In this document: positions 1 to 64,000 of the stretch, one piece after another
Position numbering within the stretch: position 1 is the first letter of the stretch
How the letters are laid out: each line of letters begins with the position of its first letter
Origin: an uncultured delta proteobacterium
GTDB lineage: Bacteria > Desulfobacterota > Binatia > JACPRU01
DNA length: 64,000 nucleotides
Assembly: GCA_963745025.1 (NCBI GenBank)
Contig: CAVUWD010000016.1
Location: 192,001-256,000 of the forward strand
Direction: 5' to 3'
Made by a program: the position numbers and the translations under genes
Notes under the pieces: generated by a model
Database searches by the model: none
Told to the model about the DNA's origin: nothing
Seen by the model: only the letters and a program-made list of their open reading frames with translations

Positions 1-119
1 AGCTCGATCCCGCCGGTCGTCTGCTCGGTGCGCCCGCGCTCGGTCGTCTCGAGGAGATCTACTGGCGGCTCGACCCGGCGAGCGGCGCGCGCGCGGAGGA
101 GCCGCGTGGCGTCGACTGA
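1..119 (+). CDS. 3' end of an upstream gene (partial, unknown product)
   Basis: Frame from base 3 is open (LDPAGRLLGAPALGRLEEIYWRLDP...GVD) to TGA 117-119 and overlaps the next start, as in an operon. Confidence 0.5.
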   Translation, partial: LDPAGRLLGAPALGRLEEIYWRLDPASGARAEEPRGVD

Positions 120-1140
120 GCGCTCGCCCGGGCGGATTCTCATCGTGCTGCTCGGCGCCATCGGCGACGTCGTCCGGGCGATGCCGCTTGCCATGCGCCT
201 GCGGCGCGGTCTTCCCGAGTCGCGGATCACCTGGGCGGTGGAGCCCTCGGCGGCGCCGCTTCTCGATCGGCACCCCGCGATCGACGAGCGGCTGATCTTC
301 CGGCGGGACCTCGGCGTGGGCGCGTTCGCGCAGTTTCTCGCCGACGTTCGGCGCCGGCGCTTCGACCTGTCGCTCGATCTGCAGAGACACCTGAAGAGCG
401 GCGTCGTCAGCCGGGTGAGTGGCGCCACGGTGCGCGTCGGCTTTCACCGCTCGAACACCAAGGAAGCGAACTGGATCTTCAACAGCGAGACGATCCCGCC
501 GCAGTCGCACTGGTCGAGCAAGCTGCGTCAATACCTGGCCTTTGCCGACCATCTCGGACTGCCCGAATCGCCGGTGGAGTTCGGTCTCTCGCTCGCTCGC
601 GAGGAGGCGGCGCGCGTCGAGGAACTTCTTCGAGAGGTGCGAGGCCCCTTCGTGACGGCCTTCGTCGGATCGACCTGGGAGAGCCGATGGTGGATGGCCG
701 AGCGGACCGCCGCGGTCCTCGACGCCGTGCGCGCCCGCTTTGGGCTCTCGGCGGTCGTCGTCGGCGCGCCCGGCGGGGAGGCGGCATTCGCCGCGGACGT
801 CCAGCGTGCTGCGTCCGGCGACGTCACGAATCTCGCCGGTCGGACGACGCTTCGCGACCTGATCGGCATCTTGGGCCGCGCGCGGATCGCCTTCGGGCCC
901 GATTCCGGGCCGATGCACATGGCGGCGGCACTCGGTACGCCGGTGGTATCGCTTTGGGGGGCGACGAGCCCGCTGCGCTCGGCACCCTACGGCGCCGAAG
1001 ATCTGGCGCTCGTCGGGCCGGTCGCCTGTCATCCCTGTTACCTTCGCCGCTGTCCCGTAGGCCGGCTCTGCATGCAGCAAATCACCGTCGAGCCGGTGCT
1101 CGCCGCGATCGGAAGCGGGCTCGCACGGAGGGCGGCGTGA
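106..1140 (+). CDS. Glycosyltransferase family 9 (heptosyltransferase WaaC/WaaF-like)
   Basis: RILIVLLGAIGDVV N-terminus, DLQ motif, DSGPMHMAAALGTPVVSLWG, Cys-rich C-terminus. GTG at 106 follows GGAGGA. Confidence 0.92.
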   Translation: MASTERSPGRILIVLLGAIGDVVRAMPLAMRLRRGLPESRITWAVEPSAAPLLDRHPAIDERLIFRRDLGVGAFAQFLADVRRRRFDLSLDLQRHLKSGVVSRVSGATVRVGFHRSNTKEANWIFNSETIPPQSHWSSKLRQYLAFADHLGLPESPVEFGLSLAREEAARVEELLREVRGPFVTAFVGSTWESRWWMAERTAAVLDAVRARFGLSAVVVGAPGGEAAFAADVQRAASGDVTNLAGRTTLRDLIGILGRARIAFGPDSGPMHMAAALGTPVVSLWGATSPLRSAPYGAEDLALVGPVACHPCYLRRCPVGRLCMQQITVEPVLAAIGSGLARRAA

Positions 1141-2063
1141 CGGTTTTCGCGCTCGGCGTGCTCGCCCACGACGAGGAAGGGTCGATCGAGCGGATGTTGA
1201 CGAGCGTCGTGCGGCAGTCGCTCTGGCGTCGGCTGCCTCCGGAGCAGCGACAGATCGTCGTCTATGCCAATGGCTGTAGCGATGCGACCGCCGAGCGGGC
1301 GCGCCGCTTCGGTACGACGTGCGCCGAACTCGCGGTCGTCGAGACCTCGGAGAAGGGTAAATCGCAGGGCTGGAACGTGCTCCACCGTCACCTCCGTCGC
1401 GATGCCGAATGGTGGTTCTTCGCCGACGCCGACGTGATTCTTCACTGGCGGGCCGTCGAGCGACTCTTCGACGCCGCGCGCGCGCACCCCGAGGCGGCCG
1501 TGCTGTCGTCGACGCTGGTGAGCACCGCGCGATTCGTCCCGGTTGCCTACCGTGGCTTTCTCGAAGCGGCGCGCGTCGAATCGGAGCGGCTCAAAGATCC
1601 GCGTCGAATGGTCTCGGCGCGCTTCTATGCGATCCGCCGCAGCGTCGCCGAGGGCATCCGTCTGCCGCCCGGGTTGCTGAACGAGGATCTCTATCTCACG
1701 CGGCTGCTCGGCTCGGATCGCATCTGGCGGAGCCGAGACGCGCGCGTCTTCGCGCGCGAGCCGAGCCGGCTCGGGGAGATCGTGCGCTATCAAGTGCGAA
1801 CCCGCATCGGCTCGTTCCAAGCGCGGCAGATTTCCGGGCCGCGCGTCGACTCGAACAAGTCGGTGAGCGCCATGACGGAGCGAACGCGCAGCTACCGCCG
1901 GCTGTCGTGGAAGGCGAAGCTCGGCAAGCTCGGCTGGATCCCCCTGAAGCTCTACGTGGAGTGGCGGGCGCGCCGCCTGCGTCCCGAGTCCCTCGGGGAA
2001 AGCTTCTGGATGAAGATCGACTCCGCGAAGCTCGAGCCGAAGCGCGAGCGGGGCAAGTCGTGA
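1137..2063 (+). CDS. Glycosyltransferase family 2
   Basis: LAHDEEGSI, NGCSDAT, GKSQGWN, DAD and NED motifs. GTGA overlap with the upstream stop. Confidence 0.85.
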   Translation: MTVFALGVLAHDEEGSIERMLTSVVRQSLWRRLPPEQRQIVVYANGCSDATAERARRFGTTCAELAVVETSEKGKSQGWNVLHRHLRRDAEWWFFADADVILHWRAVERLFDAARAHPEAAVLSSTLVSTARFVPVAYRGFLEAARVESERLKDPRRMVSARFYAIRRSVAEGIRLPPGLLNEDLYLTRLLGSDRIWRSRDARVFAREPSRLGEIVRYQVRTRIGSFQARQISGPRVDSNKSVSAMTERTRSYRRLSWKAKLGKLGWIPLKLYVEWRARRLRPESLGESFWMKIDSAKLEPKRERGKS

Positions 2064-2866
2064 ACGCGGTGATCGCCGCCGGGCTTCGCGGAACGCCGCT
2101 AGGGGCGGCGCTGGCGGCCCCGGACCGCCTGCTCGACGCGCCGGGCGCCCGCTTCGTGAAGGATCACCGGCGAACCGCGGTGGCGGCGACGACGATCGCC
2201 GGACGCGAGATCTTCGTCAAGCGATTCAAGCCCTACGCCTGGTACCGACGGCTCGAGTGGATGTTTGCGCCGACGCCCGCCCGGCGATGCTGGCAGCGAT
2301 CGGCGGAGCTCGAGCGGGCCGGCTTCCGGGTGGCGCCGGCGCTCGCGCTCGCCGAGACGCGCTCGTGCGGTCTTCCTGCGGATTGCTATTTCGTGACGGC
2401 GAGCCTCGACGGCGCGGAACCCGCGGGGCGCTTCTGGCGGGAGCGCGCGCCCCGGCTGCCGAGCCGCGAGCGCCGCCGAATTCTGGTCGCGCTGGCGTGC
2501 GAGCTCCGCCGCTTCCACGACGCGGGCTTCTACAGCGGCGACGCCAACGCGGACAACTTCTTGGTGCGCCTCTCCGCGGCGGACGAGCCGGAGTTCTTCC
2601 TCCTCGACCTCGAGAACGTGCGCCGGCCGGGGCAGGTGTCTCGCCGCCGGCGCGTCAAGAATCTCGTCCAGCTCCAGCGTCCCATTCGCGCAGACGTGAG
2701 GAGGATCGACCGCCTGCGCTTCCTGCGCGTGTACGCCGGCCAGCCGCTTCGGGAGCTGCGCGGTTGGCTCGGAGCCATCGAGTCGCTCGATGCCCAGAAG
2801 GAAGCGGAGTATCAGGCCCGCCGCGGTCGCCGTCAACCGGCCGCGCCCGATTCGTCTACCCGATAG
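2060..2866 (+). CDS. Lipopolysaccharide kinase (Kdo/WaaP/InaA family)
   Basis: IFVKRF, FHDAGFYSGDANADNFLV catalytic loop, LLDLE, RVKNLVQL, DRLRFLRVY. GTGA overlap. Confidence 0.82.
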   Translation: MNAVIAAGLRGTPLGAALAAPDRLLDAPGARFVKDHRRTAVAATTIAGREIFVKRFKPYAWYRRLEWMFAPTPARRCWQRSAELERAGFRVAPALALAETRSCGLPADCYFVTASLDGAEPAGRFWRERAPRLPSRERRRILVALACELRRFHDAGFYSGDANADNFLVRLSAADEPEFFLLDLENVRRPGQVSRRRRVKNLVQLQRPIRADVRRIDRLRFLRVYAGQPLRELRGWLGAIESLDAQKEAEYQARRGRRQPAAPDSSTR

Positions 2867-3822
2867 ACACCCGCGGACGAGATCGCGACGGTCGTGACGG
2901 TCGCGCGGCAGGTCTCGGGCTCGACCTCGATCTCGAGGTCGACCGTCTTGCCCCTCCACGGGGTCAGATCGACCTCGACATCGCGGGACGGCCAGCGGTC
3001 GAAGAGCGAGGGCGACAGACGCGTCTCGACGACGTCTCGGCTCGCCGCGCCGTCGCGGATACGCAACGTGGCGATGGCGGGTGCTTGCGCGGGAGTGAGC
3101 AGCGAGACCCGATAACGAAGGACCCCTTCGAGCGGGACACGCAGGTGGCGGCCGATCACCGCGGGACCGGTGATGACTAGCGCCGCGGGCTCCGAGCGCG
3201 TCGCTTGCGTCCGGTGCACGCGAGGGTGCGGAGGCAAACCCCGGCCACGCAGCGGAAGACACAGCGGTCCGATCAAGATCGAGTGGTACTCGGCGGCGAA
3301 GCGTCGCGGTTCGGCACCGTCGGCGCGGCCTTCGAGCCGGCTGTGGCGGAAGGTGAGGCGGTTTTCACCGCGGCGAAGGAGGCTCGCCGGGGCGACGAAG
3401 CGGTACTCGAGGAAGATTGGCTCGGCCGTGAAGCTCGACACCGCGTGACCGTTTACGAGCACCGTGATCGTCTGCGGGATCGCGCCGGCAAACGCGGAGA
3501 GCTTGACGAGGAATTGTTGATCGACGACCGCGAGAACCTCAAACGCGACGTTCGCCTCGAGCTCCGTGGCCCATACGAACGTCAGTCCCGACGACGGGTC
3601 GTATTCGTCGACCGACCAGCCGTCGAGGAGAGGGCGGCGGCTGCCGGCGCCGAAGACGATTCGCCGCGTCTCGGCGATCTCGGTAAGGTCCCGGCCCGAG
3701 GTCAGGTCGAGGATTGGCGCGCGCCGCGGTGTGGCGAAACTGGACTGCTGGCAGGACACGGCGCCGAGCAGCGCGAGCAGGAGCGCGCCGCTCGAAACCG
3801 CGGATCGGCCGCGGGGCTTCAT
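2833..3822 (-). CDS. Putative lipoprotein with beta-sandwich domains, unknown function
   Basis: Signal peptide ending in AVSC lipobox, beta-rich mature region. Confidence 0.65.
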   Translation of the reverse strand: MKPRGRSAVSSGALLLALLGAVSCQQSSFATPRRAPILDLTSGRDLTEIAETRRIVFGAGSRRPLLDGWSVDEYDPSSGLTFVWATELEANVAFEVLAVVDQQFLVKLSAFAGAIPQTITVLVNGHAVSSFTAEPIFLEYRFVAPASLLRRGENRLTFRHSRLEGRADGAEPRRFAAEYHSILIGPLCLPLRGRGLPPHPRVHRTQATRSEPAALVITGPAVIGRHLRVPLEGVLRYRVSLLTPAQAPAIATLRIRDGAASRDVVETRLSPSLFDRWPSRDVEVDLTPWRGKTVDLEIEVEPETCRATVTTVAISSAGVYRVDESGAAG

Positions 3823-3859
3823 TCCGCTCGGTTAGCGGACCCGCTCGGGCAAGTCAAAA

Positions 3860-6814
3860 TTGCCTTTCCCGAGGATCCCTCGTATACGTGCGCGGGTGGC
3901 GGGTGACAGGGAGGAGGCCGCTCGTCCACGAGAGCGGGCGACGCACGCCGCGCTCGTGCTCTTGGCGGGCGGGCTGGCGGCGGTCGTCTATACCTACCCG
4001 CTTGTCCTCCATTTTGCCGAGGCGATTCCCTACGGCTGCGGGGTGAGCCGCGAGCGCCGCGTGCAGGGCCTCGTGCACGGCGATCAGCTTCAGTTCCTCT
4101 ATTTCCTTTCCGTCACCGACGACATGGTTCGCGGCCGCGCACCGTGGTTCCAGGACCCCTACGAGTTCAGCGCGCCGCAGCCTTCGAAGCGCAGGAGCTT
4201 CTTCTTCTTGCCGTTTTCCCTGCTGTTCTCCGCCCTCGCTCCACTCGGTCAGGCGGCGGCCTACAACCTTCTCGTGCTGGCATCGTTTCCCGCCACCGCG
4301 CTCTCCACCTTCCTGCTCGCACGCCGCTTCGGGGCCGACGGCGGCGGCGCCGCAGTCGCTGCGGCCGCGGTCACCCTGCTGCCGTATCGCTTGGTGAGCC
4401 TCGCGGGTGGTCATCCGACGGGTATCGCCTTCTTCCTGTTGCCGCTCGCGATCTATTTCCTGGAGGTGGCGTGGCAGGGGTCGAGTCGGTGGGCCGCGCT
4501 TGGCGGGGGTCTTTGCCTCGTCTGTCTGGCGCTCAACGAGCCGCACTTCGTCTATTTCTTCGCCTTCTTGTTCCCGCTCTGGCTGCTCTACGCGATCTGG
4601 GGTCTCGAGCCGACTCGGCGCGCGCAAGCGAGGGGCACGGTGTGCGGCTGGCTCGCCTTGTCGGCGCTCGGGCCCTCCGCGGCCTTCGCCGTGTTCGCTG
4701 CCCGGCTCGGCACCAACTGGGGACCGGCGGCGCTGCTGCTCCTCTTCATCGTGGTTCTGGCCCTGCTCTCTATGGCGTGGCGCGTGACCGCGGAGATTCG
4801 AGCGCGGTCCGGCGAGGTGGCGTGGGCCGAGGAAGCACGGTCGTATTCCCCTCTCGCGCTGCTCGTCCTCTACGCGGGTCAGCTGGGCCTCGGCCTGCCT
4901 CATCTCGGCATCGTCGTTTTCGGCGCGGCGACCCTGCTGGCGATCGCGCTCAAGTTGCCGGTCGCTCGTGCCGCGGTGAAGGTCGCCGGCGCGTCGGCAG
5001 AGCGCTGGCGGGCGCTTTGGCCGTTCGCCTTGGGATTGGTCGTCGCGGCCTTGCTGCTCCTGCAGTTCAAGAGCTCCTTCATCGATCCCTCCGGTCACGG
5101 CGCCGGACGATCCCTCGATGAAATCATGCTCTTCGCGCCGCGGCCAAGCGATTTTTTCGAGCGGTCGAGTACCGTGCTGACGCACCAGCTCTACCCCGGC
5201 GTCGTCGTGGTGGCGCTGGCGATCGCCGCTCTCGCCAGGCGCGAGGGGCGAGTGCTCGTGGCCGTCGCGCTCGGCTTCGCGGCGCTCGCGCTCGGCCCGA
5301 ACGCGCCGCAATGGTTGCCGCTCTATCACGCCGCCGCCCGGTTGATCCCGTTCTTCGCGATCATCCGCCAACCCGCCAAGTTCTTCGCGGTGAGCGCCAT
5401 CGCGCTCGGGCTTGCCGCCGGCATCGGCACCGCGGTGGCGACCGAGAAGATCGGTGGGCGTTGGCGGACGGCGCTCGCCTGTGCGGCGCTCGGCGCGGTT
5501 CTCTTCGACTTCTCGAGCCTGCTGCCGTTCGGCGTTTCCCGCCTGCCGAGCGACAATCGCGCCTATGCCGCGGTTGCGGAGCGAGCCCGGGGCTCGAATC
5601 TCCTCGAGCTGACGCTCTGGCCGGGCGACAGCGCCTACTCGTCGATCTACCAGTACTGGGCGACCCGCACGCGCGTGCCGACCGTGAACGGCTACAGCCC
5701 GACGGCTCCACGCGACTACGTCGAACGGGTCGCTCGCCCGCTGGAATCGATGAACCTGGGCGAGCTCACCGAGGATCAGCATCGCTTGCTCGACGATCTC
5801 GAGGTGCGCCTCGTGACGGTTCACCGCGACACCTACCCGGCGCAGGCGTTTGCGTATTCCTATCGCTTCACGCTCGCCGCGATGCACCAGAACCCAAATC
5901 TGCGTCCCGTTGCCGAAGACGACGGCGTCTACCTGTTCGAGCGGGTCGGCGGACCATACCGGCCGTGGGCCGGCTCGGCGCCTTGGCCGATGGGTGTCTT
6001 TTACGAGGCGGAGAACTTGAAGGTCGGTGACGGCGAGCGCCTGGAGGATCCGTCGGCTTCGGGTGGTGCGCTGGTCCGCGGCCGGTCCGACGCGAAGCTT
6101 CCGGCCGTCTACGGTCCGTACCGAGGCTTCCCGGCGGGCGTCTACGAAGCCCGTTTCCGCGCGCGCGGCAGCGGACGCGTGGAGGTGTCCTCCGACCTCG
6201 GCAAGAGCCAGCTCGCCGTTGCCACCGTCGAACGAGACGCGTGGAGCGAGCTTCCCGTCGTGTTTGCGATCGACCATCCAAAGACGCTCGAGTTCCGGGC
6301 CTGGGCGGCGTCCGCCGCTGGCAGCTCGCTCGACGTGGACTGGGTGCTCGTCCGCAAGCTTGCCGGGCCCGAAGAGCGCGAGACCGGTCCGCGGCGCTTC
6401 GAAGCCGAGGACCTGCCCGCGCTTTACGGAGTCGATTACGAGTCGGCCGAGGCCTCGGGCCACGCCTACGCCTCGGTCGTCGAGTATCCCCCCGGGGTCG
6501 TCGTCCGCGATGGACCCTATCGGATCTTCGGGCCCGGACGGGTCGGCGTCGCCGTGCGATCCCGCGGCGGTCCGTTGCGCTTGCGCGTGGAGGCTGCCGA
6601 CGGCCGGCGGTTCGCTGAGACCGAAATCCCAGCACGACGCTCGTGGACCACGGCGGAGACATCCGTCGAGCTTCCCGACCGCGCGATCCTCTGCACGCGA
6701 CTTCTCTCCGCCGGTGCGAAAGCGGACGTGGATTACGTCGAGATCACCGAGCGAGAAGAGCCGTCACCTTCCGAACGACCCACGGGAACTGCGGATGGCG
6801 GGGGGAGGCCGTGA
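3860..6814 (+). CDS. GT-C-like (YfhO-like) polytopic membrane protein with two C-terminal CBM-like modules
   Basis: Many TM segments, GDQLQF first loop, VNGYS motif, tandem FYEAENL/RFEAEDL...GPY modules. Start uncertain (GTG near 3896 possible). Confidence 0.7.
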   Translation: MPFPRIPRIRARVAGDREEAARPRERATHAALVLLAGGLAAVVYTYPLVLHFAEAIPYGCGVSRERRVQGLVHGDQLQFLYFLSVTDDMVRGRAPWFQDPYEFSAPQPSKRRSFFFLPFSLLFSALAPLGQAAAYNLLVLASFPATALSTFLLARRFGADGGGAAVAAAAVTLLPYRLVSLAGGHPTGIAFFLLPLAIYFLEVAWQGSSRWAALGGGLCLVCLALNEPHFVYFFAFLFPLWLLYAIWGLEPTRRAQARGTVCGWLALSALGPSAAFAVFAARLGTNWGPAALLLLFIVVLALLSMAWRVTAEIRARSGEVAWAEEARSYSPLALLVLYAGQLGLGLPHLGIVVFGAATLLAIALKLPVARAAVKVAGASAERWRALWPFALGLVVAALLLLQFKSSFIDPSGHGAGRSLDEIMLFAPRPSDFFERSSTVLTHQLYPGVVVVALAIAALARREGRVLVAVALGFAALALGPNAPQWLPLYHAAARLIPFFAIIRQPAKFFAVSAIALGLAAGIGTAVATEKIGGRWRTALACAALGAVLFDFSSLLPFGVSRLPSDNRAYAAVAERARGSNLLELTLWPGDSAYSSIYQYWATRTRVPTVNGYSPTAPRDYVERVARPLESMNLGELTEDQHRLLDDLEVRLVTVHRDTYPAQAFAYSYRFTLAAMHQNPNLRPVAEDDGVYLFERVGGPYRPWAGSAPWPMGVFYEAENLKVGDGERLEDPSASGGALVRGRSDAKLPAVYGPYRGFPAGVYEARFRARGSGRVEVSSDLGKSQLAVATVERDAWSELPVVFAIDHPKTLEFRAWAASAAGSSLDVDWVLVRKLAGPEERETGPRRFEAEDLPALYGVDYESAEASGHAYASVVEYPPGVVVRDGPYRIFGPGRVGVAVRSRGGPLRLRVEAADGRRFAETEIPARRSWTTAETSVELPDRAILCTRLLSAGAKADVDYVEITEREEPSPSERPTGTADGGGRP

Positions 6815-9290
6815 GGTCTACGAAGCGTGCCCGACGCGACGTCGAGAACAGAAAGATGCGATCCGTGAGGCTCGCACCTAGGAGCCCCTGATCCGACCAG
6901 AGGAGCCGGCTCGGCCGGGGCACGAGCGTCTCGGGCTCGCTCCAGGAGGCGCCGTCGAGCGACGTGCGTGCGACGAGGCCGCGCGGAAAGCTCGATGCCG
7001 CGTCGGCGTGCTCGACGACGATCCCGCCGAGCGGCTGAACGGCGCCGAGATCGACGAGGGCTCGCTCGTCGCCCGCGTCATAACGCGTGATCGCCGAGAC
7101 GAGGCGCGGCCATCGGTCGGTGTCGAGGCGAAGGCCGGTGGCGAGAAGCTCGTCGCCGAGCGGCGTGATTTCGCCCGCGACCGCACCGATGCGAGGATCG
7201 CTCCCCGAGGCGAGCACGGCGGTCCGCGCGACGAGCGCCCGGTCCCGCAACTCGACGAGCGAGGCGTCCCGCAGATGTTCGAACCGTCGAATGAGGTCGC
7301 CCTGCCAATGACGTACGGCGCCGGGGAGGCGGGCCGCCGCCACCGGATCCGCGAACAGGCGTCCGGGGCCGGGCGGCGGCGGGGGAGGCATCGCGTCGGC
7401 GCGCTTTCCCGGTGCCCGCACGACGAGCTCCGCGATGCTCCACGCATAGCGAGGGTCGCTCCCGAGCTCCGTCAGGCGTACGAAGCGAGCTCGCAGCGGC
7501 AAGAAGCGAGCGACCACCCAGCCGTCATAGCTCGGCAGCGGGCGCCCGCGTGCCCACGAGCAAGGTCCCCAGTACACGTCCACCTCCGCGGCCCTCGTCC
7601 AGCTCTGGCCATCGAGGGAAACTTCGACGCGCAGCCCGCGCGGCGTGTCGGAGGCGTATCGCGGCAGAAACGCTACTTCGGCGACGTCGTACGCCGCGCC
7701 GAGGTCGGCCTTGAACCACATGCCCGGCCGCTGCGGCGCGAGCGTCGTCCAACGGGTCGTTCCGTCGCGGTCGAAGGCCAAGACGGCGTCGATCGCGTTG
7801 TCGCTGGCGGTGGCGGCGACGATGGGGAGCTCCGCCACTCCCTCGACCCCCGGCTCGATCGCGTAGAACAGCTCGAAGCCCTCGACGCGTTCCTTGCGGT
7901 AGCGCGCCGATGCCAAACGGAGCATGCCCTCGAAGGCGGCGGCACGCAGCGGCTGGTGAAAGAGGAAGGCCGCGCGCTCGGCTCCGTCGGCGCGGTCGAG
8001 GTACGCGGTGCTGCGATCGTCGAACGGATTGGCGAATACAATCTCTTCCCGCGCGTCGAACGTGAAGCGCGCGCCATCCCAGTAGTCGTCGGTATACACG
8101 ACGTGGAACCCGAGGTCGTCGAGCGCGTGAAAGATGCGGCTCTCCTGCGCGCGATCTTCCTGGTAGTGGCGCAGCGCCGCCGGATCGAGGACGTTGGCTT
8201 TGAGGAACGACGGCACCGCCTGCAGCGCGAGCAGCAGGAAGCCGAGAGCAATGCCCGCTCGGCCGAGGCTGACGACGAGGAGCGCGGGAGCGATCGCCAG
8301 CACCGTGTAGAGCGGAACCAGATACCGCTGCGTGTCGGCGCCGGAGAAGGGAGACGGCAGATACACGGCGAAGAGCATTGCCGCAACGAGGAGCAGGAGG
8401 CGCGCCCCGCGGCGCGGGCGTGGCGGCGAGGAGCCGAGTGCCATCGAGACGGTTGTCGCGAGGGCGCCGAGCTGAATCGGCAGCAGCAGCCACCCGAGCA
8501 CTGGCACGGTCGGCATCGAGCCGCCGTCGAAGCGAATCCCGAGCACGATCGGCAGGCGATAGAGGAGCAGGCGGGAGAGGCGGTGTCCGAAGCGCGGCGC
8601 CCGCGGCGCGGCGACGAGGAACGTTGCGAAGTGAGACTGGAACGTGCCGTACCAGAAAGGAGCGCTGCCGATGAAGAACGGGCCGGCGGACCAGACGACG
8701 GCCCGCGCGAGCAGCCGCGGACGCTCGACGGCCCAGAAGAGAACGATCGCCGCGCCATAGACGACGGTGTTGAAGTGTGTCCAGAACGACAGCCCGAGCG
8801 CGAGACCGACGCCGACGAGGGCGTGTCGCTCCTCGCGGGCGGTTTCGGCGTTCGCCGCACGCAGCGCGAGATACGACGCGAGCGTGCCGAGCGCGAGGCT
8901 TTCGGCGTACGCGCCGCGCGCCACGACGACGGTCCAGACGAGATAGATCGGCGGGAAGCAGGCGAAGGCGAGGGCCCAGAGCCCGCAGGACCGCCCGGCG
9001 GCCTCGCGGGCGAACAGGTACGCGGAGAGCGCGAAGAGCATGGAAAACAGCACCGGCGAGAGGTTCAGGGCGAAGCGGGTCGGGCCGAAGAGGAGCATCA
9101 GCGGAGCCGCCACGAACGACTCGATCGTCCCCATGTACAGGTAGCCCCACTGGAAGATGGACAGCTCTCCGCGCAGGATGTGCATGGCCATCAACCCGAA
9201 GATCGCCTGGTCGGCGTCGAGCGACGGCGTGGCGAGGTAGAGAAGTCGCAGGCCGAGGCCCGCGGCGAGAAGCAGGAGCACCGCGGCCAT
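6744..9290 (-). CDS. GT-C (ArnT/PMT-like, GT39/83) glycosyltransferase with F5/8 type C (discoidin) domains
   Basis: LRLLY...DADQAIFGLMA loop, many TMs, AFDRDGTTRW...WFKADLG...VEVSLDGQSW...RFVRLT...WSIAEL discoidin signature and a second partial copy. ATG overlaps the upstream TGA. Confidence 0.8.
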   Translation of the reverse strand: MAAVLLLLAAGLGLRLLYLATPSLDADQAIFGLMAMHILRGELSIFQWGYLYMGTIESFVAAPLMLLFGPTRFALNLSPVLFSMLFALSAYLFAREAAGRSCGLWALAFACFPPIYLVWTVVVARGAYAESLALGTLASYLALRAANAETAREERHALVGVGLALGLSFWTHFNTVVYGAAIVLFWAVERPRLLARAVVWSAGPFFIGSAPFWYGTFQSHFATFLVAAPRAPRFGHRLSRLLLYRLPIVLGIRFDGGSMPTVPVLGWLLLPIQLGALATTVSMALGSSPPRPRRGARLLLLVAAMLFAVYLPSPFSGADTQRYLVPLYTVLAIAPALLVVSLGRAGIALGFLLLALQAVPSFLKANVLDPAALRHYQEDRAQESRIFHALDDLGFHVVYTDDYWDGARFTFDAREEIVFANPFDDRSTAYLDRADGAERAAFLFHQPLRAAAFEGMLRLASARYRKERVEGFELFYAIEPGVEGVAELPIVAATASDNAIDAVLAFDRDGTTRWTTLAPQRPGMWFKADLGAAYDVAEVAFLPRYASDTPRGLRVEVSLDGQSWTRAAEVDVYWGPCSWARGRPLPSYDGWVVARFLPLRARFVRLTELGSDPRYAWSIAELVVRAPGKRADAMPPPPPPGPGRLFADPVAAARLPGAVRHWQGDLIRRFEHLRDASLVELRDRALVARTAVLASGSDPRIGAVAGEITPLGDELLATGLRLDTDRWPRLVSAITRYDAGDERALVDLGAVQPLGGIVVEHADAASSFPRGLVARTSLDGASWSEPETLVPRPSRLLWSDQGLLGASLTDRIFLFSTSRRARFVDLTASPRHPQFPWVVRKVTALLAR

Positions 9291-10135
9291 CAGCTCGCCG
9301 GCGCCGCCTCGATCAGCCACCCGCCGCCTTCGCCGGCGGGACACGTCCGGTCGTAGATCGGGCCGAGCAGGCGGGCGAGGAACGCGGCGACCGGGCGCCG
9401 CAGCCGCGGGGAGAGCGTCCAGCGGCCGAGCAACCGCTTCCAGACCATGGCCGGCACGGCGAGGGGATAACCGAGGTCGTTCACCGCCATCACGCTCCGC
9501 GGCAGGTAGCTCTCGTGTCGGACGATCCGCAAGCCGGCGGCGCGCAGCAGCTCACTCCACTCGTCCATCGGCAGGCAGTGGAGGTTCTTCTGCAGGCGGA
9601 CGTTCACCAGGTTCTCGTACCACCGAGAAGGGCCGTGCAGGCCGAGCCGCTCGAGCAGCCGCGCGTGAAAGAGCAGCTTGCCGTAGAGAGGGCTCGGCAC
9701 CGAGAACCAGAAGCGGCCGTCGGCTCGCAGCACGCGGCGGATCTCGGCAAGAGTCGCGGGAAGATCACCGAGGTGCTCGAGCACGGAGTTGCTGATCACG
9801 CTGGCGAAGACGGCGGTGCGAAACGGCAGACGGGCGGCGTCGGCGGCGGTGAGCGAGCGGTAGATGTGACGTGCCCGGGCGATCGCGAGCTCGGCGGGGT
9901 CGCGATCCATGCCGACGGCCAGCGTGCGCAGGAAGGTACGCTCCGCGAACAGGCCGTCGCCGCAGCCGACGTCGAGGACCGGCTCGGAGATCGGCAGCGC
10001 CCCGAGCCAGCGAGCCTCGATCGCGCGCTCGAGCGCGAGTGAGATCGGGGCGGCGCGCAGGTAGGACTCGAGGTGATTCACGATCGGAGTTGTAGGGGCT
10101 TGTACCAGCGTTCTGCGGGTGAATCGATGCGCCAC
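9290..10135 (-). CDS. Class I SAM-dependent methyltransferase
   Basis: VLDVGCGDG, ADAARLPF, SNSVLEHL, RVLRADG. Start may be GTG at 10081. Confidence 0.85.
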   Translation of the reverse strand: MAHRFTRRTLVQAPTTPIVNHLESYLRAAPISLALERAIEARWLGALPISEPVLDVGCGDGLFAERTFLRTLAVGMDRDPAELAIARARHIYRSLTAADAARLPFRTAVFASVISNSVLEHLGDLPATLAEIRRVLRADGRFWFSVPSPLYGKLLFHARLLERLGLHGPSRWYENLVNVRLQKNLHCLPMDEWSELLRAAGLRIVRHESYLPRSVMAVNDLGYPLAVPAMVWKRLLGRWTLSPRLRRPVAAFLARLLGPIYDRTCPAGEGGGWLIEAAPAS

Positions 10136-10141
10136 CGGCGG

Positions 10142-10894
10142 TCACGCCGGCTTCGGCCGGCGGCGCAGCGCCAGGCGGACGACCGCACGGGTGTACTGCA
10201 CGAGCGTGCGCAGGAACTTCGTCTTGCTCTCGCCCGCGCTGCGCGACGGATAGTAGACGGGCACTTCGAGGATCGTCGAGCCGCGCGCCAGCGATTCGAC
10301 GAGCAGGCGAATGAAGTAATCGCCGTAGCCCTCGAAGACGTCGTCGAGATCGAGCGCCAGGATCGACTCGCGGCGCGCCGCGAAGAAGCCGCTCAGGTGA
10401 TCCTGCAGCTTGGTGCCGAGCAGAAGCCGGCAGAAGAAGTTGAAGAGGAAGGAAAGCCGGTAGCGGCCGTGCTCCTCCATGCCGCCGCCGACCGTGAAAC
10501 GGGAGCCGGTGACGAGGTCGTAGTAGCGAAGGAAGTCGATCATCTGCGGGACCATCTCCGGCTGATGATTGAAGTCGGTGTCCATCACCACGACGACCTC
10601 GCCGCGCGCCTCCTCGATTCCGCGGCGGACCGCGGTCGCGAGGCCGCGGGCGTCCGTGCGCCGGATGACTCGGACGTTGCCGCCGCATCCCGCCGCGATC
10701 TCCGCCGTGCCGTCGGGGCTGTCGTCGTCGACGACGACGATCTCGAGATCGCGCGTCGCGTGTGCGGCATCGCGTACGGCGGCGATCAGGTTGGCGATGT
10801 TGCCGCTCTCGTTGTACGTCGGCAGCACCACGGAGAGCCGCGGTTGCCAGTCGAAGGCGGGAGTCGCCCTAGGTGAGTAGGTCGGCGAGCGCAT
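10142..10894 (-). CDS. Polyprenol-monophosphate glycosyltransferase (DPM1/Ppm1-like GT2)
   Basis: LSVVLPTYNESGN, VVDDDSPDGT, RGLATAV, VMDTDFNHQP, GSRF, SGFFA, RSAGESK. Confidence 0.88.
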   Translation of the reverse strand: MRSPTYSPRATPAFDWQPRLSVVLPTYNESGNIANLIAAVRDAAHATRDLEIVVVDDDSPDGTAEIAAGCGGNVRVIRRTDARGLATAVRRGIEEARGEVVVVMDTDFNHQPEMVPQMIDFLRYYDLVTGSRFTVGGGMEEHGRYRLSFLFNFFCRLLLGTKLQDHLSGFFAARRESILALDLDDVFEGYGDYFIRLLVESLARGSTILEVPVYYPSRSAGESKTKFLRTLVQYTRAVVRLALRRRPKPA

Positions 10895-11984
10895 CGCAGA
10901 TGAATCGGATCTGGCTGCGGGCGAGGAGCGGCCCGGAGGGCAGGTTGAGACCGCGCGCGCCGAGCTCGGCGGCGACGGGATAGCGCCGACCGTCACGGTA
11001 GGGAGGAAGCTCGGGGATCGGCACGAAGAACGGCCGCCAGTCGATGCCACGCTCGAGCAGGTGGCGGCCGAGCGTCGCACGATCGACCGCCGCGTCCCGG
11101 CCGAGCACGACGCTGAACATCCAGTGGACGTTCTCGCTGCGCGGCATCTCGAGCGGCATCTCGAGCGGCAGACCGGCAAGGCCGGCACGGTACCAGGCGG
11201 CGATGCGGCGCTTGCGCTCGAGGATCTCGGGGAAGCGGTCGAGCTGGGCGAGCCCGAGCGCCGCTTGCAGCGTGGTCATGCGGTAATTGAAGCCGATCTC
11301 GCCGTGGTAGTAGCGCTGGTTCGGCGACATCGCGTGATCGCGCAGCAGACGTAGCCGCGCGGCGAGCGCAGCGCTCGAGGTGAGCACCATCCCGCCCTCG
11401 CCGGTCGTGACCATCTTGTTGCCGTAGAAGCTGAAGCAGGAGGCGGCGCCGAATGCGCCGACGGGGCGCCCGCCATAGCGTGCGCCGTGCGCTTCCGCCG
11501 CATCCTCGACGAGGTGGAGCCGGGCCCTCCGCGCAATCGCGCGAAGCCGGGCCATGTCGGCCGGCTGGCCGTAGAGATGGACCGCGATGATCGCCCGCGT
11601 GCGGCGCGTGATCTTGGCCTCGACGGCGCTCGGATCGAGGTTCCAGGTCCCGCGGTCGGCATCGGCGAACACCGGCGTCGCTCCCGCATAGTGCACCGCG
11701 TTCGCCGTGGCGATGAACGTGAGCGCCGGTACGATCACCTCGTCGCCGGGGCCGATTCCGAGCGCGGCGAGCGCGAGATGGAGCGCGGTCGTGCCGTTGC
11801 TCGTGGCGACGCCGAAGCGCCGGTCGCAGAGCGCGGCGAAGCGCCCCTCGAACTCGCGAATCTCCTCGCCGATCGAAGAGATCCAGCCGCTCTTCACGCA
11901 GCGCGTGACGCGCTCGAGCTCGCCTCTCCCGATCCAAGGCTCGTAAACGGGAATGAACGACCGCGCTTTCTTCGCGGCCTTCAC
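10869..11984 (-). CDS. DegT/DnrJ/EryC1/StrS sugar aminotransferase (perosamine synthase-like)
   Basis: SGWISS, NGTTALHLAL, VHLYGQP, EDAAEAHG, FSFYGNKMVTTGEGG, GFNYRMT, LNLPS. Confidence 0.95.
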   Translation of the reverse strand: MKAAKKARSFIPVYEPWIGRGELERVTRCVKSGWISSIGEEIREFEGRFAALCDRRFGVATSNGTTALHLALAALGIGPGDEVIVPALTFIATANAVHYAGATPVFADADRGTWNLDPSAVEAKITRRTRAIIAVHLYGQPADMARLRAIARRARLHLVEDAAEAHGARYGGRPVGAFGAASCFSFYGNKMVTTGEGGMVLTSSAALAARLRLLRDHAMSPNQRYYHGEIGFNYRMTTLQAALGLAQLDRFPEILERKRRIAAWYRAGLAGLPLEMPLEMPRSENVHWMFSVVLGRDAAVDRATLGRHLLERGIDWRPFFVPIPELPPYRDGRRYPVAAELGARGLNLPSGPLLARSQIRFICDALADLLT

Positions 11985-12008
11985 TCGACGCTCCTCACCG
12001 CCACGGTT

Positions 12009-13001
12009 TTATCCTCGACGTCCAGCTGAAAGAGCGGCACGGTCCGCGCCCCCCACCACGCCGAACCTGCCTAGACGAACGTGCCGCTTGTTTCTAGGCA
12101 CCCAGACGCCGATCGTCGCTTCGTACGAAGCATTCGGGAAATCGGCGGGTATGGAGATCTGACGCACGTCCTTGACGATCTCTTCGGGAAGCCAACGCTT
12201 CGTCGTGTGCAGCGCCTTCGGAAGATGGTCGTCTTTGAGGAGCCGGCCGTCACCCCGGAGCCGAAGGTACGCGGCGTAGTCCTCGTCCATGGTTCGCATC
12301 GCCTGCCAGTAGTAAGTGATCTCCACGCGGCGCGGACCGAGGGCCCGCCAGCCGTACCCGAGGAGCCTCAGATCGCGTCCGAACCGCCAATCGACGCGGA
12401 CCGCGGGCCGGAAACGCTCGGCCTCGATGCGCTCGATTTCGCGAAGCTTCTCCCATTCACCGAGGGATCGATACAGGCGGCGGAGCTCAACGAGGGGCCC
12501 ATCGCTTTCAGGTTCGCGAGCGCTTTGCAAGCGCAGGCGTCGCTCCGCGAGCGCCGGCGACGCAGGGTCGCCGAACTCGGGAAGGCGCAGCGCCGCGCCC
12601 ATGGGCAGCATCACCGGACGGATCGGCAGGCGCCAATCGTGAAGCAGCAGGTAGACGCCGACGACGGCGAAGTATGGAAACACGAGCCAGTTCGTCCAGA
12701 ACGCGAGACCGGCGACGAAGGCGATGGCGAGGAGGCACTTTCGCTCGACGGCCGGCGCCAGATCGTCGTGGGTGACCCGCAACGCGAGCCAGAGGAGGAT
12801 CGTTCCGAAGGCGAGCGTCTCGGGATAGTCGCCGCGCGGCATGATCTGTTGGTACTGGACGTAGGGCGGCGCAAACGCGAGCAGCCAGGCGGCGATCGCG
12901 CCCGCAAGCGGCCCGCCGCAGCGGCGCGTCACCAGGTAGAGGGCGACGGCAAAGAGCACGTACCAGGGAAGCAGCCCCATCGACAGCGTCGCGTCGCTCA
13001 C
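12009..13001 (-). pseudogene. Deletion remnant of a GT-C glycosyltransferase (lacks the N-terminus and the central part)
   Basis: Aligns by eye to the internal TMs of 6744-9290 (RGDYPETLAFGT vs RGAYAESLALGT, GLAFWTN vs GLSFWTH), begins after the catalytic loop, then jumps to a C-terminal domain near 12590. Confidence 0.6.
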
Positions 13002-15430
13002 GCCGAAGAGCGCGAAGACCGCACGGGATCGAGTGTGGCATCGAGCGGCCTCACGGGAGTGAAACGCTGCGAGCGGAGCGCCTCGAGGGCATTCTTCGTT
13101 TCTTCGTCACGGGCGCTCGCCAACGCGCGATCCACGCAGCGCGACGCCGCGTCGCCGCTCTGCGCGCAGGCCAGGAACTCGCGCTCCGCGAGCTCTTCGA
13201 GTCCCAGGCGTTCGTAGAGAAGCGCGTGCGAGCTGCTCGGCGAGAGTCCGATGAAGCCGTTGATCCAAAGCGCGCGCGCGAAGCGATCGCTGAAATCGGG
13301 ATTGTCGGGGTTCGCGCGCATCGCGCGCAGATAGTCGCTCATCACCTCGCTCCACGGAGTCGAGTCGGCGTCCGGTGCGAAGCGCGCGTGGATCGAGTGA
13401 TAATTGATGCCGATGAATCCTCGCCGCTCGGCGAGCAGGCCCTGGCGAAAGTCCACCATGCCGGCGTCGCTCGCGGGAAGGTCGGCGGCGCGGATGAAGA
13501 TCTCCGCGACCGACCAGTTCCATGCGACGGTCGGCTCGAGCAAGCGCACCCGCACGTGGCGCGCCTCGGCGGGCGCGAAGTAGAACGAGGCGCGTCCGTT
13601 GTCGTCGTGCTTCGGGTGGCCGTTCCACCAGTACCAAGAAGGCGCCACCAGTCGCTGGCGCTCCGTCCAGCTCGTGCCGTCGAGCGAGGTCTCGATCACG
13701 GCGGCTCCCGGCGCGTCGCGAATGCGGACGCCGCTCAACAAATGCACTTCCTCGACGCGGTGGGTTTCACCGAGATCCACCGCGATCCAGTCGCCCTTCT
13801 CGCCGCTCCGGTTGGTCGACCACACGCTGAGCGGGTTCCGATCGGCGATGGCGGCAAGGCTCTCGGGAGCGACGCTCGCGGCGAGCCGCCAGCCGCGCGG
13901 CGGCAGCCAGCCGCCGGAGAGGGCCGGCGGCTCGAAGTGGTAGAAGATCACGTAGGGGCCGGCCTCGGCACGGCGGTAGCGGCCGTCGAGCACGCGAAGC
14001 GAGCGCGCCAGATCGTCCGGCGAGGGGGTCTGCAGGATCTTGTGTGCCACGATCGCGGGAGCGGCGGCGTCGTCGACCGCGTCGAGATACGGCTGATAGG
14101 GAATTCCGTAGTAATCCGAGACGATGATCCGCTCGCGCGAGGCGAGCGTCAGCGGCAGCGAAATGCGATCGTGGGCGTAGGCGCGGGTGATACCGAGACG
14201 GTCGAGCTCCGCGACGCCGGTTCGCGCGCCTTTGCCCTCGATCGGCTTGCCCCACTCCGCGTAGTGCCGGCGATCGTTGACGCCGGGAACGATCAGCAGC
14301 GTGAGCAGCGCGAAGGCAGCGGCCGACGAGCGGCGCGCGAGTGTCGCCACCGCTCCGCCGACGAGGATCGGGATCGCGAAGCACATGGGGATCAGGTAGC
14401 GCGAGAAGCCTGCGCTCACACCCCAGTGGCTCTTCGAGTAGAGCACGGCGGTCGTCGCCACGAGCGCGAGCAACATGCCCGCGCCGATCCGGATCTCGGG
14501 CCTCTCCTTGTGGGCGCGCAGCAACTCCCACACGCCGAAGAGGACCAGCGCGACGAACGCGATTTGTCCGTAGCGAAGCCAGGGAGGCGCGCCGACCGCG
14601 CTCGTCCAGAACTGCGTGTTTGCTGCCATCAGGCTGCCGATCGATTCCCAGAAGCCCTCGAGCGAGGTCGTGAGCGGCCTCTCAGAATAATCGGCCGAAA
14701 TGAAATTTCGCAGCACGATCCAGTGGAAGGTCGCGTTCCAGGCGACGAGCGGTGCGGCACCGACGAGAACGCCGAGCGCGAGACGCCAGGCATCGGCGCG
14801 GAAGAAGGCGAGCCGCTGCCGGGCGAGAAAGGCCAACAGCACCGCCGCAGCGAAACATAGGCCGAGCTGGTGACACCAGATCGAGGCGCCAAGGCTCACT
14901 CCGGCGAGCCACGTCCAACGCCGATGATCCGGGCGATCGACGATCGCGACGAGCGCCGCGACGCAGCCGACTCCGCCGAGCGTCACGAAGAGCGCGTAGG
15001 AGTTGACGTCGTAGAACGGGAAATACGCAGGCGCGAGTGCGAGGTAGGCCAGGGCCGCTAGGCCGGCGACCGATCCCCAGAGACGGCGAGCGAAAAGATA
15101 GACGGCGATCGTGCCGACGAAGTTCAGCCCGACGCTCACCCAGCTGTAGGTGAGGATCGGATCGCGGTGGAGCGCGTAGAACGGCGCGAGCAGGTATGAG
15201 AAAACGGTCCCGTGGTAGGGCTCGCTCCAGTTCATCACCGGAGTCTCGCCGCGCAGGATCGCTAACGCCTCGAGCCCCATCGGTGCGCGCTCGTACTGGA
15301 TCTCCTCGAAGTAGGGCGAATAGATCATCGCCACCCGAGAAGCGGCTACGGCGACGAAGGCCGCACCGGTGAGGACGAGCCCGAAATGCCGCCGATCCCC
15401 CACACGACCATCTCGCGACAAGTTCGTCAT
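12998..15430 (-). CDS. GT-C glycosyltransferase with discoidin domain, C-terminus probably truncated
   Basis: YERAPMGLEAL loop, TM block, IADRNPLSVWS...WIAVDLG...ETSLDGTSW...WSVAEI discoidin signature. Confidence 0.8.
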   Translation of the reverse strand: MTNLSRDGRVGDRRHFGLVLTGAAFVAVAASRVAMIYSPYFEEIQYERAPMGLEALAILRGETPVMNWSEPYHGTVFSYLLAPFYALHRDPILTYSWVSVGLNFVGTIAVYLFARRLWGSVAGLAALAYLALAPAYFPFYDVNSYALFVTLGGVGCVAALVAIVDRPDHRRWTWLAGVSLGASIWCHQLGLCFAAAVLLAFLARQRLAFFRADAWRLALGVLVGAAPLVAWNATFHWIVLRNFISADYSERPLTTSLEGFWESIGSLMAANTQFWTSAVGAPPWLRYGQIAFVALVLFGVWELLRAHKERPEIRIGAGMLLALVATTAVLYSKSHWGVSAGFSRYLIPMCFAIPILVGGAVATLARRSSAAAFALLTLLIVPGVNDRRHYAEWGKPIEGKGARTGVAELDRLGITRAYAHDRISLPLTLASRERIIVSDYYGIPYQPYLDAVDDAAAPAIVAHKILQTPSPDDLARSLRVLDGRYRRAEAGPYVIFYHFEPPALSGGWLPPRGWRLAASVAPESLAAIADRNPLSVWSTNRSGEKGDWIAVDLGETHRVEEVHLLSGVRIRDAPGAAVIETSLDGTSWTERQRLVAPSWYWWNGHPKHDDNGRASFYFAPAEARHVRVRLLEPTVAWNWSVAEIFIRAADLPASDAGMVDFRQGLLAERRGFIGINYHSIHARFAPDADSTPWSEVMSDYLRAMRANPDNPDFSDRFARALWINGFIGLSPSSSHALLYERLGLEELAEREFLACAQSGDAASRCVDRALASARDEETKNALEALRSQRFTPVRPLDATLDPVRSSRSSA

Positions 15431-15515
15431 TTCCCGGCGCGTCCTAGAAGACCGAAAAGCCCCCGGCCGTCAACCGGCGTCGTTAGCCTTGAAACGAAAA
15501 TGATTTCGGCCGAGA

Positions 15516-15647
15516 AGCGTGCCGAGCCCGCACCCGACTGCGACGCGTCGCGTCGCGCCAGATGAGCCGCGGGGCCGTCTTTGGAGGCGCGCGAGACACC
15601 TAGGAAGAAGCTCGTGGCGGCCAAGTCGGGTGCGGGCTCGGCACGCT
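15516..15647. repeat. Perfect 24-bp inverted repeat (REP/REPIN- or MITE-like)
   Basis: AGCGTGCCGAGCCCGCACCCGACT (15516-15539) and its exact reverse complement (15624-15647), 84-bp spacer, CTAC (GTAG on the - strand) at 15648-15651. Confidence 0.8.
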
Positions 15648-15876
15648 CTACGGGTCCAAGTATTTTCGCTTCAAGGCTGGGAGGCTGCGTCACGGATCGC
15701 TTTCGTTGGTCGCGATCCCGGCTCCGGCCGTGCCGACTACCGAGCCCGCCCTTGATTCCATCTGGGCGGGGTGCAAGAAGGCGCTGCCTTGACGACCCCC
15801 TTTTGTGAAAAATCCGCAAACGCGATCGGCAGCGGGCTTCCTGGCGTGATGGGGGGAGCTCCGAGGATGGAGGAAG

Positions 15877-16596
15877 GTGGATAGAGTCTGGTGGCTCGTC
15901 GCCTGTGGTCTGACGTTCTCGGTTGCGGCGTGCGGAGGTGGCGGGGGCGGTGGCGGAAGCTCGAGCGGCATCGGGCTCGAGGACCTGAACCAGGATGGCC
16001 GGGTCGCGGTGCTCTGCTTCGGGGATAGCATCACGCGCGGCGTGGGAGATGGCCCGACTGCCGAGTCCTTGCCGCCTTCGCCGGCGGGCTACCCGGAGAG
16101 GCTCCAGCCGCTGCTGGCACCGCGGACCGACCTGCCGCTGGTAGTGATCGACGATGGCGAGCCGGGGGAGCGGACACCGGATGGCCTGGTGCGGCTACGT
16201 CGCGATCTCGAGATCAACAGCCCCGACTACACGATCCTCCTCGAGGGGACGAACGACGTCGAGGACGGTCGCGCCGATGTCGCCCTCGCCAACATCCAGC
16301 GGATGATCGATTCGGTTTTCCAGCAAGGCGGAATGCCGCTGCTCGGCACGATCACCCCGACCTGCTGCAATCACAAGAACATGCTGCCCGAGCCCGCCGT
16401 GCGGTTCTACAACGACCGGCTGCGCGCGATCGCCGCGAACGACTCGATCCCGCTCGTCGACTTCTACGCGGCCTTGGCCGGCGGCCCCGAGGCGTCCTAC
16501 GATTCCACGATCGGCTTCATCCACGTCCCCGAGGGGCTTCACCCGACGCCCGCGGGCTACGATCTCATGGCCGTGACCGCACAAAAGATCTTCTAG
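15877..16596 (+). CDS. SGNH/GDSL hydrolase lipoprotein
   Basis: VAAC lipobox plus poly-Gly, FGDSIT, EGTND, GLHPT. Confidence 0.88.
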   Translation: MDRVWWLVACGLTFSVAACGGGGGGGGSSSGIGLEDLNQDGRVAVLCFGDSITRGVGDGPTAESLPPSPAGYPERLQPLLAPRTDLPLVVIDDGEPGERTPDGLVRLRRDLEINSPDYTILLEGTNDVEDGRADVALANIQRMIDSVFQQGGMPLLGTITPTCCNHKNMLPEPAVRFYNDRLRAIAANDSIPLVDFYAALAGGPEASYDSTIGFIHVPEGLHPTPAGYDLMAVTAQKIF

Positions 16597-16598
16597 GG

Positions 16599-16677
16599 AA
16601 GGGGGAACGTTGTAGCCGCTGCGAACCGCCGCCGGTAGGAGCCGTGGCAGTTGCCAGCGGTTACAACGTCTCTCCTT
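16599..16677. terminator. Long stem-loop between convergent genes (bidirectional terminator or REP-like)
   Basis: ACGTTGTAGCCGCTG (16607-16621) pairs with CAGCGGTTACAACGT (16655-16669) with one G-T pair. Flanks and interior also pair. Confidence 0.6.
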
Positions 16678-16681
16678 TGCC

Positions 16682-17896
16682 CTACTGCTTCGCCACGTCG
16701 ATCAGGAAGGGATAGAGGAGGTCGGCTACCACGTCGTGGCCGAAAGAATTGAGGTGCTGGTCGTGCTTCCAGAAGACCTTGCGGCGGCCGATCTTCGCGA
16801 GCGGCGGTCCGAGCTCGGCGAGCGGCACGTGGTGCGACTTCGCCCAGCCGCGCACCCAGCGGTCGGGACGGTCGTAGTCGAAGGCGGGATCCTTGGACTC
16901 CGTCCAGAGGATGGCCGGAGCGAGGTCGCCGATCGCCTGCGGGCCCGAGAGGCCCGCCAGCACGAACCGGGCGCCGAGCATTCTCGCTTCGTGGCGGGCC
17001 ACCTCGAGAAGCTTACCCGTGCGCTCGAAAGCCGCCTGCCATTCGGGCGTCAACGGGTTGCGGTAGACGCCGAGCTCGGGACTCATGAGATCGGCCGGTG
17101 AGATCGTGCGATCGAAGCGATCGAGGTGCTCGGCGTAGTACTCGGTGGCCGCCTCGGCGATCAGGCCATTCAGCCGCGAGCGCGGCACGATCATGAGCTT
17201 CTGGAAGAATTCGAGCTTCCGCGGAGCGACCTTGCCGATGTACCGAACGCCGAACTCGGAGGCCTCGCGGAACGTCGCCGGATCGTTCTCCATGAAGTCG
17301 TTGCCGCAGAAGAAGAGCAGCAGAACGACGTCCGGCTTGTAGACCGGCCCGTACGTTCGGAGCCATTCGATCTCGGCCTCCTGCGCGCTTCGGCCCTGGC
17401 CGAACGCGATCACCTGGTAGGAGCCGCGGCCGAGAGGGTCCTCTTTCGCGAGGCGGGCCTCGAGGCGCTTGTGAAACGTCTTTTCTAGGGGGACCTCCCA
17501 TGCCGCGACGTAGGAGTCGCCGAGCACCATGATCCGGTAGGTGCTCACCGAAGGGCGCTCGGGGGCGTAGTCGCGGTCGTGGAAACCGAGATCGTTGAGG
17601 GTGACCGGCGTGGCGTAGTCCTCGACGGCACCCGGCATGTAACCGAGGTAGAGGAACTGGCTGTTGCGGCCGAGCTGGTATGTTGCGCGCACCTTGTCGG
17701 ACAGGAGCACGGGCATGCGGAAGCCTGTGAGCCGAAGCGCCGCTTCGGCGGCGAACGCCGAGAATCCCAGCGCGAGCAGGGCCAGCGCGAGACCCGTTGC
17801 GACGCGCCGGCCGCCGGCGAAGCGCCCCGCCGAAGCTCTTCGCGGTCGCAGCGATGCGGGATCGTCCCCAACCTTCGGTGGCGCCGCGGTGCTCAT
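16682..17896 (-). CDS. Membrane-anchored SGNH hydrolase / O-acetyltransferase-like protein
   Basis: N-terminal TM with AEAALR, NDLGFHD, LGDSY, CGND, DQHLNSFGH. Start approximate. Confidence 0.8.
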   Translation of the reverse strand: MSTAAPPKVGDDPASLRPRRASAGRFAGGRRVATGLALALLALGFSAFAAEAALRLTGFRMPVLLSDKVRATYQLGRNSQFLYLGYMPGAVEDYATPVTLNDLGFHDRDYAPERPSVSTYRIMVLGDSYVAAWEVPLEKTFHKRLEARLAKEDPLGRGSYQVIAFGQGRSAQEAEIEWLRTYGPVYKPDVVLLLFFCGNDFMENDPATFREASEFGVRYIGKVAPRKLEFFQKLMIVPRSRLNGLIAEAATEYYAEHLDRFDRTISPADLMSPELGVYRNPLTPEWQAAFERTGKLLEVARHEARMLGARFVLAGLSGPQAIGDLAPAILWTESKDPAFDYDRPDRWVRGWAKSHHVPLAELGPPLAKIGRRKVFWKHDQHLNSFGHDVVADLLYPFLIDVAKQ

Positions 17897-18120
17897 TCCG
17901 GTCAAGGCGTGGTGAGGAAACGGCGTGGAGAGCCGAACTTCGGCGGTCGTCCTCCGGCGCGGGTCATCTCCCTTGTCGCCATGCGGTTTCTACGTAATAT
18001 GATACGTAGCACGCGGATTCGAACGTAGAAACATCGGGCCGGCGGAATCGCTGGCATGGATCAGCTGCAAATTTGACGCTCCCCGGCGATTCGAGGAAAC
18101 AGCCGTTACGTAACTTGTCG

Positions 18121-19656
18121 ATGACGAAGAGGCACCTATGGGTCCTCGGGGGGCTCCTGCTGGCTGCAGCAGGGTTCCGCTTCTGGGGCCTCTGGTGGGG
18201 CGCACCCGAGCGGATCGATCTCCATCCCGACGAGATCGAGCACGTGATGAGCCACGCGCTCGCGGTCTCGCTCGCCGACCCCGATCCGAAATTCCTGAAC
18301 TATCCCTCATTCCTGATGTACCTCATCGCGATCACGAACGGCCTGCTCGTGCGCCTCGGCCTCGTCAGCGCGCCGTGGCAGTCGTACATCGTCGCCCGGT
18401 CGATCGTCGCTGCGTTCGGCACGGCCACGGTTGCGGCCGCCTACTGGCTGGCGAGCGGGATGACGGGCTCGCTGCTTGCCGCGACGCTCGCCGGGCTTTG
18501 GACCGCTCTCCTGCCGCTCCACGTCTGGGAGAGCCACTTCGCGGTGACGGACGTGGTCATGACGTTCTGGATCCTGGTCGCCCTCGCGTGCTCGGTCCGA
18601 ATGCTGCGCCGGACCGGCGTTCGGGACTACATGGTCGCCGGCGCCGCAATCGGTCTGGCGATCGCCAGCAAGTATACGGCGGCGCTCGTCGGCCTCTCGC
18701 CGCTCGCGGCCTCGCTGCTCGCGCCGCGGCCGGTGGCGACCCTCGTCGCGGGCCTCGCGGCCCTCGGGCTGACGGCGCTCGTTTTCGCCTTCGCCGCCAC
18801 GCCGTTCAGCTTTCTCCACTTCAGCCAGTTTCGCGAGGCGATGGCCTTCGAATACCAGCACGTCCACAGCCTGCACTACGGCTTCGGTCTGCCGGCGGTC
18901 GGCTGGCAGTACCACAAGTACGTCTACGAGCTCTTCGCCGGCTTCCCGTTCAGCATGGGGTTCGCGCTCTACGCGAGCGCGGCGGTCGGAACGGTCTGGG
19001 CGCTCGCGCGGCTTCGCCGGGAGTTCGTCCCCGTGATCGCCTTTGCGGTCCCGTTCTTCGCGATCCTCGGTGACTGGCCGTTCAAGCCGTTGCGCTACCA
19101 GCTGCCGGTGCTGATCGTCGGGGCGATCTTCGCGGGGATCTGGCAGGCCGCGTGGCTCGAGAGCGCTTCGCGCGCGTGTCGGGTGGCCTCGGCCGTCGCC
19201 GTCGGCACGACCTTCGTCTACACGGCGCTCTTCACGTTCCAGACGACCGATCGGCTGCGTCACGACACGCGCATCGAAGCGGCACGCTGGCTCGACCAGA
19301 CGCTGAAGCCGGGCGAGCGCCTGCTCCTCTGCGGCTACAGCCCCTACCTGGCGATTCCTACCGACCCGCGGATCCTGGTGGAGGCCGACAACGAGGTGGT
19401 GATCAGTAAGCTCGGCGGGCGCACGGACTTTGATCTCGTCGAGATCACCTCGATGCACTACTGGCGGCACGAGCGCCATCGTCACCCCGCGTTCCTACCC
19501 GCCTACCAGCACCTGCGGGAGGGCCGGACGCCGCTTCACCTCGTCAAGACCTTCGACGCCGACTTCCTGAATCGCGATCTCTATCGCCGCCTCGACCCGA
19601 TGTTCGCCGGGTACTTCATCTCGCCGACCCTCGAGTTCTATGCGCGGACTCGGTAG
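18121..19656 (+). CDS. GT-C (PMT_2/ArnT-like) glycosyltransferase
   Basis: FRFWGLWWG...HPDE, FLNYP, SHFAVTD, GLAIASKY, multiple TMs. Confidence 0.88.
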   Translation: MTKRHLWVLGGLLLAAAGFRFWGLWWGAPERIDLHPDEIEHVMSHALAVSLADPDPKFLNYPSFLMYLIAITNGLLVRLGLVSAPWQSYIVARSIVAAFGTATVAAAYWLASGMTGSLLAATLAGLWTALLPLHVWESHFAVTDVVMTFWILVALACSVRMLRRTGVRDYMVAGAAIGLAIASKYTAALVGLSPLAASLLAPRPVATLVAGLAALGLTALVFAFAATPFSFLHFSQFREAMAFEYQHVHSLHYGFGLPAVGWQYHKYVYELFAGFPFSMGFALYASAAVGTVWALARLRREFVPVIAFAVPFFAILGDWPFKPLRYQLPVLIVGAIFAGIWQAAWLESASRACRVASAVAVGTTFVYTALFTFQTTDRLRHDTRIEAARWLDQTLKPGERLLLCGYSPYLAIPTDPRILVEADNEVVISKLGGRTDFDLVEITSMHYWRHERHRHPAFLPAYQHLREGRTPLHLVKTFDADFLNRDLYRRLDPMFAGYFISPTLEFYARTR

Positions 19657-19665
19657 CAGGTCATT

Positions 19666-20796
19666 TTGGCGATCGGTGTCTTTTTCACCAACCGTTCAGA
19701 TCCCAAAATGACCCACAGCCGCGGACTCCTAGGGATTGAATTCCGTGTTCTCCTTCCGCAGCTTGGCGAGGTGCTCCGCTGGCGAGCGATAGCGTACCTG
19801 ATGGCGGCGGCGGCGCTCGGCCTCGCCGTCGCGACCGCGGTGCATTTCGGCCCGCGGCTCTACTATCGCGTGGTGCCGCCGAAGAAACACGGCCACCCGA
19901 TCGGGGAGGCCGAGGCGGCAGCGTTCGCGGAGGCCGCCAAACGATTCTCGGGACGCATCGTCTGGTCTTCGAATCGATCCGGCAACCACGAAATATATCT
20001 CGTGGACTTGCGCGGCGGAGCCCCGGTGCTCGAACGGCTGACCGACGATCCGCACGTCGACAGCTTTCCGCGCTTCTCTCCCGACGGCTCGAAGATCGTC
20101 TTCAATCGCAGCCGAGAGCCGTGGGTCTCGGACCGAAACCCCGAGCCTTGGGACGTCTGGATCATGGACGGGGGCGGCCGCAAGCCGCGGCGGCTCGCCG
20201 AGCGGGGCTTCCATGCGAGCTTCACGCCGGACGGGCGCGCCGTCGTCTTCGCGCGCGATGCCCAGGTCGTGCGTCATGCGCTCGGCGACGACCACGAGGA
20301 CGTGCTGGTCGATGCCGGGAAGACGCTCGGCGGCTGGGGGCAGGAGCCGGACTTGCGGGATCAGCGCCTGGCCGTCACCATCCGCGGCGCGGTGTTCGGC
20401 GCCTTCGGCATCTACGATCTCGGGGCGCGCAAGTTCACGGCGTTTCCCGGCGATTCCTGCCAGATCGCCTGGTGGCCGGGCGAGGAGCGATTGATCTGGA
20501 TCGAGGGCCATCAGGGAAACGGCGGTACCCGCGTCGCCTGGGGACCGAGCGACGGTAAGCGGGTCGAGACGCTGATCGATCTTCCGGGGAAATACAGCCA
20601 CGAATACTTCCCGCGCTTGAGCCGCGACGGGAAGTGGCTCGTGTGGGCCGCCTCGGCGGGAGACCACGAGCCCGGCCGCGCGGACTACGAGATCTTTCTC
20701 TGGAAGGTCGGCGAGCCTCGCGAGCAGGCGCTGCGACTCACCTATCACACCGGCAACGACCAATGGCCGGACATCGTGCCGAGCGCCCGGCAATGA
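19666..20796 (+). CDS. TolB-like beta-propeller (PD40 repeat) protein
   Basis: WSSNRSGNHEIY, PRFSPDGSKIVF, SFTPDG, PRLSRDGKWLVW, QWPD repeats after one TM. Start uncertain. Confidence 0.8.
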   Translation: MAIGVFFTNRSDPKMTHSRGLLGIEFRVLLPQLGEVLRWRAIAYLMAAAALGLAVATAVHFGPRLYYRVVPPKKHGHPIGEAEAAAFAEAAKRFSGRIVWSSNRSGNHEIYLVDLRGGAPVLERLTDDPHVDSFPRFSPDGSKIVFNRSREPWVSDRNPEPWDVWIMDGGGRKPRRLAERGFHASFTPDGRAVVFARDAQVVRHALGDDHEDVLVDAGKTLGGWGQEPDLRDQRLAVTIRGAVFGAFGIYDLGARKFTAFPGDSCQIAWWPGEERLIWIEGHQGNGGTRVAWGPSDGKRVETLIDLPGKYSHEYFPRLSRDGKWLVWAASAGDHEPGRADYEIFLWKVGEPREQALRLTYHTGNDQWPDIVPSARQ

Positions 20797-20812
20797 CGTC
20801 GCGGGACGACGA

Positions 20813-22000
20813 ATGAGGCTTCTCTGGATCGCCCCGCAGGCGTTCTACAGCGCTCGCGGCACGCCGATGAACGTGCGCCGTCTCGCCGAAGCGATCGCGA
20901 CCGCCGGCCATTCCATCGATCTCGTCACCTACGGCTTCGGCGATGACGTTCCGCTGCCGCCGAGCGTCCGCATCGTGCGCGCGGGACGATTGCCATTCGT
21001 TAGCCACGTGCCGATCGGGCCGTCGCTCGTGAAGATCCTGCTCGACGTCCGGGTCTTTCTCCGCGCCTTGCGGCTGTTTCGCTCGCCGCAACCGCGCTAC
21101 GACGCGATCCAGGGATTCGAGGAAGGGGCCTGGATCGCGGCCGCGCTATCGCGCCTCTTCGCCGTGCCGTTCGTCTACGACATGGACTCCGACATCGAGG
21201 CGCAGCTCCGCGAGTCACGGCTCCTTCGCTGGGTGGTGCCGCTGGCGCGGCGGATCGATCGCTCGGCCGTGCGTGACTCGATTGCGGTGCTGACGGTCTG
21301 CGCGACGCTGAGCGAGCGGGTGCAACGGCTGGCGCCGGGAAAACCGGTGTTCCAGATCGAGGATGCGCCGAACGTGATCGCGTTCGGCGATCGGCAGGCT
21401 GCGCGCCGCGAGGTCGAGCGCCGGTGGCAGCTCCCCCGCGGTCCGCTGATCGTCTACACGGGAAACCTGGAACCGTACCAAGGCGTCGATCTGCTCGTCC
21501 GCGCCGCCGCGGCGGTCTCGGTGGAACGGCGCGATGCCGTGTTCCTGATCGTCGGCGGCAACGACGCGCAGGTGAGGCGGCTTCGCGAGCTCGCTCGCGA
21601 GGTCGGCGCCGCGGATCGAGTGGTCCTGCTCGGCGAGCGGCCCGAGACGGAGATGCCCATGTTTCTGGCCAGCGCCGACGTGCTCGTCTCGCCGCGCAGC
21701 CTCGGCACCAACACGCCGCTGAAGCTCTATGCCTATCTGATGTCGGGGTGTCCCGTGGTGGTGACGGATCGGCCCGTGCACACCCAGGTGTTGTCCGCCG
21801 AGGAAGCCGTGCTCGCGTCGGCGACGCCGGAGGGGCTTGCGGAGGCGATTCTCGAAGTGCTCCGCGATCCCGAGCGCGGCGCGAGGATCGCCCGAAACGC
21901 CCTCGGGCTCGTGGCCACGCGCTATTCCCCCGCCGCCTTTGCCGACAAGGCACGCGCCTTCGCCACGACGATCGAGTCGCTGGTGGCGGAGCGTAAGTAG
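20813..22000 (+). CDS. Glycosyltransferase family 4
   Basis: GT-B pattern: IVYTGNLEPYQGVDLL, ADVLVSPR, PLKLYAYL. Confidence 0.9.
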   Translation: MRLLWIAPQAFYSARGTPMNVRRLAEAIATAGHSIDLVTYGFGDDVPLPPSVRIVRAGRLPFVSHVPIGPSLVKILLDVRVFLRALRLFRSPQPRYDAIQGFEEGAWIAAALSRLFAVPFVYDMDSDIEAQLRESRLLRWVVPLARRIDRSAVRDSIAVLTVCATLSERVQRLAPGKPVFQIEDAPNVIAFGDRQAARREVERRWQLPRGPLIVYTGNLEPYQGVDLLVRAAAAVSVERRDAVFLIVGGNDAQVRRLRELAREVGAADRVVLLGERPETEMPMFLASADVLVSPRSLGTNTPLKLYAYLMSGCPVVVTDRPVHTQVLSAEEAVLASATPEGLAEAILEVLRDPERGARIARNALGLVATRYSPAAFADKARAFATTIESLVAERK

Positions 22001-22007
22001 GCGCACG

Positions 22008-23666
22008 ATGGAGCGCGACCTCCGCAAGCTGTCGGCCGGCCGCTTCGACGTCGCGGTCGTGGGCGGTGGCATCTACGGTGTGTGTATCGCCCGCGATGCG
22101 GCGCTACGCGGCCTCGCGGTCGCGCTCGTCGAGAAGGAAGACTTCGGCGGGGCGACATCGGCGAACAGCCACAAGATCGTTCATGGGGGGTTGCGCTACC
22201 TGCAGCACGGGGATCTCCGTCGCCTGCGGGAGTCGATTCACGAGCGGTCGGTGCTTCTGCGGATTGCCCCCCATCTGGTTCGGCCGCAAGCGTTCCTGAT
22301 GCCGACGTACGGTCATGGGCTTCGCGGCCGTGAGGCGCTGTTCGTCGCGCTCAAGCTGAACGATCTCCTGAGCCTCGACCGCAATCGAGCGCTCGAGCCG
22401 TCCCGGCGGATTCCTCCCGCGCGGATCGTGTCGAGGAGCGAGTGCCTGCGGCTCGTGCCGGGCATTCCGGAGCAGGGACTCACCGGCGGGGCGCTCTGGT
22501 ACGACGGCTTGATGCTGAATTCGGAGCGTCTGCTCTTGGCGATCCTGCGCTCGGCGATCGAGGCCGGAGCAGAGGCGCTCAACTACGCGGAAGCGACCGA
22601 GGTTCTGGTCAGCGGTGGTCGTGCCGAGGGACTCCGGGTTCGCGACGCCTTGGCGGGAGATACGTTCGAGCTTCGCGCTCGCGTCATCGTCAACGCGACC
22701 GGCCCCTGGTCCGTCGAGGGCTTGGGCGGCCGCGCGTCTCCGCCGCAGAAGCGTACGATTCGCCTCGCCAAGGCGATGAATCTCGTGACGCGCTCGATCC
22801 TCGGCGAGCATGCGATCGGCGTCGCTCGGCGCTTTCGCGACGCGAGCGGGGCGGTGCAGCGCGATCGACGGCTCTTCTTCTTCGTGCCATGGCACGACCG
22901 GACGCTCATCGGCACGACCTATCTGCCATACGACGGAGCGCCGGATGGCTTCGCGGTCACGGAGCCGGAGATCGAGCGGTTCTTGGACGAGGTCAACTCG
23001 GCGTATCCGCCGGCGCGGCTGTCACGCGCCGACGTGTGCTTCGTGCACGGCGGTCTGGTGCCGGCGGCTGGCGGCGGCGAAGCGGCCGCCGAGGTCGAGT
23101 TGGCGACGCGCTACCAGATCCGCGATCATGCCGAGGAGGGGCTCGATCGTATGATCACGGTGACGGGGGTGAAGTACACGACCGCGCGCGGCGTCGCCGA
23201 AACGGTCGTCGACCGCGTGTCTTCCAAGCTCGGCACGGAAGGCCCGCGCTCGCGGAGCGCCCAGCTCCCGGTTTGGGGCGGGGACGTCGAGCGAGTCGAG
23301 GATTACGTCGCTCGCGAGACCGCGGCGCCGCTTCCGGGAGTGACGGCGCGGACGGTCCGGCGCCTGATCACCCACTACGGCTCGCGCTATCGAGACGTGA
23401 TCGAGGAGGCCGGCGGAGATAGCCGCCGGCTCGCGCCGATCGCCGATGGGACGGACGTCACCGGCGCCGAGGTGATGTTCGCGGTTCGCCGCGAGATGGC
23501 CGCGAAGCTCGCCGACGTCGTGTTCCGGCGCACCGACCTCGGCTCCGCCGGCCACCCGGGGGAGGTCGCGTTGGCGGCCGCAGCCGCGCTCGTCGCGAGA
23601 GATCTCGGCTGGGACGAGGCTCGGGTCGCCAGCGAGATCGCCGAGGTGAGGCAACGTTTTCCGTGA
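22008..23666 (+). CDS. glpD: FAD-dependent glycerol-3-phosphate dehydrogenase/oxidase family protein
   Basis: VVGGGIYG, DAALRGL, TSANSHKIVHGGLRYL, VNATGPW, GVKYTTAR, RRTDLG. Confidence 0.85.
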   Translation: MERDLRKLSAGRFDVAVVGGGIYGVCIARDAALRGLAVALVEKEDFGGATSANSHKIVHGGLRYLQHGDLRRLRESIHERSVLLRIAPHLVRPQAFLMPTYGHGLRGREALFVALKLNDLLSLDRNRALEPSRRIPPARIVSRSECLRLVPGIPEQGLTGGALWYDGLMLNSERLLLAILRSAIEAGAEALNYAEATEVLVSGGRAEGLRVRDALAGDTFELRARVIVNATGPWSVEGLGGRASPPQKRTIRLAKAMNLVTRSILGEHAIGVARRFRDASGAVQRDRRLFFFVPWHDRTLIGTTYLPYDGAPDGFAVTEPEIERFLDEVNSAYPPARLSRADVCFVHGGLVPAAGGGEAAAEVELATRYQIRDHAEEGLDRMITVTGVKYTTARGVAETVVDRVSSKLGTEGPRSRSAQLPVWGGDVERVEDYVARETAAPLPGVTARTVRRLITHYGSRYRDVIEEAGGDSRRLAPIADGTDVTGAEVMFAVRREMAAKLADVVFRRTDLGSAGHPGEVALAAAAALVARDLGWDEARVASEIAEVRQRFP

Positions 23667-24478
23667 GCGCTTCTCCACCTCGCCGGAACCCCGCTCCCGA
23701 AAACGCCTGGGCGCTTCGGCTCTTCGACAAGTCGATCCTCAAGCAGGCGAAGTACCGAGCGCTCGTCCGCCATGTCGGCGACACCACCGACAAGGACTGC
23801 CTCGATCTCGGCTCCGACAACGGCGTCATCAGCTACCTGCTTCGCGCACGCGGGGGGCGCTGGTCGAGTGCGGATCTCTCCGAAAAGGCGGTCGCCTCGA
23901 TCCGCAGCCTCGTCGGCTCGAACGTCTACCGCATCGATGGAGCCCGCATGTGCATGCCGTTCGCCGACGCCTCCTTCGATCTGGTGGTGATCATCGATTT
24001 CCTCGAGCACGTCCGCGACGATGCCGGCTGCGTGGCGGAGATCGCGCGCATCCTGCGGCCGGGCGGGGATCTCGTCGTCAACACGCCGCATGCCAAGCGG
24101 CGGAGCCTGCTGCGCGCGCTGCGCGACCGGCTCGGTCTCACCGACGAGTGGCACGGTCACGTCCGGCCCGGCTACACGCGCGACGAATTGCGAGCGCTCC
24201 TTGGCGGCCGCTTCGCGATCGAGAGCTCCGCGACCTACTCGAAGGTCTTCTCCGAAGCTCTCGATGTGGCGCTCAACTACGCGTATCTGCGGAGCCGCCC
24301 GGTGGGAGACGACCGTGCGAAGGGCACCGTCGTCACGGCGGCGGATCTGGAAAAGAGCGCGCGCCAGTTCCGCCTGCTCGCCAGGCTGCATCCGCTGCTC
24401 TGGCTCTGGGCGAAGCTCGACTTCCTCTGCGCCGGCGCGCAGGGCTACTACCTGATCGCCAAAGCGCGAAAGATCTAG
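23663..24478 (+). CDS. Class I SAM-dependent methyltransferase
   Basis: LDLGSDNG, PFADASFD, DFLEHV, RILRPGG, GHVRPGY. Confidence 0.85.
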   Translation: MSASPPRRNPAPENAWALRLFDKSILKQAKYRALVRHVGDTTDKDCLDLGSDNGVISYLLRARGGRWSSADLSEKAVASIRSLVGSNVYRIDGARMCMPFADASFDLVVIIDFLEHVRDDAGCVAEIARILRPGGDLVVNTPHAKRRSLLRALRDRLGLTDEWHGHVRPGYTRDELRALLGGRFAIESSATYSKVFSEALDVALNYAYLRSRPVGDDRAKGTVVTAADLEKSARQFRLLARLHPLLWLWAKLDFLCAGAQGYYLIAKARKI

Positions 24479-24664
24479 CGGGGTGCAAGCGATGAATCGC
24501 CAGAGCGGATACCGGTCTCTCCCGGTCGGGGACGGACACGTCGAACGGCGCCCGCCTGTGCAGAATGGACGGCTCGGCCGCCTGATCGGGGGAGGAGCGT
24601 GCGGCATGGATCGCTCCCGTTGGTCGCGACATACTTCGGCCGAGCATCCGACCGAGGTCGCCTG

Positions 24665-25393
24665 ATGGGCGGCGGGTTTCCGGAGACCGCTGACGTCGAG
24701 ACCGCCTCGGAAGACTACGCCCGGCGGTTTGCCGGCCCGGTCGGCGCATGGTTTCTGGAGCTTCAAGCCCGATCCACTCTCGAGCTCCTGAGCCCGCTCG
24801 GACGTGGCGCGCGCCTTCTCGACGTCGGCGGCGGCCACGCACAGCTCACGCCTGCGCTCGTCGACGCTGGATACGATGTGACGGTCGTCGGCAGCGCGCC
24901 GGCGTGCGCCGAGCGCCTGTCCGCTTGGCTCGCGAGCGGATGCTGCCGGTTCGAGGTCGGCAACGTCATCGACCTGCCCTACGCCGACCGCTCGTTCGAT
25001 GCCGTGTTGTGTTTTCGATTGTTGCCGCACGTCTCGGCCTGGCAGGCTCTCCTCCGTCAGCTTTGTCGGGTCGCTCGGCGATCGGTCGTCGTCGACTACC
25101 CGTCGTCCCGAAGCGTCAACGTGCTCTCCGGCGGTCTCTTCGCCGCCAAGAAGCGCTTCGAGGGCAACACGCGGCCGTTCGTGCAATACCGCCCGGTCGA
25201 GATCGAGCGGGCGCTTCTGGTCCACGGTTTCCGCGTGACGGCTTCGCGCCCGCAGTTCCTTTGGCCGATGGTGCTCCACCGCATGATCGGCCGCGTCGGC
25301 GTGTCGAAGGCACTCGAGGCTCCCGGGCGCGCAACCGGCCTCTTGCGGCTCCTCGGCTCGCCGGTCATCGTCCGCGCCGAGCGGGTGAATTGA
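24665..25393 (+). CDS. Class I SAM-dependent methyltransferase
   Basis: LLDVGGGHAQ, LPYADRSFDAV, RLLPHV, LCRVAR. Confidence 0.85.
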   Translation: MGGGFPETADVETASEDYARRFAGPVGAWFLELQARSTLELLSPLGRGARLLDVGGGHAQLTPALVDAGYDVTVVGSAPACAERLSAWLASGCCRFEVGNVIDLPYADRSFDAVLCFRLLPHVSAWQALLRQLCRVARRSVVVDYPSSRSVNVLSGGLFAAKKRFEGNTRPFVQYRPVEIERALLVHGFRVTASRPQFLWPMVLHRMIGRVGVSKALEAPGRATGLLRLLGSPVIVRAERVN

Positions 25394-25427
25394 CAGCCCG
25401 CCGGGGCCGCGGTACCAGGCACGCCCC

Positions 25428-26411
25428 ATGCGCGTGCTGATCACCGGAGGGACCGGCTTCACGGGCAGCCATGCCGTGCGCCGCCATCTCGCGCGCGGCC
25501 ACTCGGTCCGCGTCCTCGACAACCACAAGGGCGTGTTCTTCGACGAGCTCTCCGGCGCTGGCGCGGAAATCCAGCTCGGCTCGGTCGCCGACCGTGAAGC
25601 CGTTCGCAAGGCGGTCGAGAACGTGGAGCTCGTCCATCACATCGCCGCCGCCTTCCGCGAGATCAACGTACCGAAGAGCGTCTACAAGAGCGTCAACGTC
25701 GACGGCACGCGGTTCGTCGCGGAGGAGGCGCTGCGGGCGGGCGCGCGGCGTGTCGTCTACTGCTCGACCGAGGGCGTGCACGGGCACGTGGTCGATCCGC
25801 CGGCGAACGAGGAAGCGCCGATCGCCCCCGAGGACTACTACCAACAGACCAAGTGGGAGGGCGAGATTGCGTTCCGGGAGGTGATGGGGCGGGGGCTCGA
25901 CGGCGTGATCCTGCGGCCGACGGGGATCTACGGCCCCGGAGATCCGGCGCGGTTTCTCATGCTCTTCCGCATGGTGAAGCGCGGTCACTTCTTCATCGTC
26001 GGCGACGGACGCGCGCAATATCACCCGCTCTACATCGACAACCTCTGCGACGCGTTCGAGCTGGCGGCCGAGAAGGCCGAGGCGCGCGGTGAGACGTTCC
26101 TCATCGCCGACGATCGCTCCTTGTCGTGGAACGAGCTGATTCCGTTGGTGGCGAAGACGCTCGGCATCGACGTCAAGATCCACTATCTCCCGCTCGGACC
26201 AGTCTGGCTCGGGGCGGCGCTCTGCGAGGCCGCGTGTTGGCCCTTCGGCATCACGCCGCCGCTCTTTCGTCGTCGCGCCGAGATGTTCTCGCACATGCGC
26301 GCATTCGACATCTCCAAGGCCCGGCGCATGCTCGGCTACGAGCCGAAGGTGCCCCTCGAAGAAGGGCTCGCGCGCACGTGCGCCTGGTACCGCGCGCACG
26401 GGTATCTCTGA
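25428..26411 (+). CDS. NAD-dependent epimerase/dehydratase (extended SDR)
   Basis: ITGGTGFTG, NVDGT, YQQTK (YxxxK), IYGPGD. Confidence 0.92.
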   Translation: MRVLITGGTGFTGSHAVRRHLARGHSVRVLDNHKGVFFDELSGAGAEIQLGSVADREAVRKAVENVELVHHIAAAFREINVPKSVYKSVNVDGTRFVAEEALRAGARRVVYCSTEGVHGHVVDPPANEEAPIAPEDYYQQTKWEGEIAFREVMGRGLDGVILRPTGIYGPGDPARFLMLFRMVKRGHFFIVGDGRAQYHPLYIDNLCDAFELAAEKAEARGETFLIADDRSLSWNELIPLVAKTLGIDVKIHYLPLGPVWLGAALCEAACWPFGITPPLFRRRAEMFSHMRAFDISKARRMLGYEPKVPLEEGLARTCAWYRAHGYL

Positions 26412-26444
26412 TCGGTCGCCTCGTGTATCGTACCGCCTCAGTTT

Positions 26445-28358
26445 ATGTGCGGCATCGTCGGAATCGTCGAGCCTGACAACCGGCCGGTGGATCGGGTCAC
26501 GCTCGGCGCGATGTGCCGGACGATGCTGCATCGCGGGCCCGACGGCGCCGGCATTCACGTGGACGGTTCGATCGGCCTCGCCATGCAGCGCCTGGCGATC
26601 ATCGATCTCGCGGGCGGCTCCCAGCCGATGTCGAACGAGGGCTGCCCGCGCGCCCGGGGGGAGAGCTGGATCGTCTACAACGGAGAGGTCTACAACCACG
26701 CGATCCTTCGCCGCGAGCTCGAAGCACTCGGCCATCGATTCCGCACCCGCTGCGACACCGAAGCCATCCTCCACGCCTACGAGGAGTGGGGTGAGCGCGC
26801 GGTCGAGCGTCTGAACGGCATGTTCGGCTTCGCGATCTGGGACGGGGCTCGCCGCGAACTCTTTCTCGCGCGCGACCGTCTCGGCATCAAGCCGCTCTAC
26901 TACTCGTGGAGCGGCGGTCGGCTGGTATTCGCCTCGGAGATCAAGGCGATCCTCGAAGACCCGAGCGTCGAGCGCGCGGTCGATCCTCAGGCCGTCTTCG
27001 ACTACGTGGGTTACGAGTTCGTCCCGGGCCCGCGCACGATGTTCGCCGGCATCCACAAGCTTCAGCCGGGGCACACGATGACGCTCCGCGACGGGCGGAC
27101 CACCACCCGTCAGTACTGGGACCTGAGCTTCCGTCCCGTCGAGCTCGCGTGGGAGGACGCCAAGCGGCGCATCCTCGAGCTGCTGCAGAAGTCCGTCGAG
27201 CGGCGCTTGATGAGCGACGTGCCGCTCGGAGTGTTCCTCTCCGGCGGCGTCGACTCGTCGAGCGTGCTCGCCATGATGAGCCGTCTCACCGACCAGAAAA
27301 TCCGCACGTTCACGATCGGCTACGACGATCCGTCGTTCAGCGAGATCGAGTACGCGCGGGCGGTCGCCAAGCGCTTCGACACCGCGCACACAGAGGTCAT
27401 GATCCGGCCGGTCCGGCCCGAGGACATCGAGCGGGGCGTGTGGCATCTCGACGAGCCGATGACCGATCTTTCGGCGATTCCGCTGATGCTGCTCTGCGAG
27501 CGCGTTCGCCAGGACGTGATCGTCTGTCTCTCGGGAGAGGGTGGCGACGAGGTCTTCGTCGGCTACGACCGGTTCCGCGCCAGCCGTTTCAGCGCCCGCT
27601 ATTACGAGCGCCTGCCTCGGCGGCTGCGCCGCCGTTTGATCGAACCCCTGGTGCGGCGGCTTCCGGACCAGGAGCAGAAGAAGGGCGCGGTCAACGTCGT
27701 CAAGCGCTTCGTCGACGGAGCGAGCTTGGATCCGGCCGGCGAGCACATGCGCTGGCAGTATTTCCTCTCGGTTGATCTCGCTTCCGCGCTCTTCCGACGC
27801 GAGGCCCTCGATCGGGTCGACGCCGACCCCTTCCGGCTCGTCGGCGAATGGGCGAGCCAGTGCCCGTCCGGCGAGCGGCTCGACCGCGAGGTCTACGTGG
27901 ATCTCAAGATGACGATGGCGGACAGCGTGCTCATGAAGGTCGACAAGATGAGCATGGCGAGCTCGCTCGAGGTCCGCGTGCCGTTTCTCGATCACGAGCT
28001 CGTGGAGTTCGCGACCGGGCTCCCGCCCGAGTGGAGGATGCGCGGCTTCGAGACCAAGACGATCCTCAAGGAGGCGATGCTCGAGTACCTTCCTCGGGAG
28101 ATCCTCTACCGCAAGAAGCAGGGCTACAGCCTGCCGATCAAGAATTGGCTACGCAACGAGCTGCGCGATTATGCCCGTCACGAGATCGAGCGCAGCGAGC
28201 TCGTTCGCGAGGTCTTCGAGCCGGCGGCGATCGAGCGCGTCTGGGGGGAGCACCTCGCGCGGCGGCACAACCACAACCATTTGCTCTGGGCGCTACTCAA
28301 CCTCGCCCTCTGGCACCGCCGGTTCTTCAGCGGCGGGCGAGCCGTCGCGGCCGCGTGA
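26445..28358 (+). CDS. asnB: Asparagine synthase (glutamine-hydrolysing) family amidotransferase
   Basis: MCGI N-terminus, HRGPD, NGEVYN, RDRLGIKPLYY, FLSGGVDSS, SGEGGDE, EVRVPFLD. Confidence 0.95.
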   Translation: MCGIVGIVEPDNRPVDRVTLGAMCRTMLHRGPDGAGIHVDGSIGLAMQRLAIIDLAGGSQPMSNEGCPRARGESWIVYNGEVYNHAILRRELEALGHRFRTRCDTEAILHAYEEWGERAVERLNGMFGFAIWDGARRELFLARDRLGIKPLYYSWSGGRLVFASEIKAILEDPSVERAVDPQAVFDYVGYEFVPGPRTMFAGIHKLQPGHTMTLRDGRTTTRQYWDLSFRPVELAWEDAKRRILELLQKSVERRLMSDVPLGVFLSGGVDSSSVLAMMSRLTDQKIRTFTIGYDDPSFSEIEYARAVAKRFDTAHTEVMIRPVRPEDIERGVWHLDEPMTDLSAIPLMLLCERVRQDVIVCLSGEGGDEVFVGYDRFRASRFSARYYERLPRRLRRRLIEPLVRRLPDQEQKKGAVNVVKRFVDGASLDPAGEHMRWQYFLSVDLASALFRREALDRVDADPFRLVGEWASQCPSGERLDREVYVDLKMTMADSVLMKVDKMSMASSLEVRVPFLDHELVEFATGLPPEWRMRGFETKTILKEAMLEYLPREILYRKKQGYSLPIKNWLRNELRDYARHEIERSELVREVFEPAAIERVWGEHLARRHNHNHLLWALLNLALWHRRFFSGGRAVAAA

Positions 28359-29317
28359 CTCGGAAGACCGCCTGGCTCTTCGTTCGGCTCGGCGTCAGCG
28401 CGGCTCTGATCGGCTGGCTGCTTCGCCGCGTCGATGCGTACGCCGTGGCCGAGCAGATCGGCTCCATCGGCTTCGCCAACCTCCTGGTGATTCTCGCCCT
28501 CCAGTTTCTCAACACCGGCCTCAAGTCCTACAAATGGCAGCGACTCCTCGCCGCGGACGGCATCGACTTGTCGCATTCGACCGCGTTCGCGTCCTATCTG
28601 GTTTCGTCCTTCTTCAGCTTGTTTCTGCCCACCGCGATCGGCGGGGATGCGGTGCGCGCGGTCGATGTGGCCCGGCGGAGCGGAAGGAGAGTGGCGACCG
28701 CCACGTCCGTCATCGCCGACCGCGTGCTCGGTTTTGCCGCCATCGGCCTGGTCGGTCTGACCGCGCTGGCGGCGGGATCCGCAGCCGTCCTCGCGCCGCG
28801 ACTGCGATGGAGCGGCGCGGTTCTCTACGCGGGCGTTCTCGTGGCGAGCGCCGCGCTGTTCGCCGGCTGGCCGCTGCGGCTGCTGGAGGCGCTCGGATTC
28901 GCCCGTTTGCGGCGTCTCGACCGGCTAGCGCGCAGCGCCGCGGCCTCTCTCGGCGCGTACCGGCGCAACGGCCGGCTCGCCGAGCTCACGGCCCTCTCGA
29001 TCGCCGCCCAGGCGATCGTCGTGGTGGCCGTGTACGTGATCGGCCGCTCGCTCACGATCGCCGTGCCGCTCTCGTACTTCTTCGTCATCGTACCGCTCAT
29101 CGGCCTCGTCGAGTCGGTGCCCGTGTCGATCTACGGGATCGGGCTGCGCGACGTCTCCTACGTGTACCTCCTCGGCCTCGTCGGCGTCTCGCAGGCGGAG
29201 TCGTTGTCGCTTTCGGTCCTCTACGTGATACTGACCGTCGTCTACGCGCTCTTCGGCGGCGTGGTGTTCGCGCTGCGAGGGTCCGCGACACCGGCCCTGG
29301 CGAGGAAGGACGGATGA
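28355..29317 (+). CDS. Lysylphosphatidylglycerol-synthase TM domain (flippase-like) protein
   Basis: KWQRLL, FLPTAIGGDAVR, ADRVLG, PVSIYGIGLRD. GTGA overlap. Confidence 0.85.
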   Translation: MTRKTAWLFVRLGVSAALIGWLLRRVDAYAVAEQIGSIGFANLLVILALQFLNTGLKSYKWQRLLAADGIDLSHSTAFASYLVSSFFSLFLPTAIGGDAVRAVDVARRSGRRVATATSVIADRVLGFAAIGLVGLTALAAGSAAVLAPRLRWSGAVLYAGVLVASAALFAGWPLRLLEALGFARLRRLDRLARSAAASLGAYRRNGRLAELTALSIAAQAIVVVAVYVIGRSLTIAVPLSYFFVIVPLIGLVESVPVSIYGIGLRDVSYVYLLGLVGVSQAESLSLSVLYVILTVVYALFGGVVFALRGSATPALARKDG

Positions 29318-30054
29318 GCGGGGGTACGAAATTCCAGGAGTCTCTGCTCGAGCGCGGATCGTCGCGCGCCGAGCAGTATCGCGACGCCGTGGTCGGCGCC
29401 GAGAGCGGTTGGCTCGGCCTCGCCTATTACGAGCTGGTGACCGCGATCTTCGGCGGCGCGCCCGGGGCTCTCGGCCTGGCGCTGCGCGGCGCTCTCTACC
29501 GGCCGCTCTTCGGGCGGCTCGGCCGCGGCGTCGTGCTCGGGCGAGGGCTCGTGCTGCGTCATCCGCGGCGCATCGCGATCGGAGACCGGGCGCTCGTCGA
29601 CGACGACTGCGTGCTCGACGCGCGCGGCGCGGCCGAGGGCCTGACGATCGGCGAGGGGACGCTGGTCAGCCGCGGCACGATTCTCTCGTGCAAAGAGGGT
29701 CCGATCACCGTGGGGGCGCGCGCGAATTTGGGCTGGCGCTGCGTGGTGAGCTCGGTGGGCGGCGTGGTCATCGAAGAGGCGGCGCTTTTCGCCGGCGGCT
29801 GCTACGTGGGCGGAGGGCGCTACCATCTCGACGATCGCGACCGCTCGATCGCCTCGCAGGGCAGCTTTTCCAAGGGTCCCGTGCACGTCGGCCGCGGATC
29901 CTGGATCGGGGCCCATGCGGTGATCCTGGACGGCGTGCGGGTGGGCGACGGCGCGGTGGTCGCCGCAGGGGCCGTCGTCGCCGATGACGTGCCGCCGTTC
30001 ACGATCGTCGGCGGCGTGCCGGCCCGGGTCATCCGTGAGCGTGGCGGCGGCTGA
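29314..30054 (+). CDS. Hexapeptide-repeat (LbH) acyltransferase
   Basis: Hexapeptide repeats, WIGAHAVILDGVRVGDGAVVAAGAVV, GGVPARVI. Confidence 0.9.
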   Translation: MSGGTKFQESLLERGSSRAEQYRDAVVGAESGWLGLAYYELVTAIFGGAPGALGLALRGALYRPLFGRLGRGVVLGRGLVLRHPRRIAIGDRALVDDDCVLDARGAAEGLTIGEGTLVSRGTILSCKEGPITVGARANLGWRCVVSSVGGVVIEEAALFAGGCYVGGGRYHLDDRDRSIASQGSFSKGPVHVGRGSWIGAHAVILDGVRVGDGAVVAAGAVVADDVPPFTIVGGVPARVIRERGGG

Positions 30055-31036
30055 GGCCGAGGGCGGAAGCCGCGGCTGGCTGAGGCCTCTCGCCTCGGTC
30101 GCGCTCACCGCCGCGCTCTGCTTCGTGCTCCTGCGCAGGGTCGACCTTCACGAGCTCGTCGACTGGCTCGCGCGCGTCGACCGGCGCTACTACGCCGGCT
30201 ACGTGGCGCTGTCGATGGCGGGGCTGCTCGCCCGCTCGTTTCGCTATCATCTGCTGATCGGGCGCTGGGTCGGCTTCGGGCCGCTCGTGCTGGTGACGGC
30301 TGCGCGGAATTTCCTCGTCGACTTGCTGCCCGCCCGACTCGGCTCGCTGAGCTACGTCTACCTGCTCACGAGACGCTTCGAGGTCCCGCTCGACCCGGTG
30401 CTGTCGTCCTTCGTTCTGACCTTTCTCTACGACTTGCTCGCCATGACGCTGCTTCTCGGCGTAGCGCTCGTCCTCGAGCTCGGCCGTTTCGCAGCGAGCG
30501 CCGCGCTCGGCGCCGTGACGACGATCTTCGCGATCATGGTCGTGTTGATGTTTGCGCGCCTGGTGCCGACCCTGCGCTTCGCTGCGACCCACCTCCACGC
30601 GCGGCCGCGGACCCGAAACATCGCCGCGCGACTCGATGAGGTCGCGCGCGAGGTCGAGCGAACCGGCGGAGCGCGGCAGACGGTCGCGCTGACCGCGCTC
30701 TCGTTCCTCATCCGCCTGCTCAAGTTCGCCGCCTATTGGGCGTTGCTCCTCGGAGTCGTGCGCGAGCATGGGCTCACCGCCGCGGATCTGCCGTTCTGGA
30801 AGGTCTTCCTCGGCATCGCCGGCGCCGAGCTGTCGGCGACGTTGCCGATTCACGGGATCGCCGGGTTCGGGACCTATGAAACGGCGTGGGCGCTCGGTTT
30901 CGCCAGGCTCGGCTATTCTGCCCGGGTTGCGATCCTCTCCGGCTTCGCGACGCACCTGCTGTCGCAACTCTACGACTATTCGGTCGGGCTCGTCGCGCTG
31001 GCGATCGCGCTCGCGTGGTCGCAGAAATTGAAATGA
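30035..31036 (+). CDS. Lysylphosphatidylglycerol-synthase TM domain (flippase-like) protein
   Basis: RSFRY, LLPARLG, LPIHGIAGFGTYE, multiple TMs. Start GTG 30035 or 30041. Confidence 0.8.
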   Translation: MSVAAAEAEGGSRGWLRPLASVALTAALCFVLLRRVDLHELVDWLARVDRRYYAGYVALSMAGLLARSFRYHLLIGRWVGFGPLVLVTAARNFLVDLLPARLGSLSYVYLLTRRFEVPLDPVLSSFVLTFLYDLLAMTLLLGVALVLELGRFAASAALGAVTTIFAIMVVLMFARLVPTLRFAATHLHARPRTRNIAARLDEVAREVERTGGARQTVALTALSFLIRLLKFAAYWALLLGVVREHGLTAADLPFWKVFLGIAGAELSATLPIHGIAGFGTYETAWALGFARLGYSARVAILSGFATHLLSQLYDYSVGLVALAIALAWSQKLK

Positions 31037-32010
31037 GCCCGCGCGCGCTCGTGACCGGGGCGGGTGGATTCCTCGGCTCCCATCTGGTGGAGGGGCTGCT
31101 CGGCGACGGGTGTGCGGTGCGCGCGCTGGCCCGGCCGACGAACGTCCCTCGCTGGCTGGCCGATCGCGGCGCCGAGATCGTCGTCGGTGACGTGACTGTT
31201 CGCGAGACGCAGGCGGCGGCGTGCCAGGGCTGCCAGGTCGTGGTTCATGCCGCGAGCCTGGTGACGGAGGTCGCCGTGCCCGACTCCGAATACTTCCGGG
31301 TGAATGCCGAGGCCTCGGAGGCACTCGCTCGGTCGGCCGCCCGTGCCGGTGTGAAGCGCTTCGTGTTCGTGAGCTCGACCAGCGTGCATCGCCCGAATTC
31401 GGGAAGGCCGCTCGACGAGAATACCGCGCTCGAGCCCCAAGATGCTTACGGCGGATCGAAGGCGGAGGCGGAGCGTCGGCTCGCCGCGGTCGCGGCCGAG
31501 ACGGGGCTCACGCTCGTCGTCGTACGGCCGTCGCGAATCTACGGTCCGCGCGACGCATCCCTCGGACGGGTCTTCCGCGCGATCGACCAGGGGCGATTCT
31601 GGCGGATCGGACCTTGCAGCGCGGAGGTGGACTTCGTCTACGTGAGCGACGTCGTCACGGCGCTTTGCCGCGCGGCCACGTGCGGCATCGGGGTCTATCT
31701 GGTCGGCGGCCCGGAGCGGGTGACCCTCGAGCGTTTCTTCACCGAGGTCGCCGCGGCGCTCGGGCGCCGTCTGCCGCGGCTTCGCCTGCCGCTTCGCCCC
31801 GCCATGCTCGCGGCCGGCGTCATCGCGCGGGCGTATACCGCCGTCGGGCGCGAGCCCCCTGTGGCCCCGAAGCGCTTCGCGTTCTTCCGCAACAGCCGCG
31901 TGGTGGCTGCCTCGCGGGCACGCATGGACCTCGGTTACGCTCCCACGGTTCACCTCCGCGAAGGAATCGCGCGCACCGCCGAGTGGTACCGCGAGTCGCG
32001 TTGGCGGTGA
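31033..32010 (+). CDS. NAD-dependent epimerase/dehydratase (extended SDR)
   Basis: VTGAGGFLG, YGGSK, IYGPRD. ATGA overlap. Confidence 0.9.
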   Translation: MSPRALVTGAGGFLGSHLVEGLLGDGCAVRALARPTNVPRWLADRGAEIVVGDVTVRETQAAACQGCQVVVHAASLVTEVAVPDSEYFRVNAEASEALARSAARAGVKRFVFVSSTSVHRPNSGRPLDENTALEPQDAYGGSKAEAERRLAAVAAETGLTLVVVRPSRIYGPRDASLGRVFRAIDQGRFWRIGPCSAEVDFVYVSDVVTALCRAATCGIGVYLVGGPERVTLERFFTEVAAALGRRLPRLRLPLRPAMLAAGVIARAYTAVGREPPVAPKRFAFFRNSRVVAASRARMDLGYAPTVHLREGIARTAEWYRESRWR

Positions 32011-32037
32011 GACCACCGCCGCGCGCGATCATCGCGC

Positions 32038-33483
32038 TCAAACGGAGCCGCTGGCCGAGCTTCCCTGCGGAACGGCGGGCTTTCGCGCGATCGCGATCAG
32101 CGACATGCCGAACGGAAGGCGCCACCGGCTCTCCAGCCGGAAAAGCGGCACGAGAAGGTCGTAGAGCGTCAGCTGCACGGGAGGAAACGTCGTGCGCTTG
32201 AGCAGTCGACTGTTCAGGTACCACCCGAAGACGCCGAGGAGGTTGAAAAACCAGCTCCCCTCGATCTCGAACCCGGCGCGACCGAGCTTGTCCAGGAGCT
32301 CGGCTCTCTCGTAGCGGCGGAAATGATCGAGAGCACGGTCGAGCGAGCCGTAGAGCGATTGCAGCGCGGGCACGAGCAGAATCAATCGGCCGCCGGGCTC
32401 GAGCAGCTCGTGGAAGGTTCGCAAGGCCCGTTCGTCGTCTTCGATGTGCTCGAGCACGTTCAGGCAAACCACCGTGTCGATGCGCTCCGCGCCGGGGAGA
32501 TCGACCGCGCCGTCGGTTTCCGTCGCCGGCGGCCGGTCGCCGAGATCGAACCGGCCGATCGTCACGTGCGTGTATGAATCGAAGAGGTGATGAAGAATCC
32601 GCAGATATTTGGCGTCGAGGTCGGTGGCGATCACGCGCTCGCGGCGCAGCAGAAAGCGGGTCATGTTGCCCACCCCGGCGCCGACCTCGAGCACGCGGCG
32701 ACCGACGTAGGGCTCGAGCTGCTCCCACATCCAGCGGTTGTAGCGGGAGACTTTCTGCATGCGCTGCAGAATGCGATATCCGGCGCGCTCGTTTTCCTCG
32801 TCGTCGACGAAGGCGTAGCGCAAGATCGTCGCGATCGCGGCGAAGCCGTCCCTCCAGCCGATCTTCTTGCCTTCCCAATAGTCGCGGCCGTGATACGAGA
32901 CGGGGACCTCGTACACGCGAAAGCCGAGGCGGGCGATCTTGGCGGTGATCTCGGGCTCGATGCCGAAGCGGTCCGAGCGCAGGCGCAAGCTCTTCACCAC
33001 CTCGCGCGTCATCATCTTGTAGCAGGTTTCCATGTCGGTGAGGTTCAGGTCGGTGACGAGGTTCGAGAGCAGCGTGAGGAAGCGGTTGGCGAGCTGATGC
33101 CGGAAGCGCAGCACGCGCCGCGGCCATCCGAGGAAGCGGGAGCCGTAGACCACGTCGGCTCGGCCGTCACGGATCGGCTCGATCAGCTTGTGGTAATCCT
33201 CAGGATCGTATTCGAGGTCGGCGTCCTGGATCACGACGACGTCGCCAGTCGCTTCCTCGAATCCTCGTCGCACGGCCGCTCCCTTGCCGCGGTTGTCGGG
33301 CTGGTAGAAGATGCGCAAGTTCGGCTCGGCGGGAAGCGCGGCGAGGAACTCGCGGGTACCGTCGGTCGACGCGTCGTCGACGACGAGGATCTCCTTGTCG
33401 AGTCCGACTGCCCGGACGCGCTTCAGGCATTCTTCGATGGTCGGGCGTTCGTTGTAGACCGGGATGACGACGGAAACTCGCAT
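32038..33483 (-). CDS. Bifunctional DPM-like GT2 / class I SAM methyltransferase
   Basis: VSVVIPVYNE, DDASTDGT, QDADLEY, DMETCYK, FGIEPE, then VLEVGAGVG, NVLEHIEDD, HFRRY. Confidence 0.92.
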   Translation of the reverse strand: MRVSVVIPVYNERPTIEECLKRVRAVGLDKEILVVDDASTDGTREFLAALPAEPNLRIFYQPDNRGKGAAVRRGFEEATGDVVVIQDADLEYDPEDYHKLIEPIRDGRADVVYGSRFLGWPRRVLRFRHQLANRFLTLLSNLVTDLNLTDMETCYKMMTREVVKSLRLRSDRFGIEPEITAKIARLGFRVYEVPVSYHGRDYWEGKKIGWRDGFAAIATILRYAFVDDEENERAGYRILQRMQKVSRYNRWMWEQLEPYVGRRVLEVGAGVGNMTRFLLRRERVIATDLDAKYLRILHHLFDSYTHVTIGRFDLGDRPPATETDGAVDLPGAERIDTVVCLNVLEHIEDDERALRTFHELLEPGGRLILLVPALQSLYGSLDRALDHFRRYERAELLDKLGRAGFEIEGSWFFNLLGVFGWYLNSRLLKRTTFPPVQLTLYDLLVPLFRLESRWRLPFGMSLIAIARKPAVPQGSSASGSV

Positions 33484-33855
33484 GGCAACGACAGAGCGGG
33501 TTCGTAGCGAAAATCGTGGGCCGACGCGAGTCAGCCGCCGGGCCCACCCGCATGCGGATACCTCGTGTCGCGTCAGCTGGCCCCCGCAGAACGCGCGGTA
33601 ATCTGCCCCCGTACGATGGCGGAACCGATCGCCCGATCGATTCCATGGCCTTCCCGGAGATTCACGACGGGTTGACACCTCGACCAGCCGGGAACGATCC
33701 GCGGCGCGAGGCGGCTGCCGCGCCCCGCTGTCGAGAATCGCGACGCGTGCCGGGGCCGGTGACCCGAGAATGATGTCGGAGGATCGTCGGTCGGGGAAAC
33801 TCCGGCCGCGGCAACTCGCTCTGTCCGCATCGATCCGCTATGGACCTGATTCGCC

Positions 33856-34992
33856 ATGTCTCGGTCCGAGATCTACGCGACGTGGGCACTGCTCGGCGCG
33901 CTGACCATACTCGTCTCGGTCCACTGGACCGTGTCGATCGACGAGTGGGCCTATCAATGGGTGCAGTATCACCGCAGCTGCGCCGTCGAGCGCGCCGCGC
34001 ACCGGATCGACCCGATCGTGCGCGCAGTCCTCGGCGTGCTGGTCGGCCTCGCGTTGGTGAGTGGCGGCTGGAGGCGTCCGTGGTACCTCATCGGTCTCCT
34101 CCTGCTCTTCGTCGTGGGAGCGGCCGCGACCGAGCTGATGAAGACCGCCATCGAAAGGCTGAGGCCCAACTCGACTCCGGGAACGATCACAGGGAATAGC
34201 TTTCCGAGCGGCCACATGACCGGCGCAACGATGGCAGCGATGATCGCCATCCTGCTGATCCGCGGGCGGGATTGGCGGCCGTGGATGCGCTGGTCGGGTT
34301 ATACGATGGCGGCCCTGGGCGCGCTGCTGCAAGGCGTCGGACGCCTTCTGACTGGCAGCCACTGGTTGAGTGACGTCTCGGCCAGCATGCTGCTCGCCGC
34401 GGCGTGGGTCCTCGCGGCGGGCCGGCTCCAGCGTTTGTCGCGCGTCGCCGTGGCCAGCCTGCTCGCCGTCGGCGGTATCGCCTTCGTCGTCTTCGACGAC
34501 CTGCCCGGAACGCGTTTCCGGCTACCGTCTGCTCTCGACGAGAATCGAAGTCCGCTCGCGTCGATCGAGTTCGGTACTCCCGAATCGCGCGCGTCCCTGG
34601 CGGGTCTCTGGGAGGACGGTCCCGCCGAGCCGATCGGCCCCGTGTCGTGGGCACGCTCGCCGGACGTCCGCGTGACTCTCCATGCGGTGAACCCGCCCGT
34701 CGGCATCTTGAAGGTGACGCTTCGCCCGGCGGCAGCGACGGAGAAGCGCAGCCTATGCGCGCGACTGGTGATCTCCGTGAATCAGTGGGTCGCGCCCGAG
34801 ATCGCTCTCGCCCGAGGATGGCGCGAGTATCACGTGGAGCCGCCGGCGGGGGCTTTCCGCGTCGGCGACAATACGATTCGCTTCCACATCGGGGCGGAGG
34901 GCGAAGCGAGCGGCGAAGACGCGGCGAGCGGGCTCGCCGCGTTCCGCTATTTGCGGCTGTATCCGCGCGAAACGGCTTCCGGTTACCGGTAA
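33856..34992 (+). CDS. PAP2 phosphatase with a C-terminal extracytoplasmic beta-sandwich domain
   Basis: KTAIERLRP, SFPSGH, RLLTGSHWLSDV (three PAP2 motifs), TMs, soluble tail. Confidence 0.88.
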   Translation: MSRSEIYATWALLGALTILVSVHWTVSIDEWAYQWVQYHRSCAVERAAHRIDPIVRAVLGVLVGLALVSGGWRRPWYLIGLLLLFVVGAAATELMKTAIERLRPNSTPGTITGNSFPSGHMTGATMAAMIAILLIRGRDWRPWMRWSGYTMAALGALLQGVGRLLTGSHWLSDVSASMLLAAAWVLAAGRLQRLSRVAVASLLAVGGIAFVVFDDLPGTRFRLPSALDENRSPLASIEFGTPESRASLAGLWEDGPAEPIGPVSWARSPDVRVTLHAVNPPVGILKVTLRPAAATEKRSLCARLVISVNQWVAPEIALARGWREYHVEPPAGAFRVGDNTIRFHIGAEGEASGEDAASGLAAFRYLRLYPRETASGYR

Positions 34993-35120
34993 AGAGTTCG
35001 CGGTGTCTCGTGCAATACCCGGTAGCGGGCCGCCGGCATTGAGCCTACGAGGTCGGTCGTGGCACCAAACGCAACGGACGTCTCGCCGGACGGGTGCAAT
35101 CGGGCGAGTCCGAAGCGAGG

Positions 35121-35465
35121 TCAGTGAACCGTCCGGTCTTCCTCGTTATCGTCGACCGAGGCCGCCCCGCGCAGCGATTTCGCCAGGCGCCGCATCTCCT
35201 CGAGCACCGCCTCCGATTGCTCGACACGTCGCTTGCCCTGGCACACGACCTCGTCGATTCCGGCGAGCCGCTGCTGGAACTGATGGATCGCCGTCGCCAT
35301 CCACCCTGCGAATATGGCCACGCCGACGAGCAGCAGCCCTTGGCCGAGATCCCCGCCGACGAGACTCGGAAGCGCGAGCAGCGCCGAGCTCACCGACAGG
35401 GCAACAGCGACTGTGAGGAACAGGCGCGCGACGACTTCAGCCGGGAAGAGCTTCGAGAACTTCAC
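35121..35465 (-). CDS. Small two-TM protein with coiled-coil tail, unknown function
   Basis: Two hydrophobic segments then a heptad-like region. GTG at 35465. Confidence 0.55.
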   Translation of the reverse strand: MKFSKLFPAEVVARLFLTVAVALSVSSALLALPSLVGGDLGQGLLLVGVAIFAGWMATAIHQFQQRLAGIDEVVCQGKRRVEQSEAVLEEMRRLAKSLRGAASVDDNEEDRTVH

Positions 35466-35601
35466 GACATCATCATACGCCGCTCGCGGGGACGGAGGGA
35501 AGAGAAACGTTGCGTCCGTAGTTGAGTCGTCGAGGCGAACGCTGCGAATCCCGGTCCAGAGCTTGGACGACTCGATACGTGCGCAACGTCCCCGTATCTG
35601 T

Positions 35602-37035
35602 TCATCGCGACTCGTTCGCGCCACCTTCGCCCGTCTCCGGCGTGAGCGTGATGAACAGGGTCGACTCGCCGCGTTGCACGAGCAGCAGCACTGGCCTTTC
35701 GGGCTTGCGGTCCGCGATCACCTTGTCGAAGGCCTCGGGCGTGGTGACCGACTTGCGATCGACCTCTCGGACGACGTCTCCGGGACGGATCTCCGCGTTG
35801 TCCGCAGGGCTGCCCGGATCGATGCTCGTCACGACGACGCCCTTGGTGTGCGGCGGAATCCCGAGCCGCTCGGCGACCTCCGGCGTGATCTTGTCCACGT
35901 GCAGGCCCAGGCGGGAGGTGGGCGACGCGGCTTCGGCGGCGATCTCCTTGTCCTTCAGCTCGCCGATCTCCGCCGTGATGGTCTTTTCCTGCCCTTCGCG
36001 CAGGACCTTGAGCTCGGCGCGCGTGCCGACCGGGGTCTCGGCGACTCGGATCGGCAGATCGCGGCTCGAGGTGATTTCCTTCCCCTGGTAGGCGACGATC
36101 ACGTCGCCGCGTTGGATCCCCGCCTTGTCAGCCGGGCCCTCCTTGGCGACGTCGGCAACCAGCGCGCCGGTCTCTTGCTTGACCCCCATCGCCTTCGAGA
36201 TCTCCGGCGTCACGTCCTGGATGGCGACGCCCAGCCAGCCGCGCACGACCTTGCCGCTCGTGCGCAGCGAGTCGGCGATGTGCGCCGCCATCTCGATCGG
36301 GATCGCGAACCCGATGCCGATGTTGCCACCGCTCTGGCTGTAGATCGCGCTGTTGATGCCGACCACCTCCCCGCGGACGTTGAGCAGCGGGCCGCCGGAG
36401 TTGCCCGGGTTGATCGAGGCGTCGGTCTGGATGAAGTCGTCGTACGGGCCAGCGCCGATGGCCCGGCCCTTGGCGCTGACGATTCCGGCGGTGACCGTCT
36501 CGCCGAGCCCGAACGGGTTGCCGATGGCGACCACCCAGTCCCCGACGCGCAAGTCGTCGCCGTGGGCGAGCTTGGCGGCCGGCAACGGATGATCGGTCTG
36601 AATCCGGATGAGCGCGATGTCGGTCTTTTTGTCCTTGCCGACGATCTTCGCCTTGAAGCGCTTCTGATCCTGCAGGATCACCTCGACGACGTCTCCGGCA
36701 TTGCCCACGACGTGGGCGTTGGTGAGGATCTCGCCATCGGGCGAAATGATCACACCCGATCCCAGGCTGCGCTCCTTGTAGCTCTTCGGCATCTGATCGA
36801 AGAAGCGGCGCATGAACTCTTCCATCGGATCCCCGGAGTGGCCGCCCGGAATTTCCGGCCGCTTCACCGTCTGCGTGGTCGAGATGTTCACGACGGCGGG
36901 GATCACGTCCTGCACGATGTCGGCAAATGAGGACGGGGGCGTGCCGTGCCCGGGCTCGGCCGCAGCGGCAGCAAGGGGCAGCGACCAACAAAGCGCGGCC
37001 ACGAGCGTCCGCAGCAACATTCCCGAACCGTTCAT
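35602..37035 (-). CDS. HtrA/DegP/DegQ serine protease with two PDZ domains
   Basis: LGSGVII, TNAHVV, TDIALI, QTDASINPGNSGGPL, RGWLGV. AAGGAGG RBS. Confidence 0.95.
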   Translation of the reverse strand: MNGSGMLLRTLVAALCWSLPLAAAAAEPGHGTPPSSFADIVQDVIPAVVNISTTQTVKRPEIPGGHSGDPMEEFMRRFFDQMPKSYKERSLGSGVIISPDGEILTNAHVVGNAGDVVEVILQDQKRFKAKIVGKDKKTDIALIRIQTDHPLPAAKLAHGDDLRVGDWVVAIGNPFGLGETVTAGIVSAKGRAIGAGPYDDFIQTDASINPGNSGGPLLNVRGEVVGINSAIYSQSGGNIGIGFAIPIEMAAHIADSLRTSGKVVRGWLGVAIQDVTPEISKAMGVKQETGALVADVAKEGPADKAGIQRGDVIVAYQGKEITSSRDLPIRVAETPVGTRAELKVLREGQEKTITAEIGELKDKEIAAEAASPTSRLGLHVDKITPEVAERLGIPPHTKGVVVTSIDPGSPADNAEIRPGDVVREVDRKSVTTPEAFDKVIADRKPERPVLLLVQRGESTLFITLTPETGEGGANESR

Positions 37036-37233
37036 GAATCGGAAACCTCCTTCGCCGGATCCCGCCGGCAGAAAACGCCAAGCCGCGCTCCATGCGCGAA
37101 AGACACGCCTTATGGACCGGATTCTGTCATACATCAAGGTGGCATAGGAGCCGGGGCGCTTCACGGTCCTGCAGCTTTCGCGGGCGCGATGAGAACACGG
37201 ATAGACCTCGGGGAGCCCGAAAGGCGGAAAACC

Positions 37234-37908
37234 GTGAGACTTCCTCCTGCGCTCGTGGTTCTGGCGCGCCATCCCGAAGCGGGAGGGGTCAAGACTCGGC
37301 TGGCGGCTTCGATCGGTGACGGGGCGGCGGCCGCCCTCTACCGGGCGTTTCTCCTCGACCTCGGACGCAGGCTCGCCGCCCATCCCGCGTGGGTCCTTCA
37401 CTGGGCGTTCGCGCCCGCGGACGCGCCGTTCGCCGCCGATATCGCCGGCGGCGAGAAGGCATTCGCGCAAACGGGCGGCGAGCTCGGCGATCGCATGGCC
37501 AGGGCCATCGAGCAGGTACTTGTCGAGGGTCATCGCAGTGCGGTGCTGATCGGATCCGACGTCCCGCACGTGCCGATCTCGACGCTCGAGGACGCTTTTC
37601 GGCATCTCGCGGCCGGCGCACCGCTCGTGCTCGGTCCTGCCGAAGACGGAGGCTACTTTCTCGTCGGCGCGACCTCGCTTCCGCCGATCTTTTGCGACAT
37701 CCGCTGGGGGGGCTCGGGCGTGCTCGAGGCGACGATCGCGGCCGCCCGGCGTGCGGGCATCGAGCCCGCGCTCGTCGCGCCGACCTACGACATAGACGAC
37801 CGCGAGGATCTGGAACGCTTGAGGGCCGAGATTCTGGCGGGGCGCGTCGGTGATCTGGCCGCGACCGAAGCCGCGCTGGAGCGCGTTCCCAGTCTCCGGT
37901 ATACATAG
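37234..37908 (+). CDS. CofC-like DUF2064/TIGR04282 family transferase
   Basis: GGVKTRLA, QTGGELGDRM, LIGSDVP, LGPAEDGGYFLVG, YDIDDREDL. Confidence 0.88.
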   Translation: MRLPPALVVLARHPEAGGVKTRLAASIGDGAAAALYRAFLLDLGRRLAAHPAWVLHWAFAPADAPFAADIAGGEKAFAQTGGELGDRMARAIEQVLVEGHRSAVLIGSDVPHVPISTLEDAFRHLAAGAPLVLGPAEDGGYFLVGATSLPPIFCDIRWGGSGVLEATIAAARRAGIEPALVAPTYDIDDREDLERLRAEILAGRVGDLAATEAALERVPSLRYT

Positions 37909-38029
37909 AACGATCGTAACAATCTGATGTCGATCGGAATCGAATCTCCACGCGAAATGCCAGCCGCCGATAGCGGAGATTCCGCATCGCCCGTCGTCGT
38001 CCCGATCGAGTCCGAACGCACTCGACGTC

Positions 38030-38761
38030 CTGTGGAGCGACTTTCGCTCTGCGCTATCGGAGCTGACGATCTTTGGAAGACGGGCTGACCCCTCGCGCCT
38101 ATCGATCGGCCGCGCGGCTCTCTTCTACCCCGCAATCGGCCTACTGATCGGCATCGCGGTGAGCCTACTCGACTGGGTGGTGCGCGCCTTCGTCGCGCAG
38201 GAGATCACCAACGTTGTGCTCGTCGGCGCCCTGGCGCTGCTCAGCGCCGGGCGTCAGCTCGACGGCTTCGCCACCACCGCCGACGGCCTGATCGGCTTTC
38301 GCGGCCGCGAGTGGGCGATTGCAACGATCCGCGACCGGCGGCTCGGCAGCTCGGGAGCCGCGGCGATTGCCTTCCTGCTGATTCTCAAGGTGCGGGGCCT
38401 TGACTTGCTGTCCGATCCGATGCGCGCGGTCGGCGTGCTGTTGTCGCCGATGATCGGGCGCGCGGCGCTCGTCTGCCTCGCGTACGGCTCGCGTGCCGCT
38501 GGCTCGGCTGCCGAGGCAGCTCCGTTCGATCCGGCGATCGGCCTGCGCGAGCTCGGTGGCGCAAGCGCCTTCGTCGCCGTGGTGACGCTCGCGCTTGGCG
38601 GCGCGCTCGGGCTGCTCGTGCTGATCGTCAGCGGGCTCGTGACCCTCGTACTGCGCTTCTATCTCGATCGCAGACTCGGCGGCGTTACCCCGCAGAGCCT
38701 CGATGCCGGTGCCGAGATCCTCGAGACGGTGGCGCTGATCGTGTTCGCGCTCGCGTCGTAA
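38030..38761 (+). CDS. cobS: CobS-like membrane protein (degenerate motifs, start uncertain)
   Basis: FRSALSELT, FYPAIGLLIG, LDGFATTADG, RDRRLG, RRLGGVT...AEILE. The frame is open upstream of GTG 38159 but has no ATG/GTG/TTG there. Confidence 0.7.
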   Translation: MWSDFRSALSELTIFGRRADPSRLSIGRAALFYPAIGLLIGIAVSLLDWVVRAFVAQEITNVVLVGALALLSAGRQLDGFATTADGLIGFRGREWAIATIRDRRLGSSGAAAIAFLLILKVRGLDLLSDPMRAVGVLLSPMIGRAALVCLAYGSRAAGSAAEAAPFDPAIGLRELGGASAFVAVVTLALGGALGLLVLIVSGLVTLVLRFYLDRRLGGVTPQSLDAGAEILETVALIVFALAS

Positions 38762-38767
38762 GAGGCG

Positions 38768-38819
38768 GCTACCGGTTTCCGGCAAGGCCTTCTCGGGTGT
38801 CTTGCCGGTCGCCGGTAAC
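38768..38819. terminator. Stem-loop between convergent cobS-like and amt genes
   Basis: TACCGG...CCGGCAAG pairs with CTTGCCGG...CCGGTA. Confidence 0.5.
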
Positions 38820-38827
38820 CCGTAGGC

Positions 38828-40189
38828 TCACGTCGTGTAGGCCGTCTCGCTGTGCTGCGAGAGATCGAGACCCATGCGCTCGTCGTCGATGGGCGCGCGG
38901 AGCGGCGTGATCGCATTGATGATCGTCAGTAGCAGGAAGCTGCCGACACCGCAGAAGACGTAGGTCGCGACCACCGCGATCAGCTGCTTCACCATGAGGC
39001 CGGGGTAACCGTACAAGAGACCGCCGTCGAGCCCGAGCGTGAGGGTCGGGATCGCCGAGTTCACGTCCTTGGTCGCGAACACGCCGGTCAAGAGAGCGCC
39101 GAGCGTCCCGCCGACCATGTGTACGCCGACGACGTCCAACGCATCGTCGTAACCGAAGCGTGCCTTCAAGCTGACGGCGGTGTAACAGATCGCGCCGGCA
39201 AGGCCGCCGATGACGAGGGACGCCATCGGCGTCACGAATCCCGAGGCGGGCGTGACGGCCACCAGGCCGGCGACCGCGCCGGACGCCGCGCCGAGGATCG
39301 TCGGCTTGCCGGATCGTGACCATTCGGCGAACATCCAGCCGAGCGCCGCCGCGGCGGCTGCCGTGTTGGTGTTGACGAAGGCGAAGGCGGCGAGCTCGCT
39401 CGAGGAGGTGGCGCTGCCCGCGTTGAACCCGAACCATCCCACCCACAGCAGCGACGCTCCCACGACGCAGAACGGCAGGTTGTGCGGCGGCATCGGCGTC
39501 TCGGGGTAGCCGACGCGCTTGCCGAGGTAGAGCGCGGTCACGAGCGCGGAGACGCCGCTCGAGATGTGAACGACGGTGCCGCCGGCGAAGTCGATGGCGC
39601 CCACCTTGGATGCGATCCAGCCCCCGCCCCAGACCCAATGGGCAAGCGGATTGTAGATGAACGTCGACCAAAGCAGCATGTAGAGCGCAAAGGCGGGGAA
39701 GCGGAGCCGCTCGGCGAACGTCCCGGAGATCAGCGCGGGAGTGATGATCGCAAAGGTCCCCTGGAAGGCGACGAACACCATCTGCGGGATCGTCGGCGCG
39801 GCTGAGTTTGCGGTGCCGAGGATGCCACGCAATCCGAAGTTCGCCGCGCCGCCGACGATGCCGCCGATGTCCGGGCCGAAGGCCATCGAATATCCGAAGA
39901 GCACCCACGTCACGCTGATCAAGGCGGCGCAGAAGAAGCTGTGCATCAGCGTCGACAGCACGTTCTTCGAGCGCACCAGACCGCCGTAGAAGAGCGCGAG
40001 CCCGGGGATCGTCATCATCAGCACGAGCACGGAGCTGGTGAGCATCCACGCGGTGTCGCCGGTGTCGAATTTCGGGGCCGCGGGCGCCGCGGCCTCTTCC
40101 GCCAACGCGGTCGCGGCACTGATCAGAGCGCCGAGGCCACCGGCAGCGGCCACGCGCAGGGCTGTGCTCCGACCATAAAATATTCTCAT
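38828..40189 (-). CDS. amtB: Ammonium transporter
   Basis: DTAWML, PGLALFYGG, FQGTFAIIT, DFAGGTVVH, WFGFNAGS, DDALDVVGVH (twin His). GGAGGAGG RBS. Confidence 0.97.
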   Translation of the reverse strand: MRIFYGRSTALRVAAAGGLGALISAATALAEEAAAPAAPKFDTGDTAWMLTSSVLVLMMTIPGLALFYGGLVRSKNVLSTLMHSFFCAALISVTWVLFGYSMAFGPDIGGIVGGAANFGLRGILGTANSAAPTIPQMVFVAFQGTFAIITPALISGTFAERLRFPAFALYMLLWSTFIYNPLAHWVWGGGWIASKVGAIDFAGGTVVHISSGVSALVTALYLGKRVGYPETPMPPHNLPFCVVGASLLWVGWFGFNAGSATSSSELAAFAFVNTNTAAAAAALGWMFAEWSRSGKPTILGAASGAVAGLVAVTPASGFVTPMASLVIGGLAGAICYTAVSLKARFGYDDALDVVGVHMVGGTLGALLTGVFATKDVNSAIPTLTLGLDGGLLYGYPGLMVKQLIAVVATYVFCGVGSFLLLTIINAITPLRAPIDDERMGLDLSQHSETAYTT

Positions 40190-40244
40190 TTTATCCTCCT
40201 CCACCGAGCGGGGGAGGTACAAGAGCGAAAAACCTGGGCTCGCG

Positions 40245-40697
40245 TCAAGAGAACGAGGGCAGCACGGCGCGGCGCAACGCGTCGAGGTCGACCGGTTTCG
40301 AGAAGAATTGGAAGGCGCCGAGTCGGAGCGCGAAGTCTCGGCTCTCGGGATCGGTCTGTCCCGAAAGCACCACGACACGGATTCGTCTGGAGCGGTAGCG
40401 GAAATCGTCACGCAGCCGCCGCAGGACTTCCCAGCCGTTGACGCCGGGCATCTTCAGGTCGAGGACCAGCGCGACCACGTTTTCGCGATCGAGGATCGGC
40501 CAGATCTCGCCACCGTCGTCGACGGGAATGGCGACGTAACCCTCGTTCGTCAGCGCACGCTGCAGGACGAGTCGAATCGTTTCGTCGTCGTCGGCGATGA
40601 GCACGATGGGAGACTCGGGTTGGGGGGCGAGAGAGGGAGCAGGGGAGGAGAGGCCGCGTCGGCGGCTCCCCCTCGCTCTTCCCCTGCTCGGCAGCAT
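40245..40697 (-). CDS. Single-domain response regulator (receiver)
   Basis: VLIADDD, LVLDLKMPGVNG, VVVLSG, FFSKP. Start ATG 40697 or GTG 40604. Confidence 0.85.
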   Translation of the reverse strand: MLPSRGRARGSRRRGLSSPAPSLAPQPESPIVLIADDDETIRLVLQRALTNEGYVAIPVDDGGEIWPILDRENVVALVLDLKMPGVNGWEVLRRLRDDFRYRSRRIRVVVLSGQTDPESRDFALRLGAFQFFSKPVDLDALRRAVLPSFS

Positions 40698-40704
40698 GGA
40701 AACT

Positions 40705-42451
40705 TCAGGCGGCTGCCCGATTGACGTGGATACCGACCATATCGGGGTAGCCGTGAGCGCCCATCTCGGGACCGTCGAGGCCCTCGAGCTTCCGTCTCCT
40801 CGCTGACGCGGATCGGCGTGATCAGGTCGCTGAGCTTGAACCAGACGTAGGCCATGCAGAAGCCGAAGACGGCCACCACGGCGGCGTCGATCAGCTGCAT
40901 CGACGAGCTGCGACGCGTCGCCGTAGAGCAGGCCGCGCACGCCGTCCGAGCCGTACGCCTTCACCATCGCGTCGCGGACCACGCCGTTCCAGCCCGCGCC
41001 GTACTCTCCCGTTGGCGAAGATGCCGACGGAGATGACGCCCCAGAGGCCGTTGACGCCGTGAACGGAGATCGCGCCGACCGGGTCGTCGACGCCGCGATT
41101 GTCGCAGAAGAAGACGCTGAAGACCACGAGCACGCCGGCGATGACACCGATGATCGCCGCGCCCAGGGGTCGACGAACGCGCAGGGCGCGGTGATCGCCA
41201 CCAGGCCGGCCAGCATGCCGTTGCACATCATCGACGGGATCGGGCTTCATGCCCTTGCCAGCATCATGGTGAGCATCGCGGCCGATCGGCGCCGGTGACG
41301 CTGGCGAGCATCGTGTTGACGACCACGAAGCTGATCCGCAGGTCGGTGCCGGCGAGCGTCGAGCCCGGATTGAACCCGAACCAGCCGAAGGCCAGGATGA
41401 ACGTGCCGAGCGATCGACCATCGGCATGTGGTGGCCGGGCATGGCCTGCGGCTTGCCGTCGACGTACTTGCCGATGCGCGGGCCGATGACGATCGCGCCG
41501 GCCAGGCCGATGACGCCGCCCATCGCGTGCACGACGCCCGAGCCGGCGAAGTCGACCGCGCCGTGGCCGAGGCCCCAGTTGATGCCCGACCTGGGCCAGC
41601 CAGCCGCCGCCCCACACCCAGTTGGCGTAGAGGCAGTAGGGCAGCGCCACCCACAGGCCGTAGAGGCAGAAGTTCTTCCACGCCCAGCGCTCGGCCATCG
41701 CGCCGGTCGGAATCGTGGCGGTGGTGTCCATGAACACCATCATGAAGAAGAACAGCGCCATCACGCTGACGTCGTCACGACGCCGTTCAGGAAGAAGCCC
41801 TTCGTGCCCGATCAGGCCGTATGTGAACACGCCCGTGGCGTTGCCGGCGGCATCGGTGGCCGCGCCGAGTCCCCAGCCGCTGTTCAGCACCGACGTGCCC
41901 GGTCCGAGCGACGAGTACCAGCCCGGCGCCACCGGGCCGTTGAACCAGTTGCCCCAGCCGATCGCGAAGCCGTAGGCCCAGAACGCGAAGCAGCCGAGCG
42001 GGTAGATCATGAAGTTCATGCCGATCGTGTGCGCCGCGTTCTTCGCGCGGCAGAGCCCGGTCTCGACCATGCAGAACCCGGCCTGCATGAACATGACCAG
42101 GAAGCCCGGCGATCAGCACCCACACGATGTTGATCGAGAACAGGTTGTGGGCGATGCGATCGTAGAGGTCGGTCAGCGCCAGCGAGGATGGCACGTCGCC
42201 CTTGCCGTCGCCGGCCGGCGTCGCCCACACTCCCGCGGCCGCGCCGGTCGGATCGGGCCACAGGGGCTTCGCGGGATCGGGGCTCGCCGCCGTGAAGTAG
42301 GTCGGTAGCTGCGGACCAGCCGGAGCCGGCGCGGCCGCGGGTCCTGCTCGGGCGCCTTCTCCTCCGCCGCGAGCCTGCCGGGCGTGCCGGCGAGCAGCGC
42401 GGCGATCCCCAGGGCACCGAGGAATCCGAGCGTCGCTCTCGAATGCTTCAT
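40705..42451 (-). pseudogene. amt: Second ammonium transporter, broken by many frameshifts (possibly sequencing error)
   Basis: FMQAGF, GAMAER, DFAGSGVVH, WFGFNPGS, LAGLVAIT, DDPVGAISVH and GLDGPEMG lie in order but in alternating frames. Confidence 0.85.
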
Positions 42452-42482
42452 TGGCTCTCTCCTCCTCTTTTCTCGTGGCGAG

Positions 42483-44086
<1,604 letters not shown>

Positions 44087-44153
44087 GCTGCCCTCCCCAC
44101 CGTCGATCGTTGATCGTGTGCCGCCACTGGATTGGTGCGGTCGATCGACGGTA

Positions 44154-44169
44154 AGCAAGACCAACGCCA
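44154..44169 (-). promoter_or_regulatory. Sigma54 (-24/-12) promoter for the porin-glnK-amt operon
   Basis: - strand reads TGGCGT-TGGTC-TTGCT, with GG and GC 10 nt apart. Confidence 0.75.
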
Positions 44170-44278
44170 GATCCCCGGCGATCGGTCGCTTCACGGGATG
44201 CCGTCGATGCCATCGCGGTTTTTTGGGAGTTGGTTCGAGCGGATGACCGGGGATCGTGAGTCGGGGCGCGGAGGACGC

Positions 44279-44313
44279 TGCCCGACAATTCAGCATTGCC
44301 TAGAGAATCGGCG
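44279..44313. promoter_or_regulatory. Two NtrC-like 17-bp enhancer boxes
   Basis: TGCCCGACAATTCAGCA and TGCCTAGAGAATCGGCG resemble TGCAC-N7-GTGCA and sit between two sigma54 promoters. Confidence 0.45.
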
Positions 44314-44386
44314 GCCTCTCGCGCGCAAGTTCACACCTGACGCGCGACCACTTCGATCGGCAGCACCATTCCGCGCTCGCCTTCGT

Positions 44387-44402
44387 TGGTATTGCCCTTG
44401 CA
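44387..44402 (+). promoter_or_regulatory. Sigma54 (-24/-12) promoter for the second P-II gene
   Basis: TGGTAT-TGCCC-TTGCA, with GG and GC 10 nt apart. Confidence 0.7.
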
Positions 44403-44629
44403 CCCAAAAACGCGGAGGGTTGACCCGTGAGTCTGAGGATGGATCTGCCGAGGCCCCTCGACGGATTCACAGTTCGACCGAAGACGAGATGCGAGGGCGG
44501 GCGGGCTAATTTCGCAACTCGGTCGCCGTTCTGTTCATGAACCGGAGCTTCTTTCGCCGTCGCGGTCGGACGGTCACCGCACAGTTCCTGAAGCGGGTCG
44601 GTCTCGGCCCGGCCGCCCGGGGCGAGTGC

Positions 44630-44968
44630 GTGAAGAAGGTCGAAGCGATCATCCAGCCGTTCAAGCTGGACGAGGTCAAAGCCGCTCTGGCGGCCGAGGG
44701 CATCCGCGGCATCACGGTCATGGAGGTCCAGGGGTTCGGCCGCCAAAAGGGGCACCCGGATCTCTATCGAGGCGCCGAATACGCCATCGACTTGCGTAAC
44801 AAGATCAAGCTCGAAATTTTCGTTGCTGCGTCTCAAGTGGCCACCGTCTGCAAGACGATCGAGCAGAGCGCCAGGACCGGACGCATCGGCGACGGGAAAA
44901 TCTTCATCAGCCAGGTCGACGAGGTCGTGCGGATTCGCACCGGCGAGCGCGGAACCGAGGCACTGTGA
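44630..44968 (+). CDS. glnB: P-II family protein (divergent T-loop)
   Basis: 112 aa from [38 protein letters not shown]. glnB vs glnK cannot be decided. Confidence 0.9.
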   Translation: MKKVEAIIQPFKLDEVKAALAAEGIRGITVMEVQGFGRQKGHPDLYRGAEYAIDLRNKIKLEIFVAASQVATVCKTIEQSARTGRIGDGKIFISQVDEVVRIRTGERGTEAL

Positions 44969-45111
44969 GAATCGCAATCGCGGCGGTGGCCACCGTGGTG
45001 GTGCTGCTCGTCGGCGTCGCCGGGGCGCCTCCGCTGCCCGTGGCTATCGGCGGCCTGGCGGCGTTCGGGTGGATCTGGTGGCGCTCGGGGCGCGGTGCCG
45101 CGAAGCTCTGA
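44965..45111 (+). CDS. 48-aa two-TM small membrane protein (not in the ORF track)
   Basis: GTGA overlap with the P-II stop. MRIAIAAVATVVVLLVGVAGAPPLPVAIGGLAAFGWIWWRSGRGAAKL. Confidence 0.55.
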   Translation: MRIAIAAVATVVVLLVGVAGAPPLPVAIGGLAAFGWIWWRSGRGAAKL

Positions 45112-45138
45112 ACGGAGGCTCGCCCGGCCGGCGCCGTG

Positions 45139-45303
45139 TCAGGCGCCGCGCTTGGCCATCAGGATCCGGCGCCGCAGCGCGAGCACGGTCTCGTCTCGCC
45201 GGATCCAGCAGCGCGTCTCGACGTAGAGCACGCCGCGGCCCGGCCAGTGCTGGACGAGCTCGCCGACCGCGTAGTCTTCGAAGAATCGTCCCCGCCGCTG
45301 CAT
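45139..45303 (-). pseudogene. MaoC-family dehydratase remnant with an in-frame internal deletion (54 aa, not in the ORF track)
   Basis: MQRRGRFFEDYAVGELVQHWPGR joined to GVLYVETRCWIRRDETVLALRRRILMAKRGA: the MaoC N- and C-termini without the catalytic middle. Confidence 0.7.
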
Positions 45304-45363
45304 GCGATTCCCTGCTTGCGGTCTCTTCCGAAATGGGACAATTTCGACAAAGGCAAGTTCGGC

Positions 45364-46506
45364 ATGTCGTTAGAGCTCCGAGAAGAAACGATCGACGCCG
45401 TCCTCCGCGAGGCACGGACGCTTGCGCCTGCAATCGCTCTACCGTCGCGCGACGACTCGGGACGCGAGCTTTCCGTCGCCGAGATGGTGGCGTTCTTCTA
45501 TTCCAAGCATGACGCCGAGAGCCTCCGGGCGGCGGCCGTCGCCCGACGCGGGCGGCGTGCCTTCGATCTCGAGACGTTCTCGCCCCTCTACCTGACCAAT
45601 ACCTGCGACTCCGAATGCAAGATGTGCGGAATGCGGAGGGACAATCGGGAGCTCGAGCGGCAGACCGCGAATCCCGCGGAGATCCAAGGACAGCTCGAGA
45701 TCCTTTGGGCACGAGGAGTCTTGGCGGTCGCGCTGCTCACCGGCGAGTACCAGCGCGATACCCGACAGTGGTCGATCGCGCTGACGCGCGACGCGCTCCG
45801 CCGGGCGCTCACGCTCGGCTTCCGCCACATATTGATCAACATCGGGTCGCTCGACGAGCGCGAGCTCGCGGATCTGCTTGCCGACGTCCCGCGCGGCGCC
45901 GACGGCCGCACGCTGCCCAAGGTGACTCTCTGCACCTTCCAGGAGACCTACGACCGCGAGACCTACCGCCGCTTCATGGGTGACAATCGCGAAAACCCGC
46001 GCGCCGACTTCGAGCGGCGTCTGGAAAACTTCGATCGCGCCGCGCGTGCCGGGATGCGTGTCGTCAATCCCGGCGTGCTGCTCGGTCTGTGTGCCGATCT
46101 CGCCTACGAGCTCACCGCGCTCGCGCTGCACGTTCGCCATCTACTCGCGCTCGGGCTCGAGGTCTACGTGTCGGTGCCGCGCCTGCGCCAAGCCTCCGGC
46201 GCCGAGAACTCGCGCGGTGTGTCCGACGACGAATTCGTCCGGCTCGTGGCGATACTCTCCTTGGGTGTTCCCGAGGCGAAGATCGTCATCACCACGCGGG
46301 AGTCGTCGGAAGTGCAGCGTCGGGTGTTGCCGATGGTGAGCGTGTTGTCGGCGGGCTCGTCGGCGGTCGCGCCCTATACCGAGACGGGAGCGCGCTTCCC
46401 GCTCGAAGCAAGCCAGTTCAAGGTCATCGACCAGCGACCGATCGAAACGATCCTCGCCGAGTACATCGCCGAGGGGGTTCGCTTCGAAAACTACCAAGCG
46501 CCGTAG
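45364..46506 (+). CDS. Radical SAM aromatic amino-acid lyase, NosL/NocL-like (3-methyl-2-indolic acid synthase-like)
   Basis: PLYLTNTCDSECKMC, QLEIL, LTGEY, NIGS, CTFQETYDRETYRRFMG, NPGVLLGL, SVPR, TTRE, VAPY and SQF match nosiheptide NosL as recalled. No HydG C-terminal Cys motif. Confidence 0.85.
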   Translation: MSLELREETIDAVLREARTLAPAIALPSRDDSGRELSVAEMVAFFYSKHDAESLRAAAVARRGRRAFDLETFSPLYLTNTCDSECKMCGMRRDNRELERQTANPAEIQGQLEILWARGVLAVALLTGEYQRDTRQWSIALTRDALRRALTLGFRHILINIGSLDERELADLLADVPRGADGRTLPKVTLCTFQETYDRETYRRFMGDNRENPRADFERRLENFDRAARAGMRVVNPGVLLGLCADLAYELTALALHVRHLLALGLEVYVSVPRLRQASGAENSRGVSDDEFVRLVAILSLGVPEAKIVITTRESSEVQRRVLPMVSVLSAGSSAVAPYTETGARFPLEASQFKVIDQRPIETILAEYIAEGVRFENYQAP

Positions 46507-46551
46507 GCGCGGGTGGACGTCTCGGCCGGGCGGTCGTCCAGCGGATCGGGC

Positions 46552-47910
46552 TCAGGCCTTCATCAGCCGGCGGCGCCGGAGCCGGGTCCGCAGCACGCGG
46601 CCGAGCACGTTTAGGGCCGTCGCGGCATCCATCCTCGGCCACTCCAGGAGCGCCTCCATGACGCTCGCCGGCTTGCGTCCGGGCCTTCGCCAATCCGCGA
46701 TCTGCGTCGGCTTGTAGACCTTCGGCGTGCGCACGAGCGCGGTCGGATCCAGCAGGTCGCCGCGTCGCGCGGCCTCGGCCACCACCGGTACGCCGAGCTT
46801 CTCGCTCGCCGCGCGCACGGCCCGAACATCGATCGCGGGTCGAGCGCCGTCGACTTCCACGCAGAACACCACGTCCGCCGCGCGAATGACCGCGAAGAAG
46901 ACGCGCGAACCGTGCGCCTCCGCCAGATCGTAGCCGCAGTCGAGGATGTCGGCGGGGTAAACGCGCTTGCCGGCGAAATCGGCCACCTCGTCTTGCCGAC
47001 CGAGCAGGTCGATCGCCGGCTCGGGGCGGCCGCAGGCGCAGGGAATCACGCGGATGAAGTCGCGCGTCAGGTAGCGGACGAGCGGCATGGCCTTCGGGCC
47101 GAGGTGGGTGAGCGCGAACACGCCTGGCTCGCCGGGCTCGACCGGCTTCAGCGTTTCGGGATCGAGCACCTCCGCCACGAACAGGCGGGTGTCGAGGTGA
47201 AGCGTTCCCCGCTGGCAGGAGGCGCCGAGGAACAGCGTCTCGTTCGAGCCGTAGATCTCGCGCACCGTGACGCGCCAGTCGCGTTCGACCATGCGTCGCA
47301 TGGCGGCGGGCAGCGGCGCTCCGGCGAGCACCGCCATCTCGAGCGAGTCGAGCTCGCGAGCGGGATCGATGCCGAGCGTCAGCGCGAGCTCCCGGAGCAA
47401 GAACATTTCCAGCGGCAGACAAGCGATGATCTGCGGCCGCAGCGTGCGCAGAAAGTCGAGAGCGCGGGGGAAGGGGACGTCCCAGGAGAGGTTTCCGCAC
47501 GGAATGTGGCAGCCCCCTTGGAGCTGGAGTGCCGACTCGATGCAGAAGGAGATCGGCGCGAAGGAGGGGAAGCGATCGAGGAAGATCTTTCCCGGCGTCC
47601 ACTCGGGAAACCATCGCGCCACCGACTGCCCCATGATCGCGAATTCTTCCTTTCGGTACCAGCAGGCGATGGGCTGTCCCGTCGTTCCCGTCGATTCGTG
47701 ATAGTGCCAGAGTTCTTCGCGCGGCACCGCGAGCATGCCGAACGGCGTCGCCTCGCGGAGATGGTCTTTGCTGGTGACCGGCAAGCGATCGAGGTCGGCG
47801 AGCGAGCGCGCCTCGCTCTTCTTCAAATGCTCGGCGTAGAAGGGTGCGCGGCGCGCAAGCGACACGGTCTCGCGAAGGAGCGCCTCGGCGTCGGGATGGG
47901 TCGCGTACAC
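46552..47910 (-). CDS. Phenylacetate-CoA ligase (PaaK/F390) family adenylate-forming enzyme
   Basis: APFY, LPVTSKDHLR, HESTGTTGQP, EIYGSNE, MPLVRYLTRD, CACGR, LGRQDE. Confidence 0.88.
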   Translation of the reverse strand: MYATHPDAEALLRETVSLARRAPFYAEHLKKSEARSLADLDRLPVTSKDHLREATPFGMLAVPREELWHYHESTGTTGQPIACWYRKEEFAIMGQSVARWFPEWTPGKIFLDRFPSFAPISFCIESALQLQGGCHIPCGNLSWDVPFPRALDFLRTLRPQIIACLPLEMFLLRELALTLGIDPARELDSLEMAVLAGAPLPAAMRRMVERDWRVTVREIYGSNETLFLGASCQRGTLHLDTRLFVAEVLDPETLKPVEPGEPGVFALTHLGPKAMPLVRYLTRDFIRVIPCACGRPEPAIDLLGRQDEVADFAGKRVYPADILDCGYDLAEAHGSRVFFAVIRAADVVFCVEVDGARPAIDVRAVRAASEKLGVPVVAEAARRGDLLDPTALVRTPKVYKPTQIADWRRPGRKPASVMEALLEWPRMDAATALNVLGRVLRTRLRRRRLMKA

Positions 47911-47915
47911 GGGCG

Positions 47916-49613
47916 TCAGAACCGCGCCCAGAGCGGCGTCGGGTGAGGCGGTAACGTGTCGACGACGACGTCGAACTGGGCGAGCAGCGTTCCCTCCGCC
48001 TGCCGCAGAGCCGCGAGCGAGACGTTGTAGTCGATCAGCGCCTGGATCTCGGCGGCGCGCGCCGCGGTGACTCGCTGCTGGAAGTCCAGAATGTCCTTGG
48101 TCGTCGCCAGGCCGACGTCGTAGCGCTTCTTCTGCTGCTCGAGGTTTTCCTCGGCGAGCTCACGTGCGAGGCGCGTGACGGTGATGCGTTTCGAGTTCGA
48201 GCGCACGTTGCCGATGGCTTTCCGCGCCTCGAGCGTGACGTTGGCGAGGAGCTGGCGATAGGAGAGCTCACCACGACGGAGGTCGATCTGGCTCTGGACG
48301 TATTCCGCCTCGGCGGTCGTGTTGCCGAGCGGGACCGTGAAGGACAGGCCTCCCGAATAGGAATTGAAGTCGTCGCTCGCCAGCCGATCGAGGCTCTTGC
48401 CGTAATCCCCGGTGAACGGCGTGACCACCGTCTGGCCGGTCTGCGGATCGGTCTGCGGAACGCCGCGTCCCGACAGACCGTTGAGCCCGTAGCTGGCGTT
48501 CAGGTTCAGGCCGGGTAAGAGATTGTTGCGGTTGATCTTGGCGAGAATCTTGCGGTTCTCGATGTCGTAGCGCGCCTGCAGCACCTCCGGACGTCGCTCG
48601 ACCGCGTCGACCAGGATCTCCTGCTCGTCTACGGTGACGTCGCGAACCTCTGGGCTGTCGATCGGCTCGATCGGTCGGGGCACGAAGGCACCCTCGGGGT
48701 TGCGCTGGAGGAGCAGGCGAAGGCTGTCGGACGCGATGCTCACCGCGTTCTCGGCACTGATCACTCGCGCCTCGCGGCTCGCCGCGTCCGCTTCCGCCTC
48801 CTTGACGGCGACCGGCGGAAGAGTGCCCGCGCGGACACGGGCCTCGTTCTCCCGGAGGAGCGTCTGCGCGAGCCGCAGGCCATCCTGCTCCGCCTTGAGG
48901 TTTTCCCTTGCCTGCACGACGCCCCAGTAGGCCTCGACGACCTGCCGCACGAGCGCCACGGCCCGAGACAGGTACTGGTAGTAGGCGACGCTCGAGTTCG
49001 CCTCCGCGGAGCGCACGAGTAGGATCGTCAGGTCGATGCCGAAGTTCTTGAGCAGCGGCTGCGACACGCTGAACAAGACAGTCGGAAGGTACTGGGGGCG
49101 CAGGCCGTAAAACCGCGAGTTGGTATCCGTCTCCGTGGAGCTGCCGGCGATGGTGAACGTCGCTCCCGAGCGCAGCAGCTTTTGCAGCGACAGTGCGTAG
49201 ACGTAGTCTTTCTCGCGGAGCACTTGCGCGCCCTGCAGAACGGAGCTCGCAGGAACGACCGAGCGCTCGACGGTTCCGCTCGCCTGGAACGTCGGGTCGA
49301 AAATGCCGTTGGCGCGATCGACGTCGGCGCGCGCGAACTCGGGTCCGAGGCGCTCGACGGCGATTCCCGGATTGTTCTGGAGCGCAGCCGCAACTGCCTC
49401 GCGCAACGACAGGCGCTCGAGCGTATCGTCGCGGCTCTCGAGGTAGGCTCGTGGCTCGGGCTTCGGCTGGATGCTTTCGCTCGTCCACTGCTCGCGGAGC
49501 TGCTTCGGGAAGGAGGGAATGGGGAAGTCGTCGCTGGCCGATCCGGCGAAGACTGCGGTCGGAACGATCGAGCAGACGAGCAGCGCGGCGCCGATGACGA
49601 CGAATCGGTTCAT
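47916..49613 (-). CDS. TolC family outer-membrane efflux protein
   Basis: LSLREAVAAALQNN, SQPLLKNFG, VVEAYW, RPEV, FTVPLGN, RYDVGLAT, DYNVSLAAL. Confidence 0.92.
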   Translation of the reverse strand: MNRFVVIGAALLVCSIVPTAVFAGSASDDFPIPSFPKQLREQWTSESIQPKPEPRAYLESRDDTLERLSLREAVAAALQNNPGIAVERLGPEFARADVDRANGIFDPTFQASGTVERSVVPASSVLQGAQVLREKDYVYALSLQKLLRSGATFTIAGSSTETDTNSRFYGLRPQYLPTVLFSVSQPLLKNFGIDLTILLVRSAEANSSVAYYQYLSRAVALVRQVVEAYWGVVQARENLKAEQDGLRLAQTLLRENEARVRAGTLPPVAVKEAEADAASREARVISAENAVSIASDSLRLLLQRNPEGAFVPRPIEPIDSPEVRDVTVDEQEILVDAVERRPEVLQARYDIENRKILAKINRNNLLPGLNLNASYGLNGLSGRGVPQTDPQTGQTVVTPFTGDYGKSLDRLASDDFNSYSGGLSFTVPLGNTTAEAEYVQSQIDLRRGELSYRQLLANVTLEARKAIGNVRSNSKRITVTRLARELAEENLEQQKKRYDVGLATTKDILDFQQRVTAARAAEIQALIDYNVSLAALRQAEGTLLAQFDVVVDTLPPHPTPLWARF

Positions 49614-49689
49614 GGATCCTCGCCGCTTATGCGCCACCTCCAGGGAAGTCAAACCAGAGGGTTGCAATTGTCTTCGCATGGCCTTTTCC

Positions 49690-49953
49690 TTATGTTTGGG
49701 GCGGTGACGAGGACCAGCGCCGCGAGGGGCCGCAGCGTACGCTACCAACGGGCTCTTCTTCGGTGAGTTCCTGGCAGGCCGAGAATTGCTGCTCGAGTAC
49801 ATCGAGCGGATCGAGATCATCCGCGGACCGGTATCGGCGCTCTATGCTCAGGCCGTCGCAGATCGGCGTGCGGGCCTCGATCGTCACCGCGTCGCCGCCA
49901 ACCGACGGGTCGAAGATCAGTTGGGTGTGAATTTCGTACCCGCCTTCCGTCAC
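49690..49953 (-). CDS. Small hypothetical protein
   Basis: Acidic, globular-looking tail of ORF 49690-50268 that fills the gap upstream of tolC. No motif recognised. Confidence 0.3.
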   Translation of the reverse strand: MTEGGYEIHTQLIFDPSVGGDAVTIEARTPICDGLSIERRYRSADDLDPLDVLEQQFSACQELTEEEPVGSVRCGPSRRWSSSPPQT

Positions 49954-49996
49954 GACGTGGAGATCCGCGAGTGAAAGGCTCTGTCCTGATCGTTTC

Positions 49997-51691
49997 GTGA
50001 GCCCGCTCGCTTCATCATCGAGCTCGATGCCGGCCGCCCCCGCCCGCGCTCGAACCGCGGTGTTTGGCCGCAACCCTCGAGGACTCGGTTTGCGCGCGAA
50101 GTTTCTGATGCTGGCGAGCATCGGTTTCATCGTCAGCGGCGTGGTGTTCGGCTGGGCATTCTCGCGACAGTACCAGACCCTGCTGCGCTCGGAGTTCCAA
50201 AAGCGCGGCGAAACGCTGGCGCGTGGCCTGGCAGCCAACGGTCGGCTCGACGTCTGGGCGGAGAACAAAGAACGGCTGGCGCGCCTGGCGGAGAGCGCTC
50301 GCGAGGAAGCCGACGTGGTGGCCGCATCGGTCTATAACGCGCGCGGCGAGGTGTTGGCCCGCGTCGAGAAGGTTCGTGGCGCCGCGGCAGAGCGGGCGCC
50401 GGTCGTGCCCAGTTTCATCGCCGTGGAGGCGAAGACGCTGCCGGACGGAGCGCGCGCGCTTTCCGTCCTCGCGCCGGTGGAGCTGCAAGTCGAAGCCGGC
50501 CGCGTTCCCGACGAGTCCGCCGCGCGGCTCGGCGGATCGAGCGGCAAGCCGATGCGCGCCGAGGCGCTCGGCGCGATCGAGATCGTGTTCGGCCTGCGCG
50601 CCGTCGAGCAGCGTATCGCCGACGTACAGGCCACGACGATGACGATGACCGCGGGAATCGCCGGCATCGGCATCGTGCTCGTGTTCTGGCTCTCGCGCGT
50701 TTTCGTGGTGCCGATCGAGCGCATGGCCGTCGCGGCTCGGCGGATCGCCGCCGGCGACTTCCGCGGGAGTGCGACGGTCCGCCGCAGCGACGAGCTCGGC
50801 GAGCTCGCGGAGGCGTTCAACACGATGACCACGACTCTCGCGGAACGCGAGGAGGAGCTCCGCCGCGTGAATCAGTCGCTCGAGCACAAGGTGCGCGAGC
50901 GCACTTCCGAGCTCCAGATCAAGCAATCGGAGCGAATCGCCGCCCACGTGGAGCTCGAGCGCGCGAGTCGGTTGAAGTTCGAATTTCTCGCCAACATGTC
51001 GCATGAGCTGCGCACGCCGCTGCATGCGGTGAATGGCTTCTCGGAGCTCTTGCTCGAGCAGAGCTCCGGGCCGCTCGTACCGAAGCAGCAGCGATACGTC
51101 GAGAACATTCTCGCCAACGGCAAGCACCTGCTCCAGCTGATCAACGATATCCTCGACCTCTCGAAGATCGAGGCCGGACGGATGGATCTGCGGCTCGAGG
51201 AGTTCTCGCTCCAGCAAACGATCGAGAGCGCCGTCAGCGTGATCGAGCCGCTCGCCCAGAAGAAGGGGCTCGCGATCGAGGTGTCGATCGAATCCGGGCT
51301 CGATCCCGTGCGGCTGGACCGGGGCAAGACGAAGCAGATTCTGTACAACCTGATGAGTAACGCCGTGAAGTTCACCGATGCGGGACGAATCACGATCTCC
51401 GCGGCGCGTGGCGGCCGGGGGCGGGGAGGGGTGGAGGTGGTCGTCGCCGATACGGGCATCGGCATCCGCGCCGACGACCAGAAGCGGATCTTTCGCGAGT
51501 TCGAGCAGGTGGATGGCGCCCATTCGCGAAAATACGAGGGAACCGGTCTCGGCCTCTCGTTGACGCGCCGCCTCGTGGAGCTTCAGGGAGGGAGCATTCG
51601 CCTGGAGAGCGAGCTCGGCCGCGGCAGCCGATTCATCGTTCGACTGCCGGCGAACCCGGAGGCGCCGCGAAACGGAAGCGAGGGGAGGTAG
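49997..51691 (+). CDS. Membrane sensor histidine kinase (periplasmic sensor, HAMP, HisKA, HATPase)
   Basis: Two TMs, DELGELAEAFN HAMP, FLANMSHELRTPL, NLMSNAVKFT, DTGIGI, GTGLGL. No receiver domain. Confidence 0.95.
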   Translation: MSPLASSSSSMPAAPARARTAVFGRNPRGLGLRAKFLMLASIGFIVSGVVFGWAFSRQYQTLLRSEFQKRGETLARGLAANGRLDVWAENKERLARLAESAREEADVVAASVYNARGEVLARVEKVRGAAAERAPVVPSFIAVEAKTLPDGARALSVLAPVELQVEAGRVPDESAARLGGSSGKPMRAEALGAIEIVFGLRAVEQRIADVQATTMTMTAGIAGIGIVLVFWLSRVFVVPIERMAVAARRIAAGDFRGSATVRRSDELGELAEAFNTMTTTLAEREEELRRVNQSLEHKVRERTSELQIKQSERIAAHVELERASRLKFEFLANMSHELRTPLHAVNGFSELLLEQSSGPLVPKQQRYVENILANGKHLLQLINDILDLSKIEAGRMDLRLEEFSLQQTIESAVSVIEPLAQKKGLAIEVSIESGLDPVRLDRGKTKQILYNLMSNAVKFTDAGRITISAARGGRGRGGVEVVVADTGIGIRADDQKRIFREFEQVDGAHSRKYEGTGLGLSLTRRLVELQGGSIRLESELGRGSRFIVRLPANPEAPRNGSEGR

Positions 51692-51792
51692 TTCATGGGC
51701 GGGGCGCCCCCTCACCATTTGCCCAGATGCCGAGATGATCCACGACCACCCGGCGTTGACGGAAGCCGGGTCATTGGCTAGAGGAGCCACTG

Positions 51793-51888
51793 GAAGTGCG
51801 CAACTGGCGAAGTGGATGCACCACGAGGGAGCGCGCTTCTTCCACTCGTGATCGGGTGGATGAGTCGAGCGGGTCGCACGCCTGGGCC
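51793..51888 (+). ncRNA. ZMP/ZTP (pfl) riboswitch
   Basis: P1 GAAGTGCGC/GCGCGCTTC, ACTGGCGAA, GTGG-ATGCA-CCAC, GAGGGA, linker, then GGTCGCACGCCTGGGCC with the GGCG/CGCC pseudoknot. Confidence 0.88.
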
Positions 51889-51922
51889 TCCGCGGGAGCG
51901 ATGAGGTGCCGGGCTTTTTTTT
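51880..51922 (+). terminator. Intrinsic terminator of the riboswitch expression platform
   Basis: GCCTGGGCCTC pairs with GAGGTGCCGGGC, followed by 8 T. The 5' arm overlaps riboswitch P3. Confidence 0.8.
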
Positions 51923-51958
51923 GGACGGAACGATGATGAAGATGATGAACAGGAAGCG

Positions 51959-53113
51959 ATGATGATCAAGAGATACCTGCTGACCCCAGGGCCGACGCCA
52001 GTACCTCCGGAGGTGGCGCTGAAGATGGCCGAGCCGATCATCCACCATCGCACTCCGGAGTTCAGCAAGATTTTCTCCGAGGTTCGCGGCGGCCTGCAGA
52101 GGCTCTTCCAGACGGCAGGGGACGTGCTCGTGCTGGCCAGCTCCGGCACCGGCGCGATGGAAGCATCGGTGGTGAACCTGCTCTCGGCGGGGGACCGCGT
52201 CATCGTCGTGAACGGCGGTAAGTTCGGCGAGCGCTGGACGAAGATCTGCCAGAGCTATGGCGTCGTGGTCGAGGAACTCAAGGTCGAATGGGGCGAGGCC
52301 GTGGCGGTCGACCGCGTGCGCGCGGCGCTCGAGCAGTTTCCCGACGCCAAGGCGCTGCTCGTCCAGGCGAGCGAGACCTCGACGACCGCCGTTCATCCGG
52401 TCGAGGAGATCGCCGCGCTCACCAGAACCCGCGAGACGCTGCTCATCGTCGACGGCATCACCGCGGTCGGCGTGTACGACGTGCCGATGGATCGCTCCGG
52501 AATCGACGTGCTCGTGACGGGATCGCAAAAAGCGCTAATGCTGCCCCCCGGCCTCGCTTTCGTGGCGCTCAGCGAGCGCGCCTGGAAGCGCGCGGACAAG
52601 CCGCATCTGCCGAGCTTCTACTTCGACCTGAATCGCGAACGGAAGAACCAGGGGGACAATACGACGGCGTACACGCCGGCCGTGTCGCTCGTCTTCGGAC
52701 TCCATGCGGTGCTCGAGATGCTCGAGCAGGAAGGTTACGAGAACGTGTTTCGCCGCCACGCGCGGCTCGCCGCCGCGACGCGTGCCGCCGGAGCCGCGCT
52801 CGGCTTGAAGCCGCTCGCGCCGCTCGCGCCGAGCCCGGCGGCCACCGGTCTCTACATGCCGGCCGGCCTCGACAGCGGCAAGCTCACCAAGTACCTGCGC
52901 GACAAGGTGGGCGTCAGCTTCGCCGGCGGGCAGGATCATCTGAAGGGCAAGATCGTGCGCATCGCGCACATCGGCTACTTCGGCGATTTCGACATCGTGA
53001 CGGCGATCGCGGCGCTGGAGATGGCGCTCACCAAGTTCGGCGCACGCGTCGATTTCGGCAGCGGAGTCGCGGCTGCGGAGCGCGTGCTCGTGGAAGGCTT
53101 GCCGTCCGTGTGA
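51959..53113 (+). CDS. Class V aminotransferase (alanine/serine-glyoxylate type, probably acting as phosphoserine aminotransferase)
   Basis: LLTPGPTPV, SSGTGAMEA, GKFGERW, IVDGIT, GSQKALMLPPG. Directly upstream of serA. Confidence 0.92.
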   Translation: MMIKRYLLTPGPTPVPPEVALKMAEPIIHHRTPEFSKIFSEVRGGLQRLFQTAGDVLVLASSGTGAMEASVVNLLSAGDRVIVVNGGKFGERWTKICQSYGVVVEELKVEWGEAVAVDRVRAALEQFPDAKALLVQASETSTTAVHPVEEIAALTRTRETLLIVDGITAVGVYDVPMDRSGIDVLVTGSQKALMLPPGLAFVALSERAWKRADKPHLPSFYFDLNRERKNQGDNTTAYTPAVSLVFGLHAVLEMLEQEGYENVFRRHARLAAATRAAGAALGLKPLAPLAPSPAATGLYMPAGLDSGKLTKYLRDKVGVSFAGGQDHLKGKIVRIAHIGYFGDFDIVTAIAALEMALTKFGARVDFGSGVAAAERVLVEGLPSV

Positions 53114-53127
53114 ACGGGAAGAATGTC

Positions 53128-54723
53128 ATGACGACGGAAGTCCACAAGGTACTGATCACCGATTCGCTCGCCGAGCAGGGACGCGCGATTCTCGAGCGCG
53201 TTCCCGAGATCCGCATGGACTACCGCCCGGGCCTGAAGCCCGACGAGATTCGCGCGATCATCGGCGAATACGACGCGTTGATCGTGCGCAGCGGCACGCG
53301 CGCGACGGCCGACATCATCCAAGCGGGGACGTCGCTGAAGGTGATCGGGCGGGCCGGCATCGGCGTCGACAACATCGACGTCGAGGCGGCGAGCAAGCGG
53401 GGGATCGTGGTGATGAATACGCCCGGCGGCAACAACGTGACCACCGCCGAGCACGCGCTCACCCTCCTGCTGGCGATGGCGCGCAACATTCCGCAGGCAT
53501 CGGCGTCTCTCCGCGCCGGCAAGTGGGAGCGAAACAAGTTCACCGGAGTGGAGGTTTGCGGCAAGACGCTCGGAATCATCGGCGTCGGCAACGTCGGCTC
53601 GGTGGTCGCGGATCGCGCCCAGGGCCTGAAGATGAAGGTGATCGCATACGATCCTTACCTCACCGCCGAAGCGGCTGCCCGGAGCGGCATCGAGCTCGTC
53701 TCGCTCGACGACCTCTACGCGCGCGCGGACTTCATTTCGGTGCATACGCCGCTCACCGCGGAAACGCGTGGGCTGATCGGCAAGGACGCGTTCGCGAAGA
53801 TGCGAAAAGGGGTACGGATCGTCAATTGTGCGCGCGGAGGAATCGTCGACGAGCTGGCGCTCGCGGAAGCGATTCGCGCCGGCCAGGTGGCCGGTGCCGC
53901 GCTCGACGTCTTCGTGGAGGAGCCGCCGCCGAAGGACCACCCGCTGCTCGCCCTCGACGGGATCGTAGCCACGCCGCATCTCGGCGCCTCGACGGACGAG
54001 GCACAGATCAACGTGGCGATCGCCATCGCCGAGCAGGTCGTCGACTTCCTGACCCGCGGCGAGGTACGCGCGGCGGTCAATTTTCCGAATCTCTCCGCCG
54101 AGCGGCTTGCCGTGCTCCAACCGTTCCTGGCGCTCGGCGAGAAAGTGGGCTCGCTGCAGGCGCAGATGGTGCCGGGTGCTCCCCGCGAAGTCGACATCGA
54201 GAGCAGCGGCGATGTGGCCGATCACGACATGAAGGCGCTGACCGCGTCGGTCCTGAAGGGGCTACTGTCGCCGGTGATGGAGTCGGGCGTGAACTATGTG
54301 AACGCGCCATTCATCGCGCGCGAACGCGGCATTCGCGTGGTCGAGTCGCGGTCGAGCGTCCCGTCGGACTTTCTCAATTCGCTGACCGTGCGCGTGAAGC
54401 GCGACGGTGAGACTACTGCGGTGACGGGAGCCGTGTTCGGCAAGAAGACCCTCCGCATCGTGCGCATCAACAAGTTCTACATGGAGGCGGTTCCGCAGGG
54501 ATACATCTTGATCCTCAACAACCGCGACGTCCCGGGCGTCGTCGGGGGTGTCGGCACTCTGCTCGGCGCGCGCGGGATCAACATCGCAGGGATCGAGCTC
54601 GGCCGCGACGAGAGCGGACAAGCGATCTCCTTCTTCCACGTCGACGAGCCCGTGCCGCCGCCGGTGCTCGCCGAGCTCCGGCGCCTGCCGGCGATAACCT
54701 CCGCGCAGCTCGTCCAGCTCTGA
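53128..54723 (+). CDS. serA: D-3-phosphoglycerate dehydrogenase (type I, with ACT domain)
   Basis: GRAGIGVDNID, GIIGVGNVG, NCARGG, TPHLGAST, NRDVPGVVG ACT domain. Confidence 0.97.
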   Translation: MTTEVHKVLITDSLAEQGRAILERVPEIRMDYRPGLKPDEIRAIIGEYDALIVRSGTRATADIIQAGTSLKVIGRAGIGVDNIDVEAASKRGIVVMNTPGGNNVTTAEHALTLLLAMARNIPQASASLRAGKWERNKFTGVEVCGKTLGIIGVGNVGSVVADRAQGLKMKVIAYDPYLTAEAAARSGIELVSLDDLYARADFISVHTPLTAETRGLIGKDAFAKMRKGVRIVNCARGGIVDELALAEAIRAGQVAGAALDVFVEEPPPKDHPLLALDGIVATPHLGASTDEAQINVAIAIAEQVVDFLTRGEVRAAVNFPNLSAERLAVLQPFLALGEKVGSLQAQMVPGAPREVDIESSGDVADHDMKALTASVLKGLLSPVMESGVNYVNAPFIARERGIRVVESRSSVPSDFLNSLTVRVKRDGETTAVTGAVFGKKTLRIVRINKFYMEAVPQGYILILNNRDVPGVVGGVGTLLGARGINIAGIELGRDESGQAISFFHVDEPVPPPVLAELRRLPAITSAQLVQL

Positions 54724-54728
54724 CCGCG

Positions 54729-56081
54729 ATGCGCCGCGATCCGAAGACCCTCGTCGTGATCGGTGCCCAGTGGGGCGACGAGGGGAAGGGGAAGATCGTC
54801 GACCTGCTGGCGGAGCGATCCGACATCATCGTTCGCTTTCAGGGCGGGAACAACGCGGGCCACACGCTCGTGGTCGGCGGCGAGAAGACGGTCCTCCACC
54901 TCGTGCCGTCCGGAGTGCTGCACCACGGGAAGACGTGTGTGATCGCCAACGGAGTCGTGGTGGATCCGCTGGTGCTGCTCGACGAGATAGACGCGTTGCG
55001 CCGCCGGGGGTTCCTGGCGCGCGACGAGGATCTGCGCATCTCGGAGCAGGTGCATTTGATTCTGCCGTACCACAAGGCGATCGACCTCGCGCGCGAGCGC
55101 CTTCGCGGGCAGGGCAGGATCGGTACGACGGGGCGGGGGATCGGTCCAGCCTACGAGGACAAGATGGCGCGGATCGGGATCCGCATCGTGGATTTGCTCG
55201 AGGAGGAGACCTTTCGCGAGAAGCTCTCGGCGAACCTCGAGGAGAAGAACGCATACCTCCGTTCCATTCTCGGGGAAGACGCCTTCGCTTTCGACGGGAT
55301 CTTCGAGTCGTATCGCACGATCGGGGAACGCCTACGGCCTCACGTCGCCGACACGTCTCGCTTACTCGATCGGGAGATCCGCAGCGGCAAGCGTGTGCTC
55401 TTCGAGGGAGCGCAGGGCACCATGCTCGACGTCGATCATGGGACCTACCCGTTCGTGACGTCGTCCAATTGCGTCTCGGGCGCCGTGTTTGCCGGAAGCG
55501 GCATCGCCCCGGGATTGCTCGGTCGCTCGCTCGGCATCACCAAAGCATACACGACGCGCGTGGGAAGCGGGCCGTTCCCGACCGAGCTCGACGGGGCGAT
55601 CGGCGACAGGCTTCGCCGAGACGGCGACGAGTACGGGGCGACGACCGGCCGGGCCCGCCGTTGCGGCTGGTTCGATGCGGTCGCCGTGCGCCACGCCGTG
55701 CGGCTCTCCGGTCTCGACGGCCTCGCCATCACCAAGCTCGACGTGCTCGCCGGTCTCGATCCCTTGCGCATCTGCGTTGCATACCGCTCGGGCGAGTCGA
55801 CGATCGACCACGTACCGGCGGGCGCCCGTGCGCTCGCGCGGGCCGAGCCCGTCTACGAGGACTGGCCGGGCTTCGGCAGCTTATCGAGCGTCGGCAGCCT
55901 CGAGGAACTGCCGGCGAACGCGCGCCGCTATCTCGATCGGATCACGGAGCTGACCGGGGCTCCCGTTTGCATCGTCTCGGTCGGCGCGCGGCGCGAAGAC
56001 ACGATCGTGATCGACGACCCGTTCGCATGGGCGGCGGGCGCCAAACCCGGCTGCGAGCCCAACAACCTTCCATTGACTTAG
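54729..56081 (+). CDS. purA: Adenylosuccinate synthetase
   Basis: GAQWGDEGKGK, GGNNAGHT, GTTGRGIGPAY, EGAQG, GATTGRARRCGW, TKLD. Confidence 0.98.
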   Translation: MRRDPKTLVVIGAQWGDEGKGKIVDLLAERSDIIVRFQGGNNAGHTLVVGGEKTVLHLVPSGVLHHGKTCVIANGVVVDPLVLLDEIDALRRRGFLARDEDLRISEQVHLILPYHKAIDLARERLRGQGRIGTTGRGIGPAYEDKMARIGIRIVDLLEEETFREKLSANLEEKNAYLRSILGEDAFAFDGIFESYRTIGERLRPHVADTSRLLDREIRSGKRVLFEGAQGTMLDVDHGTYPFVTSSNCVSGAVFAGSGIAPGLLGRSLGITKAYTTRVGSGPFPTELDGAIGDRLRRDGDEYGATTGRARRCGWFDAVAVRHAVRLSGLDGLAITKLDVLAGLDPLRICVAYRSGESTIDHVPAGARALARAEPVYEDWPGFGSLSSVGSLEELPANARRYLDRITELTGAPVCIVSVGARREDTIVIDDPFAWAAGAKPGCEPNNLPLT

Positions 56082-56310
56082 CCCGCGCTTCTCACGTATT
56101 TCCCCTGCAATAGCGAGGGCCTGCGTGCCTTCTTGAGAGCGGCCTCAAGCTACGTGAAATCGCTCACCCGAACGTCTTCGCCGACGCTGCTTGACCTCGA
56201 GACACAATCTTCGCAAGACTACGAATGAAGAATCTATCCGCCTCCGGAAATCTGCTGCGGAAGGGTGAAACACAAGCGCGGGAGGATAACCCGCGGAGTC
56301 AGGGGGTCGT

Positions 56311-57600
56311 ATGAGCGGTCGAGGTGCAGCGGTGCTTGCTGGATTGGTCGGGGCGTTCCTGTGGATGGCGTCGCCGGCGGCGGGAGCCACGAGCCTGGTG
56401 GACCAGCTCGACGGCTTGTTCGGCCAAACGGGGGTCACGCTCGACGTCCAACCGGTCAATCCTGCCTTTCCTCCCCACACGGCGCACTTCCAAAGCGCCA
56501 GCTTGCAGCAGCTCGGCATCCTCACCAGCACACTCTCCGCAGAAGCGGCCGATTTCCCGGCCATCTCCACCGTTCCCGGATTCACCTACCGGTATGACGA
56601 GAAGCTCCAGGTGTTCGAGCCGGCGACAGGATCGCTCGGGCCGATTTTCGTCGAGCGCCCGGAGACGGTCGGCAAAGGGAAGTTCGAGTTCGGTCTTTCG
56701 TACGCCTACGTCGATTTCAAGCAGCTCAACGGGACAGATCTCGACAAGCTCAACTTCACGCTCAGTCACAACGACTGCTGCGGCGGTCCGAACACGCCCG
56801 ACTTCCCGGCGTTCGAAGACGACACAATCACTGTGAACCTCGAGAAGTTCAAGCTCACCTCGAACGTGATCACGCTCACCGGCACCTACGGTCTGACGGA
56901 CCGCTTCGACGTCAACCTGCTGCTGCCGGTCGTCTACACGGACATGGATGTACGGGGTGTGGCGACGATCCACAACACCACGCAGCCGCCGATCCATTTC
57001 TTCGACAACGCGACGCGGACCATTCAGCAAGTGCGCTCGGTGAGCGACAACCACCTCGGCGTCGGTGATCTGCAGCTACGCTCGAAGTATCGCCTCGATC
57101 CGATCGCGGGCTTCGGCACGGCCGTCGGGTTGACGTTCCGCCTCCCCTCCGGCTCGCAGGACAACTTCCAGGGTTTCGGCGATTTCACGCTGGAGCCGTT
57201 CGCCGTGACCGCCCGTGACTTCGGTCGCATCAACGTGCACGCGAGCACGGGCTTCCAGATCGATCCGCAGAGCCTCGACCGGACCCGCGTGCGCTACGGC
57301 GGCGGCGTTGCCTGGCAGGCCCTCGATCGTGTGGCGATCGTCACCGACATCATCGGCAGCTCGAACATCACCTCGGAGAAGGAGACGATCGACGTCCCCA
57401 CTTTCGATCAGCAAGGGAAGGTCATCGGCTCCCAGACGGTGACGACCAGCCTGCATGCCGACATCGTCGACGTCGTCCCGGGCATCAAGGTCAACATCGC
57501 GGGGTCGGCCGTCGCATTCTTCTCCGCCTTCGTACCCCTCAACGACAGCGGGTTGCGCGCCAGCTTCATCCCGACCGGCGGCGTCGAGATGAGCTTCTGA
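56311..57600 (+). CDS. Outer-membrane beta-barrel channel (MetA-pathway/phenol-degradation 'transporter'-like)
   Basis: Signal peptide, GVGDLQLRSKY, LPSG, amphipathic strands, C-terminal F. Confidence 0.7.
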   Translation: MSGRGAAVLAGLVGAFLWMASPAAGATSLVDQLDGLFGQTGVTLDVQPVNPAFPPHTAHFQSASLQQLGILTSTLSAEAADFPAISTVPGFTYRYDEKLQVFEPATGSLGPIFVERPETVGKGKFEFGLSYAYVDFKQLNGTDLDKLNFTLSHNDCCGGPNTPDFPAFEDDTITVNLEKFKLTSNVITLTGTYGLTDRFDVNLLLPVVYTDMDVRGVATIHNTTQPPIHFFDNATRTIQQVRSVSDNHLGVGDLQLRSKYRLDPIAGFGTAVGLTFRLPSGSQDNFQGFGDFTLEPFAVTARDFGRINVHASTGFQIDPQSLDRTRVRYGGGVAWQALDRVAIVTDIIGSSNITSEKETIDVPTFDQQGKVIGSQTVTTSLHADIVDVVPGIKVNIAGSAVAFFSAFVPLNDSGLRASFIPTGGVEMSF

Positions 57601-57787
57601 GACATCTCGTCGGGGACGTTACACGTCTGCGCAACCGCGGAGATGACCTTGCCGAGCGTCAGCTCGGCCTCGAGCTCGTACGTGCGGCGAACTCCGGCGG
57701 ATGTCCTGGTCTCCCCATGCTGTCCTCCTTCGGACAGCAGCATCAGAGAATCCAAGAATAGGACTCCGCGAAAGCGAGGACACACCA
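57601..57787 (-). mobile_element. Composite scar: IS3-like left end and orfA start joined to a recombinase-like tail with a tRNA-3'-like att fragment
   Basis: TGGTGTGTCCTCGCTTTCGCGGAGTCC end, AAGGAGG RBS, MGRPGHPPEF, then TYELEAELTLGKVI...CNVPD. ATCTCGTCGGGGACGTTA on + resembles a tRNA 3' end. Confidence 0.4.
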
Positions 57788-58023
57788 GATCGACACGAAA
57801 GAGGTCCGCCAGTTAAACCGCTTCCCGCTCCCGATCTGCGACGACGATCGGATTGAAGCGCCCGCACTATAGGAATAGAATGAAATAACGGCACGGTGGA
57901 ACACTCTATATCGCCATCGCCGATCGCCCAACCTACGCACAAAGGGCGATAGCAGATGTCAACACGAGTGGTGTCGATCCTCAAAACACTCGGGTCGCGA
58001 CAGTCCGGTTTCGGAGAGCCGCC

Positions 58024-58488
58024 ATGAACGCTATGCGTTGGAACGAAGATTCGATCCGTGACTTTTTCCGGCATGATCACGAACGCTTGGACCGATTGCT
58101 TGCCGAGTTCCGAAGTTCGAAGCGGACTGACTTCGCCCGCGCCGCAGAAGCGTTCCGCAAGTTTGCAGCGGGGCTCAAGCGCCACATCCGGTGGGAGGAA
58201 GAAGTTCTCTTCTCTGCGTTCGAGACAGACGACGAGAACCGCACGAGTGGCCCCACAGTGGTGATGCGCGCAGAGCACCGAAAGATCGAGGAGGCCCTTC
58301 AGAGACTAGACGATTGCGTCCGCGATGGAAATCCAGACTGTGACGAGGACGACGCCCGTCTCCTCGAGATCCTGCAGGCTCACAACTTTAAGGAAGAGCG
58401 AGTGGTTTATCCCCTGGTCGATCGGATGCTCGGCGCTGCTGAGAAGGAGGCGCTCCTTCACCGCATCCACGCCCTCTCCTCGAGCTGA
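58024..58488 (+). CDS. Hemerythrin (HHE) domain protein
   Basis: DHERLD, RHIRWEEEVLF, EHRKI, HNFKEERVVYP. Confidence 0.92.
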   Translation: MNAMRWNEDSIRDFFRHDHERLDRLLAEFRSSKRTDFARAAEAFRKFAAGLKRHIRWEEEVLFSAFETDDENRTSGPTVVMRAEHRKIEEALQRLDDCVRDGNPDCDEDDARLLEILQAHNFKEERVVYPLVDRMLGAAEKEALLHRIHALSSS

Positions 58489-58740
58489 AGCTCACGCGCC
58501 ACTGCCTTGTTGGAGGCGGACTGAAACGCGAGCGTACCGAACGAGCTGGGCGCTCGCACACTAGACGACCTCGCTCGCTTCCTCGTCGCTCGGAAGCCCG
58601 ACTCGTCGCGCCACCTCGGCCTCGGAGTATCCCCTCTCGAGAAGCCGAGCCGCGCGCATCCGCCACTTCTCCAATCCAACGAAGTCCCGCGCCGCATCTC
58701 ACCTGGAAATCCCATGCGTCGCCGATCCCCGGGCGATCCC

Positions 58741-60126
58741 TCAAAAGTGGAACGATACCTCGGCCGTCCCGTTTGGCGTCCAGTCGGTGGTCAGACCTTC
58801 GCGATTGAGCGGAACGATGGCGTTGAAGCCGAAGACCAGGTCCTTGTAGGGGTTCAGCTTGATGCCGGGGATGATCTCGAATTTGTGGATGTCATCGCCC
58901 GACACCTGCAACCGGGCGACTTGGTCGAGCAATATGGTCATCCAACTGGTGGCTCGAAATTCGCCGCCGACGGAGTAGTCGAAGCGGTCCCGGTCACTGT
59001 CGTCCACGTCGGCATGAAAGCCCAAGTTGACATGACCGGCCAACAGGTCGTTTGCCATGGAGGCGACGACGCGCGGATCGAAGCGGACTGAACCGACGCC
59101 TTCGAGGTTGTCCTGGTCCCCTGTGGGAAGTGACGTGTTGAGGAGGAGCCCGAGCTCGGCGGGCCCGACCATGCCGAAGTAGTACTTGGTGCGGAGCACG
59201 ATGTCGCCGATCCCCGTACTGTTCTGGGTGAAGCTTACGCCGGAGTGCGGGGCGAAGACGGCGTCGACGTCCGATTCCCTTATGTCGTTGAGGCTCCGGA
59301 ACGGATGCAATTGCCCGTCGTTCTGCAATTCGAGGAGCGTTCCCTTCGGGGCTGGCGCGCCGCTCGGCAAAACCGTGTCCGTGGTCAGTCGCGCGAAGAA
59401 GTTCGAGACCGCCTTCCCTTTGAAGTCGGTTTGAACGATGGGTATGAAGATGCCGACGTCGAAGTTGTCGAAAACCCCGTACTGTGCCGAGAAGCCATAG
59501 AACTGCTGGCGCAGCTTGAAATTGAAGTACATCACGTCGACGAGCTCTGCGCCTCCCAAGTCGACTCCGAGACTCGAGAACGGAATGGGTCTCGAAGCCA
59601 GAACGAACACGCTGTCGCTCGGGAAATCATTGAAGTGCGTGTAGTCGAGATAGGAATAGGAAAAGCCGAACGTCAGCGTGTTGCGCCCGTTGGTCGGGGC
59701 TTCCTGCGAGATGGCCGGAGCCATCGGACGCTGCGCTCGAGTGAAGATTTCGAGCTTGGGATCGAACGTGTAGAGCACGCTGATCGATCCCGAAGGGATC
59801 GGGACGCCGTCGAGCGACGAACGCGCTTCGTTGGAGAACGTGTCGAACTCGGGAATGGTGGTTGACAGCCCTTGAAACGCCGGCACTCCCGCGCCTTGCA
59901 GGATCGCAGTCGCCGTGTACCGCTGGGCGAGCGAGAAGAAGCCGGAGATCGACTTGTCGACCGGTCCGAAGGCGTTGCCGAATTGTTGCTGAAACTCGCC
60001 GAGCGGCACGTACTGGGTTTGTGCGTGAACGCTCGGAGCGGTTAGGATCGCCATCGCTCCTACGACCAGCCAGCTCGCAATTCGTCGGGATTTCGCCCGC
60101 CCCAATCCCGGAGACCTAGTCGCCAT
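58741..60126 (-). CDS. Outer-membrane beta-barrel channel, paralogue of 56311-57600
   Basis: Signal peptide, GIGDIVLRTKY, LPTG, VPLNREGL, C-terminal F. Confidence 0.7.
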   Translation of the reverse strand: MATRSPGLGRAKSRRIASWLVVGAMAILTAPSVHAQTQYVPLGEFQQQFGNAFGPVDKSISGFFSLAQRYTATAILQGAGVPAFQGLSTTIPEFDTFSNEARSSLDGVPIPSGSISVLYTFDPKLEIFTRAQRPMAPAISQEAPTNGRNTLTFGFSYSYLDYTHFNDFPSDSVFVLASRPIPFSSLGVDLGGAELVDVMYFNFKLRQQFYGFSAQYGVFDNFDVGIFIPIVQTDFKGKAVSNFFARLTTDTVLPSGAPAPKGTLLELQNDGQLHPFRSLNDIRESDVDAVFAPHSGVSFTQNSTGIGDIVLRTKYYFGMVGPAELGLLLNTSLPTGDQDNLEGVGSVRFDPRVVASMANDLLAGHVNLGFHADVDDSDRDRFDYSVGGEFRATSWMTILLDQVARLQVSGDDIHKFEIIPGIKLNPYKDLVFGFNAIVPLNREGLTTDWTPNGTAEVSFHF

Positions 60127-60446
60127 ATCCCCTCCGTCCGTTTGAAGGCGCTTCATACCATCCAAGCGAAGCAGTTTGCCATCGGCCGAGCAGTCCTCAT
60201 ACCGGGACCTGGGGATAGGCGGTATTAGCACCCGAAGTTGTAAGGCCTGACCTCGGACGCACGGCGCCCCCCACTTCCGCCTCGGAACGCCTCTTTTCCA
60301 CGATGCGCGCACGGCGCTCATCAGCCAGGTCGGGGTCTTCAATCCTCTTGGAAGTCGAAAAATTCCAGGAAGCTCCTACCCGTCGCGGTACGTTGAGCCA
60401 ATCATCTTCGCTGCGGCTTGCAGGTTATCGCCGGCGTGCACGGGAC

Positions 60447-63400
60447 TCACGGCGTGGCGACCCACCGCCCGTTGGCGAGGTGAAGGTGCTTGGTGATCCG
60501 GGGCAAGGCGCGCTCCATCGCCGTGCCGCGCGGATCGGTCCAACGATCCGTGCGATCGAAGCTGACGACCACCTCGTCGCCGCTTGTGCGTATCGACGGA
60601 TTCGTGCAGGACACCTTGAGATCGCTCATCGATGCGAGCGCATCCCGCATGCGCGCCGCTTCCGTCTCGCTCGTGAGGTGGCCGAGCGTGAGCAGCGCCT
60701 CGACGTCCTTCTTCTCGAACGCCGTGCAGTAAGCCTGGATCCAGGCCTGAGCCCCAGCACGGGGATCGGGCTTGTCGACTTCTCTCTTCAAATCGGGAGT
60801 CGGAATCACGGGCCGGACCGACAGGTTCCAGGTGTTTGCGATCGCCGCTCCCCAGGGCGCCGTTGCGCGCACCTCGATCACGTACTCGCCCGGCGACTGG
60901 GGCTGGAAGTCGTAGGCCGGCCCGTCTGCGCCTTGGGCGGGCTCGCCATTGACCCTCCAGAGGAACGCGAGTTTCTCGCCTTGCGATAGATTGACCGGCG
61001 CTCGAAAACTGACCTGGACGCCGGGTTTTCGCTCGACGCTCCGGTTCGCAGGCTCGAGCGCGGCGAAGCCGAGCGGCGGGGCCTCGATTTCGACGTCCCA
61101 GCTTCGGAGCGGGGTCGGTAATCCTTCGCGCACTGCCACGACGTCGAGGCGCTTGCGCCCGGGAGTCCCGGTAACCTCCTTGCCAAGGACGATGCTTCGT
61201 CCGCGCCCTACCGTCTCGCCGCCGAGCTGCCACAGCAGAGACCGGTCGTCGCCGTTCTTCAACGAGGCATCGAAACGGGGCTCGGATCCGGTGCGCACTC
61301 TAACGGTCCGTGTCGTCGGCCGTGCGCTGGCTAGGACCAACGGCTGGGGACGTTCTGCCACCGTGGGCTGCACGACCGGAGGCAGGGTCGCCTCGACGGC
61401 CGGAGGTATTGTCGCCTCGACGACCGGCGCATTGGTGGGCGGGGCGGAGATCGGGGCCAACGTAGGCTCGAGAGGTGGCGCGACCGTCGCACGGGCTTCG
61501 ACCGCCACGGTCGGCTCTGGTTCGCGAGACATCGTCGGCTCGGAGATGGGGGGCGTCCGCAAAGCTCCTGCGATCTTGGGCTCGGACGGTGTCTTAGGGC
61601 GACCGATCCAGACGAGGGTCCCTACGAGGCACGCCGCCGCCGCCCCACCTCCAATCGCAACGGCTCTCCAGGCGAAGCCGCTAACCGGCGCAGTCGCCTG
61701 CTGAGCGGCGGCCTGTTCGAGAAGCGCGCCGACCGATGACTCGATCTCGTCGAGCCGCCGGCCGGCCTCACTCTCGTTGGCTACGGCGAGCGCGTCGTCG
61801 GCGGCAGCGAGCGCCCTGCGGATCGCCTTGAGCCGGCGCCGCGTCCGGCGAGTGGTCGGGAGGTGACCGAGCCGTTCGACGACCGCGGCCCGCCGCCGAC
61901 CGAGGGCGGCCAGGCGCTCGACGCGCTCGTCTTCCTCGATCTCGGCGCAGAGCTCCGCGAGGGCATGCTGGCCCGCGGCGAAGCGGCTCGCAGCCTCGGC
62001 GAAACGCTCCGCCTCGTAGAGCTCGAGACCGCGATCGACGTCGTCTCGACCCCGGGCGAATCGCTGATCGCGCGTGGCACGCTCGCCGAGACGTTCGGCC
62101 GCCGCCAGCGCGGCTTGTGCTCGTTCGCGGGCTGCGCTGGCTTCGTCGCGTGCGCGCTTGAGCTCGAGCTCGGCGCGCGCCTCAGCGATGCGCCGATCGA
62201 GCTCGGGGAGCGACTCCTCGAGAATGCGGATCGCTTCCGACGGGTCTCCTTGACCCGCGTGCTGCTCCGCAGAGGCGAGGGCGTCGAGCAATCGGCGACT
62301 GTGCGGGGCGTCGAGGGCTCCGGCGCCGAGAGCGCCGAGTGCTCTGGTCCTCTGGGTCGCCTCGGCGCGGACTGAGGTGAGGCGCGCGAGGATGCGCTCC
62401 CGCTCGATCCTTTGGGAGATGGCTTGGGCGAGATCGCTCAGACGCTTGCCGGCGGAGCGAAGCGGCGGAAGCGCCGCTGCGTATTCGCCACGGCCGAACT
62501 CCGATTCGGCGCGGTCGGCCTCATCGACCGCAGCCGCGAGCTCGGAGGCCTCCGCGCCCGCGGGCGTGCCTGCGGAAGCAACCGCCGCGCGCGCGCTGCG
62601 TAGGGACTCCAGCGCCGCCTGCGCGGCGGGCTCGGCATTGCGGTTCCGCTCGGCGGCGCGCCTGGCGATTTGACTTTCGAGCTCCTCGACCGCCGTGAGC
62701 GTGCCTTCGAACGCCGCGAGCGCCTCGAGGTGTCGCCCCTCCGCCACCAATCGCTGCGCCGCATCGGCCGCGGCGTGTGTCTGGGCATGCGCGGGGTCGG
62801 TGGGATCCATATCCGGCGACGAATCAATCGACGCCAGGCGCGAGCGGAGGCGCTCGGAGAGATCGTCGACGTGCTGCGAGAGAAGCCGTACCCGACGCCG
62901 ATCCACTTCGGCGAGCAGGGCCATTCCGGCGGCCGCGGCTTGCGATGCCCCCTCGAAATCGCCTGCGGATGTGGAGGCGCGCGCAGCCCTCGCCCGGGTC
63001 TCGGCGAGATCTACGTCGGCCAGGCCGGCTGCTTCGCGCAGCTGCTCGGGAAGGGGCGCAAGCTCCGCGTGGGTCGAGGCGATCGCCGCCTCGAGGCGAT
63101 CGCACGCCGCCAACGCATCGAGGCGCAACTGCTCCCGTCGAGCCGTCTCGTGAGCCTCGCGCCACGCCCGCTCGGCCTGGGCGAGCGCTTGGCCCCCGCC
63201 CGTGAGGTCGCCGACCTCGAGCGCCCGCTCGAGAACCCGAGTCGCTTCGACGGCGGCCACCACGGACTGGGGTGCAAGTCGTTCGGCACCGGCGGCGAGA
63301 GCGACCCCTCGCAGCTCGGCGAGCGCGGCGAGGCCACGCACAAGCCGGTTGCGCTCGGCGGCGCGCAGGGTCTGTTCGCGCTCGGCGGCGCGCAGGGCCT

Positions 63401-64000
63401 GTTCGCGCTCGGCGGCGCGCAGGGCGATTTGACTTTCGAGCTCCCCGACCGCCGTGAGCGTGCCTTCGAACGCCGCGAGCGCGTCGAGGTGTCGCCCCTC
63501 CGCCGCCAGCCGGTGCGCGGCATCGGCCGCCGCCTGAGTCTCGGCATACGCCCCAGCGCTGGGTTCCAGGTCCGGCGACGAATCGATCGACGCCAGACGC
63601 GCTCGCAGGCGCTCCGACAGCTCGTCGACCCGCTCGGCGAGGCGCTGGGTGCGCCGCCGGTCGACTTCGGCGAGCAATGCGATTCCGTCGGCTGCGGCTT
63701 GCGATGCCCCCGCGAAATCCGCCGCGGTGACCGAGCTGCGGGCGGCCTTTGCTCTGGCTTCGGCGAGGCCCATGTCGGCGAGGGGGATGGCGTCACGCAG
63801 GTGCTCGGGAAGGCGCGCGACCTCCGCGCGGGTTGCGGCGATCGCCGCCTCGAGGCGATCGCAGGCCGCCAGCGCATCGAGGCGCAACTGCTCCCGTCGA
63901 GCCGTCTCGTGAGCCTCGCGCCACGCACGCTCGGCCTCGGCGAGCGCCCGGCCCCCGCCCGTGAGATCACCGACTTCGAGCGCCCGCTCCAGAGCCCGAG
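60447..64000 (-). CDS. Large membrane-anchored helical-repeat protein (partial, continues past the window)
   Basis: Frame open to the window end. Ala/Glu/Arg helical repeats, one TM (AVAIGGGAAAACLVGTLVWI), Pro-rich linker, two Ig-like units and an NTF2-like C-terminus. Confidence 0.8.
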   Translation of the reverse strand, partial: RALERALEVGDLTGGGRALAEAERAWREAHETARREQLRLDALAACDRLEAAIAATRAEVARLPEHLRDAIPLADMGLAEARAKAARSSVTAADFAGASQAAADGIALLAEVDRRRTQRLAERVDELSERLRARLASIDSSPDLEPSAGAYAETQAAADAAHRLAAEGRHLDALAAFEGTLTAVGELESQIALRAAEREQALRAAEREQTLRAAERNRLVRGLAALAELRGVALAAGAERLAPQSVVAAVEATRVLERALEVGDLTGGGQALAQAERAWREAHETARREQLRLDALAACDRLEAAIASTHAELAPLPEQLREAAGLADVDLAETRARAARASTSAGDFEGASQAAAAGMALLAEVDRRRVRLLSQHVDDLSERLRSRLASIDSSPDMDPTDPAHAQTHAAADAAQRLVAEGRHLEALAAFEGTLTAVEELESQIARRAAERNRNAEPAAQAALESLRSARAAVASAGTPAGAEASELAAAVDEADRAESEFGRGEYAAALPPLRSAGKRLSDLAQAISQRIERERILARLTSVRAEATQRTRALGALGAGALDAPHSRRLLDALASAEQHAGQGDPSEAIRILEESLPELDRRIAEARAELELKRARDEASAARERAQAALAAAERLGERATRDQRFARGRDDVDRGLELYEAERFAEAASRFAAGQHALAELCAEIEEDERVERLAALGRRRAAVVERLGHLPTTRRTRRRLKAIRRALAAADDALAVANESEAGRRLDEIESSVGALLEQAAAQQATAPVSGFAWRAVAIGGGAAAACLVGTLVWIGRPKTPSEPKIAGALRTPPISEPTMSREPEPTVAVEARATVAPPLEPTLAPISAPPTNAPVVEATIPPAVEATLPPVVQPTVAERPQPLVLASARPTTRTVRVRTGSEPRFDASLKNGDDRSLLWQLGGETVGRGRSIVLGKEVTGTPGRKRLDVVAVREGLPTPLRSWDVEIEAPPLGFAALEPANRSVERKPGVQVSFRAPVNLSQGEKLAFLWRVNGEPAQGADGPAYDFQPQSPGEYVIEVRATAPWGAAIANTWNLSVRPVIPTPDLKREVDKPDPRAGAQAWIQAYCTAFEKKDVEALLTLGHLTSETEAARMRDALASMSDLKVSCTNPSIRTSGDEVVVSFDRTDRWTDPRGTAMERALPRITKHLHLANGRWVATP
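62650..64000. repeat. ~759-bp tandem intragenic repeat containing three 27-bp repeats
   Basis: AGGCGCAACTGCTCCCGTCGAGCCGTCTCGTGAGCCTCGCGCCACGC occurs at 63121 and 63880. GCGCTCGGCGGCGCGCAGGG occurs at 63351, 63378 and 63405. Confidence 0.85.

Follow-up and report, generated by a model that had tools for sequence, protein, structure and literature searches.

What would an enzyme of the NosL type be doing outside a thiopeptide cluster? NosL carries out a textbook radical-mediated rearrangement of a carbon skeleton, and to our knowledge it is known from thiopeptide antibiotic clusters only. The window analysed here, a 64-kb stretch of DNA, encodes a protein that a first-pass annotation had described as an orphan NosL-type tryptophan lyase, and we confirmed that the window contains no thiopeptide genes. 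The features concerned are listed below.

45364..46506, + strand: NosL-like radical SAM aromatic amino acid lyase, 380 aa, best match NosL.
46552..47910, − strand: PaaK-like adenylate-forming aryl-acid ligase, 452 aa (cluster c3), from Pfam, PDB and NCBIfam matches.
47916..49820, − strand: TolC-family outer-membrane channel, 634 aa (c21), from a match to Pfam OEP; TIGR01844 119 bits, under the cut-off.
45139..45303, − strand: remnant of a MaoC-like dehydratase gene, 54 codons, from tblastn with the L089 MaoC protein.

Translation of 45364-46506 (+) yields an uninterrupted frame of 380 aa. Since homologues are 377-395 aa long, the ATG at 45364 was favoured over an upstream GTG at 45136. All 11 motifs previously listed for the protein are present in the translation: CDSECKMC at residue 81, QLEIL at 110, LTGEY at 125, NIGS at 159, CTFQETYDRETYRRFMG at 190, ADFERR at 214, NPGVLLGL at 235, SVPR at 270, TTRE at 310, VAPY at 335 and SQF at 350. 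The arginine of TTRE is R312, and the serine 17 residues further on is S329. The protein has five cysteines (81, 85, 88, 190 and 243), none of them C-terminal to 243, and C81, C85 and C88 (CX3CX2C) are the predicted ligands of the [4Fe-4S] cluster. Comparison with three orthologues gave dN/dS values of 0.17-0.20, and the gene is therefore under purifying selection. A search of 44200-46700 against Rfam (E<=5) revealed nothing credible as a riboswitch or leader before the gene; the sole gathering-score Rfam match in the window, a ZTP riboswitch, is located away from it. Contigs from four runs deposited as RNA libraries, two of which carry the flag 'probably DNA', covered 44500-48000 patchily at a depth of 1-3, where gaps are not a sign of silence. 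One 218-nt contig (run X20) aligns to 46098-46315 with a single mismatch, a match to which DNA carry-over may have contributed and which does not in itself establish transcription.

Bit scores, structure, alignment and phylogeny all bear on where this protein belongs among the ThiH, HydG and NosL lyases. HMMER comparison with the solved NosL chain 6htk_A gave a match far beyond chance (E 5.8e-75), and against PDB sequences the protein scored 255.7 bits with NosL versus 105 with ThiH and 98 with HydG. None of the three NCBIfam models reached its cut-off: the NosL/NocL equivalog TIGR04158 scored 274.4 bits (cut-off 400), the ThiH model TIGR02351 158.5 (380) and the HydG model TIGR03955 111.9 (312). 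Representatives of the same clade (P0122, P0123 and P0126) likewise scored 251-252 bits with TIGR04158, against 573.5 for a genuine family representative (P0132). Across NosL-like proteins as a whole, only 51 representatives reach E<=1e-30. The best Foldseek match of an AlphaFold model (pLDDT 89.9) was NosL 4r33 (TM 0.90, 41% identity), compared with a TM of about 0.77 for ThiH and 0.79-0.82 for HydG. In a quick IQ-TREE phylogeny of 45 rows with ThiH and HydG outgroups, the window's clade (15 rows, SH-aLRT 94) was sister to 14 rows comprising NosL and other NosL-like proteins (SH-aLRT 98), and the branch separating the NosL-like group from ThiH/HydG received SH-aLRT 100. The clade is restricted to metagenome-assembled genomes, most of them labelled Binatia. 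The proposed grouping with NosL and away from ThiH/HydG was thus upheld. The protein is, however, not a NosL/NocL orthologue, given the score below the equivalog cut-off and the separate sister clade.

Individual residues agree with this placement. When positions were counted along the HMMER alignment to 6htk_A, every NosL residue for which an equivalent had been claimed (P88, Y90, N175, C200, R323 and S340) was aligned, as were C95/C99/C102. Among these, the substrate-site residues of NosL are present as Y75 (Y90), N159 (N175), R312 (R323) and S329 (S340); the alignment further contains a NosL-type CxxxCKMCGM and TGEY followed by an insert. [quoted passage not shown] The markers of tyrosine lyases are R306, a strand beta8 insertion carrying S321, and E158 (PMC9046217). 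Here Q318 occupies the site of R306, the one-residue beta8 insertion (S321) is absent from the aligned protein, and N159 stands where ThiH has E158. Because the protein ends at position 372 of 470 in the HydG profile, the C-terminal auxiliary-cluster domain of HydG is absent, and with only five cysteines in the protein the reported lack of the HydG auxiliary-cluster cysteines holds. Public databases label members of the clade almost at random as '2-iminoacetate synthase ThiH' or '3-methyl-2-indolic acid synthase', and the ThiH label conflicts with the marker residues as aligned. By sequence and predicted fold, then, 45364-46506 (+) encodes a NosL-type radical SAM enzyme, belonging to the tryptophan-lyase branch of the ThiH/HydG/NosL lyases.

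The description of the gene as an orphan did not survive examination of its surroundings. Immediately downstream, encoded on the opposite strand, the PaaK-like ligase gene converges on the radical SAM gene, with 46 nt separating the two stop codons, and in most relatives the two genes are operonic. The ligase gave a partial Pfam AMP-binding match and near-full-length matches to PaaK-type enzymes (E 1e-42 to 1e-45), its PDB matches including phenylacetate-CoA ligase 9s3l (6e-45), AjiA1 and the PaaK-like ligase 6siw. All NCBIfam scores were under the cut-off (BagE/FevW 155 bits versus 800; PaaK 139 versus 646). Its nearest characterised relatives (PaaK, AjiA1, 6siw and BagE/FevW) all activate aryl or arylacetic acids. 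We searched 151 genomes of the class for ligase orthologues (E<=1e-40) and found them in 40, corresponding to 40/41 enzyme-positive and 0/110 enzyme-negative genomes, a near-perfect co-occurrence whose counts overstate independent events owing to the relatedness of these genomes. Several genomes carry the two genes 11-506 kb from each other or on separate contigs. The ligase is a group of its own, co-inherited with the NosL-like enzyme. We also considered whether it is an orthologue of NosI, but BLASTP of two pairs of c3 and NosI-like proteins gave nothing significant, and one NosI-like protein matches canonical ANL ligases. Since the partner ligase is not a NosI orthologue, the analogy with NosL-NosI is functional only.

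A search based on an alignment of 8 sequences provided 68 loci encoding proteins with at least 50% identity to the radical SAM enzyme. In 39/68 the ligase lies within 500 nt of the radical SAM gene; 30 loci have it upstream in the same orientation, and 8 have it downstream in convergent orientation. An enzyme that is either this ligase or of the benzoate-CoA-ligase type occurs somewhere in 50 loci; the remaining 18 have no ligase in the available DNA, several of them being short contigs, and when only the 47 loci with at least 1.6 kb on both flanks are counted, 12 have none within 1.6 kb. A PF03706 flippase-like membrane gene directly follows the radical SAM gene in 33/68 loci, and in L125, whose radical SAM gene occupies 7920-9104, the ligase, radical SAM and flippase-like genes are separated by 15-nt gaps. 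The core in most relatives is a three-gene operon of ligase, radical SAM enzyme and flippase-like membrane protein, whereas in the window genome the radical SAM/ligase pair is convergent, with the ligase behind the TolC-like gene. Further recurrent neighbours are a B12-radical SAM enzyme (35/68), ketosynthase (KS, 16/68), an LpxL-type acyltransferase (15/68), a 4HBT thioesterase, members of the acyl-CoA:6-APA acyltransferase family, KS/CLF pairs and ketoreductase (KR); L094 has two KS/CLF pairs and a KR. From their family assignments, these recurrent neighbours are predicted to handle acyl thioesters or build lipids.

Within the window, the ligase alone is adjacent to the radical SAM gene, and no lipid or polyketide genes adjoin the latter; contig C19 of the same genome carries a ligase-ACP-KS-CLF-MMPL-PF03706 cluster. 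The TolC-family gene is probably co-transcribed with the ligase, because only 5 nt separate its end from the start of the ligase. The two genes are neighbours in the window and in 3/6 loci of close relatives (L089, L090 and L091), and we tentatively assign the TolC-family gene to the system. The MaoC-like gene retains its full length in close relatives (181-215 aa), where it is divergently oriented relative to the radical SAM gene, and L061:9047-9694 is a MaoC Pfam match. In the window residues ~56-144 have been deleted in frame, the tblastn matches of the L089 protein (residues 22-55 and residues 145-181) sharing a single frame. An operon with the upstream P-II gene was rejected, as a small membrane ORF and the minus-strand MaoC remnant intervene.

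The non-thiopeptide context together with the ligase points to an undescribed pathway. As the probable reading, we infer that the NosL-type enzyme generates an aryl carboxylic acid, probably an indolic one, and that the ligase activates this acid for use in a lipid- or polyene-type product. The cluster held by C81/C85/C88 would cleave SAM as in NosL, and the resulting 5'-deoxyadenosyl radical would take an amino hydrogen from a bound aromatic amino acid (L-tryptophan most likely) positioned against R312. Fragmentation and recombination of the substrate radical would then yield a heteroaryl carboxylic acid. This acid would be adenylated by the PaaK-like ligase (46552-47910, −), which may then either produce a CoA thioester or attach the acid to an acceptor without that intermediate, and the acyl group would enter a membrane-associated lipid- or polyene-type product rather than a thiopeptide.

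The same fold and partner might instead serve a different substrate (Tyr, Phe, His, modified Trp or a compound that is not an amino acid) or lead to another radical outcome, so that the acid would not be MIA. The position of the clade as a sister outside NosL/NocL, its 39-41% identity to NosL and its score below the TIGR04158 cut-off are consistent with this, as are clade-specific differences by the substrate site: SAGSS-AVAPY replaces NosL SPGSP-DVAPY, CTFQE replaces CVFQE/AVFQE, and the insert after residue 170 is longer than in NosL. NosL itself is catalytically promiscuous (PMC4916742). Moreover, the choice between Calpha-C and Calpha-Cbeta cleavage is set by subtle differences invisible in sequence (PMC9046217), and the product could therefore differ from MIA. 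However, all of the NosL positions named by the first-pass annotation are retained, the Tyr-selecting markers are missing, and genes for Trp-halogenase-like FAD enzymes recur near the radical SAM gene in 13/68 loci. We therefore consider a different substrate or outcome unlikely, if worth keeping in mind, and retain an indolic acid made from tryptophan as the working assignment.

A role in thiamin synthesis also had to be tested, since the genome encodes thiS-thiG-thiE elsewhere: the earlier statement that thiG and thiS are lacking was correct for the window but does not extend to the genome, where these genes lie on contig C5 and the radical SAM gene on C16. The enzyme would here replace ThiH/ThiO by cleaving an aromatic amino acid to supply ThiG with dehydroglycine for the thiazole of thiamin. 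In keeping with such a role, the genome has no canonical ThiH and no ThiO above the cut-off (best matches 134 and 78 bits versus 250.8, resembling dimethylglycine or sarcosine oxidases), and PMC4916742 describes glyoxylate and 3-methylindole as products of a parallel NosL reaction. Yet the phyletic pattern shows no complementarity: by manual comparison of the genome lists (one ThiO-positive genome, G281, being unpublished), the 151 class genomes comprise 17 with both enzyme and ThiO, 24 with the enzyme only, 46 with ThiO only and 64 with neither, and families f86 (0/8) and f2 (0/7) lack both. None of the loci examined places the radical SAM gene next to thi genes, its distribution instead tracks the PaaK-like ligase, and the markers of tyrosine lyases are missing from its product. 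Substitution for ThiH/ThiO is thus very improbable.

The first-pass annotation had also allowed for a nosiheptide-like cluster elsewhere in the genome, and true NosL-clade loci (L156, L157, L164, L165 and L166) do sit in thiopeptide-type clusters, with NosN-like radical SAM enzymes, alpha/beta hydrolase, AMP-binding enzyme, YcaO and LanB-type dehydratases. Service as a NosL orthologue in a distant thiopeptide or other RiPP cluster can nonetheless be set aside as improbable in the extreme, because no YcaO occurs anywhere in the genome (92.65% complete) although positive controls were detected, and 0/68 clade loci matched neighbour types of thiopeptide loci in neighbour-set probing (YcaO not among the probes). 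A search of the genome for the LanB N-terminal domain gave no match, with the control also silent, and the genome at this completeness holds no second ThiH/HydG/NosL paralogue.

Activation of a NosL-type acid for a lipid- or polyene-type product can be carried one step further, to a possibility that we put forward tentatively. The trio of ligase, NosL-like radical SAM enzyme and flippase-like protein may constitute an undescribed pathway restricted to lineages labelled Binatia and the first non-RiPP use of tryptophan-lyase chemistry, in which indole-carboxylate, or else a novel aryl acid produced by rearrangement, would be ATP-activated, placed as head or starter in a membrane lipid or aryl-polyene-type pigment, and then flipped or exported to the envelope. 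In an uncultured lineage of soils and sediments, purifying selection maintains a well-conserved sister clade of NosL, whose tie to an aryl-acid ligase and to lipid/polyketide genes suggests a second, undescribed biological use of NosL chemistry. The organism carrying the window occurs in sediment and bog samples. The ligase/radical SAM/flippase-like set is a three-gene module open to direct testing. Our literature search found nothing joining NosL with aryl polyenes or Binatota with aryl polyenes; as far as the sources returned extend, it yielded the ThioFinder paper alone on NosL-like proteins or MIA synthase, and unrelated papers only on a sequence similarity network for NosL and ThiH.

Among known systems, the closest is the MIA synthase of nosiheptide and nocathiacin, NosL/NocL (TIGR04158; PDB 4r33 and 6htk), with which the enzyme shares its fold, the CxxxCKMCGM motif, the active-site equivalents, the lack of tyrosine-lyase markers and a carboxylic-acid-activating enzyme encoded alongside. 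It differs in its sequence identity and equivalog score, its separate clade, the lack of thiopeptide genes in the window and of YcaO in the genome, a partner ligase of an ANL subfamily other than NosI's, and a host lineage labelled Binatia rather than Actinomycetota. With ThiH (2-iminoacetate synthase) and HydG it has in common the superfamily, the TIM-barrel (TM 0.76-0.82) and a conserved arginine that faces the amino group of the substrate (R300 in TcThiH, R312 here). Unlike them it lacks R306, the beta8 insertion with S321, E158 and CxxxCxYCGF; it also lacks the C-terminal domain of HydG and is neither encoded beside thiG nor complementary to ThiO. The partner ligase resembles PaaK-type ligases (phenylacetate-CoA ligase, AjiA1, 6siw and BagE/FevW) over nearly its full length but falls under every NCBIfam cut-off, forming its own group co-inherited with the NosL-like enzyme. 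Aryl polyene, flexirubin and xanthomonadin-type clusters, which we take to contain ligase, ACP, KS/CLF, KR/DH and acyltransferase, offer a further comparison. We know of none with a radical SAM lyase for the aryl starter, and B12-radical SAM and PF03706 flippase-like genes are atypical of them; in the window, moreover, only the ligase adjoins the radical SAM gene. The loci of relatives, however, share with these clusters an aryl-acid ligase, KS/CLF, ketoreductase, LpxL-type acyltransferase and 4HBT thioesterase, as well as methyltransferases, glycosyltransferases and a halogenase-like enzyme.

The gene encoding P0001, the NosL-like radical SAM protein under study, has the following immediate surroundings:

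44537-44968, + strand: P-II gene, upstream of the radical SAM gene
44966-45112, + strand: small hydrophobic ORF of 48 codons, with a GTGA overlap with the P-II stop
45139-45303, - strand: MaoC-like dehydratase remnant of 54 codons, with in-frame loss of residues ~56-144 relative to a full-length sister-species gene
45364-46506, + strand: radical SAM gene (P0001), open frame of 380 codons
46552-47910, - strand: PaaK-type ligase (AMP-binding) of 452 aa, convergent, 46 nt past the radical SAM stop
47916-49820, - strand: TolC-family gene, 5 nt upstream of the ligase on the same strand

The longest ORF for the radical SAM gene begins with a GTG at 45136. Since homologues of P0001 measure 377-395 aa, we retained the ATG at 45364, which was also the start chosen in the first-pass annotation. 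The eleven motifs listed there were all located in P0001, between residues 81 and 352, and the serine placed 17 residues after the TTRE arginine is S329, counted from R312. Pfam assigns a Radical_SAM domain to residues 76-236 and a BATS domain to residues 270-368. The window has a G+C content of 67%, and the frame shows the same codon-position G+C pattern as nearby genes. A dN/dS of 0.17-0.20 against three orthologues (74-84% amino-acid identity) indicates that the gene is intact and kept by selection. No Rfam elements were found ahead of it. The strongly hydrophobic 48-codon ORF may encode a small membrane protein and be translated together with P-II. In the loci of the six closest relatives, the MaoC-like gene is intact and oriented away from the radical SAM gene. 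DNA runs labelled as bog and sediment metagenomes contained 26-52% of the words sampled from 44500-48000. Coverage of the same interval was thin and patchy in four RNA-filed runs, two of them flagged 'probably DNA'; a 218-nt contig from the RNA-filed run X20 matches 46098-46315 with one mismatch, which is no more than compatible with transcription.

Several features elsewhere in the window were also recorded. A ZMP/ZTP riboswitch at 51790-51894(+) (47.1 bits; gathering score 39) lies directly 5' of a class-V aminotransferase gene at 51959-53113(+), and a member of its cluster (c12) occupies the equivalent place in L062, the locus of a relative. At 38828-42094(-), the receiver domain of a response regulator lies between two ammonium-transporter genes. 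The second of these (41264-42094, plus fragments in 40245-41231) matches the Pfam model only at positions 11-146 and 253-276, and looks frameshifted or misassembled when set against the 516-573-aa copies of sister species. A sugar/lipid-type group at 25389-33837 comprises an epimerase, an asparagine synthase, two PF03706 flippase-like genes (about 28379-29257 and 29924-31036), a second epimerase and a GT2-methyltransferase fusion; PF03706 has nine matches altogether in the window's own genome.

P0001 scores 274.4, 158.5 and 111.9 bits on the NosL, ThiH and HydG profiles, each time under the equivalog cut-off (400, 380 and 312 bits). Against solved structures it matched NosL with 255.7 bits (E 5.8e-75), ThiH with 105 and HydG with 98. 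An AlphaFold model built from a 16-sequence alignment (pLDDT 89.9, pTM 0.90) superposed best on NosL 4r33, with a TM of 0.90 at 41% identity, compared with ~0.77 for ThiH and 0.79-0.82 for HydG. Marker residues were compared in an alignment of 25 sequences. The cluster motif is the NosL-type CxxxCKMCGM, whereas ThiH and HydG have CxxxCxYCGF; the TGEY insert is present; the positions of ThiH E158 and R306 are occupied by Asn159 and Gln318, the latter a likeness to NosL; and the TTRE-to-VAPY spacing equals that of NosL, being two residues longer in ThiH and HydG. PMC9046217 names what makes ThiH and HydG selective for tyrosine, and states that NosL lacks these features. In the HMMER alignment, C81/C85/C88 fall on NosL C95/C99/C102, and the equivalences given in the first-pass annotation were recovered: P73/Y75 with P88/Y90, N159 with N175, C190 with C200, R312 with R323 and S329 with S340. 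PMC4916742 describes R323 as needed by NosL for MIA formation, the R323K variant being a deaminase. P0001 has five cysteines altogether and its match to the HydG profile stops at position 372/470; the auxiliary-cluster domain of HydG is therefore absent, in line with the lack of its cysteines noted in the first-pass annotation. Structure-database scores, fold, markers and tree all group P0001 with NosL. The first-pass observation is correct, and its family assignment holds as far as NosL-type rather than ThiH/HydG.

The stronger reading of P0001 as a NosL/NocL orthologue did not hold. An exhaustive HMMER scan of 1.84 billion cluster representatives returned 829 proteins at E<=1e-3 and only 51 at E<=1e-30. 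When 36 representatives were run against NCBIfam, only P0132 passed the NosL cut-off (573.5 bits); those nearest P0001 scored 251-252 bits on the NosL profile and a further set 184-354 bits. The representatives also included P0142 (711 aa), with a NosL-like domain after a ~380-aa N-terminal extension, and P0167 (906 aa), a HydE-HydG fusion. In a quick maximum-likelihood IQ-TREE of 45 rows, a split with SH-aLRT 100 separates all NosL-like proteins from ThiH/HydG, and the window's clade (15 rows, support 94) is sister to 14 rows of NosL and other NosL-like groups (support 98). Judged by this tree and by its score below the 400-bit cut-off, P0001 belongs to a separate clade and is not a NosL orthologue. 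It is possible that P0001 acts on a different substrate or gives a different product, as the window's clade has substitutions of its own beside the substrate site in the 25-sequence alignment, and the choice of bond cleavage is, according to PMC9046217, not readable from sequence.

Relatives of the NosL-type enzyme are patchily distributed. In a word-indexed search, the best 120 of 859 matches are 55-88% identical; the few named among them are labelled Candidatus Binatia, Binatota or Deltaproteobacteria, and JGI names switch between '2-iminoacetate synthase' and '3-methyl-2-indolic acid synthase'. Among 201 genomes of the phylum, 57 match P0001 at E<=1e-20; besides the own genome only G143 exceeds 50% identity, the rest lying at the ThiH/HydG level of 28-39%. 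The gene occurs in 41 of 151 genomes of the class, distributed by family as 6/7 (f1), 14/17 (f5), 10/17 (f89), 4/8 (f90), 4/18 (f88) and 2/2 (f97), with none in 13 other families. A scan of GTDB species genomes confirmed 99 relatives, and 80 of them were retained. Sixty-seven of these are at least 50% identical, under submitter labels, unreliable for such MAGs, of mostly Binatia, delta-proteobacteria or Myxococcota; the other 13 (41-46%) come from Actinomycetota, Pyrinomonadaceae, Nitrospira, a cyanobacterium and others.

The own genome (20 contigs, 92.65% complete, 7.6% contamination) carries the gene in single copy. No second match to P0001 was found in its 20 contigs at E<=1e-3, and it therefore lacks ThiH and HydG. 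P0001 might then substitute for ThiH: thiS-thiG-thiE is present on contig C5 (C5:269-2059), no ThiO was found above the cut-off, the best candidates resembling dimethylglycine or sarcosine oxidases, and NosL itself yields glyoxylate in a parallel reaction, according to PMC4916742. However, the gene's occurrence is unrelated to that of ThiO, which, scored at E<=1e-45, is present in 63 of the 151 class genomes (55 over the cut-off; G281, a ThiO-only case, is an unpublished genome). Both genes occur in 17 genomes, the radical SAM gene only in 24, ThiO only in 46 and neither in 64; most members of f5 have both, while both are missing from f86 and f2. None of the 151 genomes gave a match at the level of a canonical ThiH. 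Service to a thiopeptide cluster elsewhere in the genome is unlikely, as the first-pass annotation had supposed, since a YcaO search was negative in the own genome and positive in five control genomes. A LanB search was silent in the own genome and in all control genomes.

The NosL-type enzyme had been called an orphan, a description overturned by its partner. The best PDB matches of the ligase at 46552-47910 are the phenylacetate-CoA ligase 9s3l (6e-45), AjiA1 (2e-42) and the PaaK-like ligase 6siw (5e-42), and its best NCBIfam matches, BagE/FevW (155 bits) and PaaK (139 bits), are both far under cut-off; all the best-match enzymes adenylate aryl or arylacetic acids. Neighbourhoods of +/-8 kb were collected in 20 class genomes, with ORFs called by codon-position G+C and clusters named with Pfam and NCBIfam, and one representative of each of 22 clusters was then used to probe 80 GTDB loci and the window by tblastn. 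The window's clade is represented by 68 loci, and 45 of them contain the PaaK-like ligase (c3). It lies no more than 500 nt away in 39; it is upstream in the same orientation in 30, and downstream and convergent, the arrangement of the window, in 8. A benzoate-CoA-ligase-family enzyme (c1) occurs in 7, so that 50 have one ligase or the other; several of the remaining 18 are on short contigs. With at least 1.6 kb available on both sides (n=47), a ligase lies within 1.6 kb in 35 loci and is absent from 12. A PF03706 protein (LPG_synthase_TM/flippase-like; TIGR00374 above cut-off) follows immediately downstream on the same strand in 33/68, and in L125 ligase (6504-7904), radical SAM gene (7920-9104) and flippase-like gene (9120-10148) are separated by 15-nt gaps. 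In a same-genus sister species (L089:9231-12626(+)), radical SAM gene and ligase are separated by an inserted gene, whose 1131-aa product carries zinc-ribbon, adenylate/guanylate cyclase, AAA and TPR domains.

Genome lists compared by hand gave the same pairing wherever the genes lie. Of the 151 class genomes, 40 have a ligase orthologue (E<=1e-40). Such orthologues are found only among the 41 genomes with the radical SAM gene, and in 0 of the 110 without it, these genomes being kin and the counts not independent events. The sole exception, G326, has just an 88-codon radical SAM fragment at a contig end. The ligase matches the patchy within-family distribution of the radical SAM gene exactly, and co-occurrence holds at distance: the genes are 11-45 kb apart in G262, G227, G333, G269, G285, G255 and G293, G334 has them at a distance of ~506 kb, and further genomes carry them on separate contigs. 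The radical SAM gene and the PaaK-like aryl-acid ligase are a two-gene unit, and in most relatives a three-gene operon.

Other recurrent neighbours in the 68 loci are a B12-binding radical SAM protein (35), a beta-ketoacyl synthase (16), an LpxL-type acyltransferase (15), a Trp-halogenase-like FAD enzyme (13), a methyltransferase (c19; 11), a directly downstream 4HBT thioesterase (6), an Orn/DAP-type decarboxylase (5) and an acyl-CoA:6-APA acyltransferase family member (c35; 2, directly upstream of the radical SAM gene in both). L094 combines two KS/CLF pairs and a ketoreductase with two B12-radical SAM genes, an ICMT-like methyltransferase and a divergent PF03706 gene. These neighbours act on acyl thioesters and assemble lipids or polyenes, and we take the set to resemble aryl-polyene, flexirubin and xanthomonadin clusters. 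In such clusters the starter is an ATP-activated aryl acid. At the window locus the own genome retains only the radical SAM/ligase pair and TolC. At ~250-265 kb of its contig C19 (L177), genes for a methyltransferase and glycosyltransferases are grouped with a c1-type ligase (54% identity with the c1 representative), an ACP, KS and CLF, MMPL and PF03706; this aryl-polyene-like cluster is a candidate destination for the radical SAM product. Most likely, P0001 supplies an aryl carboxylic acid, which is probably indolic, to the synthesis of an envelope product of the lipid or polyene type. We found no literature on such a radical SAM/ligase pathway in a search that reached few subscription journals.

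NosL-like genes also occur in a Desmonostoc MAG (a cyanobacterium, L153) and a Polyangia MAG (L161), 41-44% identical to P0001, with no thiopeptide genes and no ligase beside them. One context holds another radical SAM gene with DinB, dihydroorotate-dehydrogenase-like and creatininase-like genes, and the other a run of family-less genes, pointing to further uncharacterised uses of the NosL-like fold. The thiopeptide pattern is seen at loci from Nonomuraea, Actinoplanes, Actinoalloteichus, a Pyrinomonadaceae MAG and a 'Deltaproteobacteria' MAG (42-46% identical), where a divergent radical SAM gene, NosL, an alpha/beta hydrolase, an AMP-binding enzyme, YcaO and LanB-type dehydratases lie together. 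In nosiheptide synthesis, MIA is adenylated by NosI and then loaded on the carrier NosJ, according to PMC5585349. A NosI-like ligase (L157:9867-11156) matches canonical ANL enzymes. By BLASTP, NosI-like ligases have no detectable similarity to the PaaK-like partner (best E 0.057 and 0.93); that both systems couple a lyase to an acid-activating enzyme is therefore an analogy, and not inherited.
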